A DNA stretch of 64,000 nucleotides from Paecilomyces variotii (taxonomy: Eukaryota). This document shows positions 1 through 64,000 of the stretch, in pieces. Each line of letters opens with the position of its first letter. The stretch's first letter is position 1. The stretch is taken from assembly GCA_004022145.1 (NCBI GenBank), contig RCNU01000001.1; one strand, 5' to 3'. The notes beneath the pieces were generated by a model. That model made no database searches and was not told the origin of the DNA. It worked only from the letters and a program-made list of their open reading frames with translations. The position numbers and the translations under genes are program-made.

Positions 1-2116
1 AGAGCTATAGAGATATTACGCAAATATATAGAATATAGTTTATCTAATAGCTATATAGGTTCTATTATAAAATCGGCTAGGTCTGCTGTATTAATTTGCT
101 ATTTCTAGAAAGTAGAATATTTTATTAATATTAAGGCAAACTTAAGAAAGTCTTTAATAGTATTATAAAATATAAATTAATCTATTACTTATAATATAGG
201 AAATATAAATTATTTTATTTAAGGAGAAGATATTTATAGCTTAATCTAAAATACTTTAATATAGGCTAATAAAATATATTTTAAAGAGTTATATCCCGGG
301 TAATAGAATAAGATAAAATTAATAAGATTAATAATTTTACAGTTAAACTAATCCTTAAATTAAGAAATTATTATTTAAAATGCTGCTAGATTATATATAA
401 GCTTTAATATCTTTTTAAATAGTATAGGGAGATATTAGCTTTAATCTATTTTCTCTAAAGACTAGCTTATTATAAAGGCTTAATCTTAGCTTTTTTAAGT
501 AAGATATCTAGTAAAAGAGACTAAAGCCAGATTATAATAATACTAGAGATAAAAATAATAAAACTAATAATATAATATAGGATTCTAATAAAAAAAGTAA
601 GGCTTTAAATATAAGTATTCTTAGTTAACCTATAATATCCCTAGGTATAGGATATATAAAATAACTTAATATAAATAATTTAATAATAGACGCTAAATTA
701 GGACTAATAGAGATAAAGCTTAATAATATTAAAATAAATCTTAATAAAAAGAGATATAGAGGATAAGTAATATAAAGACTTTTAATAATAATAGATAACT
801 TTATATATAATAGAGAAAAGACTATAGATAACCTGTTAGCATTAAAAGCTAGCTTAAGATAATAATTAAATAATATAATAAATTACTATAATAGTTTTTA
901 AGATACTCTTAATAATAGTTAGATCCTAAATAATCTTAATATACTACTAAATTATTATAGTATAGGGGATAAAGAAGTTATCTTTTTATTAGCTATATAA
1001 GGAAATAATTATATAGCTAAGTTATTAGCCTGAGGCTTCTATACCTTGTATTTTTATACTCTATTAAGATAGCAGGCAGGCGACGCTAAGGTAGTATTAT
1101 ACGCCCATGTCTATGTTAATTATATTACTAGATCTTTAATAAAATAATACTAAATTTTTAGTTATATTAATTAAAGTAATCTGCTCTACTTAATATATAA
1201 TTCTTTTTTTAATATTGCTGTTATAGGAGCTAAAGATCTTTTATTTTATACTATTTACTAATAGATTAAAATTATTAAATAGGTTTTATAAAGGCCTATG
1301 CCTAGAGCTATAGTATCTGCTAAATATCTTTATATTAATATTATTAGTAGCGGGCGTATATTAGATTATAAAACAGATAAAGACCTCCCCAGCTATATTA
1401 AAATAAGATATATATTATTAATTATAGATAACGCTACTCGCTATAGGTAGATATATCTTATAATAGACAGAGCCTATATTTTATCTTTTATTAATAATTT
1501 AATATATTAATTAAATACAGAGAGTTTTATAGTTATATATATTTAATTAAATAATAAGCTCTATACTAAAGCTTTAAATACTTTTTTTAAAATACTAGGC
1601 ATTGCCTATAAACCTATAGCTACTTATATACTTTAGTAAAATAGTATAAGCAAATGCTTTATAAGGACTATTATAGAGCGAGCTTAAGCTATAATAATTA
1701 ACTCTAGCTTAAAGTACTTCTTTTAGCTATATATTATCTAGTATAGTATATATATTATAAACTAAATCCCTACTTTAATTCTATTATTCTATAACTATAT
1801 TTTAGGAGCTATATCTTATAGTAGCAATATTAAGCCTATTAAATAATATATCCTAGCTTAAGCTTAAAGGAATACTCTTATTATAGCTTTATATCTATAC
1901 TAATTTAGAGCTTTAATATATTATTTACTAATTAACCCTAAAGCTTTATTAAGTAAGCTTCTTTTAAAGGATAAACTAGCCCTTTTTTTTAGTATATCTA
2001 ATAAAAATAATATACTATTATTAGATACTGCTACTAAAATAATAATATAGATTCTATATTTTTATATAAATAATATTACTGCGCTGGCGAAGCTCAGCCT
2101 TAAGCTTTATAAGCTG

Positions 2117-2487
2117 TGTAAAGAGCTGGGGTAAAGAAGCTCTTTATCGGAGGTAACTAGTTAGACTAGTTAAACAGAATATAAGATAAGAAGTAGAGAT
2201 ATAAGTAAGTAGCTGTCTATGCATAGTAGAGTTAAAAGTTAGATTTAATAGTAATTAGAATAAATTACTAATTTATTTAACTTCTATTCTTTTAGAGGTT
2301 ATTTATCTATTTATTTATTCTATTAGGTTATCTAGATAATTTAGTTTTAATAGCTTTATTTATAACTAGCTAATCTAACTATTATATATAGATCTAGTTA
2401 TCTTATTATCTTTTATTATCTATCTTAGGTTATCTATCTTAGGTCTTAGTAGGTCTAGATTAAGTATTATAGCCTTAGTTTATAATA
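2117..2487 (-). repeat. 3' LTR of element B (371 bp)
   Basis: Starts tgtaaagagc and ends tttataata. Colinear with 15109-15479; the differences I inspected are transitions. Confidence 0.93.
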
Positions 2488-5400
2488 GTATCTTCCCCTA
2501 TTAAAAGGCTTATCCTAAGCTGTATAAAGTTTATTATATAGATATAGATATTTTAGGTATAGCTATAGTAATAGTAATAAATTACTATTAAGATATGCTT
2601 ATTATATGAATTTATCTAATATTAGCTTTATTTTAATATTTTTACCTAGAAGATTAGGAGTATTTCTATTTTTTACTAACTAACTCCTGTCCTCCTGTCT
2701 ATATATTAAACTATTCTTTTCTTATTTCTATAGCTTATTTAGTGCTATATTTAATAGTTTAAATATAGAAATAGCTAATATTTATACAGGTATATTAAAA
2801 ATAGGATTTTTAAGTTATTTCCTTTATAGGTTCTGCGTATATGCTTAATATAAATTATAACCCTTTAGGTTTATATAATAGTGCTAATTAATATAGTAAT
2901 ATCTCTTAAGCGCTTTAAGTATATTTTATTTTTTCTAGGCCCTTTTAATAAGGCCCTTATAGTTAGCCTTAAGCTATTATAGCTATTAATTAAAGATTAT
3001 TTACTTAGTTATTAGCTTATAGATAATAAATAGCTTAATAAGCTATTTTCTCCCCCTATATCTTTAACTGCTAATATAATATTAGAATTAATAACTCTTT
3101 CTTTATAAATTATTTTATTTATTGCTATTAATAATAATAGTAAAATTTTTATTAAGAGTATTTATAGAGAACCTTTTAATAGAGGAGTATCTTCTATTTA
3201 AAATATATAGAGATTAGTTTATATTTAGTAATATAGTTTCTCCTATATATAAAAAAATATAGGCTAATCTATTATATTCTCTTTAAAGATTAAAATATAG
3301 TTATAATAATATTGCTCTTATTATACCTATAATAGAAAAAACTCTTACTTAGCTAACTAAGAAACTATAAAAGAAATTAAAGGTAAAAAAGGTCCTTAAT
3401 ATAGAGATTTAGGGAATTTAAAATACTATTATAACTTTTATTCCTAAAATTAAGGCTATTATTAAGATATTTCCTCCTTAAATTAATCTAGCTCTTATTA
3501 AGATAATAATATTAATTATTATTACTGATATTAATATAATAGTAAATTATTTTATTACCTTTAAGGCAGACCTTATTATAAATTCTTTTAGCCTAGAGAG
3601 TTTAATTAAAGACTTTCCTTTTATCTTATAAAAGATATATTTTTATTATTTAAAGGCCCTAATATAGGATTTTAAGTAATAGTATATTTATTCTTATATT
3701 AATGTAAAATATTTCTATTATAAGGGCCTTTATAAATTATATATTCTTATACTGCCAGTATATAAAGCTAAATTAATTTATATTTAAAGTCTTAGCTAAA
3801 AGGCTTATTTTTTAAGTAATTTAGAGTCTTATAATAAGGCTGTAAATATATATATCTCCTTTATAGAGGTATATATATAGAAATCTATATCTAAAACTAT
3901 TAGATGCTAGCTTAATACTGCTATTATCTTATTAACCCTATTATATTTTAAATTAGAGTTATTATATCTCCTTTAGAAGTTATATTAAATAATTTATTTA
4001 TTAAACCGCAATATCTTATATATAGCAAATATATTTGCCTAATTATAAAAACTGCCTCTATTCTCTAATAAGGAGAAGGAAGATATTATTAAGAGGTTTT
4101 ATAATAGTAAAATAGCTAAATAGAATAATTTTATAAGCTTATATTTAAAGCCTTAGCCGGGGCTAGCTTAGTTAAATTAAATTATTTTTATTAGAATTCC
4201 TTTCTTCTATATTCTTTTTAAAACTCTTAAACCCTATAAGAAAATTAGAGAAAGAGTAATATATATAGCAATATATTTAATAATAGTTAAAAATCTAATA
4301 AAAGAAAAGTACTATTATTTATTTATTTTACTTTACTTTTTATTTTATAGCTCTCTTTTATTTTATCTTTATTTAAATAGTTTACTTATATTAAGAGCCT
4401 TATTAAGGTTCTTATTATAATACTCCTCTAAAGCTTTTATTATATATATAAAATCTTCTAATATCTACTATAAGTTCTTATATAAAAGATATTCTTTTTA
4501 TTTTATTAAGAACTGTTTTTTTTTATAAAAGGTTTATTTATTAAGGATTTTTTTTATCTCCTATTTTTATTCTCTATTAATAAAAACTAGATTTAGCTGT
4601 TTAAGTTCTATACCTTTTTATTAATTATAGGGCTCTAGCAGGGAGATATAGAATATAAGATATATCTTACCTAGGCTCTTTAGCAGTTATATTTAGTATA
4701 CTTACTTTCTAATTATTTTAATTACTTTATAGGGTCTAAAAAATTAATAGTCTAATTTCTTATTAGATTAATTAGTTTATAGATTCTTTATTAATAGAAG
4801 AACTTAATCCCTAATTTTATATAATTTAGGCGTATACTTCTTATTATAGTATTTTACTTATACCTTAATAATATATTATAAGTGCTTTTCTAACTTTACC
4901 TTAATATCTACTAATTCTTTAAGTTGTTTTTTAATAGCAGGAATATTTAATCTTATTCTTATATTATATTTATCTTAGCTATTAAGATTAAATCTATAAA
5001 GGGCCTTAAATAGCAAGTAATTAATAGTAAAATACTTTATATTATTATAGGTATACTCCGCTATACCTAATAATAATACCTAATTATTTTAATAATAATT
5101 TATATATACTCTTAGATAATACTCTAAGGTCTAATTTTAGCGCTTTATCTGTCTATTTATTTATAAATAAAAAGCAGTGCTTATTAATTATATAATTTAT
5201 ATATACTAATAAAGCTCGGTCTAGTATTTATTAGTAAATACTAATCCCCTATTTAAAATAATTAATATTAGGAGACTAAACTAGTAATATACCCTTTCTA
5301 TAATTAGATTAGCTAAGTCTTCTACAATAATTATTTCTTAGATTAAGATATATAAAGCTATCTTAAAGTATTAGTCTATAACTATTAAGATTATATTATA

Positions 5401-8020
5401 TTTAACTCTCTATTAAGTTAATAATAGCAGTCTAATAATAAAGTCTATTAATATACTCTATTAAGGTCTTTCTACTATAAATAATAAGCTTAACTGCCTA
5501 TATAGCTTATATTTAGGAATTTAATTCCTTTTATAGATATTATAGGTTTTAATATATCTTTATATATTATTCTATATACCTAGCTAATAAAACTTTTATT
5601 TAAATAGCTCTTTTATAGTTTTAACTTTTTAATAGCTAGTATATAAATTATTATAATAAATTTATAGCAATTCTTATTTTAATAAATATTTATTTAAGAT
5701 ATAAATTTAATCCTATCTTTATAGCAGACTCTTACTATTTATAGTTTATTTAAAGCTTCTAGATTAATTAGTCTCTAAACTATTAATCTTTTCTAATATA
5801 AAAGTATTTCTCTACTAGAGCTGCCTAAGCAACTTTAAAAGATTAAGCTTTAAAGAATCTTAGATTATCTCCCTATTAATAACTTTTAATATTAATAATC
5901 TTAATAATAAATATTTACAACTACCTATACTATCTTTTTTATTTAAAATATATAGTTTTAGTTTCTTCTATAAGATAAATAATAGTCTAATCTCCTACTC
6001 TTTCTCTAAGGGTTTATAATTTAATTTTTAAGATAGTATATTAATTATATTTAAATAATCTAGCTTATATTTAATATAAAAGTTATAGCTTGCTAATAGC
6101 TTCGCCTATTTTACTTACTTATTATTTAAAGTCTTTATTATAAAGAAGTAATATAGGTTTATATAGTTAATCTATATTTAAATAAGGTATTTACTGCTAT
6201 CTAAATAATATCTTTAATGCTTAAAAGCTTTAACTATTACTAATAGTTTTTAATTATATACTTTATATTAATATTTAATTTTAATAAATTTCTTTAAGAA
6301 GTATATAACTAGATACTACTACTTTATTATCTTATTTATAAGCTATAATAGAATAGCAGCTAAAGTAAATCTTAAGATATTTATAGCTACTATAATTAGC
6401 TTCTTTAAATTATAATACTATAATACTAGCAGTTTAATAAATATAATCTTTAAATCTTTAAATATTTTCTATATTTTAAGTATTTATTCTAATAGGCCTA
6501 TCTTTTTACTATACTTACTGCCCTTAAATAAATCTATTAATAATATTATAATAGAAGAGTAATTATAGATAAATCTCTTAAAAAAACTTATAAATCTTAA
6601 AAAGATCTAAATATTATAAAAGATCTTTAATATAGGTTAATTATAAATTGTTTTAATTCTAGAGGGATTTATTTTAATTTTATCTTATCCTATAATAAAT
6701 CTGAGAAAGGAGACTTCTTCCTTATAGAATTTGTATTTACTTAGCTTTATATATAAATTATACTTATAAAGTCTTTTTAGCACTTTAGAGATATACTATT
6801 TATATTTTTTCTTATCTATTAAGAAGATTAAAATATTATCTAGATATATAATATAGCAGATATTTAATAGGCCCCTAAGTATTATATTAATATAGGCTTA
6901 AAATATAGCTAGAGTATTATATAATTTAAACAGTATAATAAGATATTTAAAATAGCTATATTAAGTTCTAAATGCTATCTTCTATTTATCTCTCCTTTAT
7001 ATATATATTTTATAATAGGCTTTTTAGAGGTTAAGTTTTATAAAAAATCTTATACCTATTAATTAATCTAGTATCTTATCTATCTATAGCAATAGATAGT
7101 AATTTTTAATTATTTAAGCATTTAGTCCTTAATAATTAATATATAAGCATAATTTATTATCTTTTTTAGAGATAAAGATAATTAGTAATCCGGCTGGGCT
7201 AGTTAAAGCCTAAATCTAACCCTATTATTATATATCTTCTAAATATTTTTATAGTATATTTAGTTTTCTAGCAAAATATAAGTATAGAGGCCTCTATAGC
7301 AGTATCTTATTATTAATTAACTTTATTATATAGGTCTTAGTATCTTCTAGCAGGGGTAATATTTTAGCTCCTTCTTTTAAGAAGATATTTTAGAATTATA
7401 TATAATATAGAAGAAGTTAAATTTCTTCTTTATCTATTTTAATATATTCCTTTTATATATAATAGATCGGTTAATTTTATACTATCTCTATAAATACTTA
7501 TAGGGTTTAAATCTTAATCTAGGGTAAAGCCTCTTACTAATATCTTTAAGTTAAATATCTTTAATCTATAATAGGATTGTTATAGTATAACTATAATAAT
7601 CTTAATATTATATTCTAATTCTTTCTAATTATATTAAGTTTTTATATAGAAATAATTTAGAAGTTAATTTTATATTATTCTATTTTCCCCTCTAAATCTT
7701 TTACCTTAATAGTAATTAAGAAATAGCTATAAATTAATATTGTTTAGTCTTTTATCTATAAGATATATCTAACTAGCTTTTAAGGAAACCCTTTATATCT
7801 ATAATATAGTAAAAAATTACAGTTAATAAAATTAGTATATGCTTAAGAGTTAAGAAGTATATTTATTTTTATAGTATAACTCTTAATTAATATACCTATT
7901 AAAGTTATAAATTTTAGCTCTGCGCCTTTAAGTTATTAAAGTACTCTAAGCTTAATGCCTTTATTCTTTAGGGAATTAGAGTCTTTTGCAGTCTTCTTAA
8001 GATATTATTTACTAATATAT

Positions 8021-8275
8021 TATTATAGTGCTAGTATAGAAGATAGAGATCTACCGGCTAATACTTATATAAGGTATTATATAACCTCGCGAAGATATCT
8101 TCAGTGCATAGCTTAATCTGAATTTAAGCTCTTTAAGCTATATCTTATTTATTAAGCCTGCCTGTAATAGCCTGTTCTAATTTAAATTAACTAGATAAAG
8201 ATTCTATAGCTAATTCTAATATTAACTTCCTTATTCTATTTATTCTAACCCGCTTCTTAAGCCTATATTTTAATA
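8021..8275 (+). repeat. 5' LTR of element C (255 bp)
   Basis: Ungapped match to 13721-13975 with transition differences. Confidence 0.95.
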
Positions 8276-11200
8276 CTATATAGCTTTTATCTAGGAGTTA
8301 ATATTATTAATAATACCTGCTTTAATTCCCCTATTCTTATTAATAACTCTAAGAGAGTTTATTAAATATATTACTGCTAGCTATAGGCTAAAATAATATA
8401 ATTATTATTACCTAATATATAAATATATTGTTAGAGCTAAGTTATCTATAAATAAAGCTAGCTAATATATTAAATAAATTAAAATAAAATTTTAAAAACT
8501 TTAGTAGGAGTTCGCGGCTATATAATAGAGATTTAAATAAAAAAATATTAACTTTAAGGCCGTTTAATAATATTAGGAAATATAGCTTAATAAAAAGAAA
8601 TAATAATATATTTGGGCTATTATTAAGAGAGACTAAGCTTATTATATAGCTACTCCTATTATAAATATACCTATATTTATATTTAAATCTAAGCTTAATA
8701 TTAAAAGGCCTGCAGCTGCTCTAATAAAAATATCTAAGATATTTATTATTATATTTTTCTTTACCCTTAAATTTTTAGAGAGACTCTTTAATTTTAATAA
8801 ATTTAAAAGCAATTAAAAGAATCTTTAATACTTTATAGCCTAAATCTAGGGGAAGATAATAATTAATTAAGACTAATTCTTAACCTCCTAGAGCTATATA
8901 GCCTATATAACTAATTATTTAAAAGATACGCCCTATACTTAAATATTGCTATATATTAGAGATAGGACCTATATTCTTAGCAATTATTAAGAGATTCTAG
9001 ATATCCTAGAGTATATATTTAATAATTCTAATTATATAAATAATATATATAGTAAATTGTTTAATCTCTATTAGACTAATAAAAAATTTAAAATCTTTTT
9101 TATTAAGTTCTAACGCCTAGTACTAGAAGAAAAAATATTTAAAAAAATATTATCTACTCTATTAAAGTAAACTATTAGTTAAAAATTTTAAGGAATATTA
9201 TTATATAGCTAGCCCCTAAGTTATAAATATTATTAATTTATTAAATTCTTATAAGACCTTAAGAACTATTATTATTAATATATTATAAACTAGCCTCTTA
9301 TTATAAAGACTTATATTACTATTTTAAAACCTATTTAATATATTTAATCTCTCTTATTTACTCTAAGTTCTACCCTAGCTATAAAATATAATAGTTAGCC
9401 TTAGAGAAGCTTTGTATAAAAAAATAAACTAGCCCTAATATAACTATATAATTTAATAGATTTAAGTATTTCTAGACGCCTAAATAAAAGAGAATATAGC
9501 TTATTATATTATAAAACTAATACCTGTTTCTAATATAGCTCTCTAAAATATTATATTAAAAATTACTTATATTTAGATAATTGCTAGAAGATCTAGATTA
9601 TAGCTATATATAAACTCTGTCTTTAAACTCCTTAGGTAATCTAGTTCTTAAATTTATATAATTTATCCTTTAGCTAGTTTTTAGTAAAAGGAATAAGCTT
9701 AAAATAAATTATAGCTAGGCTTAAGAATTATATATTATCTAAATCTCTACTGCTATTATTTATAGAATTAATCTTAAGAAATATTTATAATAATTAAAAT
9801 TAATAATACTGCCTATAATATTAGAAAAGAAGAAGAAGAAGATTTATTTATTAATTTATGCCCTACTTAATACTAGAGCTAAAAGATAAAGATTTATAAA
9901 TTAAAAATAGGCTAAAGATTAGAAATTAGAGCTTATCTCCCTAAAGAGCCCAATTATCTTATATATATTTAATAGAAGAGAACTAGAGGATAAGAAAATT
10001 ATATACTATATCTAGATAAATATAAGAATTAAGGATTATTTTAAGAAAGATATTAAATTTTATATTATTTAACTAATATACTATCTTATTATCTTAGGAC
10101 TCTTCTAATTAAAGCACTATAACCTATATCTATAATTTATTACCTATAATATTGCTTTTAATAATAATTATTATTAAAAGAATTATAATATATTTCTAAA
10201 GCTAATTAAAATATTTGCTTTATATAATATTCTCCTAAAGGCTTTGCCTTAATATCTGCCCTTAAGACTTAGAGGACTAAAAAAGAGAAATATAGCTTTT
10301 ATTTTTTTAGCCGCTTATTTTATCTATATTTAAAGAAATATTTAAATATTTATAATTACTTTAGAGGACTTAGATATTACTTTAAGGATTAAATAAGTTT
10401 AGGAAAAAGACTTTATTTACTTACTGCCTAAGAAGTTTAAGAATTATACTAATATCTTTTTTTTTAAGGAGGCTAAGCGCCTGTTATTATACTATTCTTA
10501 TAACTATAATATTAAGCTATTAAAGGAGAAGTTACTCCCCTTTAAACCCCTATATACTATATCTTAAAATAAATTAAAGGTCCTAAAAGAATAGATTAAA
10601 AAAAACTTAAAAAAGGGATTTATCCGCCTAAGCTTATTACCTGCTATATTTCTAATTTTATTTATTAAGAAGCCTAGTAGAGAAATATAGATCTATATAA
10701 ATTATTAAGCCCTAAATATAATAACTATTAAAAATTAATACCCCCTGCTCTTAACTAAGGAGACCCTAAATAATTTAAAAGAAATAAAGTATTTTATAAA
10801 GATTAATATTATTTCTGTATTTAATAACTTTTATATTAAAAAAGAATAAGAATACTTAATTACCTTTTATACTTAACTTAGCCTATTTAAATTATTAATA
10901 ATACTATTTAGCTTAATAGAAATACTAGTAATATTTTAATAGTTTATTAATAATACCCTATAAAATTATCTTAATATCTTTTATATTATATATCTTAATA
11001 ATATTCTAGTATATAATATAATCTGTTTTAAATATATTTAATATATCTGCGCTATTTTATAGAAGCTATATAAAATAGGCCTATATATAAAGATCTAGAA
11101 GTATAAGTTTATTATCTCTAAGATTAAATTTTTAAGCATTATTATTAGCCAGGACTATATTAAGATAAACCTAAATAAGGTAAAAATAATTACTAAATAG

Positions 11201-13720
11201 AAGACTTTAATCTATATAATTAATATATAAGCTTTTATTAGGTTCAGCAACTTTTATTATTAATTTATTTATAATTTTTTTAAAATAATTATACTGCTTA
11301 TAAGCTTAATTTAGAAAGGAGTTCTCTTTAATTAGATACTTGCCTATTAGTCTAGTTTTAAAGCCCTAAAAGAAATATTTATTTAAGCCCTAATTTTAAA
11401 GCTATTTAATTAGACCTGCGAGGTTATAGTTAAAACTAACTTATCTAACTATATATTAGCTAGAGTTATGTCCTAGTATAATAATAAAGAAATCTTGTAT
11501 TTTATTATATTTTTCTTAAAGAAGCTCTTTGCTATAAAATATAATTATAAGATTTATAATAAAAAACTGCTAGTAATTATCTGCTATTTTAAGGAATAAT
11601 ATCCTAAGCTTAAAGATATACTATTACTAATTAAAGTTATTATAAACTATTATAATCTAAAATATTTTATATTAATTAAGTTACTAAACTAATAATAGGC
11701 TTATTAGTTTAAGTTTCTATCCTAGTTTAATTTCTAAATTATATACTAACCTAGAAAGTAAGAAATAAAGCTTAATACTTTAATTAGGAGGTTAGAAGAT
11801 CTCTTTAAGGAGGGGGATAAATAGCTATAATATTAGAGCCAGATAGTCTTAAAAAAGGAGAATCTTAACCTATAGATTTAAAGATCCCTAAAATTAAAAG
11901 CTATTATTAGGAGTTAAATAGTAAGGTATATTTATTTTGCTAATTTAATAGCTTAAGAGGTTAGAAATTCTGCTAAACTTATAGGAATATTTACTTAATC
12001 TGTTTTAAGATATTAATCTATTTAGCCTAAAGAATCTATTTAGTCTATCTTACTATCTAATTAATTTATTAAGATTATTTAACTTATTAAGGAGATAATT
12101 TAGTCTATTAAAGAGACTATTTAGCCTATTAAAAAAATAGCCTAGCTTATTAAGTAAGACTAACTGAGTTCCCCTATTATACTTAATAAATTAGAGTATT
12201 TATCTAATATTAAAGATCTATTAGATATAGCTTACTTATTTAATAACTTAATATAGTTTATTCTATAAGCCTTAGATTATAAAGCTAACTATTATCCTAA
12301 GATTATACTAGCTAATTATTAGTAAAAAGGAAGATATCTATACTATAAAGACTATCTATATATTTCTAATTATAATAAGCTAAGAGCCTATTTATTATAA
12401 AAATACTATAATAAGTATATACTTAAATACTTTAAAAAATATAAGCTTTATAACCTAATCTTATAAGAATATTATTAGCTAAATATATACTAATATATAA
12501 ATTGCTAGATCTAGAATTGCTATATTTACTATTATATTATATTCTTAAATAAAGGCTATTAAAAAGTTTTATACTAGCTCCCTATTTCTAAATACTTTTA
12601 GTAAAATATCTTAATAGATTTTATTACTAGATTTATATCTTACTAAGGTTATAATGCTATATTAGTTATTATAGATTAATTTATAAAGATAAAGTACTTT
12701 ATTCTTTACTAGGCTATTTATAATATTAAAAGAGTAGTATAATTATATATCTGCTATATATAGAAGCTTTATAGGCTATTAAAGACTATAATATTTAATT
12801 AAGGCCCCTAATTTATTACTGCTTTTTAAAAATACTTAACTTAATATTTAGATATTATAAACCTACTATCTACTATTTATTATCTTAAGATTAATAATTA
12901 AATTAAAAGGATAAATGCTATCTTAAAATAATATTTATGCATTTATATTAGCTATTTATAAGATAATTAGGTTAACTAGCTATTTCTAGCTAAGTTTATA
13001 TTAAATTCCTATTATTCTGAGATTATTAGAGTATTACCTTTTTTTACTAATTATAGGTTCTATCTATATATAAGATTTAAGCCTATTTAGCCTATAAACT
13101 AGCCTGCTATTAGAGATACTAAAACCTTTATTAAAAAGATATAAAATATTATAGATTATATCTATATTTAAATTTATACCGCTTAAGCCTATTATAAAGA
13201 GTAGATTAACTGCTATTAAACCTTAGCCTACTACTATTATATAAGATAGTCTATTTAATTAAATACTTAAAATATCTGTACCTAGCGCCCTTAGAAGAAA
13301 TTTAATTAAAAGAATCTTAGCCTATTCTATATTACTAAGATTATTAGCCTATATACTTATTAGCTTAACTTGCCTATCTTAATATATATCTATTCTATAT
13401 TTAATATTAGCTTACTTTATTTTATTACTAAAGATTCTATACCTAAATAAAAATAATCTTTATTACTACTTATTAAAGTTAATAGCCTTAAAGAATAGGT
13501 TATTAAAAATATCCTAAACTTTTAATAAGAATACTATAGGTATAAAGGCCCTTAACTATAATATACTATTAAATAGATAGATTATAATAACTTAATTAAA
13601 GAGCCTATATATTATCTATAATATGCTTAAAAAATTATTATTAATTTTTATTACTGCTATTTAAATAAGCTAAAGCTAGAAAATAGTCTTAATAAAATTT
13701 AACCCTAAGAAGGGGAGTAT

Positions 13721-13975
13721 TATTATAATACTAGTATAGGAGATAAAGATCTATTAGCTAATGCTTATATAAGGTATTATATAATTTTACAAAGATATCT
13801 TTAGCGCATAGCTTAATTTAAATTTAAGCTTTTTAAGCTATATTTTATTTACTAAGCTTACCTGTAATAGCCTATTCTAATCTAAATTAGCTAGATAAAG
13901 ATCTTATAGCTAGTTTTAGTATTAACTTCCTTATTCTATTTATTCTAACCCGCTTCCTGAGCCCGCACCTTAATA
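13721..13975 (+). repeat. 3' LTR of element C (255 bp)
   Basis: Follows the PPT and is followed by the TATAT TSD. Confidence 0.95.
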
Positions 13976-15108
13976 TATATCTGTTTTTTTTATAATTAAA
14001 ATATTACCCTTTTTTTATTAATTGTTCTTACTCTTCTAAAGTTTTAAACTTTTTTAGTTTATATTCTGAATAAGTCTTTATAAAGGTTAACTAAGATAAT
14101 TTATTTTTTTGCTTATCTCTTATATATAGATAGAATTAGTCCTTCTCCCTTATATAAGGGTAGAATTATTTTTTTTTTTATAGTCTTTTAATTAGGTTTT
14201 AATAGAGTCTTAAGGGCTTTATTTAATAATTATAGCTTCTAAAGCTAGTTGTAATAAATTAGTTAAAATATATATATACTTAAATAACTAGTTCTGTATA
14301 TCTTCCTATAATATAGAGAAGAAAGTTTAGCTCTAGATATTATTTTTTAAAGCTAATTTAGCTTTATAAAGCTTAAATTTATTAAGAAATTCTTAAGCAA
14401 TTTATCCTAGCTATTGCTTTAGCCTTTAGAATTATATAATAACTGTCTAGGGTCTAAATTTTAAGTCTTTAAAATAATCTAATAGCTACTGCTAAAATCT
14501 CTGTTATAAAATTATAGCTAAAGCAGGGGGTCTATAACTTTAAGCTATTCTATAGTTATCTGAAAGTAATATAGTAGTATAGTTTACCTTATTTACTTTA
14601 ATTACAAATATTAATATATTATAGGTAAAGTATTAGTCTATATAATAGCATTAACAGTAGTAAGCATTTAAATCCTTAGCTTAATATTAATAAGGTTTAG
14701 GCAGTTTAGTAATAGATCTAGATTTAGGAGTTATATTAATTTATTTTATTAACTCTATAACTATAGCTATATTTATCTTTTCTAATAGTCCTTAAATTAT
14801 ATCTTATAGAGCTTTTATTACTGTGTTATTAACTTAATATAATATATCTAGCGAGGTAGTAGGTCCGGTATTAATAATATTTAATTCTAATTAAATATTA
14901 GGGGCTATAATATTTTCTAGATTAGTTAGATCTTTTAGATCTATAGTAATTACTAGTCCGAGCTAAATGCTAGGTTTTAAACTATATTTAGGTTTAGATT
15001 TAAACCGCACAGGTCTTAGGTTATTTACAGATTCTCTATATTAATCTCTAATACTACTTCTTAATATCTTTTCTCTTCTTAATATATTATTAGTTAAGCA
15101 ATTTAAAC

Positions 15109-15479
15109 TATAAAAAATTAAGGTAAGGAAGCTTTTTATTAGAGGTAATTAATTAGATTAGTCAAATAGAATATAAGATAAGAGATAGAGATATAGGCAA
15201 ATAGCTGTCTATATATAATAGAGTTAAAAGTGAGATTTAGTAGTAATCAGAATAAATTGCTAATTTGTCTAATTTCTATTTTTTTAGGGGTTATTTATCT
15301 ATCTGTTTATTCTATTAGGTTATTTAAATAACTTAGTCTTAACGGCTCTATCTATAACTAGCTAATCTAATTATTATATATAGATCTAGTTATCTTATTA
15401 TCTTTTATTATTTATCTTAGGTTATTTATCCTAGGTCTTAGTAGGTCTAGATTAGGTATTATAGCCCTAGTTCGTAATA
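15109..15479 (-). repeat. 5' LTR of element B (371 bp)
   Basis: Partner of 2117-2487; ends ttcgtaata (RIP form of a ...ACA terminus). Confidence 0.93.
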
Positions 15480-17320
15480 AGCCAGCGCTTACTATCTTAG
15501 CTATTATATTAAATTTAACTAACTATAAGAATTCTACAGTATATAATAAAGAAATTAACTCTATTAATAATCTTAATATTATCTAGCGCCGATTTACTAA
15601 TTTAATAAAAATATATATAATCTTATTTTAAGAGGAATTAAATACTCCTAAGTCCTATAAAGCTACTATAATATATATTAAAGCTCCCTAATAATAGGAA
15701 GCTATAAGGAAAAAAATTAACTTATTAGTAAAATAAAAATGCTAGTATTTAATTTATTAAAATAAGCTTTTTTTTAGGACCTATTCTATACCTAGTAGAT
15801 AAGTATATAAAAAGAAAAAGAGTCCTAATAGCTTAATTATTTATAAAGCTTACTAGATTATCTATAATAATATACTAGATAAGATTATATTTAATATAAT
15901 AACTTATACTCTAATAGTCTCTATTATAATTACTAATATATTAATAGCTTCTGCTACTTACTATAGCTAGGCTATTCTTTAAGCTAATATTATATAGGCC
16001 TTCTTAAATAGTAAATTAAAATATAATATCTATATATTTTAGCCTATTAGCTTTTATAAAGGTAAAGATAATATTCTAGTTTATAAACTGGACTAAGCTC
16101 TTTATAGATTAACCCCTTTTATAAAGATATAGTATAATACCTTAGTAAAGTATTTATTTAATATTGGGTTTAGGCTATTTCTATATAATCTCTGCCTTTA
16201 AATCTCTATTATTATAGAAAATATCTATATTACTATCTATATTAATAACTTCTCTATATATGCCTTTAAATAATTAATTATTTAGGGAGTTTATAATAGC
16301 ATCTCTAAGCAATTTAAAATAAAGAACTTAGGGCCTATTAAGCACTATCTAAGGATAGAAGTCTCTTATAGTAAAAAGAGTATATAGCTTACTTAAATAG
16401 GGTATATATATAAATTTATCTAATCTTTTAAATAGAAAGATTTTAGCCATATAAAATCTCTTATAGATTTTAAGTTTTAAATTAATAATAAGCCTAGTTC
16501 TATAATTAATACTAAAGAATATTAATAGGGTATTAGCTGTTACTAATAGCTAGCTATTAAGACTTGCCCTAATCTATTTAGAATTATAAGCTTATTAGCT
16601 AAGAGGAACTTTTATTTAACTCTAAAGAGTTATATAGCTTTAAAGTATATTATATATTATTTAGCTAAATATTCTAACTATAGCATTATATACTATAAAA
16701 GTAATAGGGATATTAGACTTTTATAAGCCTATTATAACTCTAACTATATTAGGGATTATAATAAATATTACTCTACCTTAAGATATATTTTTATACTTAT
16801 TAGTAAACTTATTTTATAAAAGATCTATAAGCAAACTTATATCTTAATTAGCTCTAATAAAGCAGAATATATAGCTGCTTCTAAAGCTGCTAGAGAAGCC
16901 TAGTAGATATATTATTTAATAATTAATATAGGTATTATAAAGGATATTAGTCTAATTATTTTAAATATTAATAATAATAGAGCCTAGAATCTAATCTGCG
17001 CTTCTGCTGGCATTAAATACTCTAAGTATATTAATATATAATTCTATTATATCTGTAATATACTTGCCTAAGGCATAATTAATTTAAAATATATTAATTC
17101 AGCAGATAATATCGCTAATAATTTTATAAAGGGACTAATAGTTTTAAAGTTCTGAATCTAGCTTAAGCAGCTTAGCTTAACTATAATTGCTTAACTATAT
17201 AATTAGACTATTTATTTTTTTACTTTTATACCCTGTCTGCTTTTTAGTTAGTCCTATTTATTTATATTTAGTTATTTAAATAATTGCTATATATTCCCTA
17301 GTGCTCAGTGCAAGGGTAGG

Positions 17321-17452
17321 TATTAAAGGCCCCCTCCGGCTGCCCCCTTTCGGCGCCCTGCTCCCTAGTGATCACGTAACCTAGGCGAGCCCATATAGGC
17401 TTCGCCTAGCTCCTAGATCCAATCAAGCAAGCTTTCTCCCGCTTCCTTCATA
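17321..17452 (+). repeat. Probable short 3' LTR of copia element A (right end uncertain)
   Basis: Begins directly after the PPT with tattaaagg (RIP of tgttgaagg), contains catatag and ends ccttcata, roughly inverted to the start. The partner LTR is not in the window. Confidence 0.55.
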
Positions 17453-18350
17453 AAACAGCTAAAGCAGGCTGGCGGCGAACTCCACGGGGATGCCAAAATC
17501 GAGCTAAATAGCCGGTCACTAGTAGATACAAGTTCAACTGCTGATCGGATCGGATTCCAACGCATGCTCCGCTAGAGATCCTCTGCTCGTGAGGATGCTG
17601 GGAAGAGGAGAGGCCGACGTGGGGGAACAACCAGAGAAACATCTCCCCGCATGCGTCCGGAAGGGGTGCATTCCACACATAATGGATACCAGCAGCTGTT
17701 TCTCGCAAGTATTAGGATTGGGAGAATAGAGAAACTACCAGTGAAAGTGCAACTTCCTATCACTATCACCGCTACAACTGTGAACTAACTAATTAATTAT
17801 CCAGCATGATATCGTCGATGTTGGCGTGGTGGCTTTTCTGCTTTTCTGCTTTCTGGGGTCATCGGGCATCGGCCGTCTCCGATAAGCGTCTGTTCGGTGG
17901 GGCTGGCTTGCCGTCTCCCTTGAGAATCAACAATTGCTAGTTACAACTACTGATATTCTGTCATGCTGTGCCAAGGGTTCTATCATTATTATTTCTAGAC
18001 AAGAGAGGGTCACTACAGAAGACGATTCTTTCCTCAGGTATACGTGCTCAGAGAGGGAAATGACGCTGGAGAATACTAACACATTGATATATTCTGGAAC
18101 CCATCGAAAATATATCTATACTATTTATTATATTACACAGAAAATGAAGTCCAACTAAACTGGAGAAAACCTCGCGAGACGTTGCGAAGTCTATGGCAAT
18201 GTTGAATCATAGTCAATGCGTAACGTTCGTCAGGATCCGCTGAAACGCAGCGAACAAGAGATGTTGAAATATTCAGATATGCAGTCATAAAGCTTGAACA
18301 ATGTCCGCCCTAGACAAGGGAGAAAACAACAGAAAGAGGGGGTATCATAA

Positions 18351-21300
18351 TTATTCGCTATCTTCGACAGGGCCGCAGGTGCAGAAGAGATTCTGGTCGC
18401 CAAATGCTGTACCGCAGTCAGCTTCATGCTAAACGTTTTGAAAAGGAATAAAAGAACTCACCATCATCCACACGGGTCACCGTGGGCCAGAACTTCTTCT
18501 CCAACAGCCATCGCTGAGGATAGGCGGCTTCCTCCCGCGAGTATGGACGGTTCCATTCGCTAGACAGCAGGTCTCGTTGCGTGTGAGGCGCATTCTTCAG
18601 AACGTTGCCCTCCCGTGGCTGTTCTCCGCGCTCCACAGCTGCGATCTCTTGGCGGATCGAGATGAGGGCATCGCAGAATCGATCCAATTCTGCCTTGTTC
18701 TCCGATTCCGTCGGTTCAATCATGAGGGTGTTGGCCACCGGCCACGACATGGTTGGCGCGTGGAAGCCATAGTCCTGCAGTCTCTTCGCGATGTCAATCG
18801 CTTCGATGCCAGAGGTCTCCTTGAATTTCCGGACGTCGAGGATAAACTCGTGTGCGCAACGGCCGTTCTCGTTGGTATAGAGGATAGGATAGTGCTCCTT
18901 GAGACGCGACAGGATATAGTTGGCGTTCAGAAGGGTGATCTTGGTGGCATGCGTCAAGCCCTTGGCGCCCATCATGTTGATATAGTTGAACGTGATCGGG
19001 AGAAGACTGGCACTACCCCATGGAGCGGCACTGACGGGTGGTGATGCGGTATCGCCTCGCTTTCCCTGAAGATACTCGCTGACCGGGTGGGAAGGGAGGT
19101 ATGGGCGCAGATGCTCAGCAACACCAATGGGTCCCACGCCAGGGCCACCACCGCCGTGAGGAATACAGAAGGTCTTGTGTAGGTTCAAGTGGCAGACATC
19201 TGCTCCAATCTCTCCAGGAGAGCAAAGTCCAATCTGTGCATTCATGTTGGCACCATCCATATAGACCTGACCGCCATATTCGTGCACGATCTTGCAGACC
19301 TCTTTGATGCCGGGCTCGAAGACACCGAAAGTGCTGGGATATGTGACCATAATCGCAGCCAGCTCATCCTTGTGCTTCTCACACTTGGCCTTCAGGTCCT
19401 CAATGTCAAGATTGCCCGTCTTGGTGTCACACTTGATGGTCACCACACGCATACCAGCCATGGCAGCACTGGCAGGGTTGGTTCCATGAGCCGACACGGG
19501 GATCAGGCACACGTTCCTAGTGCCACCTTGCGCGTCCTGGTACTTCTTGATCACTCGGAGACCGGTGAACTCTCCCTGAGCACCGGAGTTCGGCTGGACA
19601 GTGACTTCAGCCATGCCGGTGATGTCGGCCAGCTGCTGCTCCACTTCGTCGATGAATTGAGTGTAACCGGCGACTGCATCGGTGGGGGTGAAAGGGTGCA
19701 TCTGGGAGAATTCGGGCCACGAGATGGGAATCATCTCACTAGTAGCGTTGAGCTTCATCGTACAGGAACCAAGAGGAATCATGGAGTGGGCCAGTGAAAG
19801 GTCCTTTGACTCGAGGTGATGAATGTAACGAAGCATTTCCGTCTCCGAGTGATGCGTGTTGAACACCGGATGGGTCAAGTAAGATGATGTGCGCTCCAAC
19901 GCAGCAGGAACAGCGACCGGACCAAGCTCACCAGACAATTCGACGGCTGCCTTGGAGGAATGAGAAGCGAAGACATCCAAGATGGCCTTCAGCTCATTCT
20001 TGCCGACTGTCTCATCAAGAGAGATGCCAATCCTGGTAATATCCAGACGACGGAAGTAAAGGTTGGCTGATCTAGCTGCATTCATGATAGCATCGGCATC
20101 ATCAACGTTAGGCAGCTCAACGGTCAGCGTGTCGAAAAACGCTTTACCATCGGATACATTACTCTTGGTGGGGACATTGTATCCCAACCCCGTGAGCTTC
20201 TCCTGCAGCAGAGCTGTCAGGGCCATGATACGCTGGGCAATCGCCTTCAGTCCCTTCGGGCCATGGTAGACTGCATACATGGCACTCATGTTGGCGAGCA
20301 AGGCTTGCGCTGTGCAAATGTTGCTGGTTGCCTTTTCACGACGAATGTGCTGCTCTCTAGTCTGGAGCGCCAGTCTAAGAGCACGGTTTCCCAGTCTATC
20401 CTTTGAGACACCAACAAGGCGTCCAGGGATCTTACGCTTGTACTTATCCGCACAAGAGAAGAAAGCAGCATGAGGGCCTCCGAAGCCCATGGGAACACCC
20501 AGTCTCTGAGCGCTTCCAAATGCAATGTCAGCGCCAAACTCCCCAGGGGATTTCAACACTGTCAATGCCAGGAGGTCGGTGGCAACGCTGAAAGTACCTC
20601 CGAGCTCATGGATCGTCTTTCCCAGGCTCTCGAAGTCATAGATGCCTCCTTCAGTATCAGGATACTGGGCCAAGACACCGATAAGGCTGTCACCCTGGTC
20701 CTTGACCAGCTTAGCATCATCCGCCAGGATATCACCAATCTTGAGCTCGATCCCAAAGCCTTCGGCGCGAGACCGCATGACTGCAATGGTCTGTGGGTGG
20801 CAGAGATGGGACACCACAAAGACCTTACCCGGCTTCTTCTGTCTGGCTAGCGGAAGAACTGCGAGAGACATCGTCATCGCCTCCGCTGCTGCAGTCGCCT
20901 CGTCCAGAACGGATGCGTTGGCGACAGGCAGTCCTGTCAGGTCCGCGGTCAATGTCTGAAAGTTGAGCAGCGATTCCAGTCGACCCTGGCTGATTTCCGG
21001 CTGGTATGGAGTATAACTGGTGTACCAAGCAGGGTTTTCAAGTACATTCCTAAGAATGACGGGGGGCACAATCGTGTTATAGTAGCCACAGCCAATGTAG
21101 GGTTTTCCTGTCGTCGTGATCTGATCTCTGTATTTCTCCAGCAATTTCAGCATATCAGTTTCGCCCAGGCCACCATGGACATCATCTCTCTGTAACTCTG
21201 TGCCCACCCTGGGAGGCGTCACGACCATGTCCTTCTTGGACAAAATATCTGCCGGCAGCACCTGCTGGACAAACTCGTCTAGTGATGCTACCGGGGGATC

Positions 21301-21594
21301 CAGAGTGGCGAGCATCTGCTTCGCAGCATCTGGACTGGGTCCAATATGACGACGAGGGAAAGTATCAATGGGCTGGAAGAGATCACGAGCTTCTGGCTCA
21401 CCGTAGTCAGCCAGAGAGCTGGTGTAAACTGTGCGGGCAGAGGCATGGTGACGTCTCAATTGCAGGTAATTCCGGCCAGAGGCCACAGAAGATGCTGGTG
21501 ACCTATATAGAGCTCTTGTCGAAGCCACGCGTAGCTTCGACAACCGCGTTAACTGGTTGCTTGCTCCGCGAAGAGCATACAAGGACGGAGCCAT
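18351..21594 (-). CDS. GCV2: Glycine dehydrogenase (decarboxylating), glycine cleavage P-protein, mitochondrial
   Basis: 1056-aa ORF with an Arg/Ser-rich presequence, 'YTPYQPEISQGRLE', 'KATSNICTAQAL', 'LGSCTMKLN' and PLP motif 'HLNLHKTF'. A GT-AG intron at 18407-18461 adds the terminal exon AFGDQNLFCTCGPVEDSE*. Confidence 0.97.
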
Positions 21595-23324
21595 CTTGGA
21601 GAACTGTCAACTAGAGTGGGAGCTTCAATTGCTGCCAGACCGGACGGTTCAGCAACGCAAGAGCCACACCCTTGGAAAGATGGAAAGGTTTTATGATGCT
21701 GGGAAGCGAACAGTTACACGAGAAGAGAAGGGGAAAAAAAAAGAGACGCCCACGAAGAGCGGTGGGAATCATTCATTCCTTTGCATCCCGCCCTCGTTCC
21801 TGCTGCTCTCCGATCGCCCGCCCTTTGATGTATGGTTATGTAACGGAAGCGCGCCAGAAGTGGTATTCACGTGATAATGCCGCCGGGACCTGATGAGTAG
21901 ACCAATAAAGGTCTCGTTTCTCCGTATCTTAGCCCCGTGGCGACCCCGGAATACGGTACGGATACAGTACGAATCATTGATATCAGTTTCGCATGCCCGT
22001 TGATAACGATAAGCTTGCGGGCAATCGTCCACTTTCCCGCGGAAAACCTTTTCCCCTCCGTAACTCCCCATTGGGAAATGAGGGCTCAAGCCCAGATGAC
22101 ACGCGATTTATTTCTACCTTCTATAACTATGAAAGGCGCTTCGATAAGTGCGACCCTCTCCATTCGTAGCTTGAGATCTCAGGGCCGATTGTATGTAGTT
22201 CCTCCACCGCGAATTGATATCGATAAGTTGACCCCCGGGGCCCACAAGAGCTACGTCGATATTAATAGGTTGGTTTAGATTATCAGGCTAGTGCTGGCTA
22301 TAGATTTGAGTGTTGAAATATGGAATACTTCAGCCAAACCATCAATAACTATACGATCATTGATGACAATTTATTGTGTTTCCAGGTTTGATTAATCCTA
22401 TGCACGAAAATCATCATAAATGCTTCAATACCAGTTCGCGGTAACTGGGGAATACGTATGTCCCTATCCAGTGTCAAGAGAGGTCTACATGGGAAATGGA
22501 ACAGCTACCGCCACAGAAATGCTACGGGCAGGATAAAAGATGAGATTATCCTTCCTTATGCCACAGCTATGGAAGGCCCACGAGCGGAAATCCATCCCGC
22601 AATCTGAACTCTGGAACCATACTATGGATCTTATTTGCGAGACTCGTATATGAAGGAAGGAGCCATGGATGGAGATAAATTATTTCCGGTTCCAAAGTAG
22701 ACAGAGGCAACGAGATATACCAGTGAGATCTCTTAACCGCAGTATCGTCAAATACACTGAGGTCAATGTTCTATGGGCCTTCCGGGACTTTTCGCCTTTG
22801 TCCGTTTTCTGGCTTCTCTCTCTCAACCAAGTTGAAAAGGGTCATGGTTCATACCCGCGAATACAACGCCTTTAGCGGCTCCTGATACCTTCAATAATGA
22901 GAGTGACGTATACTTGAGAAACTTCGCTAAGCCGTCGTTGGCAAAACCATTTGCCTCAAGGATACACTTCCTACGTGAGTTTCTCGAGGTCCTCAACATG
23001 AATAGTAGTTGATCTGATTGTCTTCACTTGGTCCTCCTATCTGCAATAGGAATATCGTCGGATGATAGATAGAGCTCGACGTCTGTCCCTTACAGGGAAA
23101 GAGGGTCACAGTGTCGCAGTTCCTATGGTCGGATTTAGTATCTCTTGACGCAAGGTATGTTATATGCACGAAATTTATTATATACATTTTGCTTGATCCT
23201 AACCCAATCAGTGCATCTTTTCACTGTCAGCTGAATATTTCTGTGGCCTCAGCTCGCCCACGCCCGGTATAGACTGTACGACAATCAAGCATAAGGGAAC
23301 AAAGTGATTCATCTCTTTCTAAGT

Positions 23325-25769
23325 ATGTCTCAAGAGAGCTACAGCAGCTCGGAGTATTCCGACGATACGAAAACACCAGACCGTGAACTGGAAGAGAGAT
23401 GGCATGGTACACATACAGACGACATAGGATCCCCGAGGAGACAAAGGGTCAGGTTCAAATCTCTCGATGATAGGCCCCAGGACGAAGATACGCAGACTTT
23501 TATATCTCGTCTCAGAAATGAAGGCCAGCAGCAACAGAGACCGTCTACGCCAGATCCAAGTACGTCTAGAGATGTGACGGATATATCGCTCAATGATCGA
23601 GCAGCACCAGAAGACGATGGCAACAGACCCGATGGAACAGAGAAGCCAGATACAGAGAAACAAGACACAGAGAAGCCAGATGTGGGAAATCTAGGCGAGA
23701 AGCTAAAGCAGACTACAACAAATCCATTTAAGACTATACGCGAGAAAGGTCAGCGCCTTGCAGAACGGATGGGACACGGACCCGGACACGAAACGGGAGA
23801 CTCTCTCACTCCGGCTCATCCGGAGCAAAACTGGGCAGGCGGCGGCAATGTGCCTGTGTCGGATATGACAGACGATAAGCACAAGGGCGATGAAGACAGA
23901 CGCCGGGACCAAGCAACATCTACTGCGGAGGCTCATCGTCTTGTACGAGACTTATGTCAGAACCAGACGGGCGATAGGCGCAAGACTAGACCTACTGTTC
24001 GTGGTCAGGGCACACCAGCTGGCCTTCAGACCGATGCCGATTCTCAATATAGGTATCGTAAAGGTGGTGGTGGAGTCTTGTCGCAGCTTCTAAAGCTACA
24101 GAATGTGCAACAGGGACAAAGAGGTCGTTATGACAGTGACACAGATATCGAGGATCTCCAAACATCCAAACCGTCTTCGGGTACATCAACTCCAAAAAAA
24201 GAAAAGCTTAAGTGGTACAAGAAGCCTCCCAACCAGTCAACGTCCTCTCTGGCTGGATCGACGAATCTCAGTGGAGCTAGTACCCCGGTCCACTCTGGAG
24301 AAATAATGTCTCTTGCTTCCAAACGGCGCAGTAAGGGCGGAAGTATGAATGAAAACAAACTGCGTCTCGAGGATGAGATCCGGGTGACGATTCACATCGC
24401 TGAGATCATCGCCCGTCAGAGGTTCATAATGCAGCTATGCAAGGCGCTAATGATGTACGGCGCCCCTACACATCGACTGGAGGAATACATGTCGATGACT
24501 GCGAAAGTACTAGAAGTCGATGCCCAATTCCTATACTTCCCGGGTTGTATGGTCATATCCTTTGACGACCCGTCGACCCGTACAACAGAGGTCAAACTTC
24601 TCAGGGTAGCGCAGGGTGTGAACCTGGCACGTCTGGCCGATACTCATAGAGTATACAAAAACGTGATGCACGATATCATTGGCGTCGAGGAAGCAACTTC
24701 GGAACTAGAAGAAATCTTGAACCGAAAGCCTAGGTTTGGCAAGTGGGTTATGGTTTTGGTCTACGGGTTAGCCAGTATGACGATCGGGCCCTTCGCCTTC
24801 GAAGCAAGACCCATTGACCTTCCGATGATATTTGTCCTTGGTTGTCTTCTTGGTATCTTACAGCATGTAGTAGCGCCCAACTCCGCACTTTATTCCAATG
24901 TCTTCGAGGTCTTTGCGACAGTCTTGAACTCTTTCCTCGCCCGCGCGTTAGGAAGCATCCGCTGGGGCGTGGTGAACGGGAAGCAACAATATCTCTTTTG
25001 TTTCTCTACTCTGGTCCAATCTTCTATCGCTCTTATCCTTCCAGGTTTTATGGTTTTATGCAGCAGTCTCGAATTGCAGTCCCACCAAATGATTGCCGGA
25101 TCCATCCGTATGGTCTATGCTATCATCTATTCACTCTTCCTTGGATATGGGATCACCACCGGTACAACAATCTACGGCCTCATTGATGGTGGAGCCAGTT
25201 CCGACATTTCATGCCCGCCGTCTAGTATTAATAACCAATATCTTCAACGATTTCCCTTTGTTGCGATAACAATCTTCTGGATCGTCATCATCAACAAGGG
25301 AAAATGGAAACAGCTCCCGGTCATGTTCTTCATCGCAATGGCTGGCTATACGGTCAACTTTTGGAGCACCAAGCGTATCGGATCGAATGTGCAAGTCGCC
25401 CAGAGTTTAGGCGCATTTGCCATTGGCACTATGGGTAATCTATACAGCCGTCTCTGGCATGGACACGCTGCTACCGCCATTCTTCCAGCTATCTTCATCA
25501 TGGTCCCCTCCGGCCTAGCTTCTACTGGTTCCCTGATCACGGGAGTCCAGTCTGCAGATCAGATTCGAGGGAACGTCACCTCTCATGGAGGACAAAGTGG
25601 TCCCGAAAACGCGAATGGCAACATACAACAGGCCCAAGGTAATAATGCAGCTTCGAATATCGGATCCGGTATGATTCAAGTCGCCATCGGTATCACAGTT
25701 GGTTTGTTCTTGGCAGCACTGGTCGTGTATCCTTATGGAAAGAGACGAAGTGGACTGTTCAGTTTCTAA
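23325..25769 (+). CDS. PRM10: Prm10-like / DUF1212 ThrE-family multi-pass membrane protein
   Basis: Long low-complexity N-terminus, then 'ALMMYGAPTHRLEEYM', 'SSIALILPG', 'GSIRMVYAIIYSLFLGYGIT' and about 10 hydrophobic segments, ending GKRRSGLFSF. First ATG at 23325. Confidence 0.9.
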   Translation: MSQESYSSSEYSDDTKTPDRELEERWHGTHTDDIGSPRRQRVRFKSLDDRPQDEDTQTFISRLRNEGQQQQRPSTPDPSTSRDVTDISLNDRAAPEDDGNRPDGTEKPDTEKQDTEKPDVGNLGEKLKQTTTNPFKTIREKGQRLAERMGHGPGHETGDSLTPAHPEQNWAGGGNVPVSDMTDDKHKGDEDRRRDQATSTAEAHRLVRDLCQNQTGDRRKTRPTVRGQGTPAGLQTDADSQYRYRKGGGGVLSQLLKLQNVQQGQRGRYDSDTDIEDLQTSKPSSGTSTPKKEKLKWYKKPPNQSTSSLAGSTNLSGASTPVHSGEIMSLASKRRSKGGSMNENKLRLEDEIRVTIHIAEIIARQRFIMQLCKALMMYGAPTHRLEEYMSMTAKVLEVDAQFLYFPGCMVISFDDPSTRTTEVKLLRVAQGVNLARLADTHRVYKNVMHDIIGVEEATSELEEILNRKPRFGKWVMVLVYGLASMTIGPFAFEARPIDLPMIFVLGCLLGILQHVVAPNSALYSNVFEVFATVLNSFLARALGSIRWGVVNGKQQYLFCFSTLVQSSIALILPGFMVLCSSLELQSHQMIAGSIRMVYAIIYSLFLGYGITTGTTIYGLIDGGASSDISCPPSSINNQYLQRFPFVAITIFWIVIINKGKWKQLPVMFFIAMAGYTVNFWSTKRIGSNVQVAQSLGAFAIGTMGNLYSRLWHGHAATAILPAIFIMVPSGLASTGSLITGVQSADQIRGNVTSHGGQSGPENANGNIQQAQGNNAASNIGSGMIQVAIGITVGLFLAALVVYPYGKRRSGLFSF

Positions 25770-26770
25770 AAGCTCCATATATCCTGAGATGCAGTCAACA
25801 ACCAAATTCATGTCCGTGGTGGATATTGCGATTATCATATGAGCGGGTATAAGGTTTGTGGGGATGAATCGAGATATCTATCTGGACAGCCTAGACTGGA
25901 TTTAGTATGTATAGCTAGCGAAGTGTGTTAAGTCTTCTAGGGAGTTTATGACTATTCTCAATTCACTTAATATGATCGTTCAACCTTTGTCTGACATAGG
26001 GAACAGGAAAGAAATCATCATACATACTAAGACTGCTAATAATTAGTGGAGATGATAACTGCTATATTGAAAATAACAGTCTACTGTTCTTCTCTAAAGA
26101 CAAGCGGTACACATTGCATCCAGTCTTTTACTCTTCAAGCCTTGGCACCTATCACATCAGTAACCGTCTGCCCGTTCCGGTATTCCATTCACATGGTATT
26201 TTCCAGAATTTGATCTTCAGGCCGCATCCCTCCCATCCTTCAAACTCTTCTCAATAACGTTTTCCACAAATCCCGATATTCGACCTGGGTTCCGGTAACG
26301 GTCTTCCAACCGCTCCGTGACCAGCGTCGATCCCGTTGTGTTGCACCATTCACGACGCACTCCGAAGTCCGTAGCGACTACAGGGCTTCTGAACCATTCG
26401 TCTGACCAGGCTCGGAATCGCAGTTCAGCAACGTTGCTTATATGCAGGTGAAGTTCGCCTGTAGGACCCTTGCCATCGAGGGGAAGTGTTGCAGTAAATT
26501 CCCCTAAAGAGTTAAACTTTGTTACGAAATGCCCCATTACTCTGTAGGGGGTCTAAGTTTACTGATTTTATTCGGTACTTTGTCGGAATCTGGAAAAAAA
26601 TTGGGTGATTAGATTGGCTTTGGTACATTATTCATATCATTCCTAAGATACACAGTCCTGCAAGACTAGTCGTAAAATCCAAACCAATATACATGATAAC
26701 TGTATATAGTATAGTATGTAGAATTTATATTGTAACTGGTTCATCTTACCTTCCCATCGTCGGTGGCCAT

Positions 26771-28934
26771 TCATGCCGTCTTCACGTCTTCGACATTATT
26801 GACTGTCCCACCAACGGCAGCCTTCTCTTCCTCCTCAAGGCCATGCTCACCATCCTCTCCCAGGAGAGCCAGGAGCCCAATCTCGCGCTCAATCCGAGCC
26901 TTGAGTGCGGCGTCTTCGACCGCCATACCAGTCGAGCCGAAAAGCTCATCCATCTCTTCCAGTGTACGGCCATTGGTCTCGGGGACGAAGAACCAAACAT
27001 ACAGGACCGCAATGAGGGTAACGCAGCCGAAGAATATGAAAGCGCCGAAGTTCGAGGTGTGGATGAAGGGAGAAGTGGAGATTCCGACTGAAAAGTTGTT
27101 CAGCTAGTGTGTAATGTTAGTCTGTACTTATTCGTGCAGGACACAAGGCGGACAAAGGAACATACCCAGTTGGCACTGCCACCAAGACTGACGCCCTTGG
27201 CTCGCATACTCAAGGGGAAGATTTCAGAAATCACGATCCATGCACAAGGACTGCAGTCATGAGTCAGTAAAGAGCACTCTACGATGCTAGATTGCAGTAC
27301 TCACCCCCAGGAATACGCGAAGTTGGCGATGAAAATCCACACAAAAGCAACAGCAACCCATCCTGCGGCGCGGTGGTTCTGCCAGTCGCTGGAGTATGCA
27401 CCAATAATACCAGCAACGATGAAATGACACGAGGCCATGCCGATAGCACCCGCAAGGAGAATCTTCTTTCGACCGAAGCGGTCGACCCAGAGCACGGCCG
27501 GGATGGTGAAGACAAATTCGATGATACCAACTACTCCAGTAGCCAGGAGTGAGGTAGTGTTACCGCTGAGTTCGAATCCTTTGAAGATGAACGGACTGAA
27601 ACTGTTAGACGGCTCAGCTGCTACGGGTTTATTTTGTTGGGAACTCACGCATAATAGTTGATGGCATTGATACCATTCCACTGTTGGAAGGTCATGATCA
27701 AACACTACATGGAAATGTCAGTGTCAGCCATATCGGGAGAGTGGTTTGACAAGAACGTACAGCAACAATCGTGCGCTTGAAGAGCGACTTGTTCGTCACG
27801 AGAGATAGGTAGTCGTTGAAGGCGATCATGAAGCGGCTCTTGAACGATCCGTCCTGCCATTGAGGATACTTTTTGGTAGATGTTTCGATTTCGAAGAGGC
27901 GCATGGCCTTCACCTCAAGGAACTCGATGCGCACAAGCAGGTCATCGGGCGATGTCCGTCGGAGCTTGGCTAGGGTCTCTAGACACTCCTTTTCGCGACC
28001 CTGGTTCATCAGATGTCTTGGTGACTGCGGCATGAAGAGGATCATACCCGCAGCCAAGAGGAGGGCGGGAGCCAGTTGAATGCAGACCGGCACCAACCAG
28101 GCTGCGTCGGATTGTCCTTGTCCAGTTCCACCGATATAGTTTGTACCATATCCGATCTAGAAGAAGTCAGTCAGTATTCCAGTTACAGTATCTCAGTCCA
28201 GTGGTTGACTAACCCAGAAGCTGACCATAATTCCAAAAGTGATGGCGAGCTGCTGCACGGCGACAAGCGATCCTCGAATTTCAGGGGGAGCCTAGGAAAT
28301 GGTTATTATGCGGCGACGGATTCTCCATGGCTCCGTGATACTTACCAACTCTGCGTTGTAAAGAGGCACAATCATACTCAAACTTCCTACACCCAGACCA
28401 GTGACGAAACGACCAGCAAAAACGTAGTCCTTATTCTCAGTACAGGCCTGGACGATGACTCCCACCATGAAGACGACACAGGCAATCAGGGCGCACACTC
28501 GACGTCCAACCGCATCGGCCAAGTATCCGTTAAACAAAGTACCCAGCCAGGCACCCAATTCGAGAATAGAGGTCATCAGACCCTGGGCTGTTCCGGTTTG
28601 AGCTGCATATCCATTTGTCTAGGGACGAGTTGTGTAGTCAGTACACAAACTGGTTCAATTTTGTGTCACGGAGACAAACATACGCGGTTGATAAAAGAGG
28701 TCATGGTCAAGACCTGACTGAACATTCCCTGGTTGTCTGTAGATTCAGGATCAGCTCTGCATACCCTCGTCTCTAAGGATAACGTTGTCTCTTACACCCA
28801 TAGACCAAACCTCCCAGGGATGCAAAAAATGCAATTGCCGTCGTCTGTCCATTTGCCAGCAGGCCACGGAATCCCGAAGGACCAGCGAGCTGAGCTCGTC
28901 TTCCGGACACCTGCGCATCAGCCACGGGAGCCAT
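26771..28934 (-). CDS. MFS sugar porter (monosaccharide transporter), multi-exon
   Basis: Exons give 'FASLGGLVYGYNQG', 'ADAVGRR', 'GRFVTGLGVG', 'PLYNAE', 'PQSPR', 'QQWNGINAI', 'VDRFGRK', 'YSWGP', 'EIFPL..RAKG' and 'PETNGRTLEEMD', separated by GT-AG introns. Confidence 0.93.
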
Positions 28935-29090
28935 CTTTGTGTCGTCCGCAGTTCACCTTTTACTTGGGAAAAAAAGGGGGGGAAAGGGAAAACAACAGTG
29001 GCAAGAGGAGTGGAATCTATTTTCTCACCGTTCCCACTGCCTGCCTCGCGATGGAAGACACTGACCCCATGGGCAGTGCTCCATACGAGC

Positions 29091-29219
29091 TGTATTTAAA
29101 TCGAAGCCAGTGCTCATCTGGGGCTCCCCACGGGGACTGCAACCGTGCCCATTTTGGGGTCGCGATGAATTCAGGCTAAAGAGACAGTCTGGGGATATCA
29201 CTATCCGGACGGGGCTAAG
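29091..29219. promoter_or_regulatory. Sugar-porter promoter: two XlnR-type GGCTAR motifs and three CreA-type SYGGRG motifs
   Basis: GGCTAA at 29174 and 29213; CTGGGG at 29118 and 29189; CCCCAC at 29126; TATA-like atttaaata at ~29093-29101. All lie 160-285 bp upstream of the ATG. Confidence 0.45.
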
Positions 29220-30922
29220 CTTTTCTCGTGGCTTCTGAAGTTCTGCCCGACGCCTTCAGACTCGACAAGAGGCCATCACGGCGTCGTCTGAGTGCTCTTG
29301 GCATGCTGGGATGCCGCGAAAGCCGGTGGCATAGCGAACCGAGAGCCCTGTTGGAAGATGCGATGCCGTGCAGTGTTCAGCCCTTCTGCACTCTTCCATG
29401 TCGCCGTGCAAGGCTCATCCCGAACGCAGGTGGCCTCAAGTATCACAGACGGACGGATGATCAACATACTACGATATCCTCGTCGCATGTTTGCCTACGC
29501 CAACTATCTAACTAATTACCTGCAGCTCCTGTTACGGGTTGAGGTAGAAAAATCACAACATCCTCAGTACTTAATGGTCGCCCATTCACGAGGAGAACGT
29601 CATTTTGACCACGAGTGATTATTTCTTCCATCGGTTCAAGACATAGAACTTCCCCAATCGGTACCGTTAACAGCTTCTTCTTTTACCCGGCCACTCAGCA
29701 GCAAGTCTGTGGGGACGGTGGATTATCTTCGATTTAACCAGAGAATGGAGGTTGGCCGAGGTCTTCCTCCACGTTTTCCCCCTTCAATGTCGGGGTTTTC
29801 CGCCACCTCCACGCGCTCCGCATCCCGGGGTCCATTAGCTACTACTACAGTTAGTGTTGCCGGGAAAAAGTCGGGCCTGGGAAAATGTGAGATCAAACGG
29901 CTGAGACCACGCGAGAAGAAAACAGGGATGTCCGCTTTCGTCTGTTATCCCACAGTCACAATCCGTGTGCTGCCTCGCTGCTCGATTCTACGAGTTTCCG
30001 AGGCGGACTGGAGGCCTGCTTCTTTCACTGTCCATGTTGGAGTTGCGGTCCATGGCTTTCCATCCCGTCTCCGGGTTTGAGCCGGAGAATAGACAGCTTC
30101 CCATCAGCCGAGACATCTACTCTGATCCTTCGGCTGACTGGGATAGACCGACTATCTAACTAGCCGGAGGGATGTCCTCAACGCGTGGCATCCCACGTCC
30201 TGATTGGATTCAGAGATTCAAGCCCCATTCTGGTTGCACATGGCTGCAGTCAGCGAAGCGATTGTTTTTCTGTCTACTACTTCATAATCTTAGTGGTCAC
30301 GGATTTAGCCAGCGAAACACCAAGAGACCAAGAGACGCCAAAAGACAGGTGCAGTTTTTATAGACATACGCAATAAACCAGCTGATTCGTCCACATGGAA
30401 TGCTGGCACTAAGCGTTGCAGGACTACCCGAAGGTCGATTACTCTCTAGCTCTGGCAGATACCGTACACTCGCGATGACCGCGATGTGCTCGCTGTTTTG
30501 CCGTTGACCCCGATCCCGAGTCAGCTGAGCATTATAGTACTCTCGGCTTTGGCTTCAATATCGGCTTGCAGTCCAGACCGCCTGGGCCGCTTAGCTTTGG
30601 TTTCAGGACACGGAAGATGATGGACGATTCATGTTCCATTTGCTTCTGGGATTCTACAGACCATGACAATCCGGTCATCGACTGCAGTAGTGGCTCCTTA
30701 CTATTACCTCATTGGCAGATTCATGCCTTCCTCAATACCACAAATCACCATACAGAGAATGGAAATACCATAGAGGTCAGTTCGCGAATCTCAAAGCTAG
30801 ACTGATGTCCCAACTAACAAATCTTGATTTCTACCGTCGGGCGCCATCGCAGTCAGTGGCGTTTGGGTGCTTTGGTGTTTGGCCGTTTTGGCGTCTTGTG
30901 TGGCTAATGTCTGGATGTCCAC

Positions 30923-31119
30923 TAACTAACTAGTAAAACCTGCCTACTCGTGGGCTTCCACGGTACAGCAGCGGCCGAGGACATAAGCTGCCACGTTCTC
31001 TAGACTTGGTTGCGCTGGAGAGCTTAACCCTAAGTAGGGTACCCTTGCGCGCTTCAGTGTTTTAGAAAGGTGAGGAAGAGGCCCGGGAGTCTATATAGCC
31101 GGTAGCTGCTAGTTAGTTA
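30923..31119. mobile_element. Possible MITE or solo-LTR relic (~197 bp)
   Basis: 11-bp inverted repeat taactaactag (30923-30933) / ctagttagtta (31109-31119) with TA at both outer ends; TA-rich interior. Confidence 0.3.
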
Positions 31120-31546
31120 ACTATAAAATATAGATCATTGTACTCCAGATAATGATGGTAAGCTGCTCCAGGTATCACTCATTCTCTGTGGCCTATTTGC
31201 CGTCTACATTTCGTTTCTAAGACAGTGATGGGGCTTTGTCACGAAGTTATTCTGCTCAATAGAGATTTAAGAAAGACACCCAGAGAACAAGCAGACTTTC
31301 GTGACCGGGTCGAAGCACACGAGATTCGCAATTATCACTTCTAGTTTTTATAGAGGTCTTTGAGCAGGATGTATAATTGCTCCGTCTATAGTGTACCAAT
31401 GTGGTCGGATTGAGCGCGCAGTGATTCATAAGCAGAAAATTCACTACGAGTCAGTACATTTGGGGAGAATTGCCATTGTTGTTGCTTTATCTGGAGCCAG
31501 CCAGAGTAACATTAAACTATAATAATATGATTGCAGGCGAAAATCT

Positions 31547-31895
31547 TCAGCACTTGGCATCGGACATCTCATCGTCGTTATCTCCTTGCTTTTCTTTCTC
31601 TTCCTCCTCCTCCTTCTCCTCCTCCTTCTCCTCCTCCTTCTGCTTCCCCCCAACCCCCGCAAGGCGGCGCAATTCAGCGGCCCTTGCCCGCTTGCGCGCG
31701 GCTTCCTGCTCCTCTCTGCCAGCGGCTTCCTCGAGACGCTTGGCCTCAGCCAGCTAATATAACACGGAATGGATTAATCCCTTTCCAACGTAATAAAGTC
31801 ACGCATGTTAGATAGAGACTTACCAGGCCCTGCTCCGTCTTCAGGGAGCTCTTTATCTTTTTCTTGGCTTCCTTTTTCTTCTTCCCGATTCTCAT
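31547..31895 (-). CDS. Small two-exon highly charged protein (92 aa), hypothetical
   Basis: MRIGKKKKEAKKKIKSSLKTEQGL, then a 70-nt intron GTAAGT...TAG (31754-31823), then in-frame LAEAKRLEEAAGREEQEAARKRARAAELRRL...EEEKEEEKEEEEEK...DAKC*. Confidence 0.55.
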
Positions 31896-32394
31896 GGCTC
31901 TTGGCTGGCGCCTATCGAGACGGGGAGCCTCGATTGTCAGGTGAGCGCCCGCGCTCACCTGGATGATGTTCTATCTCTCAAATCAGTATAGCCCCTTTAT
32001 ATTTTCCATAATATGTTCGATGTCAATTACCTGGGGTGGTGCCATTGGGGTCGTAAAATCGTCGATTGTGGTTGTTCCGTTTATCGAGAGTGAGGGAGCT
32101 AGACACTCGTTAGATCAAAGATACATATACATGATGGTGATTATTATACACTCACAGTGGTCTCAAGGAGGTGCTCGGAGGTAGAAAAAGAGAGGACGAG
32201 GGAGAAGAATCGGAGGATTATATATGCACAGAGCACCAAAAAAACCTATCAATAAGGAGGAAGATAATAGTCATTATAACAATAATAATACAACCTATTC
32301 AATGGATAGATGAGCAATTCAATCCTATTTCGAGTAATTCTGTTTGTTTCGGCCTCATTGTCATTTCTGGCTTCAATAGGCGTATTCAAATATC

Positions 32395-32734
32395 ATGCAA
32401 CATAGAAAATGAACACCACTCGTTTGTCTGCATATCGGCGCTCAATAGTATTGAGAATCCCTCCTATTATGAATCTAGCGTCTAGAGCATTATGAGCACG
32501 TACAATACAGATGACTATTTTGCTTTGCACTTCTCATTTTTTAACTTAAAGTTCTGTTGAAAGTCATGCAACATAGGAAGTGAATACTACATGTTTGTCT
32601 GCATACCGGCGCTCGATGGTATTCAGAATCCCTCCTGTTATGAAGTTGGTGTCTAGAGCGTTATGAGACGTACTGTGCAAATGGCTATTTGCTTTGTATT
32701 TCCCTTTTTCTAACTTAAAGTTCTGTTGAAAGTC
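32395..32734. repeat. Diverged tandem duplication (171 + 169 bp)
   Basis: Units 32395-32565 and 32566-32734 both start atgcaacatag and end taacttaaagttctgttgaaagtc. Confidence 0.92.
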
Positions 32735-32908
32735 AATTCTGCTTCTATGATCGGCCTGCCATGGTTCAGATCAGGCTGCTTACATGCATCTAGGTAGGAA
32801 TTACCAGTGCATCCCTATTCCTTGACGTGGCAATATAAATATGTCAAAGGCCCCAGGAAAAGACTCTTTCTGGACTCGCCGCACTTGCGATATTATACCG
32901 AATTACTC

Positions 32909-34556
32909 ATGGTAGCGCCATCAGATACAGACTGCATCATCTGCAGTCTGCACTTTGGCTATTGGGTAGGCTACCAGCCGTGGCATACGAAGTTCAGAGC
33001 ATGTAAGCACAAAACCAAGGCTTTATTTATCTCTTACGTCTATTTGCTGATACAAATTTCATTGAGTGTACCGTGGACAATACGGTGTGGGATTAACTGG
33101 AATCGGCTACACTTGGAATGACAGGGAATACCGAGTTCCCTATGATGAAAGGGAGCGATGGGACACCACGGACGACTTAATTCTCCTCATTTATCCCCCG
33201 TTCCGAATTTGGGACGTCTACTTATTCCATGAAAAATGCTGGGACAATCTTATGGAGCATATTGACGGGGCGGAATTTGATCTGGATAGTTTATATGAGG
33301 CTCTTGAGTCTTTCCCACGCACGAAATGTTGTTAAGTCCCTTTCATTGAGTTTAAAATTTCTATATACTCACATCTCTTGTGTTTACTTAGGTCCATGGG
33401 GATTCCAATGGCACGATGGGGACGAGAGCTATGATATCTTCATTATTCCGACGCTGGAACAACTCATGCAGTCACCACGAGTGTGCCCTCTCCCAACAAG
33501 ACACATCCCACGGGAGCTCCCACGAAGTCCAACCGATCACTTTAGTTTGCTTCCAGTTGAGCTTCTTGAAGCTATTGCCGTCGATCTCCCCACTTCAGAC
33601 GTCCTGAGACTGCGTCTTACTGCAAGAGCAATGGCACCGATCTTCACAAGCAAAATATTCTGGAAATCGAGATTCTCCATCAATGGTGAACGCGGATTCC
33701 TCCGCCCTGTCATCCAGCAAGAAATTGAAGGGAACGGCGGTAAACAAGTTGACTGGCGACTTCTTTACCACTGCACTTGTAAGTTAAAGTGCAGTCTGGA
33801 ATTCGACTATCAGATCAGGATTTGGGAATCATTAAGGTGGCTCAGAGACGCAACACTTGCCAGGTGTTCAAATAAACGCAAACAACAAGGCAGCGTTCCT
33901 GTTCTTCAATGTGATCTGCCACTAGACTTCCGCGGCCGGGCGCTACAAGGCTATCATAATACCTTCTATCCCAACACACACAGAGAATCCGTTCATCTAG
34001 TTCGGCCGCTTAAGAGAATGATCGCTATGGTTCTCCAAATCGATGGAAAGATTTACATCACCGGACTTGAGTTTATCTTTGACGGTATGCCCAATGTTCT
34101 TATCGGCTATAAGACGCCTGGGGCTGTAATAATAGACAGTAACACGCCGGAATTGGTCAACAGAAGAATGTATAAGTATCCAGGGATAGGGTTTACGACA
34201 GAAATTTCGTGCTTGAGAGGGTTTGGCATACACATCACACCTGGTGGCCTTCATTTTATGACGGTTATCCAGGAAGACGTCACATACTATCTCGGTGGAA
34301 ATCCACCTCCCAGGGAGTCCCAAGAATGTGATCTCCGTTTGGATGAGGTTATGGAAGTGGTAGGTACATTTGACGTGAGTTCCCGGACCTTCGTTCTATG
34401 AACAATTCGGATTTCATTCTCATGATTTGCAAACAGCATTGTAAGATGTTAGACCTTGGAGTCCGGGGTAGAGGAGAGAGGAAAGATAGAGATGGCAAAG
34501 ATCGATGGGACAAAATGGTTTGGCGTCGTCGCCGAATGCGCCGTGGGATTTACTGA
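32909..34556 (+). CDS. Fungal F-box domain protein (4 exons)
   Basis: N-terminal CxxC...W...FRA exon and 'FHEKCW' exon. F-box 'DHFSLLPVELLEAIAVDLPTSDVLRLRL', then 'FWKSRF...ERGFL', 'VDWRLLY' and 'YITGLEF...IGY'. Introns at ~33003-33066, ~33331-33391 and 34375-34436. Confidence 0.8.
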
Positions 34557-35562
34557 GATACTTTTTTTCGACTTCCTCTTACCGGAATTCCTTACGGGGG
34601 GGTTCTTCGACACCTTTGTCACGAGCTCTACCTTGAGGTTTTCTAGCACTGGATAGCTTCATGCGTCCGACACAACATTCATATACAACGAGATATGTGT
34701 TACCTATCTCGCAGGCTCCATACACCAAATGCGTCTCAGACGATCACCTGTCGGCGCTGTGTACTTGGCCTTCTTATCCGAGTGGCTGAGAGAATTGTTG
34801 AACTTCTTAGAGAAACACACTAGCTGGTTATTTCAATATGATTTATATGCTCTTTTAACCCATGCATCATACATAACACGAAATCCGAAGTTCTTCTTCG
34901 GTGAGAATAGCATATGACCCGACCTAACATGCTTTCGGGGGTAACGCCGATGCAGTAAATGCACCAGAGCTCAAGACAAATACATGGCTTCAAGTCATCG
35001 CGTGTCAAATCTTGTAACTATTCTTTTTGTGTGGCACTTTCTCTCCGCCGTATATTGAGATAGGGGACTCTCCAAATGTAGACTGTTTAGGCAAGTATTC
35101 TATCTGCGGATTGATATGAACATTTACCAATGCTACCAACACCAATACACAAATGGCTAAGTAGTATTCACTTTCCCCATTCCATGATATTAGTCGAATA
35201 CGACAGACATGTCTGAAGCCCTTGAGGGGTAAGGATACTAGGGAATGAAGCCATACAATGGTCATACTTCTATTTCTCACAATATATTGTCCACCCTAAA
35301 CCCTTCTGAAGATGGATTTCGTAGCTGTAGGCATGGAGTTCAGAGAGAAAAATGAAAGGTCAGAGAAGAAGTGAAGTTAAGAAGGAGAAGTGAATTATTT
35401 CGCCCAGCTTGCTGGTGTGTTACTGGCCTACAGGCTTTGTTTTCTTCCCTCTCCCCATTCGCCTCACCTAGAGACACGCACTCTACTCACTCAGCAACTC
35501 GGGTCAGACTGAATATTTCTGGAAGAAAGATAACTCTTTTTTTCTTCGTCTCATTATTCAAA

Positions 35563-36156
35563 ATGGCGCAGCCCACGGTACCAAAGTACATGGCAGATGC
35601 CCCTATGAGGGCATATCTCGCTGAAGTGACAGGCGATGTGTACGAGGAGAGGATTGACCAGACCTGGCTCAATATCCTCAGATACTACTTCCCTCGAAAA
35701 GACTTCGGCTTAGAGAGAGAATCATATCCCGATGACCCCAAGGTCTCCAAGAAGAAGCTGAATGTCTGTGTGACAAACGTCAGACAGGGGAGGTTGCAGA
35801 AAGTCTTCTTCATTGAGTCTAAGCGCTTCCCTCACAAGGCTGAAAACAACGCTGACTGGGCTCAAAGCTATCGCTGGAGTGTTCACACAGGACAACTCGA
35901 GGACTATATACTTAGGGCTCGGAGATCTTCTGGCTACAGGCAGACTGTTTATGGGCTGCTAGCTATTGGAGACCATGCGAGGTTTTACCAGATGCGTATG
36001 ACGGGCGGCTCGGAGAAGTTGACACCATACACTGATGGTGGACTAGGCGGGCAACCGCTCACAACACCTCTGAATATTAATACTGATGGCCCGGAGATCG
36101 AGAGGATCTTGGACGCCATCAGTGCCACGATCAGAGATGGAGACAACGACTTTTAA
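35563..36156 (+). CDS. Restriction-endonuclease (PD-(D/E)XK)-fold-like protein, 197 aa, intronless
   Basis: Pattern W..IL..YFP / 'VFFIESKR' (ExK) / 'GQLEDY' (QxxxY) / 'YGLLAIGDHARFY', typical of fungal REase-like hypothetical proteins. Confidence 0.65.
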   Translation: MAQPTVPKYMADAPMRAYLAEVTGDVYEERIDQTWLNILRYYFPRKDFGLERESYPDDPKVSKKKLNVCVTNVRQGRLQKVFFIESKRFPHKAENNADWAQSYRWSVHTGQLEDYILRARRSSGYRQTVYGLLAIGDHARFYQMRMTGGSEKLTPYTDGGLGGQPLTTPLNINTDGPEIERILDAISATIRDGDNDF

Positions 36157-36610
36157 GCGATGGCGAATGGAGTTGACACTTGGACATCAGCAAGATTAAG
36201 GCATTGTCATTTTGGTACCTAGCCTAGGGTCTTGTATTAATAGCAAGACTAAGGAACCGGTTTAGGAAACCCCTAAACCCAACCTAAGGGCTTGAAGTCA
36301 TCGCGTCCAGAATGTGTCAACTCCCCTTCGGGCATTCTTTCTTCGGCTTGTCCGGGGGCAGAGAGTTCGTCGAATACATACAAACAGGCTGTTTGTTCAT
36401 ATAGCGATCGTGCGTTGATTCTATTGACCCTGCTATCAGGAGAACTGTTATACTAGCTGTGGCAACTGCAAAAGATGGTTTATTTATAAACTAGGTTTGC
36501 ACCCCATTGCTACTATATATACACAACGCTAACGAAACTACGTACAATGAACAGATGCAATATATATACACAAAGGAAACGGAAAAAAACAAAAAAAACA
36601 AAACGCGTCT

Positions 36611-38391
36611 TCACTGCCCTTTCTGGAAACATGGCAACCATTCCTTCAAAGCGTTGATGAAATACCCTCTCGAGGTGGCCCCAGCGGGGAAAGTAGTGCG
36701 GAAGTCGAAACAGTGCTCTGCGTTGGGCATGATGTATCCGAACACCTCGTCCTCGCTGGTGCGAACCCCACAGCCGGGGACCTCTGTCGTGAAATTGACA
36801 TTGGCTGGGGCGAATGATTCGGTTGACAGCGTCGAGAGAGGCCTCCATGGATCATATTGCCCACCGCTGAAGTAAACATTGGATGGCCGTATTGTCCAAC
36901 CTCCGGTTTGCGCATTTACCAGAGCAGTTTGCGGCTGGGGTGGCAGCAGACCGCTACTCAAGCCGTCTGGGAATTGTCGATAACAGACCTGCTGGGCATA
37001 GTCGTTCGTCTGATATTTGGATAAAAGCGCATGTGGGCCAATATTATCGCTCTGGAAATACCCCCACTGCGTACAGTACTGCCAGGTCCAGCTGATAGTG
37101 TCTGGGTTGGTGGATGGCCGACCGAGTTCACAAGATGATGAGCGCGAGGTGTCTGAACCTTTGCAGTTGGTGCCAAAAAAGCTATTCATCAAAGGAGTCA
37201 TCATCGGCCACGAAGAAAGCCTCTTTGTCACAGCCTGGCCAGTGTTGATTATAGCGAAGGTACTGTTAGTGTTGTTTCCGCTGCTTGATTCCAAATAGCC
37301 GCATAAAGCGCTGAGGGATGCAGAGCCACCGCCCATTCCATAGCTTTGGAATAAACCGTAGATTGAGGTAAGAGCAGCTGTGAAGTCGGCATTGGCGTTG
37401 TTTTCCGCTCCTGGTCCCAGAAAGAGTCGTTTGATACTCGCGGCAGTCTGGCTACCATCCAACTGGTCGTCGATATATGCGAGCGCGGCATGGAGATCTT
37501 TGGCGCAAGTTTCATATCCGTACCCCACCATTCCACGATACACTTGATCCCAATAGGCACTCAAATCGATACGAGCCTCTACCGGGGCGGATGAAGAGAA
37601 GGCAGCGAAGAAGGTCTCTGGATATTGATTTCGGGAGAATGCTGCGCGCATTCCGGAATAAGACCCTCCAACCATAACCCACGGTGTCGACTTCGGTGTA
37701 AGATCTTGGTCGGGAAAAGCTGCTCGGCTGAAGTTGCTAGCGAAATATGGCAAATCAGCCAGGGCTTGCTCGTTGGTCAGATATTTGAAATTTTCAACTG
37801 GTGTATCGGGGCCAACATCGAAGGGTAGCGAATCCCCGTAGTAGCTGTTTGGTGGGCATCAGCAATGAAGCTCATGTCATTTGCAGAGGCGAACAATGAT
37901 CTCTTACCGATGCTCCCATACGATACCAATGGCATTGAATTCTTTCAGGAACTGTTGGAAGAATTGAGTCGAGTTGCTCAGGTACGCCTGGGCTGACGAT
38001 TCAGCGTTTGCTTCGCCGCCATCATATACAATGACTGGGCCCCCTGGTTCATAGTATGCATCCGTGACCCAGTATCGGTTCTTGTAAGTACCAACTGAAT
38101 GATCTCCGTGGTCGATGGGAAGCTTCCAAATGTCTCAGAAAATGAACATCAACTAACGGGTTTTAAGGAACTTACTGTAGCATATTCCGCTGGAACATTT
38201 TCTGCAGCCGAGTTGGCAACCATCGTACGAAAGTTCTCATGGCGAAAGAGCACGGTATCTGCATCCAAGCCTAGATTCGCTGCGAGCTGTAGATCTCTAA
38301 GTGTGGGCGACATCAACACGCCCATGCTCGAGGAATATCCAATCAGCGAGACCAGGGCTATCGCCGCGAGGGCTGACCGGCAAGAACCCAT
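36611..38391 (-). CDS. Secreted serine carboxypeptidase, family S28
   Basis: Signal peptide, 'PIDH..YKNRYWV', 'WEHRYYGDS.P', 'QALADL', nucleophile 'GGSYSG', 'WTWQYCTQWG', 'YDPWR', 'AEHCFD'; two introns. Confidence 0.93.
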
Positions 38392-40648
38392 TGTGCCGGT
38401 AAGATTTTATCTTTCTTTTCTCTTTCAGTTTCGTTCCAAAGAGATACAGGAGAAAGAGCACATAGCGACCCAGGCATAGGCCGCCCTTAAATGCCTTGTC
38501 CCAAATCATTTTCTATCAACCAGGCACGGTTGCATCCATCAAGGTTCCCTAAAATCCCGCTTTGATCTGGGCTCGACTAGATAAACATGCGGTAACATCG
38601 CGTGCGTCTGGAGGCATTGTTTGCGCTTGTTGCCAACTGCATCTGGAAAAGTCGGAAGCATTAACGTGCAATGTGGAGTCCTAGAAGCTACCCAAGAAGG
38701 CCAGGTACCCATGTGGGCAGTATATCAAAGACAACGTCCCTGGAGAAGATGTCGTGTCGATCTTCGACGCATCGGGTTCGCTCTGGACTCTTTTCGGAAA
38801 GAATGCAGATAACTAAACCAAGGCGGAGAACCCGAGGAAATACTCCGAATACAAACATGATAAGCTTCCATTTCAACTTATGTGTTTTATTTTATGGAGC
38901 TGCTCGCACAATGGACAAGTAGATAGCCCCAAACTGCTTGAAGCTTCCACCGTTGAATTATACGCATCTTTTTTCATACAGCGGTGGTGATCCGGAACAA
39001 TTACAATATGGCAACGTCTCCGCATGAAACCATTGATAGAGATGTCGCTCTATTGTCGATCCGTCCAAGCTTCCGATCGCAGTGCCATGGATCAAGTTAT
39101 GCGGCTGATCAGCATACACCAAGTATATGCCCACCTTTGTCGCCGTATCCAGATAAAGCCACGCAATCGAGAAGACTATAATGAATTGTTCGCGCTGCAC
39201 AGAATGTTTCTGGAACTTATGTACCCGATGTCAATTATTAGTGCGTTTGCATCCATCATATGTGGCGTTTTCGGAAATCCAGTCACCACTGTTGTGGTCT
39301 TCCGAAATCCACGAAGGAGATATGGTACTCCGCAGACGAGATCGGCGGACACCCTGTCCAGCTAAATTTGCTTGTTTCCCAGTGCAAGGAACCGTCGTTC
39401 TTCGCAATTTCTCTATACTGCAAAAGTAAAAGGATCTCTGAATCGAGAACTCATTGTTGAATTATGGCAGAAGCAGCAATTCGTTGACCTGGACAATGTT
39501 TACTAAGGAACATAATAATTAGTTAACTACAGTGTCCGGAAACGGAAGATTGTCAACATTCCACGTGACGTCACCGTCTGAAGTCCGACCGGATTTCTTA
39601 TGGCAACTGGTAAAAATCAACGCGAGGAGGAGGTTATCAAAGCCATTATCTTGGTATAGAGTCCTTATTGGGGATATTTTATTGTTATCATAACATGTGG
39701 TTTGTGGCTTTGGGAGATGTGCGCTGATTGCCTAGTTCGGAGATATATTAGCTTGGTTGCAACATTATTTGGATCGCTTTCCATCTTCACCTACGTTATG
39801 CCCGTACATCCCCCATTATGTGTTTACGCCACTTCCTCCAACTGTCGAAGACGAGCTAATTCATCGTCTCAATTTGATCAAGACTGGATCGAGCTGTCGA
39901 AGTGCTTGACTAATCGATGGATCTCTCCAACTGTTTTCATATGACCCCGCTACAGGGCTGGGAGAAAGCCTTACGAACTTTTTATACGGTCAAGCAAATT
40001 CAACTTCAACAGATCGAGGCCTTTTAGGTGGAAGGAGGCTTTCGGAAATGATTTCTTCGTCCACCTCGTCGTCTCCCCATCTATCGCCGAACCTGCTAGT
40101 ATTCAGCCCTTCAAGAGATTAAACAACGAGAGAATGTGCCATAAAAAAGTCTTAGACACATGTCTAATCGGGTAATTGGTTCAGTTGGTCAAAGCCCAGA
40201 ACATCGAATGAGACACCGGCTCGAAGCCGGGGCGCTGAAACGTTACATCGGCACCCTGCTCAATATCACCCCCAAGAGAACAGATTCCTGAAATGGCAAC
40301 TCCTTCGAGCTACAGTGTTGGCATTTACTACTGGCGCAAATATTATGCTGCGATGTTAGCACCTTGGCAAACTCAGCGACTGCGCATGATGCGAAAATAA
40401 GCTTATGAAAAAAAAAAAAAAAGGTACCGTAGCATCCTCGGCGCTGTGAGCTTGCGATCAGGAACTCTCTATCGCTTATGAAATTAATACGGCCCAAAAT
40501 CGTATGCTCAGAAGGCGCGTATAAAACCAAGAGACTTATCCACCAGATGGAAGGATCTCTCATTTGATCGCTCTACAGCAGTTCAGCGCATTCTCATTCA
40601 TCTCTATATCTTCGTACTCCTACTTATAAGGGGAATCACTATTGCACC

Positions 40649-41392
40649 ATGTCTTCCACCGCAATACTTACTCTCCTCTTCTCGACAGCTGTCGTTGCTC
40701 TTAACCCCAGCTGTGCCCCCGGGGGAAACTTCGACTTGAGCAAATGGAATCTCCAACTTCCCATAGGCAGTGTTGGTAGTCCCACCACCATATCTAGTTC
40801 CGCTCTAGAGGGCTGCAATGGCTACCAAGACCCGGGCCACCAGTACTTCTTCACGGAGAGCGGTGACGGTGCATTGGTGATGAAGGTGCCTGGCTCGCCC
40901 TCCTCATCAGGCTGCGTTACAACACCCAACAGTCAACACTGTCGGACCGAACTGCGCGAAATTAGCCCATCTAGCTGGGATCCCAACGCAGCGACCAACC
41001 GACTTAGCGCGACTCTCAAAGTCACCCAGGCCGACGATAGCAGTCATGGCACAGTGATCGGACAAATCCACATTGACGACAGCATCTCGAGCAAGCCTGT
41101 CTGCGAGCTGTTTTACAACAGCAACGGCGATATCTCCATCGGCGTTGAGCAGACACGTAGTGGTGGAAACGAAGTTGTCACATATGTCGATAATGTGCCG
41201 GTAGACACGACTTTTTCATATGAGATCCAGTATGAGTCGAACGTGCTCAGCGTCAGCATCAATGGCGGCGCGGCCAAGACGTTCAGTACTTACAGTCTGG
41301 ATGCGCCAAAGAGCTATTTTAAGGTGGGGAACTACAATCAGGGAGACAGTCCGTCGGATGTTCACTTCTTTGCGATCTCAACGCAGCATTAA
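40649..41392 (+). CDS. Secreted polysaccharide lyase family 7 (alginate/glucuronan lyase)
   Basis: Signal peptide and the PL7 motifs 'FDLSKWNLQLP', 'RTELRE', 'IGQIH', 'YFKVGNYNQ'; intronless. Confidence 0.92.
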   Translation: MSSTAILTLLFSTAVVALNPSCAPGGNFDLSKWNLQLPIGSVGSPTTISSSALEGCNGYQDPGHQYFFTESGDGALVMKVPGSPSSSGCVTTPNSQHCRTELREISPSSWDPNAATNRLSATLKVTQADDSSHGTVIGQIHIDDSISSKPVCELFYNSNGDISIGVEQTRSGGNEVVTYVDNVPVDTTFSYEIQYESNVLSVSINGGAAKTFSTYSLDAPKSYFKVGNYNQGDSPSDVHFFAISTQH

Positions 41393-42294
41393 ACTTCAGC
41401 GGGAAGTCGAGATTACTGCTCTACTTAAACATCTTGGAGAAGGCGAATCCTTTCCATTCTATCACGGACATACCCTATCACGATCTACATCGTCCTCATA
41501 CATGATTAGGAATTGTAAAATAACGCATATGGAGCATACTTTAAATATCCATTAAGTATCAGCCATTTCTTTTCTGGATGGTTCTGCCAGCCACTTTAAG
41601 CTGGGGCGGGTTCTATTTATGGATCGTGCACTCCGCGTTCTAGACCACTGATATCCAACCAAAACACATTTAAAACATGATATTATTATGGTACACCGTC
41701 CGTTGCATTGACTGGCCCCACCGCTGATATTAATAGAGAAAAAGGCAAGAGAGAAAAAAAGACAAGTATTCTTCAAGGTGGTTCTGAAGTCTCGCGAACG
41801 CCCCGTCAACAGGAGCGGTGTGATTCTCTGCCATGATCGAGTCTAATTCTAGCTGGGTCCGGATCGTATGTAAACCCCTGACAACGCACCTTGCTGCCAA
41901 TAATAGAGTATGATGACTAGATGGAATGATGCTTTATGCTTTCTGGGGCCTTGCCAGTGGGACCACGCCTCTTTGTTTCACCGTACCATAAAGTACTGGA
42001 TCCTTCGGTCGCCAGATGCCCGGGATCGTGGCTGGGAGTGGAACAAGTCGCATGGGCGTAGGTAGGTAGAGAAAGGAACATAAAAAGGCAAGCATCGACA
42101 GCATTCACGCATTCACTTCGTTTACCAGAGCACTCCAGAGCCTCATTGGACATACAGTCAACCGCATTAAGAGTCGGCCACATCGTCCAGGAGCCATATC
42201 CTACAGCTATCAATCCAGTGACCAAGTACCACTCGGATTATTCGTTTCCGTCAGCAATCCGAAAAAAAAAAAGTTAAACATACCAAATATCAGA

Positions 42295-42777
42295 ATGTCT
42301 ACTACAGCCGCAACAACCGCCGCCGCTACCACTGCTGCTTCTTCCTCCGCTGCATGTGGTGCTAAACTCTACGAGATCCCCATCAAGGATGCTGCATGCG
42401 CCGTTCCGTCCAAGGGCAACTACACTGATGTGATGAAGGAATGCTGCAAAGTGGCTTCTGTACACTCCTACGACAATAACTGTGGCCTGTATTGTCTCGC
42501 ACAGGAACAGTCTGTTGGAGATCTCTCTTCATGCTTGACCAGCCACGGAGTCAAATACGGCGATGCGTTCTGCAACACAAACTCCTCCGCGACGGCTACA
42601 GCGAAGGTGTCTTCGAGCGAAGCTACTTCATCGGCCACGAAAACGGGAAGTTCCGCGTCATCGACGTCGTCTCACAATGCTGCTGCGGCAGTAGTACCAC
42701 CGCAGGCTATTTCGAAGTCAGGACTAGGTCTTCTGGCGCTCCTGTTCTGTTCAACCGTGATGGGGGCTTTGGTCTAG
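42295..42777 (+). CDS. Cys-rich, Ser/Thr-rich protein with GPI-like C-terminal signal
   Basis: 8-Cys core, S/T linker, 'SSHNAAA' omega-like site and a hydrophobic tail. Confidence 0.8.
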   Translation: MSTTAATTAAATTAASSSAACGAKLYEIPIKDAACAVPSKGNYTDVMKECCKVASVHSYDNNCGLYCLAQEQSVGDLSSCLTSHGVKYGDAFCNTNSSATATAKVSSSEATSSATKTGSSASSTSSHNAAAAVVPPQAISKSGLGLLALLFCSTVMGALV

Positions 42778-43637
42778 GAGGGAATACTTATTGGGTGACA
42801 AAATGGAATGCTTTTTATGATTGACTTTTGAAGGAGTTTGGTTCCTGGAGTGCATGGCTCGTGATTCTGGGCGGTGTTTTTTTCTAGGACTGCTGCTTGG
42901 TAACTCGGCCCAGGGGATTTTTTTCATGGCTCATACCGGCTGATACCTCCTGCTCTAGCATATAATTATATGCAATAATCCAGACAAATGGATTCCTTAG
43001 AATAAAGGTGTGTTAAAGACGCGTATTTGCAGTAGCCGCTGTTAGAGATGTTCTAATCGTGGACAACGTGGATTTAGTCGTATCATCTGCCAGATATTAG
43101 TATTAAGGACCGTGCCCCATCTTTGGTCTCGATAGAAGGGGCAGGATTTGCATTGTGGAGAAGGATCTAAGTAATCGGACGCCATCGCCAGGCGTAGCTA
43201 AAGAATCACCCTTTTGGCGTACATCATGATGCGGACCGAAAACCAAGACGCAGGCCTTTTCGGAGAACAAACTACTTCAGATCACTTGTGAGTCGCCACA
43301 GAGAAACACGTTATACGGAATTCAAAGTCGTCAATAACAATATGGGGCGCCGGAAGCGGCGGAGAGGCGGAGCGCTAAAATCAGTCCGAGTCCGCACATT
43401 GTTGGAAATGTTCACATGGTGTGTCGCGCATCGTGAGTTTACCTAGGCTAATAGAAGAAGTTACTTCGACTCCGCTAATAATACTTTCTCCGGCCTCTTC
43501 CTCGGCGCTTTCTAATTGAATATATGTCACTGGTGCTCCCCGCAATTCAAAGTCACTCACTGGCACTGCTAACTCCCCCAGAAATGACCTGAGAGCATTG
43601 ATATATATATACGAGAATCCTCAAATAGCTAATAATC

Positions 43638-45466
43638 ATGGGGGTGCTCGCGGTAGTCATCATTGCACTCGCGTTCTATGCAATCTTTACTATCCTCCGG
43701 TCTATCCAGCAATTCAATAGACACCGCAAGAATGCAAAGGCTCTGCGCTGCCAGCCTGCACCCCAAGGACGACCCGGTTTCTACGGCATTCCGGCCTTCT
43801 TGAAACTGGCCCGAGCTGTCCGGGAGAAGAGATCGGTTGAATTCATGGCCGAACAGTATGAACTATATGGAAATACTTTTGCACAGAAAATCCTTGGACG
43901 ACATCTTGTCACAACCATCGAACCGGAGAATTTAAAAGCGCTCTTAGCTACTCAGTTCAATGATTTCCGCCTGGGGAATCGACATCGAGAGTTCTATCCG
44001 CTTCTGGGAGATGGTATCTTCACTTTGGATGGTGCAGGCTGGTCGCACGCGCGAGCATTACTGAGGCCCCAATTTACGAGGGACCAGGTACGTTAGTTGA
44101 CTGAATGGCGGTTGAACAGTTTTCCTCAGAAACGGCTGGTGCTAATTGACCTTGTCAGGTTGCTGATCTGGCGATGATGGATGAACATGTCATGAGGATG
44201 ATCGATATCATTCCCAAAGACGGCTCCGTGTTCGATATCCAAAAGCTTTTCTTTCTTTTAACGATGGACTCTGCGACCCACTTCTTATTTGGTGAATCCG
44301 TCGGATCCATGCTTCCAGCTTCTTCCAGTCCCGGAGTACTCGAAAAATCCACCGGCGGCGCGCAGGGCTTTGCTGATGCATTTAATCTGGCACAAGAATA
44401 TCTCGCCGCTCGATCGCGAGCCCAGGACTTTTACTGGATGGTCAACCCCGCGGAATTCCGTGAAGCGACAAGGAAAGTGCATGATCTAGTAGACCACTAT
44501 GTCCAGTTGGCTCTCCAATCCCGAAACAAGCCGCAGAAGCCAGATGACCGGTATATCTTCTTGCAGGCTCTGGCGGCGGATTCGCCAAATCCAAAGGTGC
44601 TCAGAGATAACTTGCTCAATATCCTTCTCGCAGGCCGAGACACGACGGCTAGTCTGCTCAGCTCTGCATTTTTCCTCTTTGCCCGTCATCGACACGTCTG
44701 GGACCGTCTTCGACGAGACGTTATTCGCCAGTTCGGCGACTGCAACCACAAAGTTTCTGATATCACACATGCGAAGCTGAAGGATATGCCTTATCTTCGT
44801 TATGTTCTTAATGAAGGTGAGCTTGACATCCAGAAGGCCCATACTCCATTATAGCCTATGATACACCATGACCCCTGATGTTCACATTATACGGCATTTG
44901 CGATTTCGCTATGCTTGCTAACACACTATACAAGTCCTCCGCTTGTACCCTCCAGTGCCAATCAACTTCCGCGTTGCTGCCACAGATACATCTTTACCCG
45001 TCGGTGGCGGTCCGGACGGAATGTCTCCGATATATATCCGGAAGGACTCAGTGATCACATACGTAGTCTACGCCATGCACCGACGAAAGGATCTATGGGG
45101 TCCTGACGCAGAATCATTCCGACCTGAGCGATGGGAAGAAAATGGCAAGCACAGCTGGGAATATCTTCCCTTCAATGGCGGGCCGAGAATCTGTCTGGGT
45201 CGTAAGTGCCGTCCTCTTATTTATTTCCCCTATCCCTCCTTTACTCCTGCTCGCAAGCCTAGCCAGATTGGATAACTAACAGGTCATCAGAACAATACGC
45301 CCTTACTGAAGCGAGCTACACAATAGTTAAGCTCATGCAGCACTTCGACACTGTCGAGAACGCTGACCTGGACCTCGAACAACCTGTCTTGGTCTCTAAT
45401 CTCACCATGTCTCATGACAGAGGCGTTAACATCAGACTATATAACTCTGGAAAAAGCTGTTACTAA
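43638..45466 (+). CDS. Cytochrome P450, CYP52 clan (alkane/fatty-acid hydroxylase-like), 4 exons
   Basis: '[25 protein letters not shown]', I-helix 'AGRDTT', '[10 protein letters not shown]', 'FRPERW', heme motif '[14 protein letters not shown]'. Confidence 0.95.
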
Positions 45467-45852
45467 ACCTAAGCAGCCTATGTGTTATAGTTCACTGGTG
45501 TGGTAGCAATGTTTTCTTTGCATTCGATCGCTGGCTCTGTATGAGATATTCATGACCTATGTTTTGATTTGGGATGGTGAAACTCTCCGCTAGAGCAAAA
45601 TTGACTATAGCAGTGTACGTGCTCCATCCATCCTTCTGAGGAGATATGGCAACATAGGTTATCTTATGACTATCACTGATGTCGAGAAAGGGAAAGTCTT
45701 ATGACATGTCCATGTATAGCTATTCCTTCCATACGCATTAGCATGTGTATGCCTATACTTCAAAATTACAATCTAGTAGTTGAAATAAGCAAAACAATGC
45801 ATTATCCTTGCTTTGTTTACGAATATACAGCTCCATTTACACCACTGTGCGG

Positions 45853-47202
45853 TTATTTCCTAGTAATTGTGACAGAGATATCTGTCACCTCCTTGAGAGA
45901 ACTCGACGTGAACAGGGCCAAGGTGCGCTTGTCTCTCTTGTATTGCCCCAAGCTGCCGACAGGAGAAATCTGAACGCTGTATCCATTTGGAAACGTAGAA
46001 GGCGGCAAGATGATCTCTGTAGGCGCGTCGATATTCGGGTCGCTTGTGAATTGCAACTTGAAAGTGCCCGATTTCTCGTCGAAGCCAAACGAAGTGGGCG
46101 TGCCAGCGATCGCGGCCGGATACGCACGGCTGTAGTGCTTCTGCAGCTCTGGATACGTCTTTCCAGAAGTGCCCTTATACAGATTCTCATATGCCCAGCC
46201 GATCCAAGACACTATGTGTGCATCAGTCGCCGTCATGGCATCTGCCATGTCTCTCATCTGCTTATCGTCGCCAACCCAGAATGTCAACTCTGTAAGGACT
46301 CCGGCAGTTTTGAGTCGCACGTTGTCCTGGTGACGGTTTCGGAGTGTATCGGAGATGGCGCCCACCTGTGGTGGATGGTAGTAATGGAATGAGTGCACCG
46401 TCTTGGATCCGTCGGCGAGAGGCACGTTGTTAAAGCCAGATAAAATATCGAAGGTAGTCCCTTCGAACCAGATGAGCGTGTCATTATCGACGCTGCGGAT
46501 CTGTTTCGCTGCGAGGTTCCAGAGGTCCTCCAGAACCTTGCGGTCAGCGAATCCAGGTATAAGGAGCGTCGGATCAGCCTGTATGTCCCCAGCCCAGGGC
46601 TCATTTAGCAGATTGTACCCTACGACATTGATGGTTTCGACATATTCCGACGCCAACTTCTTCCAGTATTCCGCGAATGCATCTCCAAGACCGTACTGGT
46701 TCTTGTACAGTCTTCCGAAAGCGTTACAAACAGCCACAGATAGATAACCATATTCCCAATTAAAGGTATTGCATTGCGATTGGGGCGAAGGGAAGCCATC
46801 ACTGTCAGTAGTAAATGGCCATAACTGGACAGGAAATGGGAACCTTTTCCAGGCCGGTACCCAGTCTTTCTTGACAAACCACTGCGCTCTTGGTCAGTCA
46901 AGTAGTTGATAAAAAGAACTAACTTGCTTTCCAAAACTCACATCAGGCACACCATGGCCACAAAATTGTCTGGCCAATAAATCTTGATGTACGTCCACCA
47001 ATACATAGATTCCTTGCTCCTCTGCCAGCTTTGTTTGTTTTTTCATGATATCCAAAAATGTCTGATTGTACTCGCCACGAACTGGCTCAGCACCCGCCCA
47101 GCTGTGTCCCAACCGCACAATATTCAGCCCCAAATCATGCAAGTTTTGTACATCTTGCTCGCCAAACGACGAGACTCCGGGGGTCCACTCTTGGTCCGAC
47201 TC
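45853..47202 (-). CDS. GH5 endoglycoceramidase-like glycosidase; N-terminus not found (possibly 5'-truncated)
   Basis: 'GLNIVRLG..W...EP.RG.YN..FL', 'VDVHQD', 'GHGVPDW', acid/base 'NEP', 'SFHYY', nucleophile 'LTE' and C-terminal beta-domain 'SRAYP.AIAGTP'. One intron at ~46883-46942. In-frame TAG at ~47203-47205. Confidence 0.8.
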
Positions 47203-48744
47203 CTAGGGTGCATTCTAAGAGTTAAACTGTTATACTACTAGCAAAAGACTAGGAGGATATCAGATCGGAAGACCTAACGCTGCACTTACTCATATAGAAA
47301 CTTGTTGCCACGCTGTTACACTTTATGTGATATTCAATTATAATAGCAGAATCTGGGTAGCGCACTGGGGTAGTAGGGGGGGGGAGGGGGCAGTTAGGCG
47401 TCTGCATTATAGTATGTGACGGAACTTACATTCGGGCGAAGTTGGTTATACGCATTACAATGTTATGTATGGAAGACAAGGCCATTTTACCATCTGCGCC
47501 ATTTCTAGTGCTTGGAGGATATAAGGAAAACTGGAAACAAAGTTGGACTTCCTCCTTGAGTAAGTAGCGTCAAGGACAAAGCAACTGATTCGCTATGTCT
47601 ACCAGTCTTCCGAGGGATCGTGTACGGATCTAGGTCAATGATATAATGTAACCGTGCTGTTTCACTCATTGAAACAGTGACTAAAATATGAGAAAGTTGT
47701 TCTAATTGGACAGAGATGAAGTAGGACCTATAGTTTAGTGCTTAATGATCCTGTTCTTTAGACCGTAAGTCAAATCATTGATCATAAGCACTTAGTATTT
47801 TCGCAACTATGCAGGCCGATCTGCTACGTGTTCTGAGTGAGTGCACATGACCACGGCGATTGGATGGGTAAAAATGCAAGCAGATCGGACTAAGTAAAGA
47901 TATCTGTCTCAGCCAGCCACTGAACCTTTTGACGACCTCTTATATGGTAGAATTTGACGAAGCTAGTGTCCTGCACAGCTCGGCTCCGGAGCTCCGGACG
48001 GTGCTGTAAGTACATGTACATACATACTTTAACGGGCCGTGCCGTAACGCATGCAATATTGCAACATTAAATCGAAACCAAAGATTAAGCCCTAATTCAG
48101 ACGAATAGTGTATTGTGTCTGTTAAATCTGCCCAACTTTTAGGCTTCGGACTTTCTATGAACTGGCGTTAAAGTTCATCACTTCGGATTCCCAATGGATG
48201 GCCGAGGTGGAGTATGCAGTCGCGTTGTCCCAACTCTGCAAAGAAGAACAGATGGGGAGCTGACCCTGTGGAACCATTTGTATGAGCTCATTAGATAGCC
48301 ATGGATACATAACACATATGCCGGTTCATGTGTGCTGAAATAACTCTCAATGTGTGAGACTTGATTTGAACCACGACTTAGAAAAAACAGGGAAATGACC
48401 AGAGATTCAGCTCGCCACCTACTCACGAGTCAATGACCACCTCCCTCCCAAGCAATGATAGGCCAAGAGGGGTATACAGTACTTCTGTTCGCAGACGGAG
48501 CTGTACAGCTTGGCTACTTTGGCCCTATGCCCTATATGAAGGATATCGAGAATATAAAGGGAACCATGTTCTTGAGCTGTAGAGGATAAATCAGTGCCAT
48601 CACTATTCTTTACCTCTTACACGAAGTTTCCTAGCTGCTACGCATCTTCACTTTTATCACCCAAGTGCCCAGACAAATCTGGAAAAAAAAAAAACGACTT
48701 CACGTACGAGCCTTTCCCACACGATAACTTCCATCAAAATCATC

Positions 48745-49077
48745 ATGAGCAACACGGTCTGGACCGAGAATAAGGATCACTCCGTCGAAGGTCACACCCT
48801 GACTGGCGCCCTCTACTACAACGACACCCTTATTTGGGGACCCAGAGGTTGCCACGGAAACACGAGACGTCTCGGAGATGCCCTCCACGACCTTGACCGT
48901 GGCTTTTACATGAAATTTGACGACAAGGAGAAATCAATCGAAGGACACACGCGCTACATCAGCGTCAAGGCCAAAGGCAATGTTATTCTCGACAAACTCA
49001 GTACTCATCCCAGCATGGATGAATTGGCTACCGTTGTCAAGGGTGTTCTAGCTGGTAAAGGAGAACTTGCTGAGTGA
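48745..49077 (+). CDS. 110-aa hypothetical protein made of two ~52-aa repeats
   Basis: Good start context (atcatcATG), upstream tataaa at ~48553, coding-like codon use; repeats 'KDHSVEGHT...CH' and 'KEKSIEGHT...TH'. Confidence 0.8.
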   Translation: MSNTVWTENKDHSVEGHTLTGALYYNDTLIWGPRGCHGNTRRLGDALHDLDRGFYMKFDDKEKSIEGHTRYISVKAKGNVILDKLSTHPSMDELATVVKGVLAGKGELAE

Positions 49078-50007
49078 AGGCTTCAACCGGTCTTCTGGGG
49101 TTTCATAACCAAGGTTATATATCGGGGAAGAGAGGCATGGACTTGGTCAGAGGCGAAACCGAAAGAGGTCATTCAACATCACTCATACAGACTTCAAGAG
49201 ATGCTTTCAACAACTCATCATCAATTGGAACACCTTTTTTTGCGCCAGCATTGATGTCGGAGCAATAGCTGTAGTTAGTGAAATCGATTGGGATCAAGTC
49301 CATACGCATTGTATGATTCATTCTTCAATCGATCCATCTGATCATGGGTCATCTTCTTTTCTTCTCCATCGAAACCTTGGGAGCACCCTGCTCTAGGCAT
49401 AAGAGACGATGTTGGGCTGATAGTTACTAACTTTACCGACTCAGTAAACAATATATTCCGCGCCCCTCACGGGGTTCAAAGGTTGCTCCTGGAATATCCC
49501 CCTCCACATGTAGCAGTCTCGCACTTCGCAGCATCTATGTGCCAGTATCTATGCAATAAACTTTATGGGAATATCAAAGGTTTTCATGGTTGATATTGGG
49601 AATCTTGAAGATGCACAGAGAGCAGATTACAGAGTACATAAGCTTGAAAAGGGAAAGAGTAACCACGGAATAGGATTGATTCACTTACAATGAAACAAAA
49701 AGAGCCCAATCTGACAATATTTCGATAATTGCAGCCTATATGTTGTACATACTATACTTACACTTTTGGATCTGTGAAACCGGATGGAATTCAATATTTT
49801 CTGTCAGCATAGAATCCTAAGCGTGAAGAGGAAAAGCATGAGGGAGATAGCCCACTTCCCTAGCTGTCTCCGGTAAGCAGAACCCACCCACTTTCTGGGG
49901 GCGTTGGTCTGCTTCATCTCAAACCATGCGAACATATAAGTTGGTCATGTGATAACGGTCAGATCAATCAACCTGACGAGGCCGTCACACTATGAAGCAG
50001 TGAAGCT

Positions 50008-50400
50008 TGTTGCAGATAAACAAGTAACATGATTGGCGTTAAGGCCAGGAGAACAATAGTAGCCTCAGAACAGGAAAGAGAGATTTTGGCTTCCTATACC
50101 CCGGAATCTTGTCATTGGCGCTATCCCTGCCTTCATCATATTGTTTTTCCCATGGTAGCCTTGATGCTAACCCCGCCCGCTGCAGCCAAGCTTAATATCT
50201 TCTCACGGCTGCTAGAGAGGAAAGGACTGGTCAAGGGCTTATATTCTCTAGGAGGGAGCGAGCTCCAGCTCCAGCAGCTATCTAGCTACCTAGGTATATA
50301 AGCTGTGCGCTGGGCTGGGCTCGAAGAGGAAGGGGGCAATATCCTCCTGGCTTAGGGCCAAGATCTTCGCAGATGAAGTCCGTATATATATTTGTCAACA
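50008..50400. mobile_element. Possible solo LTR
   Basis: TGTTG...CAACA termini, internal tatataa and TAG-rich stretches. No matching TSD (aagct vs cggtg). Confidence 0.3.
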
Positions 50401-50602
50401 CGGTGTAGCTCAATCTGATGGTAGTCCATTTCAAATTCCAATAAGAGACTAAAGTTACCGTTTGGGAACGCATACAATTGGAGGTGAGGATGATCCCAAG
50501 TGTATAAAGTCGAGGTGCATGAAGTTGTTTTTTAATTGTGAAGGTAATTAACAGACTGAAACAACTAGAACCCCATCCGAAAAAAATAAATACATCGTCA
50601 AT

Positions 50603-52184
50603 CTAGACAATAGCCGCCAACTTCCCATTCTGCGCAAATTTGGCTGCGAGCAGGATGGCGCCTCCCAGGATTAGGCTAGCTCCTGAGTACACGGATAGGG
50701 CGAGGAATCCGTATTTCTGACCTAGTTCGCCGCTGATTACAGTGCCGGCCATAGAGCTACAGTGACGATTAGTATTAACGTCAAATCCCGAAGGCTACGG
50801 AAAGGAGGTTCTGGAGATGGACAACGTACGAAAGAGAGCACGAGCCCATGACAATTCCGATAACTGTACCCACCGTAGTTGGTGTGGCGATCTGAGCGGC
50901 ACAGGCTTGTTGAAGTGATAGGATTGCCTTTGGTTCAGCCTATTAGTATAGTTACAGTACATTCAGGTGGATGCCTGCCACTTACCCCAGAGCAGAAGCC
51001 ATATGCTGCGGAGAATATCACCAGACCAGCCACGGATGTCACCTTCGTCCAGCAGAAGGCGATAATACCGGATAACATGGTCGCCAAGATGCAGAGGTTG
51101 AACTTGCCATACTTATCGGCGACAATTCCGGGGATGATGCGTCCGAAGAGCGAGGCACCGTTGATAATCGAGATGGTGTAGAAGGATAGGTTCGATGAGA
51201 AGCCTTTATCGACCGCATAAGCGGTAGTGTAGAAGAAAGGTGAGAACATGCCAAAGTAAACGATGAAGAAACCGGCGCAGGATAGCTGTAGTTCTGGTTT
51301 CTTCACGACAGAGAAATCCAACTTCGGTTTAGCGGGCGGTTGATCTTCTTTGGCAACTGGCTCTGGATCACTTGCTGCTGAAGATGCAGACGACGGCGCA
51401 GGTGGTGTCTTTGGTGCCGGTTGGCGCCCTGATAGGGAAGAGATTCCCAAGATGGGCAGCATTATGAACCCAACAATGCGCATCGTCCACCCGAATCCAA
51501 CGTTCGATTTCTCAAGCAGTTCGTGTACGACGACAGGCCAGATGACACCTCCCAGGGATGATCCCGCGATAACCATACCAACTGCCGCTGCCCGTTTCTT
51601 CTGGAAGTGCTTGCTGATGATAGCTATCATGGGGGTCACGATAAATGCCATCGAAATCCCAAGAAGGATACCCTGCGCAAGGATGAACTGGTAGAGCTCC
51701 TTGCAGAGAGATGCCATCATGATGGAGAAGACAACCCCAAGAGATCCCAACCAGAGCATCAGCTGTTTTCAAGAATCAGGTTCTGTCCATAAAATATATT
51801 GGGCTATCCTTCGTACCTCCGGACCAGATACATCAAGCAAAGGACCTGTGAAGACTGAACCCGCGAATATGCAGAATACGTTGATCGCCCCGATCCATGC
51901 AATGTCTGTTTCCTTTTGATGTGCTAACTGATTCTCCGCGTAATAAGTCTCGAAGACACCGAAAGCGTTAACGAAGCCGACGGTGCAGAACATCGACCCA
52001 AATGCTCCAGCTAAAGCGATCTTTGCCTGAGCTCTGAAATGCGAAAGACTGTCAGGAAAAATGAAATTCCATGGGAAAGAAGGATAGATACATACGTGAG
52101 TTCATTGGCTTCCTCAGTTTCTGGGACCTTGGGGGGTTCCTCCTTGGGGGCAATCTCCCCTGAGACTCTCTCTTCCTGACCCAT
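50603..52184 (-). CDS. MFS monocarboxylate-porter (MCH-like) transporter, multi-exon
   Basis: 'GFVNAFGVF', 'YQFILAQGIL.G', 'F.KKRAAAVG..IAGSSLGGVIWP', 'GFGWTMR', 'GRIIPG.VADKYGKFN'. Confidence 0.92.
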
Positions 52185-52723
52185 TTTTCGACCAACTCTG
52201 TGAATCTGTTTCCACGCAGAAGCAAAGGCTGCTTTGGGAAGGAGAGAGATGGGAGCGGATCAGGAGTTTCAGTTATAAAATAACTGATAGAGACCGTTCT
52301 CGATACTTGCTAGTGGAAGACACTGACGAGTAACTTAACTTACACCCCGAACGGCCAGGCTCTGGGCTTCTTATATTAAGGATCGGCATGTTTACAAAAA
52401 TTCAAGACTAAGTGGAAAGGCCAGCTCCGGAGGGGAAATCGGAGAATCCATGGGACCATTCTATGACTGGTGACCGACCGCATGGAGAATATACCGAAGT
52501 CGATCAGTTGTTGTTCCCATACATTGCGGCCCCTGATGCACCCCGGAGCGTCCGCGGACTGCCCGAGAGCGATTGTCGGAGGGTGGAGGGAGGGCTCTTG
52601 CGTGCGCAATGATATTCTCGTGCAATCTTCACAATGAAAGTTAACATTGAGCAAAATAATGAAGAGCTGAGTCTTCTTACCTCTCTGTCCAATATCCACA
52701 TGCAATAACATCCATCGTGTCTC

Positions 52724-55106
52724 ATGGATGGAGTTGAAGCAAATCGAAGCATCAAGCCGGACCCGAGCGGGGCACGTGATTCAGTTACACCGGGAAGTTC
52801 ACGTCCAAGATCGCAAATATTCTCACGCAGTCACGAACTATCGAGCAGAATGAAACGGAAAGCTGAAGCAGGAAGCCCCGAGGCAGTCGAAGCAGATGCA
52901 TCGCGCAAGCGGCCACCCCGCCAGGATCCTGTGTCGTGCCAAACATGCCGTGCAAAGAAGCTAAAGTGTGATCGGAACCAACCATGTGCGAACTGCACGG
53001 CGCGCAAGATCACCTGTATCTATGGCACTGGTCGCATAGAAAACGCCTCTGACAGGAATACTCAATACACTCAGGAGAAACCGGACGCGACTATCGTGCC
53101 TCATCAGGAGCATGGAGCGAGGCGCCAGCCACTGAGTTCCAACGAGGCACGACCGTCGCGCGAGAGTAGTGAACAGTGTATGACTGCAGACTGGTTGGAG
53201 AACATTGTTATGGGTCCGAGGATCCCGGATGCCCTGCCAACGACCCTTAAGGACAAATTGATCCCATTTCAGCAGAATGGCAACGAGGAAGCCGTCCAGC
53301 GGGCGATGGCCATACCGCTTGGAGCGACTGGGGGGCGTCAGTTCAATGTGCGCAACTCCTATCTGAGAGGGCAAGAGAGGAACCTTGGCAGCATTTCGTT
53401 AGCTAGCCTACTACCAACGAAATCAGAGACTCTATCCCTCTTCAGGTACTACGTGGACTGCATCGATTACCTATACCACGTCATAGTACCAGTTCGCGTT
53501 GAACGCATGATCGATGATATCTACAGGTGCATCGAGAATAATTCTCCCGTCAATCTGAACCATGTCGCTCTCTTGGCAAGCATCCTTGCTGTTACTGTCT
53601 ATTTCCGGCCGCAGAGCGCTACAGAATATACGGAGTCAAGCGATGCAGATGCGAGATGTAAAGAGTTTACTTCCCTGGTAGGCGCTGCCTTGCTACAAAG
53701 CAACTTCATTGCATATCCTACGATCGAGGGACTCCAAGCGACTATAATTATAGCTCACTACTTATCAAGCCTAAATACTGACCCATCTCTGCGCTCGCTT
53801 TTCCTACACGGTACGATTGTCAGTCAAGCAAAGAATCTCATGTTGCACTACACAGACACACCACAACACCAGGAAGAGAGACGAGTAAATGGGTTCGATA
53901 GTGTAGAGGTAGAGACAAGGCGACGACTGTGGTGGCATCTTGTTGCGTATGACTGGTAAAGATTGCTGTGCCTCCTTGATAGCGGACTTTGCTAATGATG
54001 GAGTACACAGGTTACTAGGGTTCTTGAGCGGACCGCAAGAAAGAACATACCTGATACACCCTAATCACATGAACGTCAGACGCCCACTAAATATTGATGA
54101 TGGTCCTTCCCAATCCTACGGGAGCGAGCGTGGGCTTAAACGCTCTATTCCTACTAGCATGTCATATTCTATCGAACGGTTGAAGCTGGCCTTCGTATGC
54201 CGCGAGATTGTGGATGAAACTGCAGTTGAACACTTTCAAGGTCTGGAAGTCAATTATGAAAGAATATTGGATCTTGACCGCAGAATCCAGCAAGTCTACA
54301 AGGAACTTCCAGAGTTCTTTCGTCTTGACCCCGTTAGCAGACGTCGCTATGCTCAACTCTATCGGGAGCGACCTACAATTGCTTGGCAGAGGTGCTTGGT
54401 ACAACAAGGCTACCATTCTCGTCTGTGTCGTCTTCACCGCCAATACTTCATCCGGGGTGCTGGAGACCCGGCTTTTTCGTATTCACATGTTATTTGTCTT
54501 CAGTCAGCACGGAAGGTCCTGGAGATCAAACGCATCATGGACGAAGAAGAGCCGATTTTCACCCCTAACAGCTCTGTGGTGTGGTCGGTAATGCATCACG
54601 TCTTCATGGCGGCCGTCATACTATTAATGGATGTATGTTTCAATTGGGATGATATTCTAGCCAACAAGCGCAGGGAAGAGGTACTGGACGCCTGTCGGAT
54701 GCTGAGCAAAGCGCAGCAGGCTTCAACGCTCGTTAGAGAGGGTATAAATGCCATGATGAGCATATTGCAAAAATACTGGCGACCTGCAAGATCCAATCCT
54801 GGACCAGTTGATCCGACTACATGCACTGCAACGACAGCATTCACCAGCAACTCTATGGTTGTTGAGAGCCCTGCATCGAATGCTCTTCCGACGCCGCAAT
54901 CGAATTTCCCGACTTCTGAAGTCGATGGCAAATTTCTGGCTAACCCTTCTCCTGTCAACGATGCATTTTCTATTGACAATGGTAGCAGAGAACTGGAAGA
55001 TATCTGGACCGCAATGCTGGACAACGGTGGTAATCTCGCTACTGAGCAGACAGACTGGATGGATCTTCTGACTGAACTTACCAATGCGACGATACCTTGT
55101 GAATAA
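52724..55106 (+). CDS. Zn(II)2Cys6 transcription factor with fungal MHR domain
   Basis: CQTCRAKKLKCDRNQPCANCTARKITC and 'E.RRRLWW.L...DW'; intron 53956-54010. The start may instead be 52850. Confidence 0.95.
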
Positions 55107-55441
55107 GGAAAGCTGGTATTGGGTCTCGATATGCATAAAAATCAAATTTTCGTGGTGTTCGGGTCTAACGGAACATCGTTAGGTTCTGTCAATAGAGTTG
55201 CTATCTCCGACGGGCCTGACCAATATCACCCCCTGGAACCTTATGCCGATGAGAACCTATTCATTCCCAGGCGCAACCAATCGGCCTCTGTTGAAGACGT
55301 CACAACACATTCCATGATCACGGCCACATATACCGGATCTATTCCAAAGATACAATATCCCGCTCTCCATACTTAGCAGCAGATCAACCAAATCCATATT
55401 GCATCCTCCTGAGAAAAGTAATAGCTTGGTCAGCCTGCGCC

Positions 55442-55999
55442 ATGTCGACGGAGAGTAATCTCCCTCTGATACACCGCTACATCACCACGCATAGCAAAGA
55501 GGGCGAATCCGTCTTCGTCTCCACGAGCCAGTTTCCCGAGTGCATACCTGCCCGTCCTGCAGGAGAGGATGGCGACCTGGCCCTTCTCTACGCAACCGCT
55601 TCATGCCCCGTCCAGCCTCACGACGAATATGACGTCGCGCTATACGACGAATACCTGCACACGCCTCAGGGGCTCGTACCGCCCACAGGATCCGTGATCC
55701 GAACGATCGATCTACGACCGGGGAAAGTCACCCCCATGCATCGTACCGTCAGTCTAGATTACGGCATCCTCCTGGAAGGCGAAGTGGATCTTATCCTGGA
55801 CTCAGGCCAGAAGCGGATCATGAGGCGCGGAGATGTCATCATCCAGAGGGGAACGGCGCATTCATACAGGAACCGAAGCCAGACGGAGTGGTGTCGGATG
55901 GTGTTTGTATTTCTGCCCATGGAGCAAATTACAGTCGCTGGGAAGACCTTAGATGCAGAGGTGTATGATGAGCCCTATGAACTGGGAAAGCAGCAATGA
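55442..55999 (+). CDS. Cupin-domain protein of the type found in fungal polyketide clusters
   Basis: 'RYITTH..G', 'PMHRTVSLDYGILLEGE', 'GDVIIQRGTAHSYRN'. Confidence 0.9.
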   Translation: MSTESNLPLIHRYITTHSKEGESVFVSTSQFPECIPARPAGEDGDLALLYATASCPVQPHDEYDVALYDEYLHTPQGLVPPTGSVIRTIDLRPGKVTPMHRTVSLDYGILLEGEVDLILDSGQKRIMRRGDVIIQRGTAHSYRNRSQTEWCRMVFVFLPMEQITVAGKTLDAEVYDEPYELGKQQ

Positions 56000-56419
56000 G
56001 CAATGCTATATGAATATGTTTGTAATATCAACACACGATCCGCGTAGCATACTCTCGCTTGATTTATTATTTGAACACATGGGATAAGTTTGAATTGCTT
56101 CCGATAGATGACTGGATAGATCCTTCCATCGGAGACAATTAATCAAGACAGGGCCCTTACTCGGCGTTAACATCGACCTTATTATTCTTGTCTACATAGT
56201 TTAGAGAGTATGATAACCATCCCGATCCCGTGCGGGAGCTAGTACAGCTTCGGTATAGAACTTACCTTGGAGGGCTTAGCATATAAATAGCAATCCACAT
56301 AACAGACTTTCATAGGTCCACCGTCCGAGTCTATCTAAACTTCTGTTCTTAACAATGATGTTGTAATGGACAGCAGCGTCATCAACTTTCGTTTATATGA
56401 GGCGCGGAAGCTAGGAAAG

Positions 56420-57120
56420 TCGGGACTTAAGCGAGAGACAGCATTGTCAACCAAGTTGGCAGCCAAGGCGCCGCTCAGAATCTTCAGCACAGGAACGTCG
56501 AGATTGAGATGCTTGGAAAACCACGAGGCTAAGTACCGTCACCGCGCTGAGAGAGTCCACGCCCTGGTCGATCAGAGGGGCTGCCAGACTCAGCTCGTCG
56601 CCCTCAGCGAACAGCAATGCTCCCCGGATTCTGCTAGACACGTCTTGGAGGATGACGGTGCAGCGCCTGTGGTAAGAATAAACATATCATTTTGGGCCTA
56701 GCTTAGAGCTTCAGAGCTTGATTCTAGAGGAATCAAGCATCTTCATCTCTTCAGCCTACAGCCTCTGAAATATCACCATCACACCCGCACGCTTTCAGAG
56801 CGGACGTATGGCTCTGCGCAAGGATGCATGGTGCGAGTGATAAGCCTTGTCAACTTTGAGGACTCAAGCAGACGGCGATTCGTCAAAAAGAACATCGTAC
56901 GCCTCTAGAAATAATGGCATCTTTATCTCCGAAAGGTGTGACGGTGTCTGGGCCATTGCTCACTGCGACTAGCATTCTACCATTGAAAGACTCAAGAGCG
57001 CACATGTCGCTTGCGTCGTCGAAAGAGGTGTCCGCAGCCATCATGACACTCTCCACACCATCTGGTGATGATATACGCCGTCCGTCTCTAATTCTTTTTA
57101 TTTGACTGACGCTTAAAACC
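56420..57120 (-). pseudogene. Collapsed reducing PKS or PKS-NRPS pseudogene (AT fragment plus ACP fragment)
   Basis: AT: 'MMAA..SFDDA..MC.LE.F.GR..VA.SN.P..VT..GD.DAI' and 'LKVDKAYHSHH' (~56826-57060). ACP: 'PLIDQGVDSLSAVTV', then a frameshift, then 'SWFSKHLNLDVPVLKILSGA' (~56420-56620). Confidence 0.85.
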
Positions 57121-57529
57121 AATGAGCCTTGTACGCCTGTCTCAGAAGACGCCGACTCCTGCAGCGCCTATCGACTACGGATACTATACAACAGAAAATA
57201 CCGAATCGGTGATACTAACGAAGAATTATGAGTTATTCTCCTTCACGAAGACGTCATATAATCCGGGCAGGATTCGCCCGGCTCCTAGTTAATGCATGTT
57301 GAGTATTCTAACTACATACAAGCAACCAGCCAATGGGTTCGACCGTCGACCTATCTTATGGAGAAGGATAATCGAATTTCCCGTATTGAATACGAAAAAA
57401 CAATGGCTAATTCTTCTTAGGTACATAAGTGGGGGGTACATGTTTTTTTTAATTTCCCAATCTCCCATAGTCGTGTCGATTAGGTTGCATTGCCACAGAG
57501 GCTCAATGCAGAAGAATCCCATTTCAATA

Positions 57530-57760
57530 TGAAGGGAACCGAAACGTTCGAAAGTGGCTTTGCTTGCTGAAACATGTCCGGCTCATTACCCCAAGACTAT
57601 GCAAGATAATCGAGGTATTATTCAGATATCGCAGGACATGCACGCCGAAGGTGTTGATAAGGCCGTGGCTGCCGAGGATCGCAGCATAAGTCCCGGTAGG
57701 AAGAGCGTATGCTTTTTCGGAGTCAACATCGCAGCCCAAAAGTAGGGACCACCGGTCTGG
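57530..57760 (-). pseudogene. Amino-acid/GABA permease (APC family) fragment
   Basis: 'GGPYFWAAML' and, in another frame, 'YAAILGSHGLINTFGV..LRYLNN.SI.LHSLGV'; no complete gene. Confidence 0.7.
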
Positions 57761-58664
57761 GTTAATGACATCCTAGTGTACGGATGGTGGTGGTCGAACA
57801 GTGAGGTATCGCCAAAGCTCCATAGCATATCTGATATCTTCACGGCATCTGGAGGTTTCTGATTCGGATGTTGGCAATGGGCTCGATTGATTTGTCCTCG
57901 GGTGCGTGAAGGCATGGACGGTTGCTTTATTCTCAGAGTTGGAACAAACGCCGATGATTCCTCGAACAGCTTTGCAAGGGCTGACACTGACGGCCACTCA
58001 TCTCGGTTGAATCGGCAGTTCAGAAGGGAAATTCGAATGGCGGCTCAATAGAGATCGTATGCTTCGGGGAGTTGAAGCTCGCATTCTCTATTTTGATGAT
58101 TGATCAGCATCGAAAAGATCGGGACCTTGGGTTAAGCAATTCATGTGTGCGTTGTATGTGGCGACTCCCATGATTGCTCTGTCCATGAAGTTGGTTCGAT
58201 GCCTGTTGTTTGTGAGTTCATCTTGGTTTCCTTGTTCCCCAGCGAACAAGTACTCGTCACCAGCACTGCGCAGAAGTGTGAACTCGACGCTGGTGTGAGC
58301 CCCCCAGTCGAGGCACCGGTGCCCCCCCCAGGCACCGGTGGACTGGTCCGGCTCCCCCCCCCCCCTTCTTCCTCCCCTAACCCCATCTACCCCTGGCGCC
58401 CTGGCTGCGCAGCATTCACTCCCCCCGCCTCCGCCCTCCCACCCCCTTCGCCCACCTCCCGGGCCTCCTCGAGCAGGGCGGCCGCTACTATGAAGGCCAC
58501 CGCTGCCTTCCACAGTTTAACTGGGATAGTATCCCGCGGCTGCTCCCCCCACGCCCTCCTCGCCGCCCTCCCCGCCCTCACCAAAATATTTATGAGGAAT
58601 AATCCCCCACAAACTACCGCCATAATCTCGAGAGTGTTTTCCGCCCACACGTATCCCATCTTGA

Positions 58665-58754
58665 ATGTGTTCAGATGTGTTCAGATGTGTTCAGATGTGT
58701 TCAGATGTGTTCAGATGTGTTCAGATGTGTTGTTGTGTTGTTGTGTTGTGTTGG
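58665..58754. repeat. Minisatellite (ATGTGTTCAG)x6 decaying into TGTTG/TGTG repeats
   Basis: Six perfect 10-mers, directly visible. Confidence 0.95.
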
Positions 58755-59187
58755 TGACCTCCAGAGGCGGATATTATGGACCTCTGGGGGGCACTGGTTA
58801 TGGAAAGAGCAGTTTGGGGAAGGCACAAATGTCACCACCTACACCTGCCTCTCTACAAACCGAGTATTCTATGTACAACTGGAGGATCCAGCACGAAGAC
58901 CACATTGAACATTTTCGTGGAATACTTGTCGGTATCAGGAGACTCGGCTGCTGCTTGGTTGGCCCTGGCTCCAGGATCTGCATTTGCTTTCTTCTATCCA
59001 AGCGCTCCAGGCCTGCCGTTTTCATTATTACTATCATCGCGTCATCATCACTGTCCAGAAAGGCCTCAAGGTTATCGCCTTGGCCGTCTCCTAATCGTTC
59101 TTCGTGACCAAGCTATCCACCTTCCCATTCCCTCTGTTGCGCTTTTTTAGTCATTCAGATCGATCTCTGCGTCCTCTGTTGTATCCA

Positions 59188-60378
59188 TTATCGATAACCT
59201 TTGACGGAATGGATTCTGTACCTTCCTTTTGGAGTGGGCGCGAATGTCTCAAATTGGCCACCGTTATATACAGCACCGGTTTCTGGATTATACATGCTAT
59301 CCAACCAGTCTGAAAATTCCCGGCAATTATCGAGGAAGGCAGAATCGACCCATCCATATGATGCATAACGCCATATGGAAGAAAACCCTGTTTCAAGCAT
59401 GCCAAAATAGCGAGAGATATGGAGTTCAATCAATCCATCTGGTGTAATTGTCATATAGTATTTTGCCTTACAGAAAATGCAGTATCGGATATCACCCGGA
59501 CTTAGATCTCGGAAAAGACGCTTGGCAAGTATATAAGTTGTCTTATGTGGACATATTGGAATGTCTGCACTCACGCATAAACGATCAAAGCCAACCAGTC
59601 CGAGATCTGAGAGTCTCCCAAGGTAGAACCGGGATAAGAGACGCATTGTGTCTAAATTGAACTCCACATGCTCTGAAAAGCAGCCGCCAGCAGGGATCGT
59701 AATAGATGAGCCAACTTTCTCTCTGCAAGACCTCATTCCTAGTACTAGGGTTCGGAGCTCAGCAAATGTCATTTCATAGCAAATGCCAACCCAGATCTTC
59801 CTCCTTTTATATTTGCAGCTGCGGGTAATGGCATCAGAGCAGTTTATCCTCTGCTCTTCAATTGACAATTTTAAATTGACGGATTTTTGCGGGGAGTAAA
59901 AGGAACTAGTCCTTGATTTTCTGTGAGTCCTCATACACGCCCAGCAACAGAAAGACTCGGTGCCTTTCCCACAGATTTTATCAAATTCCATCAGGCGGAG
60001 GATATGAAAACGTGCTTCTGTAAGGCTCCAGCTATTATGTGCCGTTGTAGCCAATTTGTGTCGTATATAAATAAAAGCTCGAATATTAGCTCTCGCATAC
60101 CAGAGTCGAGCACAGCTAATCATCAAACAGAAGGTCTCGGCGATAGGGAGATATTGACAGATATGGTCGATTAACTCAACGGGGAGACAGTATAGTGGCC
60201 TTTTCGCATTGAGGGTTCGTACTGTGTTCAGTCGTACCGAATTGGCGATGTTCATCAATATTTTGGAGTGTTGTCTTGTCCTGTAACCGATCAGAGGCAT
60301 TTTGTAGGGTAAGGTAAGCGTAGAGAAATGCTCAACATAATAAAGAATATGCGATGCGCTGACCTTAAATAAACCCAT
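59188..60378 (-). CDS. F-box protein with Cys/His clusters, intronless (true start may be downstream)
   Basis: F-box 'LYCLPVELIDHICQYLP....CL..SC..LW'; 'CCWAC...H', 'PICPH', 'YC.FC'. Confidence 0.75.
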   Translation of the reverse strand: MGLFKVSASHILYYVEHFSTLTLPYKMPLIGYRTRQHSKILMNIANSVRLNTVRTLNAKRPLYCLPVELIDHICQYLPIAETFCLMISCARLWYARANIRAFIYIRHKLATTAHNSWSLTEARFHILRLMEFDKICGKGTESFCCWACMRTHRKSRTSSFYSPQKSVNLKLSIEEQRINCSDAITRSCKYKRRKIWVGICYEMTFAELRTLVLGMRSCREKVGSSITIPAGGCFSEHVEFNLDTMRLLSRFYLGRLSDLGLVGFDRLCVSADIPICPHKTTYILAKRLFRDLSPGDIRYCIFCKAKYYMTITPDGLIELHISRYFGMLETGFSSIWRYASYGWVDSAFLDNCREFSDWLDSMYNPETGAVYNGGQFETFAPTPKGRYRIHSVKGYR

Positions 60379-61174
60379 TTCTAATCATCATCAGGTATAT
60401 TACGAACTGTGAGCGTAATACATTGTGATCTACGTGGTGTTCAATTACGTTATATACTTGTAGTCCGCCAAGCCTTGTCATAGGTAAGTACCCTAAGTCT
60501 GTATTGGGAGGGTTTGAAGTAGAAAATAGGTATACAAGAAACATTTTCAATGTTATTTGAAACCCTAGCACGTTTGGTTTGGTCTGAGATCATTGCTTTA
60601 ATTGCAAGCAATGCTCTGCCTTGTTATTCAATAGATGAATTGGTTGATTTCATGGAGAAATCATGGTGTTGGGCATGTTGTGCGCAGTCGATTACATATG
60701 TTTAACTAGTCCCTTGCACCTATCGTGCTGCATTTGGCGAGTACAACATCCCTACAGGCCCTTTCTGTTTGGAGCCGTTCTCTTTAGAGTGCAGTTACTT
60801 GAAACGACAAGTATAAACATGAGGGGAGCAATAATAAGAACATTTGCAATGATCATATACTTGGAAGGCATAGATAGTTACGCCTTGTGCTGCGGAATAT
60901 TGCCGAGTACAGTGCGGAATTATCGGCACCAGACTAGGCTGGATCTGGCGAAACTACCGCCATACGAAGAGCCAATGGATAAATATAAATTAATTTCTAT
61001 TAATTGACCAAAGAACACTCTGCGCCCTGGGACTCTCGTTCGTTTTCTCAATTCACACTTTCTCTAGGGGCTGCCGGTGCTTGCTTGTCGGTTGTCAGAG
61101 AAAAGAAAAGAAGAAGAAAAAAATCTAAGTATCCGCAACCCATTCTTTACCCCGCGCCAGCGACAGTCAGCGAG

Positions 61175-62896
61175 ATGGACCGCGAACAGTTCAAGGCCGC
61201 TGCACATGCGGCCATCGATGACAGTAAGTTTGGCCTTTGATCGTCCGTCCGAGATTGATTAAGACGCGATTTCTGTGATAGGGTCGTGCAAATGCTTTGA
61301 AGGAGTGGACAACCGCTAAGCAGCATGGAATCGCATAGTCATCGACCATTTCGATACCGTCCCCTCGAAGCCTGTTCTGTCCACTGTCCAGCCGGGATAT
61401 TTGCGTCCTTTGATCCCCGATGCCCCTCCAACCGAGCCGGAAGAATGGTCTCAGATTCAAGCAGACGTCGACTCCAAGATCAAGCCCGGTCTGACACACT
61501 GGCAATCTCCCAACTTCATGGCGTTCTTCCCGGCCGGTGTCACTTACCCCAGTATTCTGGGCGAGATGTACTCTGCTGCGTTCAACGCGCCAGCCTTCAA
61601 TTGGCTCTGCTCGCCAGCGTGTACAGAGCTGGAGACCATCGTGATGGATTGGGTCGCCAAGGCATTGGGTCTCCCGGAATGTTTCCTCAGCACCTCGCCA
61701 AACGGCGGTGGCGGAATCATCCAGGGAAGTGCGAGTGAAGCCGTAGCCACGATGATGGTGGCTGCGCGAGAAAGACGTGTCCGGGAACGAGCCTTGGCTG
61801 AGGGTCTCAAGGAGGGAACGCAGGAGTACGAAGATCGCACGATGGAGCTCCGGCCCCGACTGGTCGCCCTGGGCAGTGACCAGGTTCACAGCAGCACGGC
61901 CAAGGGGGCTCTGATTGCAGGCACCCGATATCGCAGTGTTCCCACCCGTCTTGAAGACAACATGGAGATGACGGCCGATGCGCTGCGGGCAGTTCTTGAG
62001 CAGTGTGAAAAGGATGGGCTGGAGCCGTATTATATGACCCTGACCATGGGAACGACGAGCAGCTGCGCAGTGGACCGTTTCGCCGAGCTCAAGGCGGTCC
62101 TGAAGGAAAAGGAATCATGGCAGAGAATATGGGTGCATATCGACGCTGCCTATGCGGGAGCGGCTTTGGTGGCCGACGAGTATCAGCAGATCGCGCAGGA
62201 GTGGGCCGAAGGAATCGACAGTTTCGAAATGAACATGCACAAATGGCTCCTGGTCAATTTTGACGCTGGGTGAGTTCAAAATATCGATTCCATGTGAAAC
62301 GGGACTAACTGAGTCTCTTCAGGTGCTGCTTCGTCCGCAACCGCTTGGATCTGACAACCTCCTTGGATATCACGCCGGCCTACCTGCGCAACCCTTATTC
62401 AGAAAGAGGATCGGTGATCGACTACCGGAACTGGCAAATTCCCCTGGGTCGGCGGTTTCGTGCATTGAAGATCTGGTTCGTCATGCGCAGCTACGGATTG
62501 GTTGGCCTGAAGAACCACATCAGGAAATGCGTGTCCATTGGAGACGTCTTCACAGACTTGGTTCGCAGCCGGCCAGACCTCTTCGAGATCATCACCAAGC
62601 CTGCCTTTGCGCTCACGGTGTTGCGCGTCCGCAACCCCAAGGCAGTGACAGCCAACGGCACGGCCCACACCGTTGCTCAGCCCGACGAACTCTCTCACGA
62701 TCTGACGAAAGAAGTCTACGAGCGGATTAATGCAGCGGGTGAAATCTTCATCACTTCTAGCGTTATTGCCGGTATATACGTGATCCGCGTTGTTGGTGCC
62801 AGCCCGACTGTCGAGGAGAAGCACCTTCGACGGGCTTTCGACATTCTGGTCACGACCACGGAGTCGGTCCTCAAACAGAAAATGGAGAAAGCATGA
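61175..62896 (+). CDS. Aromatic-L-amino-acid decarboxylase (group II PLP decarboxylase), 3 exons
   Basis: 'MDREQF..AAH..ID', 'PGLTHWQSPNFMAFFP', 'SPACTELE', 'HIDAAYAG', PLP-Lys 'NMHKW', 'WQIPLGRRFRALKIWFV'. Introns at 61224-61338 and ~62270-62322. Confidence 0.96.
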
Positions 62897-63098
62897 TCAG
62901 CTCCCTCTGGGGCTGAATTCTCGATGGGTATTCTATAGATATGCGATTTCTTTTTGCTTTTTTATTTCATGTAAATCGACGCCAGCGATGTACAGTTACG
63001 ATCTCCTCTCCGATGTCAGAAGAGACATGGATACGATATAGACAGACCAGTTATGGGCACATATCTCTTGATTCTCCATTCTTCTTAGAAGATCTTCA

Positions 63099-63101
<3 letters not shown>

Positions 63102-63137
<36 letters not shown>
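63102..63137. repeat. Poly(T) tract, 36 nt
   Basis: Directly visible. Confidence 0.95.
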
Positions 63138-63645
63138 CATTGAAACATGTTGTAGCATCCTACTCTGGAGCAATATCAGAGATCCACCATGATTTCCACT
63201 CTAGGCAAGACAATGTCTATCTCCCAGAACTACTTAACTGGCGGGGAACTTCATCCGGCCGGTGATTTGTGATGTCATACTGTAGAAAGGGTGTACAGAA
63301 CAAGCCTGTTGACAATCTTGTCTGTGCACATCTTACATTTATGAACTGGATCTGGACTCTTGAAGCCTCATGTGGTGGTCTTTCTCTCTCCCTCGAGACA
63401 TCTGTCTTATAGCACGTGATCCTGTCACACTGTGGCCAGAGATTTCTTTGTTGGAAAATCTCTCAGTCGGGCGCAGTGATCAATCCATCTCAGAGCAGTG
63501 CTGTCTATCGACCTGGCCGCGATAGAGCCTGCAAAATGACAGACACATTTGTCCATCTTGTCTCGCCGGATCGATCGTGATTCTTAAGATACAAGCCACC
63601 ATCCCCCCGCCAAGTGCCTGAACCATCGTCTCGAACTCCGCAAAC

Positions 63646-64000
63646 ATGTCCCTGTGGCGGGATCCGCCGTGGGGCATTGGAAACTCCAGACAACACGCTC
63701 TATTTGGCGGATTAGCAAGTCCGGCCAACGCGAACCCTCTAGGGCCAGCAATGCCATGCGAAACGTCATCTGGGGGAGTCTCGTACGGGAGCCTGTCGGA
63801 TCCCCTGACCCTCTTGGATTCAACCACTACCTCGAGCACCACGACTCCCGCTCTGCACCTGCATATCAGCCACGAGACTATGCCCGGACATCTTGGTCAG
63901 AAGATCTTGAAGACCTTTGGTCTGGACGAACCGAAGCCGCGCGAGGCGACGCCTACTGGAGATGTGCCCGGCAGGGCAGACGTCCACCACCAGGACGAGC
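63646..64000 (+). CDS. Possible start of a gene running off the window
   Basis: GC-rich, with two plus-strand frames open to the end; no recognisable motif. Confidence 0.25.
   Translation, partial: MSLWRDPPWGIGNSRQHALFGGLASPANANPLGPAMPCETSSGGVSYGSLSDPLTLLDSTTTSSTTTPALHLHISHETMPGHLGQKILKTFGLDEPKPREATPTGDVPGRADVHHQDE

Follow-up and report, generated by a model that had tools for sequence, protein, structure and literature searches.

Decayed fungal biosynthetic clusters are known in which a pseudogenized core synthase lies beside surviving neighbours. The locus analysed here, part of a 64,000-nucleotide stretch of Paecilomyces variotii DNA (the window), resembles these relic clusters in that deletions and frameshifts have left a core synthase in pieces beside intact genes of kinds common in clusters. 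It differs from them in that the neighbours that survive are jointly conserved in lineages that lack the synthase.

For the synthase, the closest solved structure to both surviving pieces is LovB, the lovastatin nonaketide synthase (PDB 7CPX), and the nearest named relatives are fungal PKS–NRPS hybrids (PsoA and the source-named aspyridone synthetase and fusaridione A synthetase). Compared with these enzymes, the remnant is down to some 125 AT residues plus the ACP and its tail, in a frame broken at least four times. For the neighbouring cupin, the closest solved structure is StrC (8x0u; 38% identity, Z 20.0, rmsd 2.0 over 168 of 185 residues); 3ES1, from the bacterium Novosphingobium, is equally close (40% identity, Z 17.7). 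According to one report, the StrC-type cupins StrC, VirC, PaltE and PsaCP, which are 47–54% identical among themselves, are PKS-pathway enzymes that work with a highly reducing PKS (HR-PKS) and two SDRs as an alkyl-salicylaldehyde-forming set; StrC is described there as a polyketide-pathway aromatase, and the palt cluster also contains a P450, an MFS gene and a transcription factor (PMC13463297). The window resembles palt in having a P450, an MFS gene and a transcription factor alongside the cupin, and of the alkyl-salicylaldehyde set it has the StrC/VirC/PaltE-type cupin while the two SDRs and the HR-PKS are missing, its sole PKS being a dead piece of the PKS–NRPS/LovB type. Among ORF pieces of at least 85 amino acids between 16 and 64 kb of the window, we found no Pfam match to adh_short or KR and no SDR or other biosynthetic domain.

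A truncated highly reducing PKS

The PKS remnant lies on the minus strand in two pieces. The 5′ piece (56778–57134) is a mid-AT fragment corresponding to residues ~665–790 of its homologues (LovB ~687–790), with LovB 687–739 as its top solved-structure match (E = 2.1e-8) and 74 library matches, the best of them 51–58% identical. Three frameshifts (near 56909, 56829 and 56800) disrupt its frame, as does a TGA within it. The AT active-site motif GHSxG is not recognizable here, the alignment beginning past the GHSSGE of homologue P0001. The 3′ piece (56242–56656; profile positions 2396–2475) comprises an ACP and C-terminal tail, aligns to at least 10 synthases by tblastn in frames −1 and then −2, and is broken once by a frameshift (near 56530) and once by a stop (near 56338), so that the whole remnant carries at least four frameshifts as well as the in-frame stop. 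The ACP serine motif GVDSL is present (56569–56549). This piece matches LovB 2464–2504 (E = 0.008), and the string PLIDQGVDSL is identical in LovB, which bears out an earlier reading of the sequence alone (the sequence-only reading) that had likened DQGVDSL to LovB-type synthases.

That reading had also held that KS, DH, MT, ER and KR were gone, and both searches agree with it. When 74 PKS representatives were compared with the whole window by tblastn, all HSPs with E < 1e-3 were confined to 56242–57134 and none of these five domains gave a signal; a search of 369 six-frame pieces with a profile of 14 full-length synthases returned matches to AT positions 678–769 and ACP positions 2396–2475 alone. 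Homologue positions ~665–790 (AT) and ~2376–2517 (ACP) are the only ones to survive, and the remnant contains neither a full KS-AT-DH-MT-(ER)-KR-ACP set in one open frame nor a condensation or NRPS part. A spacer of about 120 bp (56657–56777, minus strand) separates the alignable end of the AT at 56778 from the start of the ACP at 56656, where an intact gene has about 5 kb; the equivalent points in LovB are ~1,700 residues apart, and the spacer replaces ~1,590 codons (the remaining AT, DH, MT, ER and KR). The proximity of AT and ACP motifs described earlier therefore stands, with the distance from AYHSHH (56845–56828) to DQGVDSL (56569–56549) measured at 259 bp instead of ~200 bp. The spacer ends in pyrimidine-rich sequence, ...CCACAG, directly before the ACP exon, and this end looks like an intron acceptor. 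The two pieces share a strand and keep their native order, which fits an internal deletion. Judged by its sequence, the synthase is dead, a pseudogene that has lost the KS and everything between mid-AT and ACP.

By sequence similarity, both pieces come closest to HR-PKSs of the LovB/PKS–NRPS type. We looked up 20 relic-like synthase clusters, and all nine whose type could be read from the source name were PKS–NRPS or LovB-like. The remnant is still 45–60% identical to intact homologues. A 2-bp ‘AT’ after 56827, present in runs X15 and X17 and missing from X4 and the window, restores HHMHPC to frame, indicating that this frameshift varies between strains. The same join of AT and ACP occurs in X4, X15 and X17, the three further strains or runs with coverage there. 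Going by the residual identity and the strain-polymorphic frameshift, the remnant appears to be young. RIP indices are normal, so its decay was not RIP-driven.

Intact neighbours and their shared promoter

Gene models and Pfam matches confirmed the earlier description of intact, divergent MFS and Zn2Cys6 genes followed by an intact cupin. The MFS_1 transporter gene (50603–52184, minus strand) has five exons (52184–52096, 52033–51817, 51762–50986, 50927–50830 and 50756–50603) and four GT..AG introns; the spliced model encodes 444 amino acids in an open frame without a stop, and the MFS_1 match (E = 1.3e-22, profile positions 64–312) falls on exon 3. The Zn2Cys6 transcription factor gene (52724–55106, plus strand) starts at a first ATG at 52724, has an intron at 53956–54010 and stops at 55106; translation from that ATG yields 775 amino acids, and translation from the annotated start (52850) yields 733. 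Its product matches Zn_clus (E = 4e-8) and Fungal_trans (E = 9.6e-8) and shows all six cysteines of CX2CX6CX5CX2CX6C. The spliced model aligns over the full length of an annotated 733-residue P. variotii protein with two mismatches, and exon 2 is 100% identical to the representative of that protein’s cluster.

The cupin gene (55442–55999, plus strand), of the StrC-like subfamily, is an intact single exon of 185 codons whose product agrees with an annotated P. variotii protein at all but one of the 185 residues and matches Cupin_2 (E = 5.6e-9; 36 bits against a cut-off of 27.2). Its predicted structure is a β-barrel (mean pLDDT 81.6). Among 39 sequences, H17, H100 and H140 never vary and E112 almost never does, and these residues are candidate metal ligands; the classical motif-1 HxH reads HR in this protein. 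We found 182 homologues with 60–69% identity across Aspergillus, Penicillium, Talaromyces and Monascus. The window cupin is 38% identical to StrC but 60–69% identical to a separate, Eurotiales-wide group that is linked to a regulator. All three genes are intact by sequence.

The divergent MFS/regulator promoter spans 539 bp from ATG to ATG (52185–52723). It had been called rich in CGG/CCG triplets, but over its whole length enrichment was not above chance: it contains 18 triplets compared with 15.2 ± 3.6 in 2,000 shuffles, and 18 or more were reached by 25% of the shuffles and by 20% of 539-bp windows over 18–63 kb. What remains of that claim is a local cluster at 52527–52580, which coincides with a conserved 51-bp stretch. 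This promoter footprint (52531–52581) matches 6711–6761 of contig L002 from a relative with 78% identity by blastn, exceeding the ~70% identity of the coding DNA of L002 and the window, and includes the elements CGGAG-N-GTCCG, TCCGCGGA and CCG-N11-CGG.

The module in related moulds

Direct DNA synteny comes from one relative, represented by three contigs (L001–L003, apparently one organism) with a cupin 68% identical to that of the window. Gene order on these contigs, MFS (−), regulator (+) and cupin (+), is that of the window, and the MFS orthologue is collinear at 68–77% identity. The order in L002 is P450–MFS–regulator–cupin–(gap)–PLP decarboxylase. The corresponding P450 gene of the window (43629–45448, plus strand), with Pfam p450 matches on three exon pieces, shows 69–76% amino acid identity to L002 3739–2023 by tblastx. 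The L002 copy adjoins the MFS gene; that of the window is inverted and set apart from the MFS gene by a GH5 gene and a further ~3.4 kb. The P450 probably belongs to the conserved module as its fourth gene.

The regulator and cupin also appear to be linked in about nine further named Eurotiales species and one JGI contig, judged indirectly from locus tags or same-sized contigs. Their locus tags are adjacent or nearly so in T. atroroseus, P. chermesinum (two assemblies), P. angulare, P. herquei and R. byssochlamydoides, and the two genes lie on same-sized contigs in P. brasilianum, A. thermomutatus, Penicilliopsis zonata, T. proteolyticus and the JGI contig. In P. alfredii and P. salamii the orthologues are on different contigs. 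The gene model of the regulator orthologue in A. novofumigatus is fused to an SDR, which suggests that an SDR adjoins the regulator there.

L001–L003 gave no PKS signal. The L002 gap, too, was without a PKS signal by profile, and its 54 ORF pieces had no Pfam match at or above the curated cut-off. Across 80 loci of the cupin family, none had a type-I PKS match with E < 1e-3; just 26 of these loci extend 5 kb or more downstream of the cupin. Amino acid change between the window and L002 is constrained, with dN/dS of 0.17 for the cupin, 0.125 for the MFS gene and 0.07 for the P450 (that is, at most 0.17), values that are rough, as synonymous sites are saturated (including those of the P450) or dS is undefined. 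Given this saturation, an L002 locus with no PKS trace fits both a lineage that never had the synthase and one that lost it long ago.

A strain-variable gap

The remnant sits in a strain-variable gap of 5.2 kb between the cupin gene and a PLP-dependent decarboxylase gene (61175–62896, plus strand; Pyridoxal_deC E = 1.3e-71). The decarboxylase is 74% identical in nucleotide sequence to L002 14530–16038, 3.9 kb downstream in that contig, and forms the right-hand syntenic anchor of the gap. Relative to the window, X4 and X15 show a 290-bp skip at 58871–59162 and a diverged block at 59449–59546. We detected no similarity between the gap of the window and that of L002. The gap holds low-complexity sequence and a 10-bp microsatellite, and around the remnant there are no terminal repeats, target-site duplications or transposon domains. 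A possible fragment of an amino acid permease gene, unrelated to the PKS, lies at 57524–57772 on the minus strand (AA_permease_2, E = 0.0017, profile positions 119–153); at 17.8 bits, under the 27-bit cut-off, it is a weak lead, and neither solved structures nor the ESM Atlas offered a match.

Origin of the remnant and its neighbours

We favour ordinary gene decay, in which a young PKS pseudogene lies beside an older, independent conserved module, and give this a probability of roughly 55%, because the trio is conserved in related moulds without the synthase there. On this view, an old and intact Eurotiales module comprises the divergent MFS and Zn2Cys6 regulator genes, the StrC-like cupin immediately 3′ of the regulator and, close by, a P450. 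The regulator would bind the conserved CGG-containing footprint and switch on import or export by the MFS protein and modification of a small cyclic or aromatic compound, the modification being perhaps hydroxylation by the P450 and a dehydration- or isomerization-type step catalysed by the cupin. Such a module could respond to its substrate and serve in catabolism or detoxification without requiring its own synthase. An HR-PKS of the LovB/PKS–NRPS type would formerly have occupied the fast-evolving gap between cupin and decarboxylase in the Paecilomyces lineage. Large deletions would have taken its 5′ 2 kb (KS and the start of the AT) and ~4.8 kb of its interior, from mid-AT to just before the ACP, and the gene would have decayed in place to ~0.9 kb of collinear AT and ACP in which frameshifts are still accruing.

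The sequence-only reading had instead taken the MFS gene, regulator and cupin, to which the P450 might be added, for accessory genes of the collapsed synthase’s own cluster, persisting perhaps as a self-resistance or detoxification unit. Its components hold, namely a dead LovB/PKS–NRPS-like synthase and an intact, constrained trio; the step from these to the trio as remains of that cluster is not supported, and we consider it unlikely. The trio physically adjoins the remnant, the youth of which implies an intact PKS in the lineage until recently, an SDR stands beside the regulator orthologue in A. novofumigatus, and the saturation of dS means that L002 could have lost a PKS tracelessly. Yet the module persists under amino acid constraint without a PKS in L001–L003, so that in the one module-bearing relative sampled the orthologous trio is not linked to this PKS clade, and PKS-linked cupin loci number 0 of 80. 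Nor did the window yield an SDR, enoyl reductase, NRPS piece or relic of another tailoring gene, and the gap with the remnant differs even between strains. The cupin bears on both sides: its nearest characterized relative, StrC, acts in a polyketide pathway and palt combines such a cupin with a P450, MFS and transcription factor, so the module itself may have originated in a biosynthetic cluster, but the partner types are mismatched, the named relatives of the remnant being PKS–NRPS or LovB-type and StrC-type cupins being described as working with an HR-PKS and two SDRs. The surviving neighbours are probably not leftovers of a cluster.

It is also conceivable, if again improbable, that there was never a PKS gene at this site, and that AT and ACP fragments of a PKS from elsewhere were copied or moved into an unstable gap, with other fragments, during rearrangement or repair. 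The possible permease fragment, low-complexity sequence and microsatellite would suit such a patchwork, as would the strain-level indels, the dissimilarity to the equivalent gap of L002 and the lack of any KS trace despite ~2 kb of unassigned DNA upstream of the remnant. A single internal deletion is nevertheless the simpler account of AT and ACP pieces that are collinear, on one strand and in native order, and the remnant is not bounded by terminal repeats, target-site duplications or transposon domains. Nor was a highly similar parent gene found among the library sequences that were searched, the best match there being 51–58% identical.

Transcripts at the locus

RNA evidence consists of assembled contigs, the ‘RNA’ run X15 behaving like DNA. 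A contig from the RNA library of X17 covers the P450 gene and shows two splice junctions, 44813/44932 and 45201/45291, both with GT..AG ends. Another X17 RNA contig spans 57254–57866 and has a loose end of 23 T before 57254, pointing to a polyadenylated minus-strand transcript.

An intact trio and its shared promoter

The sequence-only reading had taken the MFS transporter, Zn2Cys6 regulator and cupin genes to be intact, and open gene models with Pfam domains bear this out. The MFS gene (52184-50603, minus strand) has five exons, four short GT..AG introns and an open 444-aa product (MFS_1, E 1.3e-22). On the plus strand, the regulator gene runs from a start at 52724 (annotated start 52850) to a stop at 55106, with an intron at 53956-54010 and Zn_clus and Fungal_trans domains; its spliced model is identical to an annotated 733-aa P. 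variotii protein save for 2 residues, and exon 2 has 100% identity to a transcription factor annotated in P. variotii. The cupin gene (55442-55999, plus strand) is a single exon encoding 185 aa, 1 of which differs from an annotated P. variotii protein.

The MFS and regulator genes diverge from a promoter of 539 bp, start codon to start codon, matching the roughly 540 bp proposed. Its supposed richness in CGG/CCG triplets did not hold up: 18 triplets were counted where shuffled sequence gives 15.2 +/- 3.6, and a count of 18 is reached in 20% of windows of the same size elsewhere. Within the promoter, triplets cluster locally at 52527-52580, overlapping a 51-bp non-coding block (52531-52581) that is 78% identical to positions 6711-6761 of L002, a contig from a relative, compared with only ~70% for coding DNA. 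The block carries CGGAG-N-GTCCG, the palindrome TCCGCGGA and a CCG-N11-CGG pair, motifs that make it a plausible candidate Zn2Cys6 binding site.

A LovB-like synthase reduced to two pieces

Beyond the cupin gene, the minus strand holds a dead PKS fragment. One frame (57167-56883) matches LovB residues 687-739 (E 2.1e-8) and another (56686-56447) matches LovB 2464-2504, PLIDQGVDSL included, so that the ACP is indeed LovB-type, as proposed earlier. Searching 1.84 billion representative proteins with the remnant gave 74 matches, the best at 51-58% identity. Aligned to the window as a whole with tblastn, these 74 proteins gave HSPs of E<1e-3 only within 56242-57134, homologue residues ~665-790 mapping to 57134-56778 (AT piece) and ~2376-2517 to 56656-56242 (ACP piece). 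We also built a profile from 14 full-length synthases and applied it to 369 six-frame pieces from window 56000-61200 and the equivalent gap in L002; it matched AT positions 678-769 and ACP positions 2396-2475 only, with no signal for KS, DH, MT, ER, KR or condensation domains. Both searches uphold the proposed loss of KS and of DH/MT/ER/KR. The AT motif AYHSHH (56845-56828) and the ACP motif DQGVDSL (56569-56549) are both present and close together, as described, and lie 259 bp apart.

The remnant retains 45-60% identity to working enzymes. Its coding path changes frame at ~56909, 56829, 56800 and 56530, an in-frame TGA falls within ...FAR-LKVDKAYHSHH, and the AT piece has no recognisable GHSxG motif. 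RIP was rejected as the cause of the stops because the RIP indices of the remnant are normal, and no transposon-like terminal repeats surround it. X4, a different strain (~1.5% diverged), is represented by a DNA contig unbroken over 50364-58685, and contigs from two other sequencing runs (X15 and X17) span the AT/ACP junction; the large deletions are therefore common to the examined strains. In X15 and X17, position 56827 is followed by two additional bases, 'AT', which put the minus-strand ...HSHH-MHPCAEPY... back in one frame, making that frameshift a strain-level polymorphism. The remnant thus looks as a recently dead gene under neutral drift should. Its history would be that of a LovB/PKS-NRPS-type synthase gene in the gap that decayed recently, by two large deletions and then small frameshifts; that it originated instead as a patchwork of fragments seems to us rather doubtful.

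A search for longer homologues with the AT remnant scored 0/148 candidates, among proteins of 166-2000 aa only. The second-best library match to the AT remnant, P0002 (JGI/IMG, 393 aa; 61% identity over 51 aa, tblastn), itself looks degenerate, with DHSWVE where its relative P0001 reads GHSSGE. Judging by this protein sequence, another organism may harbour similar decaying AT fragments.

The module in relatives

An alignment of 39 cupin homologues was used to retrieve 80 metagenome-contig loci, each including as much as 10 kb of flank in either direction. We searched them with the three proteins of the window's trio and with five full-length synthases. At 3/80 loci (L001-L003, contigs apparently of one organism, cupin 68% identical), the trio occurred in the window's order and orientation, with MFS on the minus strand and regulator and cupin on the plus strand. 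PKS linkage was seen at 0/80 cupin loci at E<1e-5 or E<1e-3, flank cover being >=5 kb downstream of the cupin in 26, >=5 kb upstream in 25 and both in 13. Two loci gave weak, unrelated matches (MFS at 26% identity in L044; 45 residues of a regulator in L075).

By tblastx of window 38000-64000, the window's P450 gene (43650-45448) corresponds to L002 3739-2023, inverted relative to the window, and a PLP-dependent decarboxylase gene (61175-62896; Pyridoxal_deC, E 1.3e-71) to L002 14383-16113. L002 is laid out as P450, MFS, regulator, cupin, a 3.9-kb gap and decarboxylase. The window has the same succession, with a GH5 cellulase gene and ~3.4 kb without assignment (45853-50364) between P450 and MFS gene and a gap of 5.2 kb before the decarboxylase. 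The GH5 segment is missing from L002, where the P450 adjoins the MFS gene in opposite orientation. Between 47190 and 50364, strain X4 has inversions and segments that have been replaced.

Compared with L002, dN/dS was 0.17 for the cupin, 0.125 for MFS exon 3 and 0.07 for a P450 exon, rough values with saturated dS (1.3-2.4); for the two regulator exons and the decarboxylase, NG86 gave no defined dS. Rough as they are, these ratios show long-term constraint on amino-acid change.

Wider linkage of regulator and cupin was read indirectly, from locus tags or matching longest-contig sizes of homologues. Locus tags were consecutive or differed by 2-3 in Talaromyces atroroseus, Penicillium chermesinum (two assemblies), P. 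angulare, P. herquei and Rasamsonia byssochlamydoides, and longest-contig sizes were equal in P. brasilianum, Aspergillus thermomutatus, Penicilliopsis zonata, T. proteolyticus and one JGI contig. The two genes lie on different contigs in P. alfredii and P. salamii. The regulator orthologue of A. novofumigatus, P0233, is a 1162-aa model with an SDR (adh_short, residues 37-272) fused before the Zn2Cys6 domain, so in that species an SDR gene immediately precedes the regulator gene, in the same orientation. Literature searches returned nothing on six locus tags of cupin or regulator orthologues, and, among the papers listed, nothing relevant on a conserved cupin/Zn2Cys6/MFS/P450 cluster or on PKS pseudogenes of P. 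variotii.

The gap between cupin and decarboxylase

In the window, this gap contains the PKS remnant, an F-box-like ORF (59188-60384, minus strand; weak F-box-type match) that is not present in the equivalent gap of L002, and 2 kb of DNA without assignment. The two gaps share no similarity. The L002 gap gave no PKS signal in the profile search, and its 54 ORF pieces had only sub-threshold, chance-level Pfam matches; Pfam matches were of the same low level in 67 ORF pieces from either side of the module and remnant, save a GH5 N-terminal exon.

X4 and X15 both show a 290-bp skip (58871-59162) and a diverged 96-bp block (59449-59546). A perfect 10-bp microsatellite (ATGTGTTCAG x 6.7) occupies 58665-58731, beside C-rich low-complexity DNA. 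Just upstream of the remnant lies a possible amino-acid permease pseudogene fragment (57524-57800, minus strand; AA_permease_2, E 0.0017, below the cut-off), for which we found no solved-structure match (E up to 10), no usable ESM Atlas match and no NCBIfam match. A nearby GGPYFW...PKK stretch presumably resembles permease motifs.

Cupin type and origin of the trio

The cupin is closest to StrC of Stachybotrys (8X0U/8X0V), both in sequence (phmmer E 5.7e-28, 38% identity) and in structure (Z 20.0, rmsd 2.0, 168 residues, using a model of the cupin). The model also resembles Novosphingobium 3ES1, a protein of unknown function (Z 17.7, 40% identity), and the next structures fall to Z ~12. No literature was found for 8X0U or 8X0V themselves. 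In PMC13463297, StrC is described as an aromatase, a StrC-type cupin makes alkyl salicylaldehydes together with an HR-PKS and two SDRs, the palt cluster has P450, MFS and TF genes in addition, and the pathway cupins are 47-54% identical among themselves.

The most economical reading of the locus is a conserved, synthase-independent module of P450, MFS transporter, regulator and StrC-like cupin, beside a strain-variable gap with a decayed PKS. The sequence-only reading had made the trio the remainder of the remnant PKS's own biosynthetic cluster. A dead LovB-like PKS does lie beside the intact trio, and the cupin family is known from PKS pathways; however, none of the 80 cupin loci was PKS-linked, and L001-L003 have the trio without a PKS. 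Whereas the four-protein system, as described there, uses two SDRs, ORF pieces >=85 aa across window 16-64 kb contain no SDR or other biosynthetic domain. The relic-like synthases are also of another kind: of 20 clusters looked up, the 9 with a type-indicating source name were all (9/9) PKS-NRPS or LovB-like. Nor does the window cupin group with the pathway cupins, falling instead within a distinct Eurotiales group (60-69% identity) that is linked to the regulator. We therefore regard descent of the trio from the remnant's cluster as unlikely; it keeps some weight, given that relatives of the cupin act in PKS pathways and that genomes of close relatives lie outside the comparison.

PKS pseudogenes next to intact genes are well known as a kind; this instance is new. 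It offers a dated example of PKS decay, with large deletions common to the examined strains and at least one frameshift still strain-variable. For genome mining, the locus illustrates that a PKS fragment next to three such genes (regulator, transporter, cupin) can mimic a decayed cluster when the three belong to an older, separately conserved unit; tools that set cluster boundaries, and catalogues of 'relic clusters', would mislabel such a locus. The more useful lead is the uncharacterised module with its StrC-like cupin, which occurs without a synthase and whose substrate is testable. Highly speculatively, and with little credence on our part, the Eurotiales-wide P450-MFS-regulator-cupin unit might be a synthase-less counterpart of polyketide tailoring machinery, in which the StrC-like cupin and the P450, controlled by their own regulator and served by the transporter, would recognise and transform cyclohexenone- or salicylaldehyde-type polyketides from other organisms (uptake/catabolism or detoxification). 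If so, the earlier proposal of a resistance or detoxification module would have the function right, but the unit would not be what the adjacent PKS left behind.

Transcript contigs across the locus

All four sequencing runs consist of assembled contigs, from which levels, strands and absences are not readable. X17, a cDNA metatranscriptome, contains genuinely spliced P450 contigs and contigs on the regulator. One of its contigs joins 55114 to 55182 with GT..AG ends, an intron between the regulator stop (55106) and the cupin ATG (55442) that lies either in the regulator 3'UTR or in a cupin 5'UTR beginning inside the regulator gene. Another covers the remnant (56445-56896), and a third (57254-57866) bears a 23-T loose end, indicating a polyadenylated minus-strand transcript that terminates at 57254. 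X17 cover is thin over the MFS gene, where X19, also cDNA, has no contigs; X19 has small contigs on regulator exon 2, cupin, remnant and decarboxylase. X15 was discarded as expression evidence: it is labelled RNA, but its unspliced contigs cross introns and intergenic DNA as DNA would. Regulator and cupin are represented in RNA libraries from two studies, and we claim nothing firmer.

Wider setting

A second F-box-like ORF (33181-34401, plus strand) has a weak F-box-type match and a DUF7600 match; its pairing with 59188-60384 as paralogues was rejected (BLASTP E 0.048). G+C content is 20-22% in window 1-16000, which bears a strong RIP signature (TpA/ApT 1.40; (CpA+TpG)/(ApC+GpT) 0.28), and 43-53% in the gene-dense remainder. 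The AT-rich RIP block abuts normal gene-dense DNA starting at ~17 kb.
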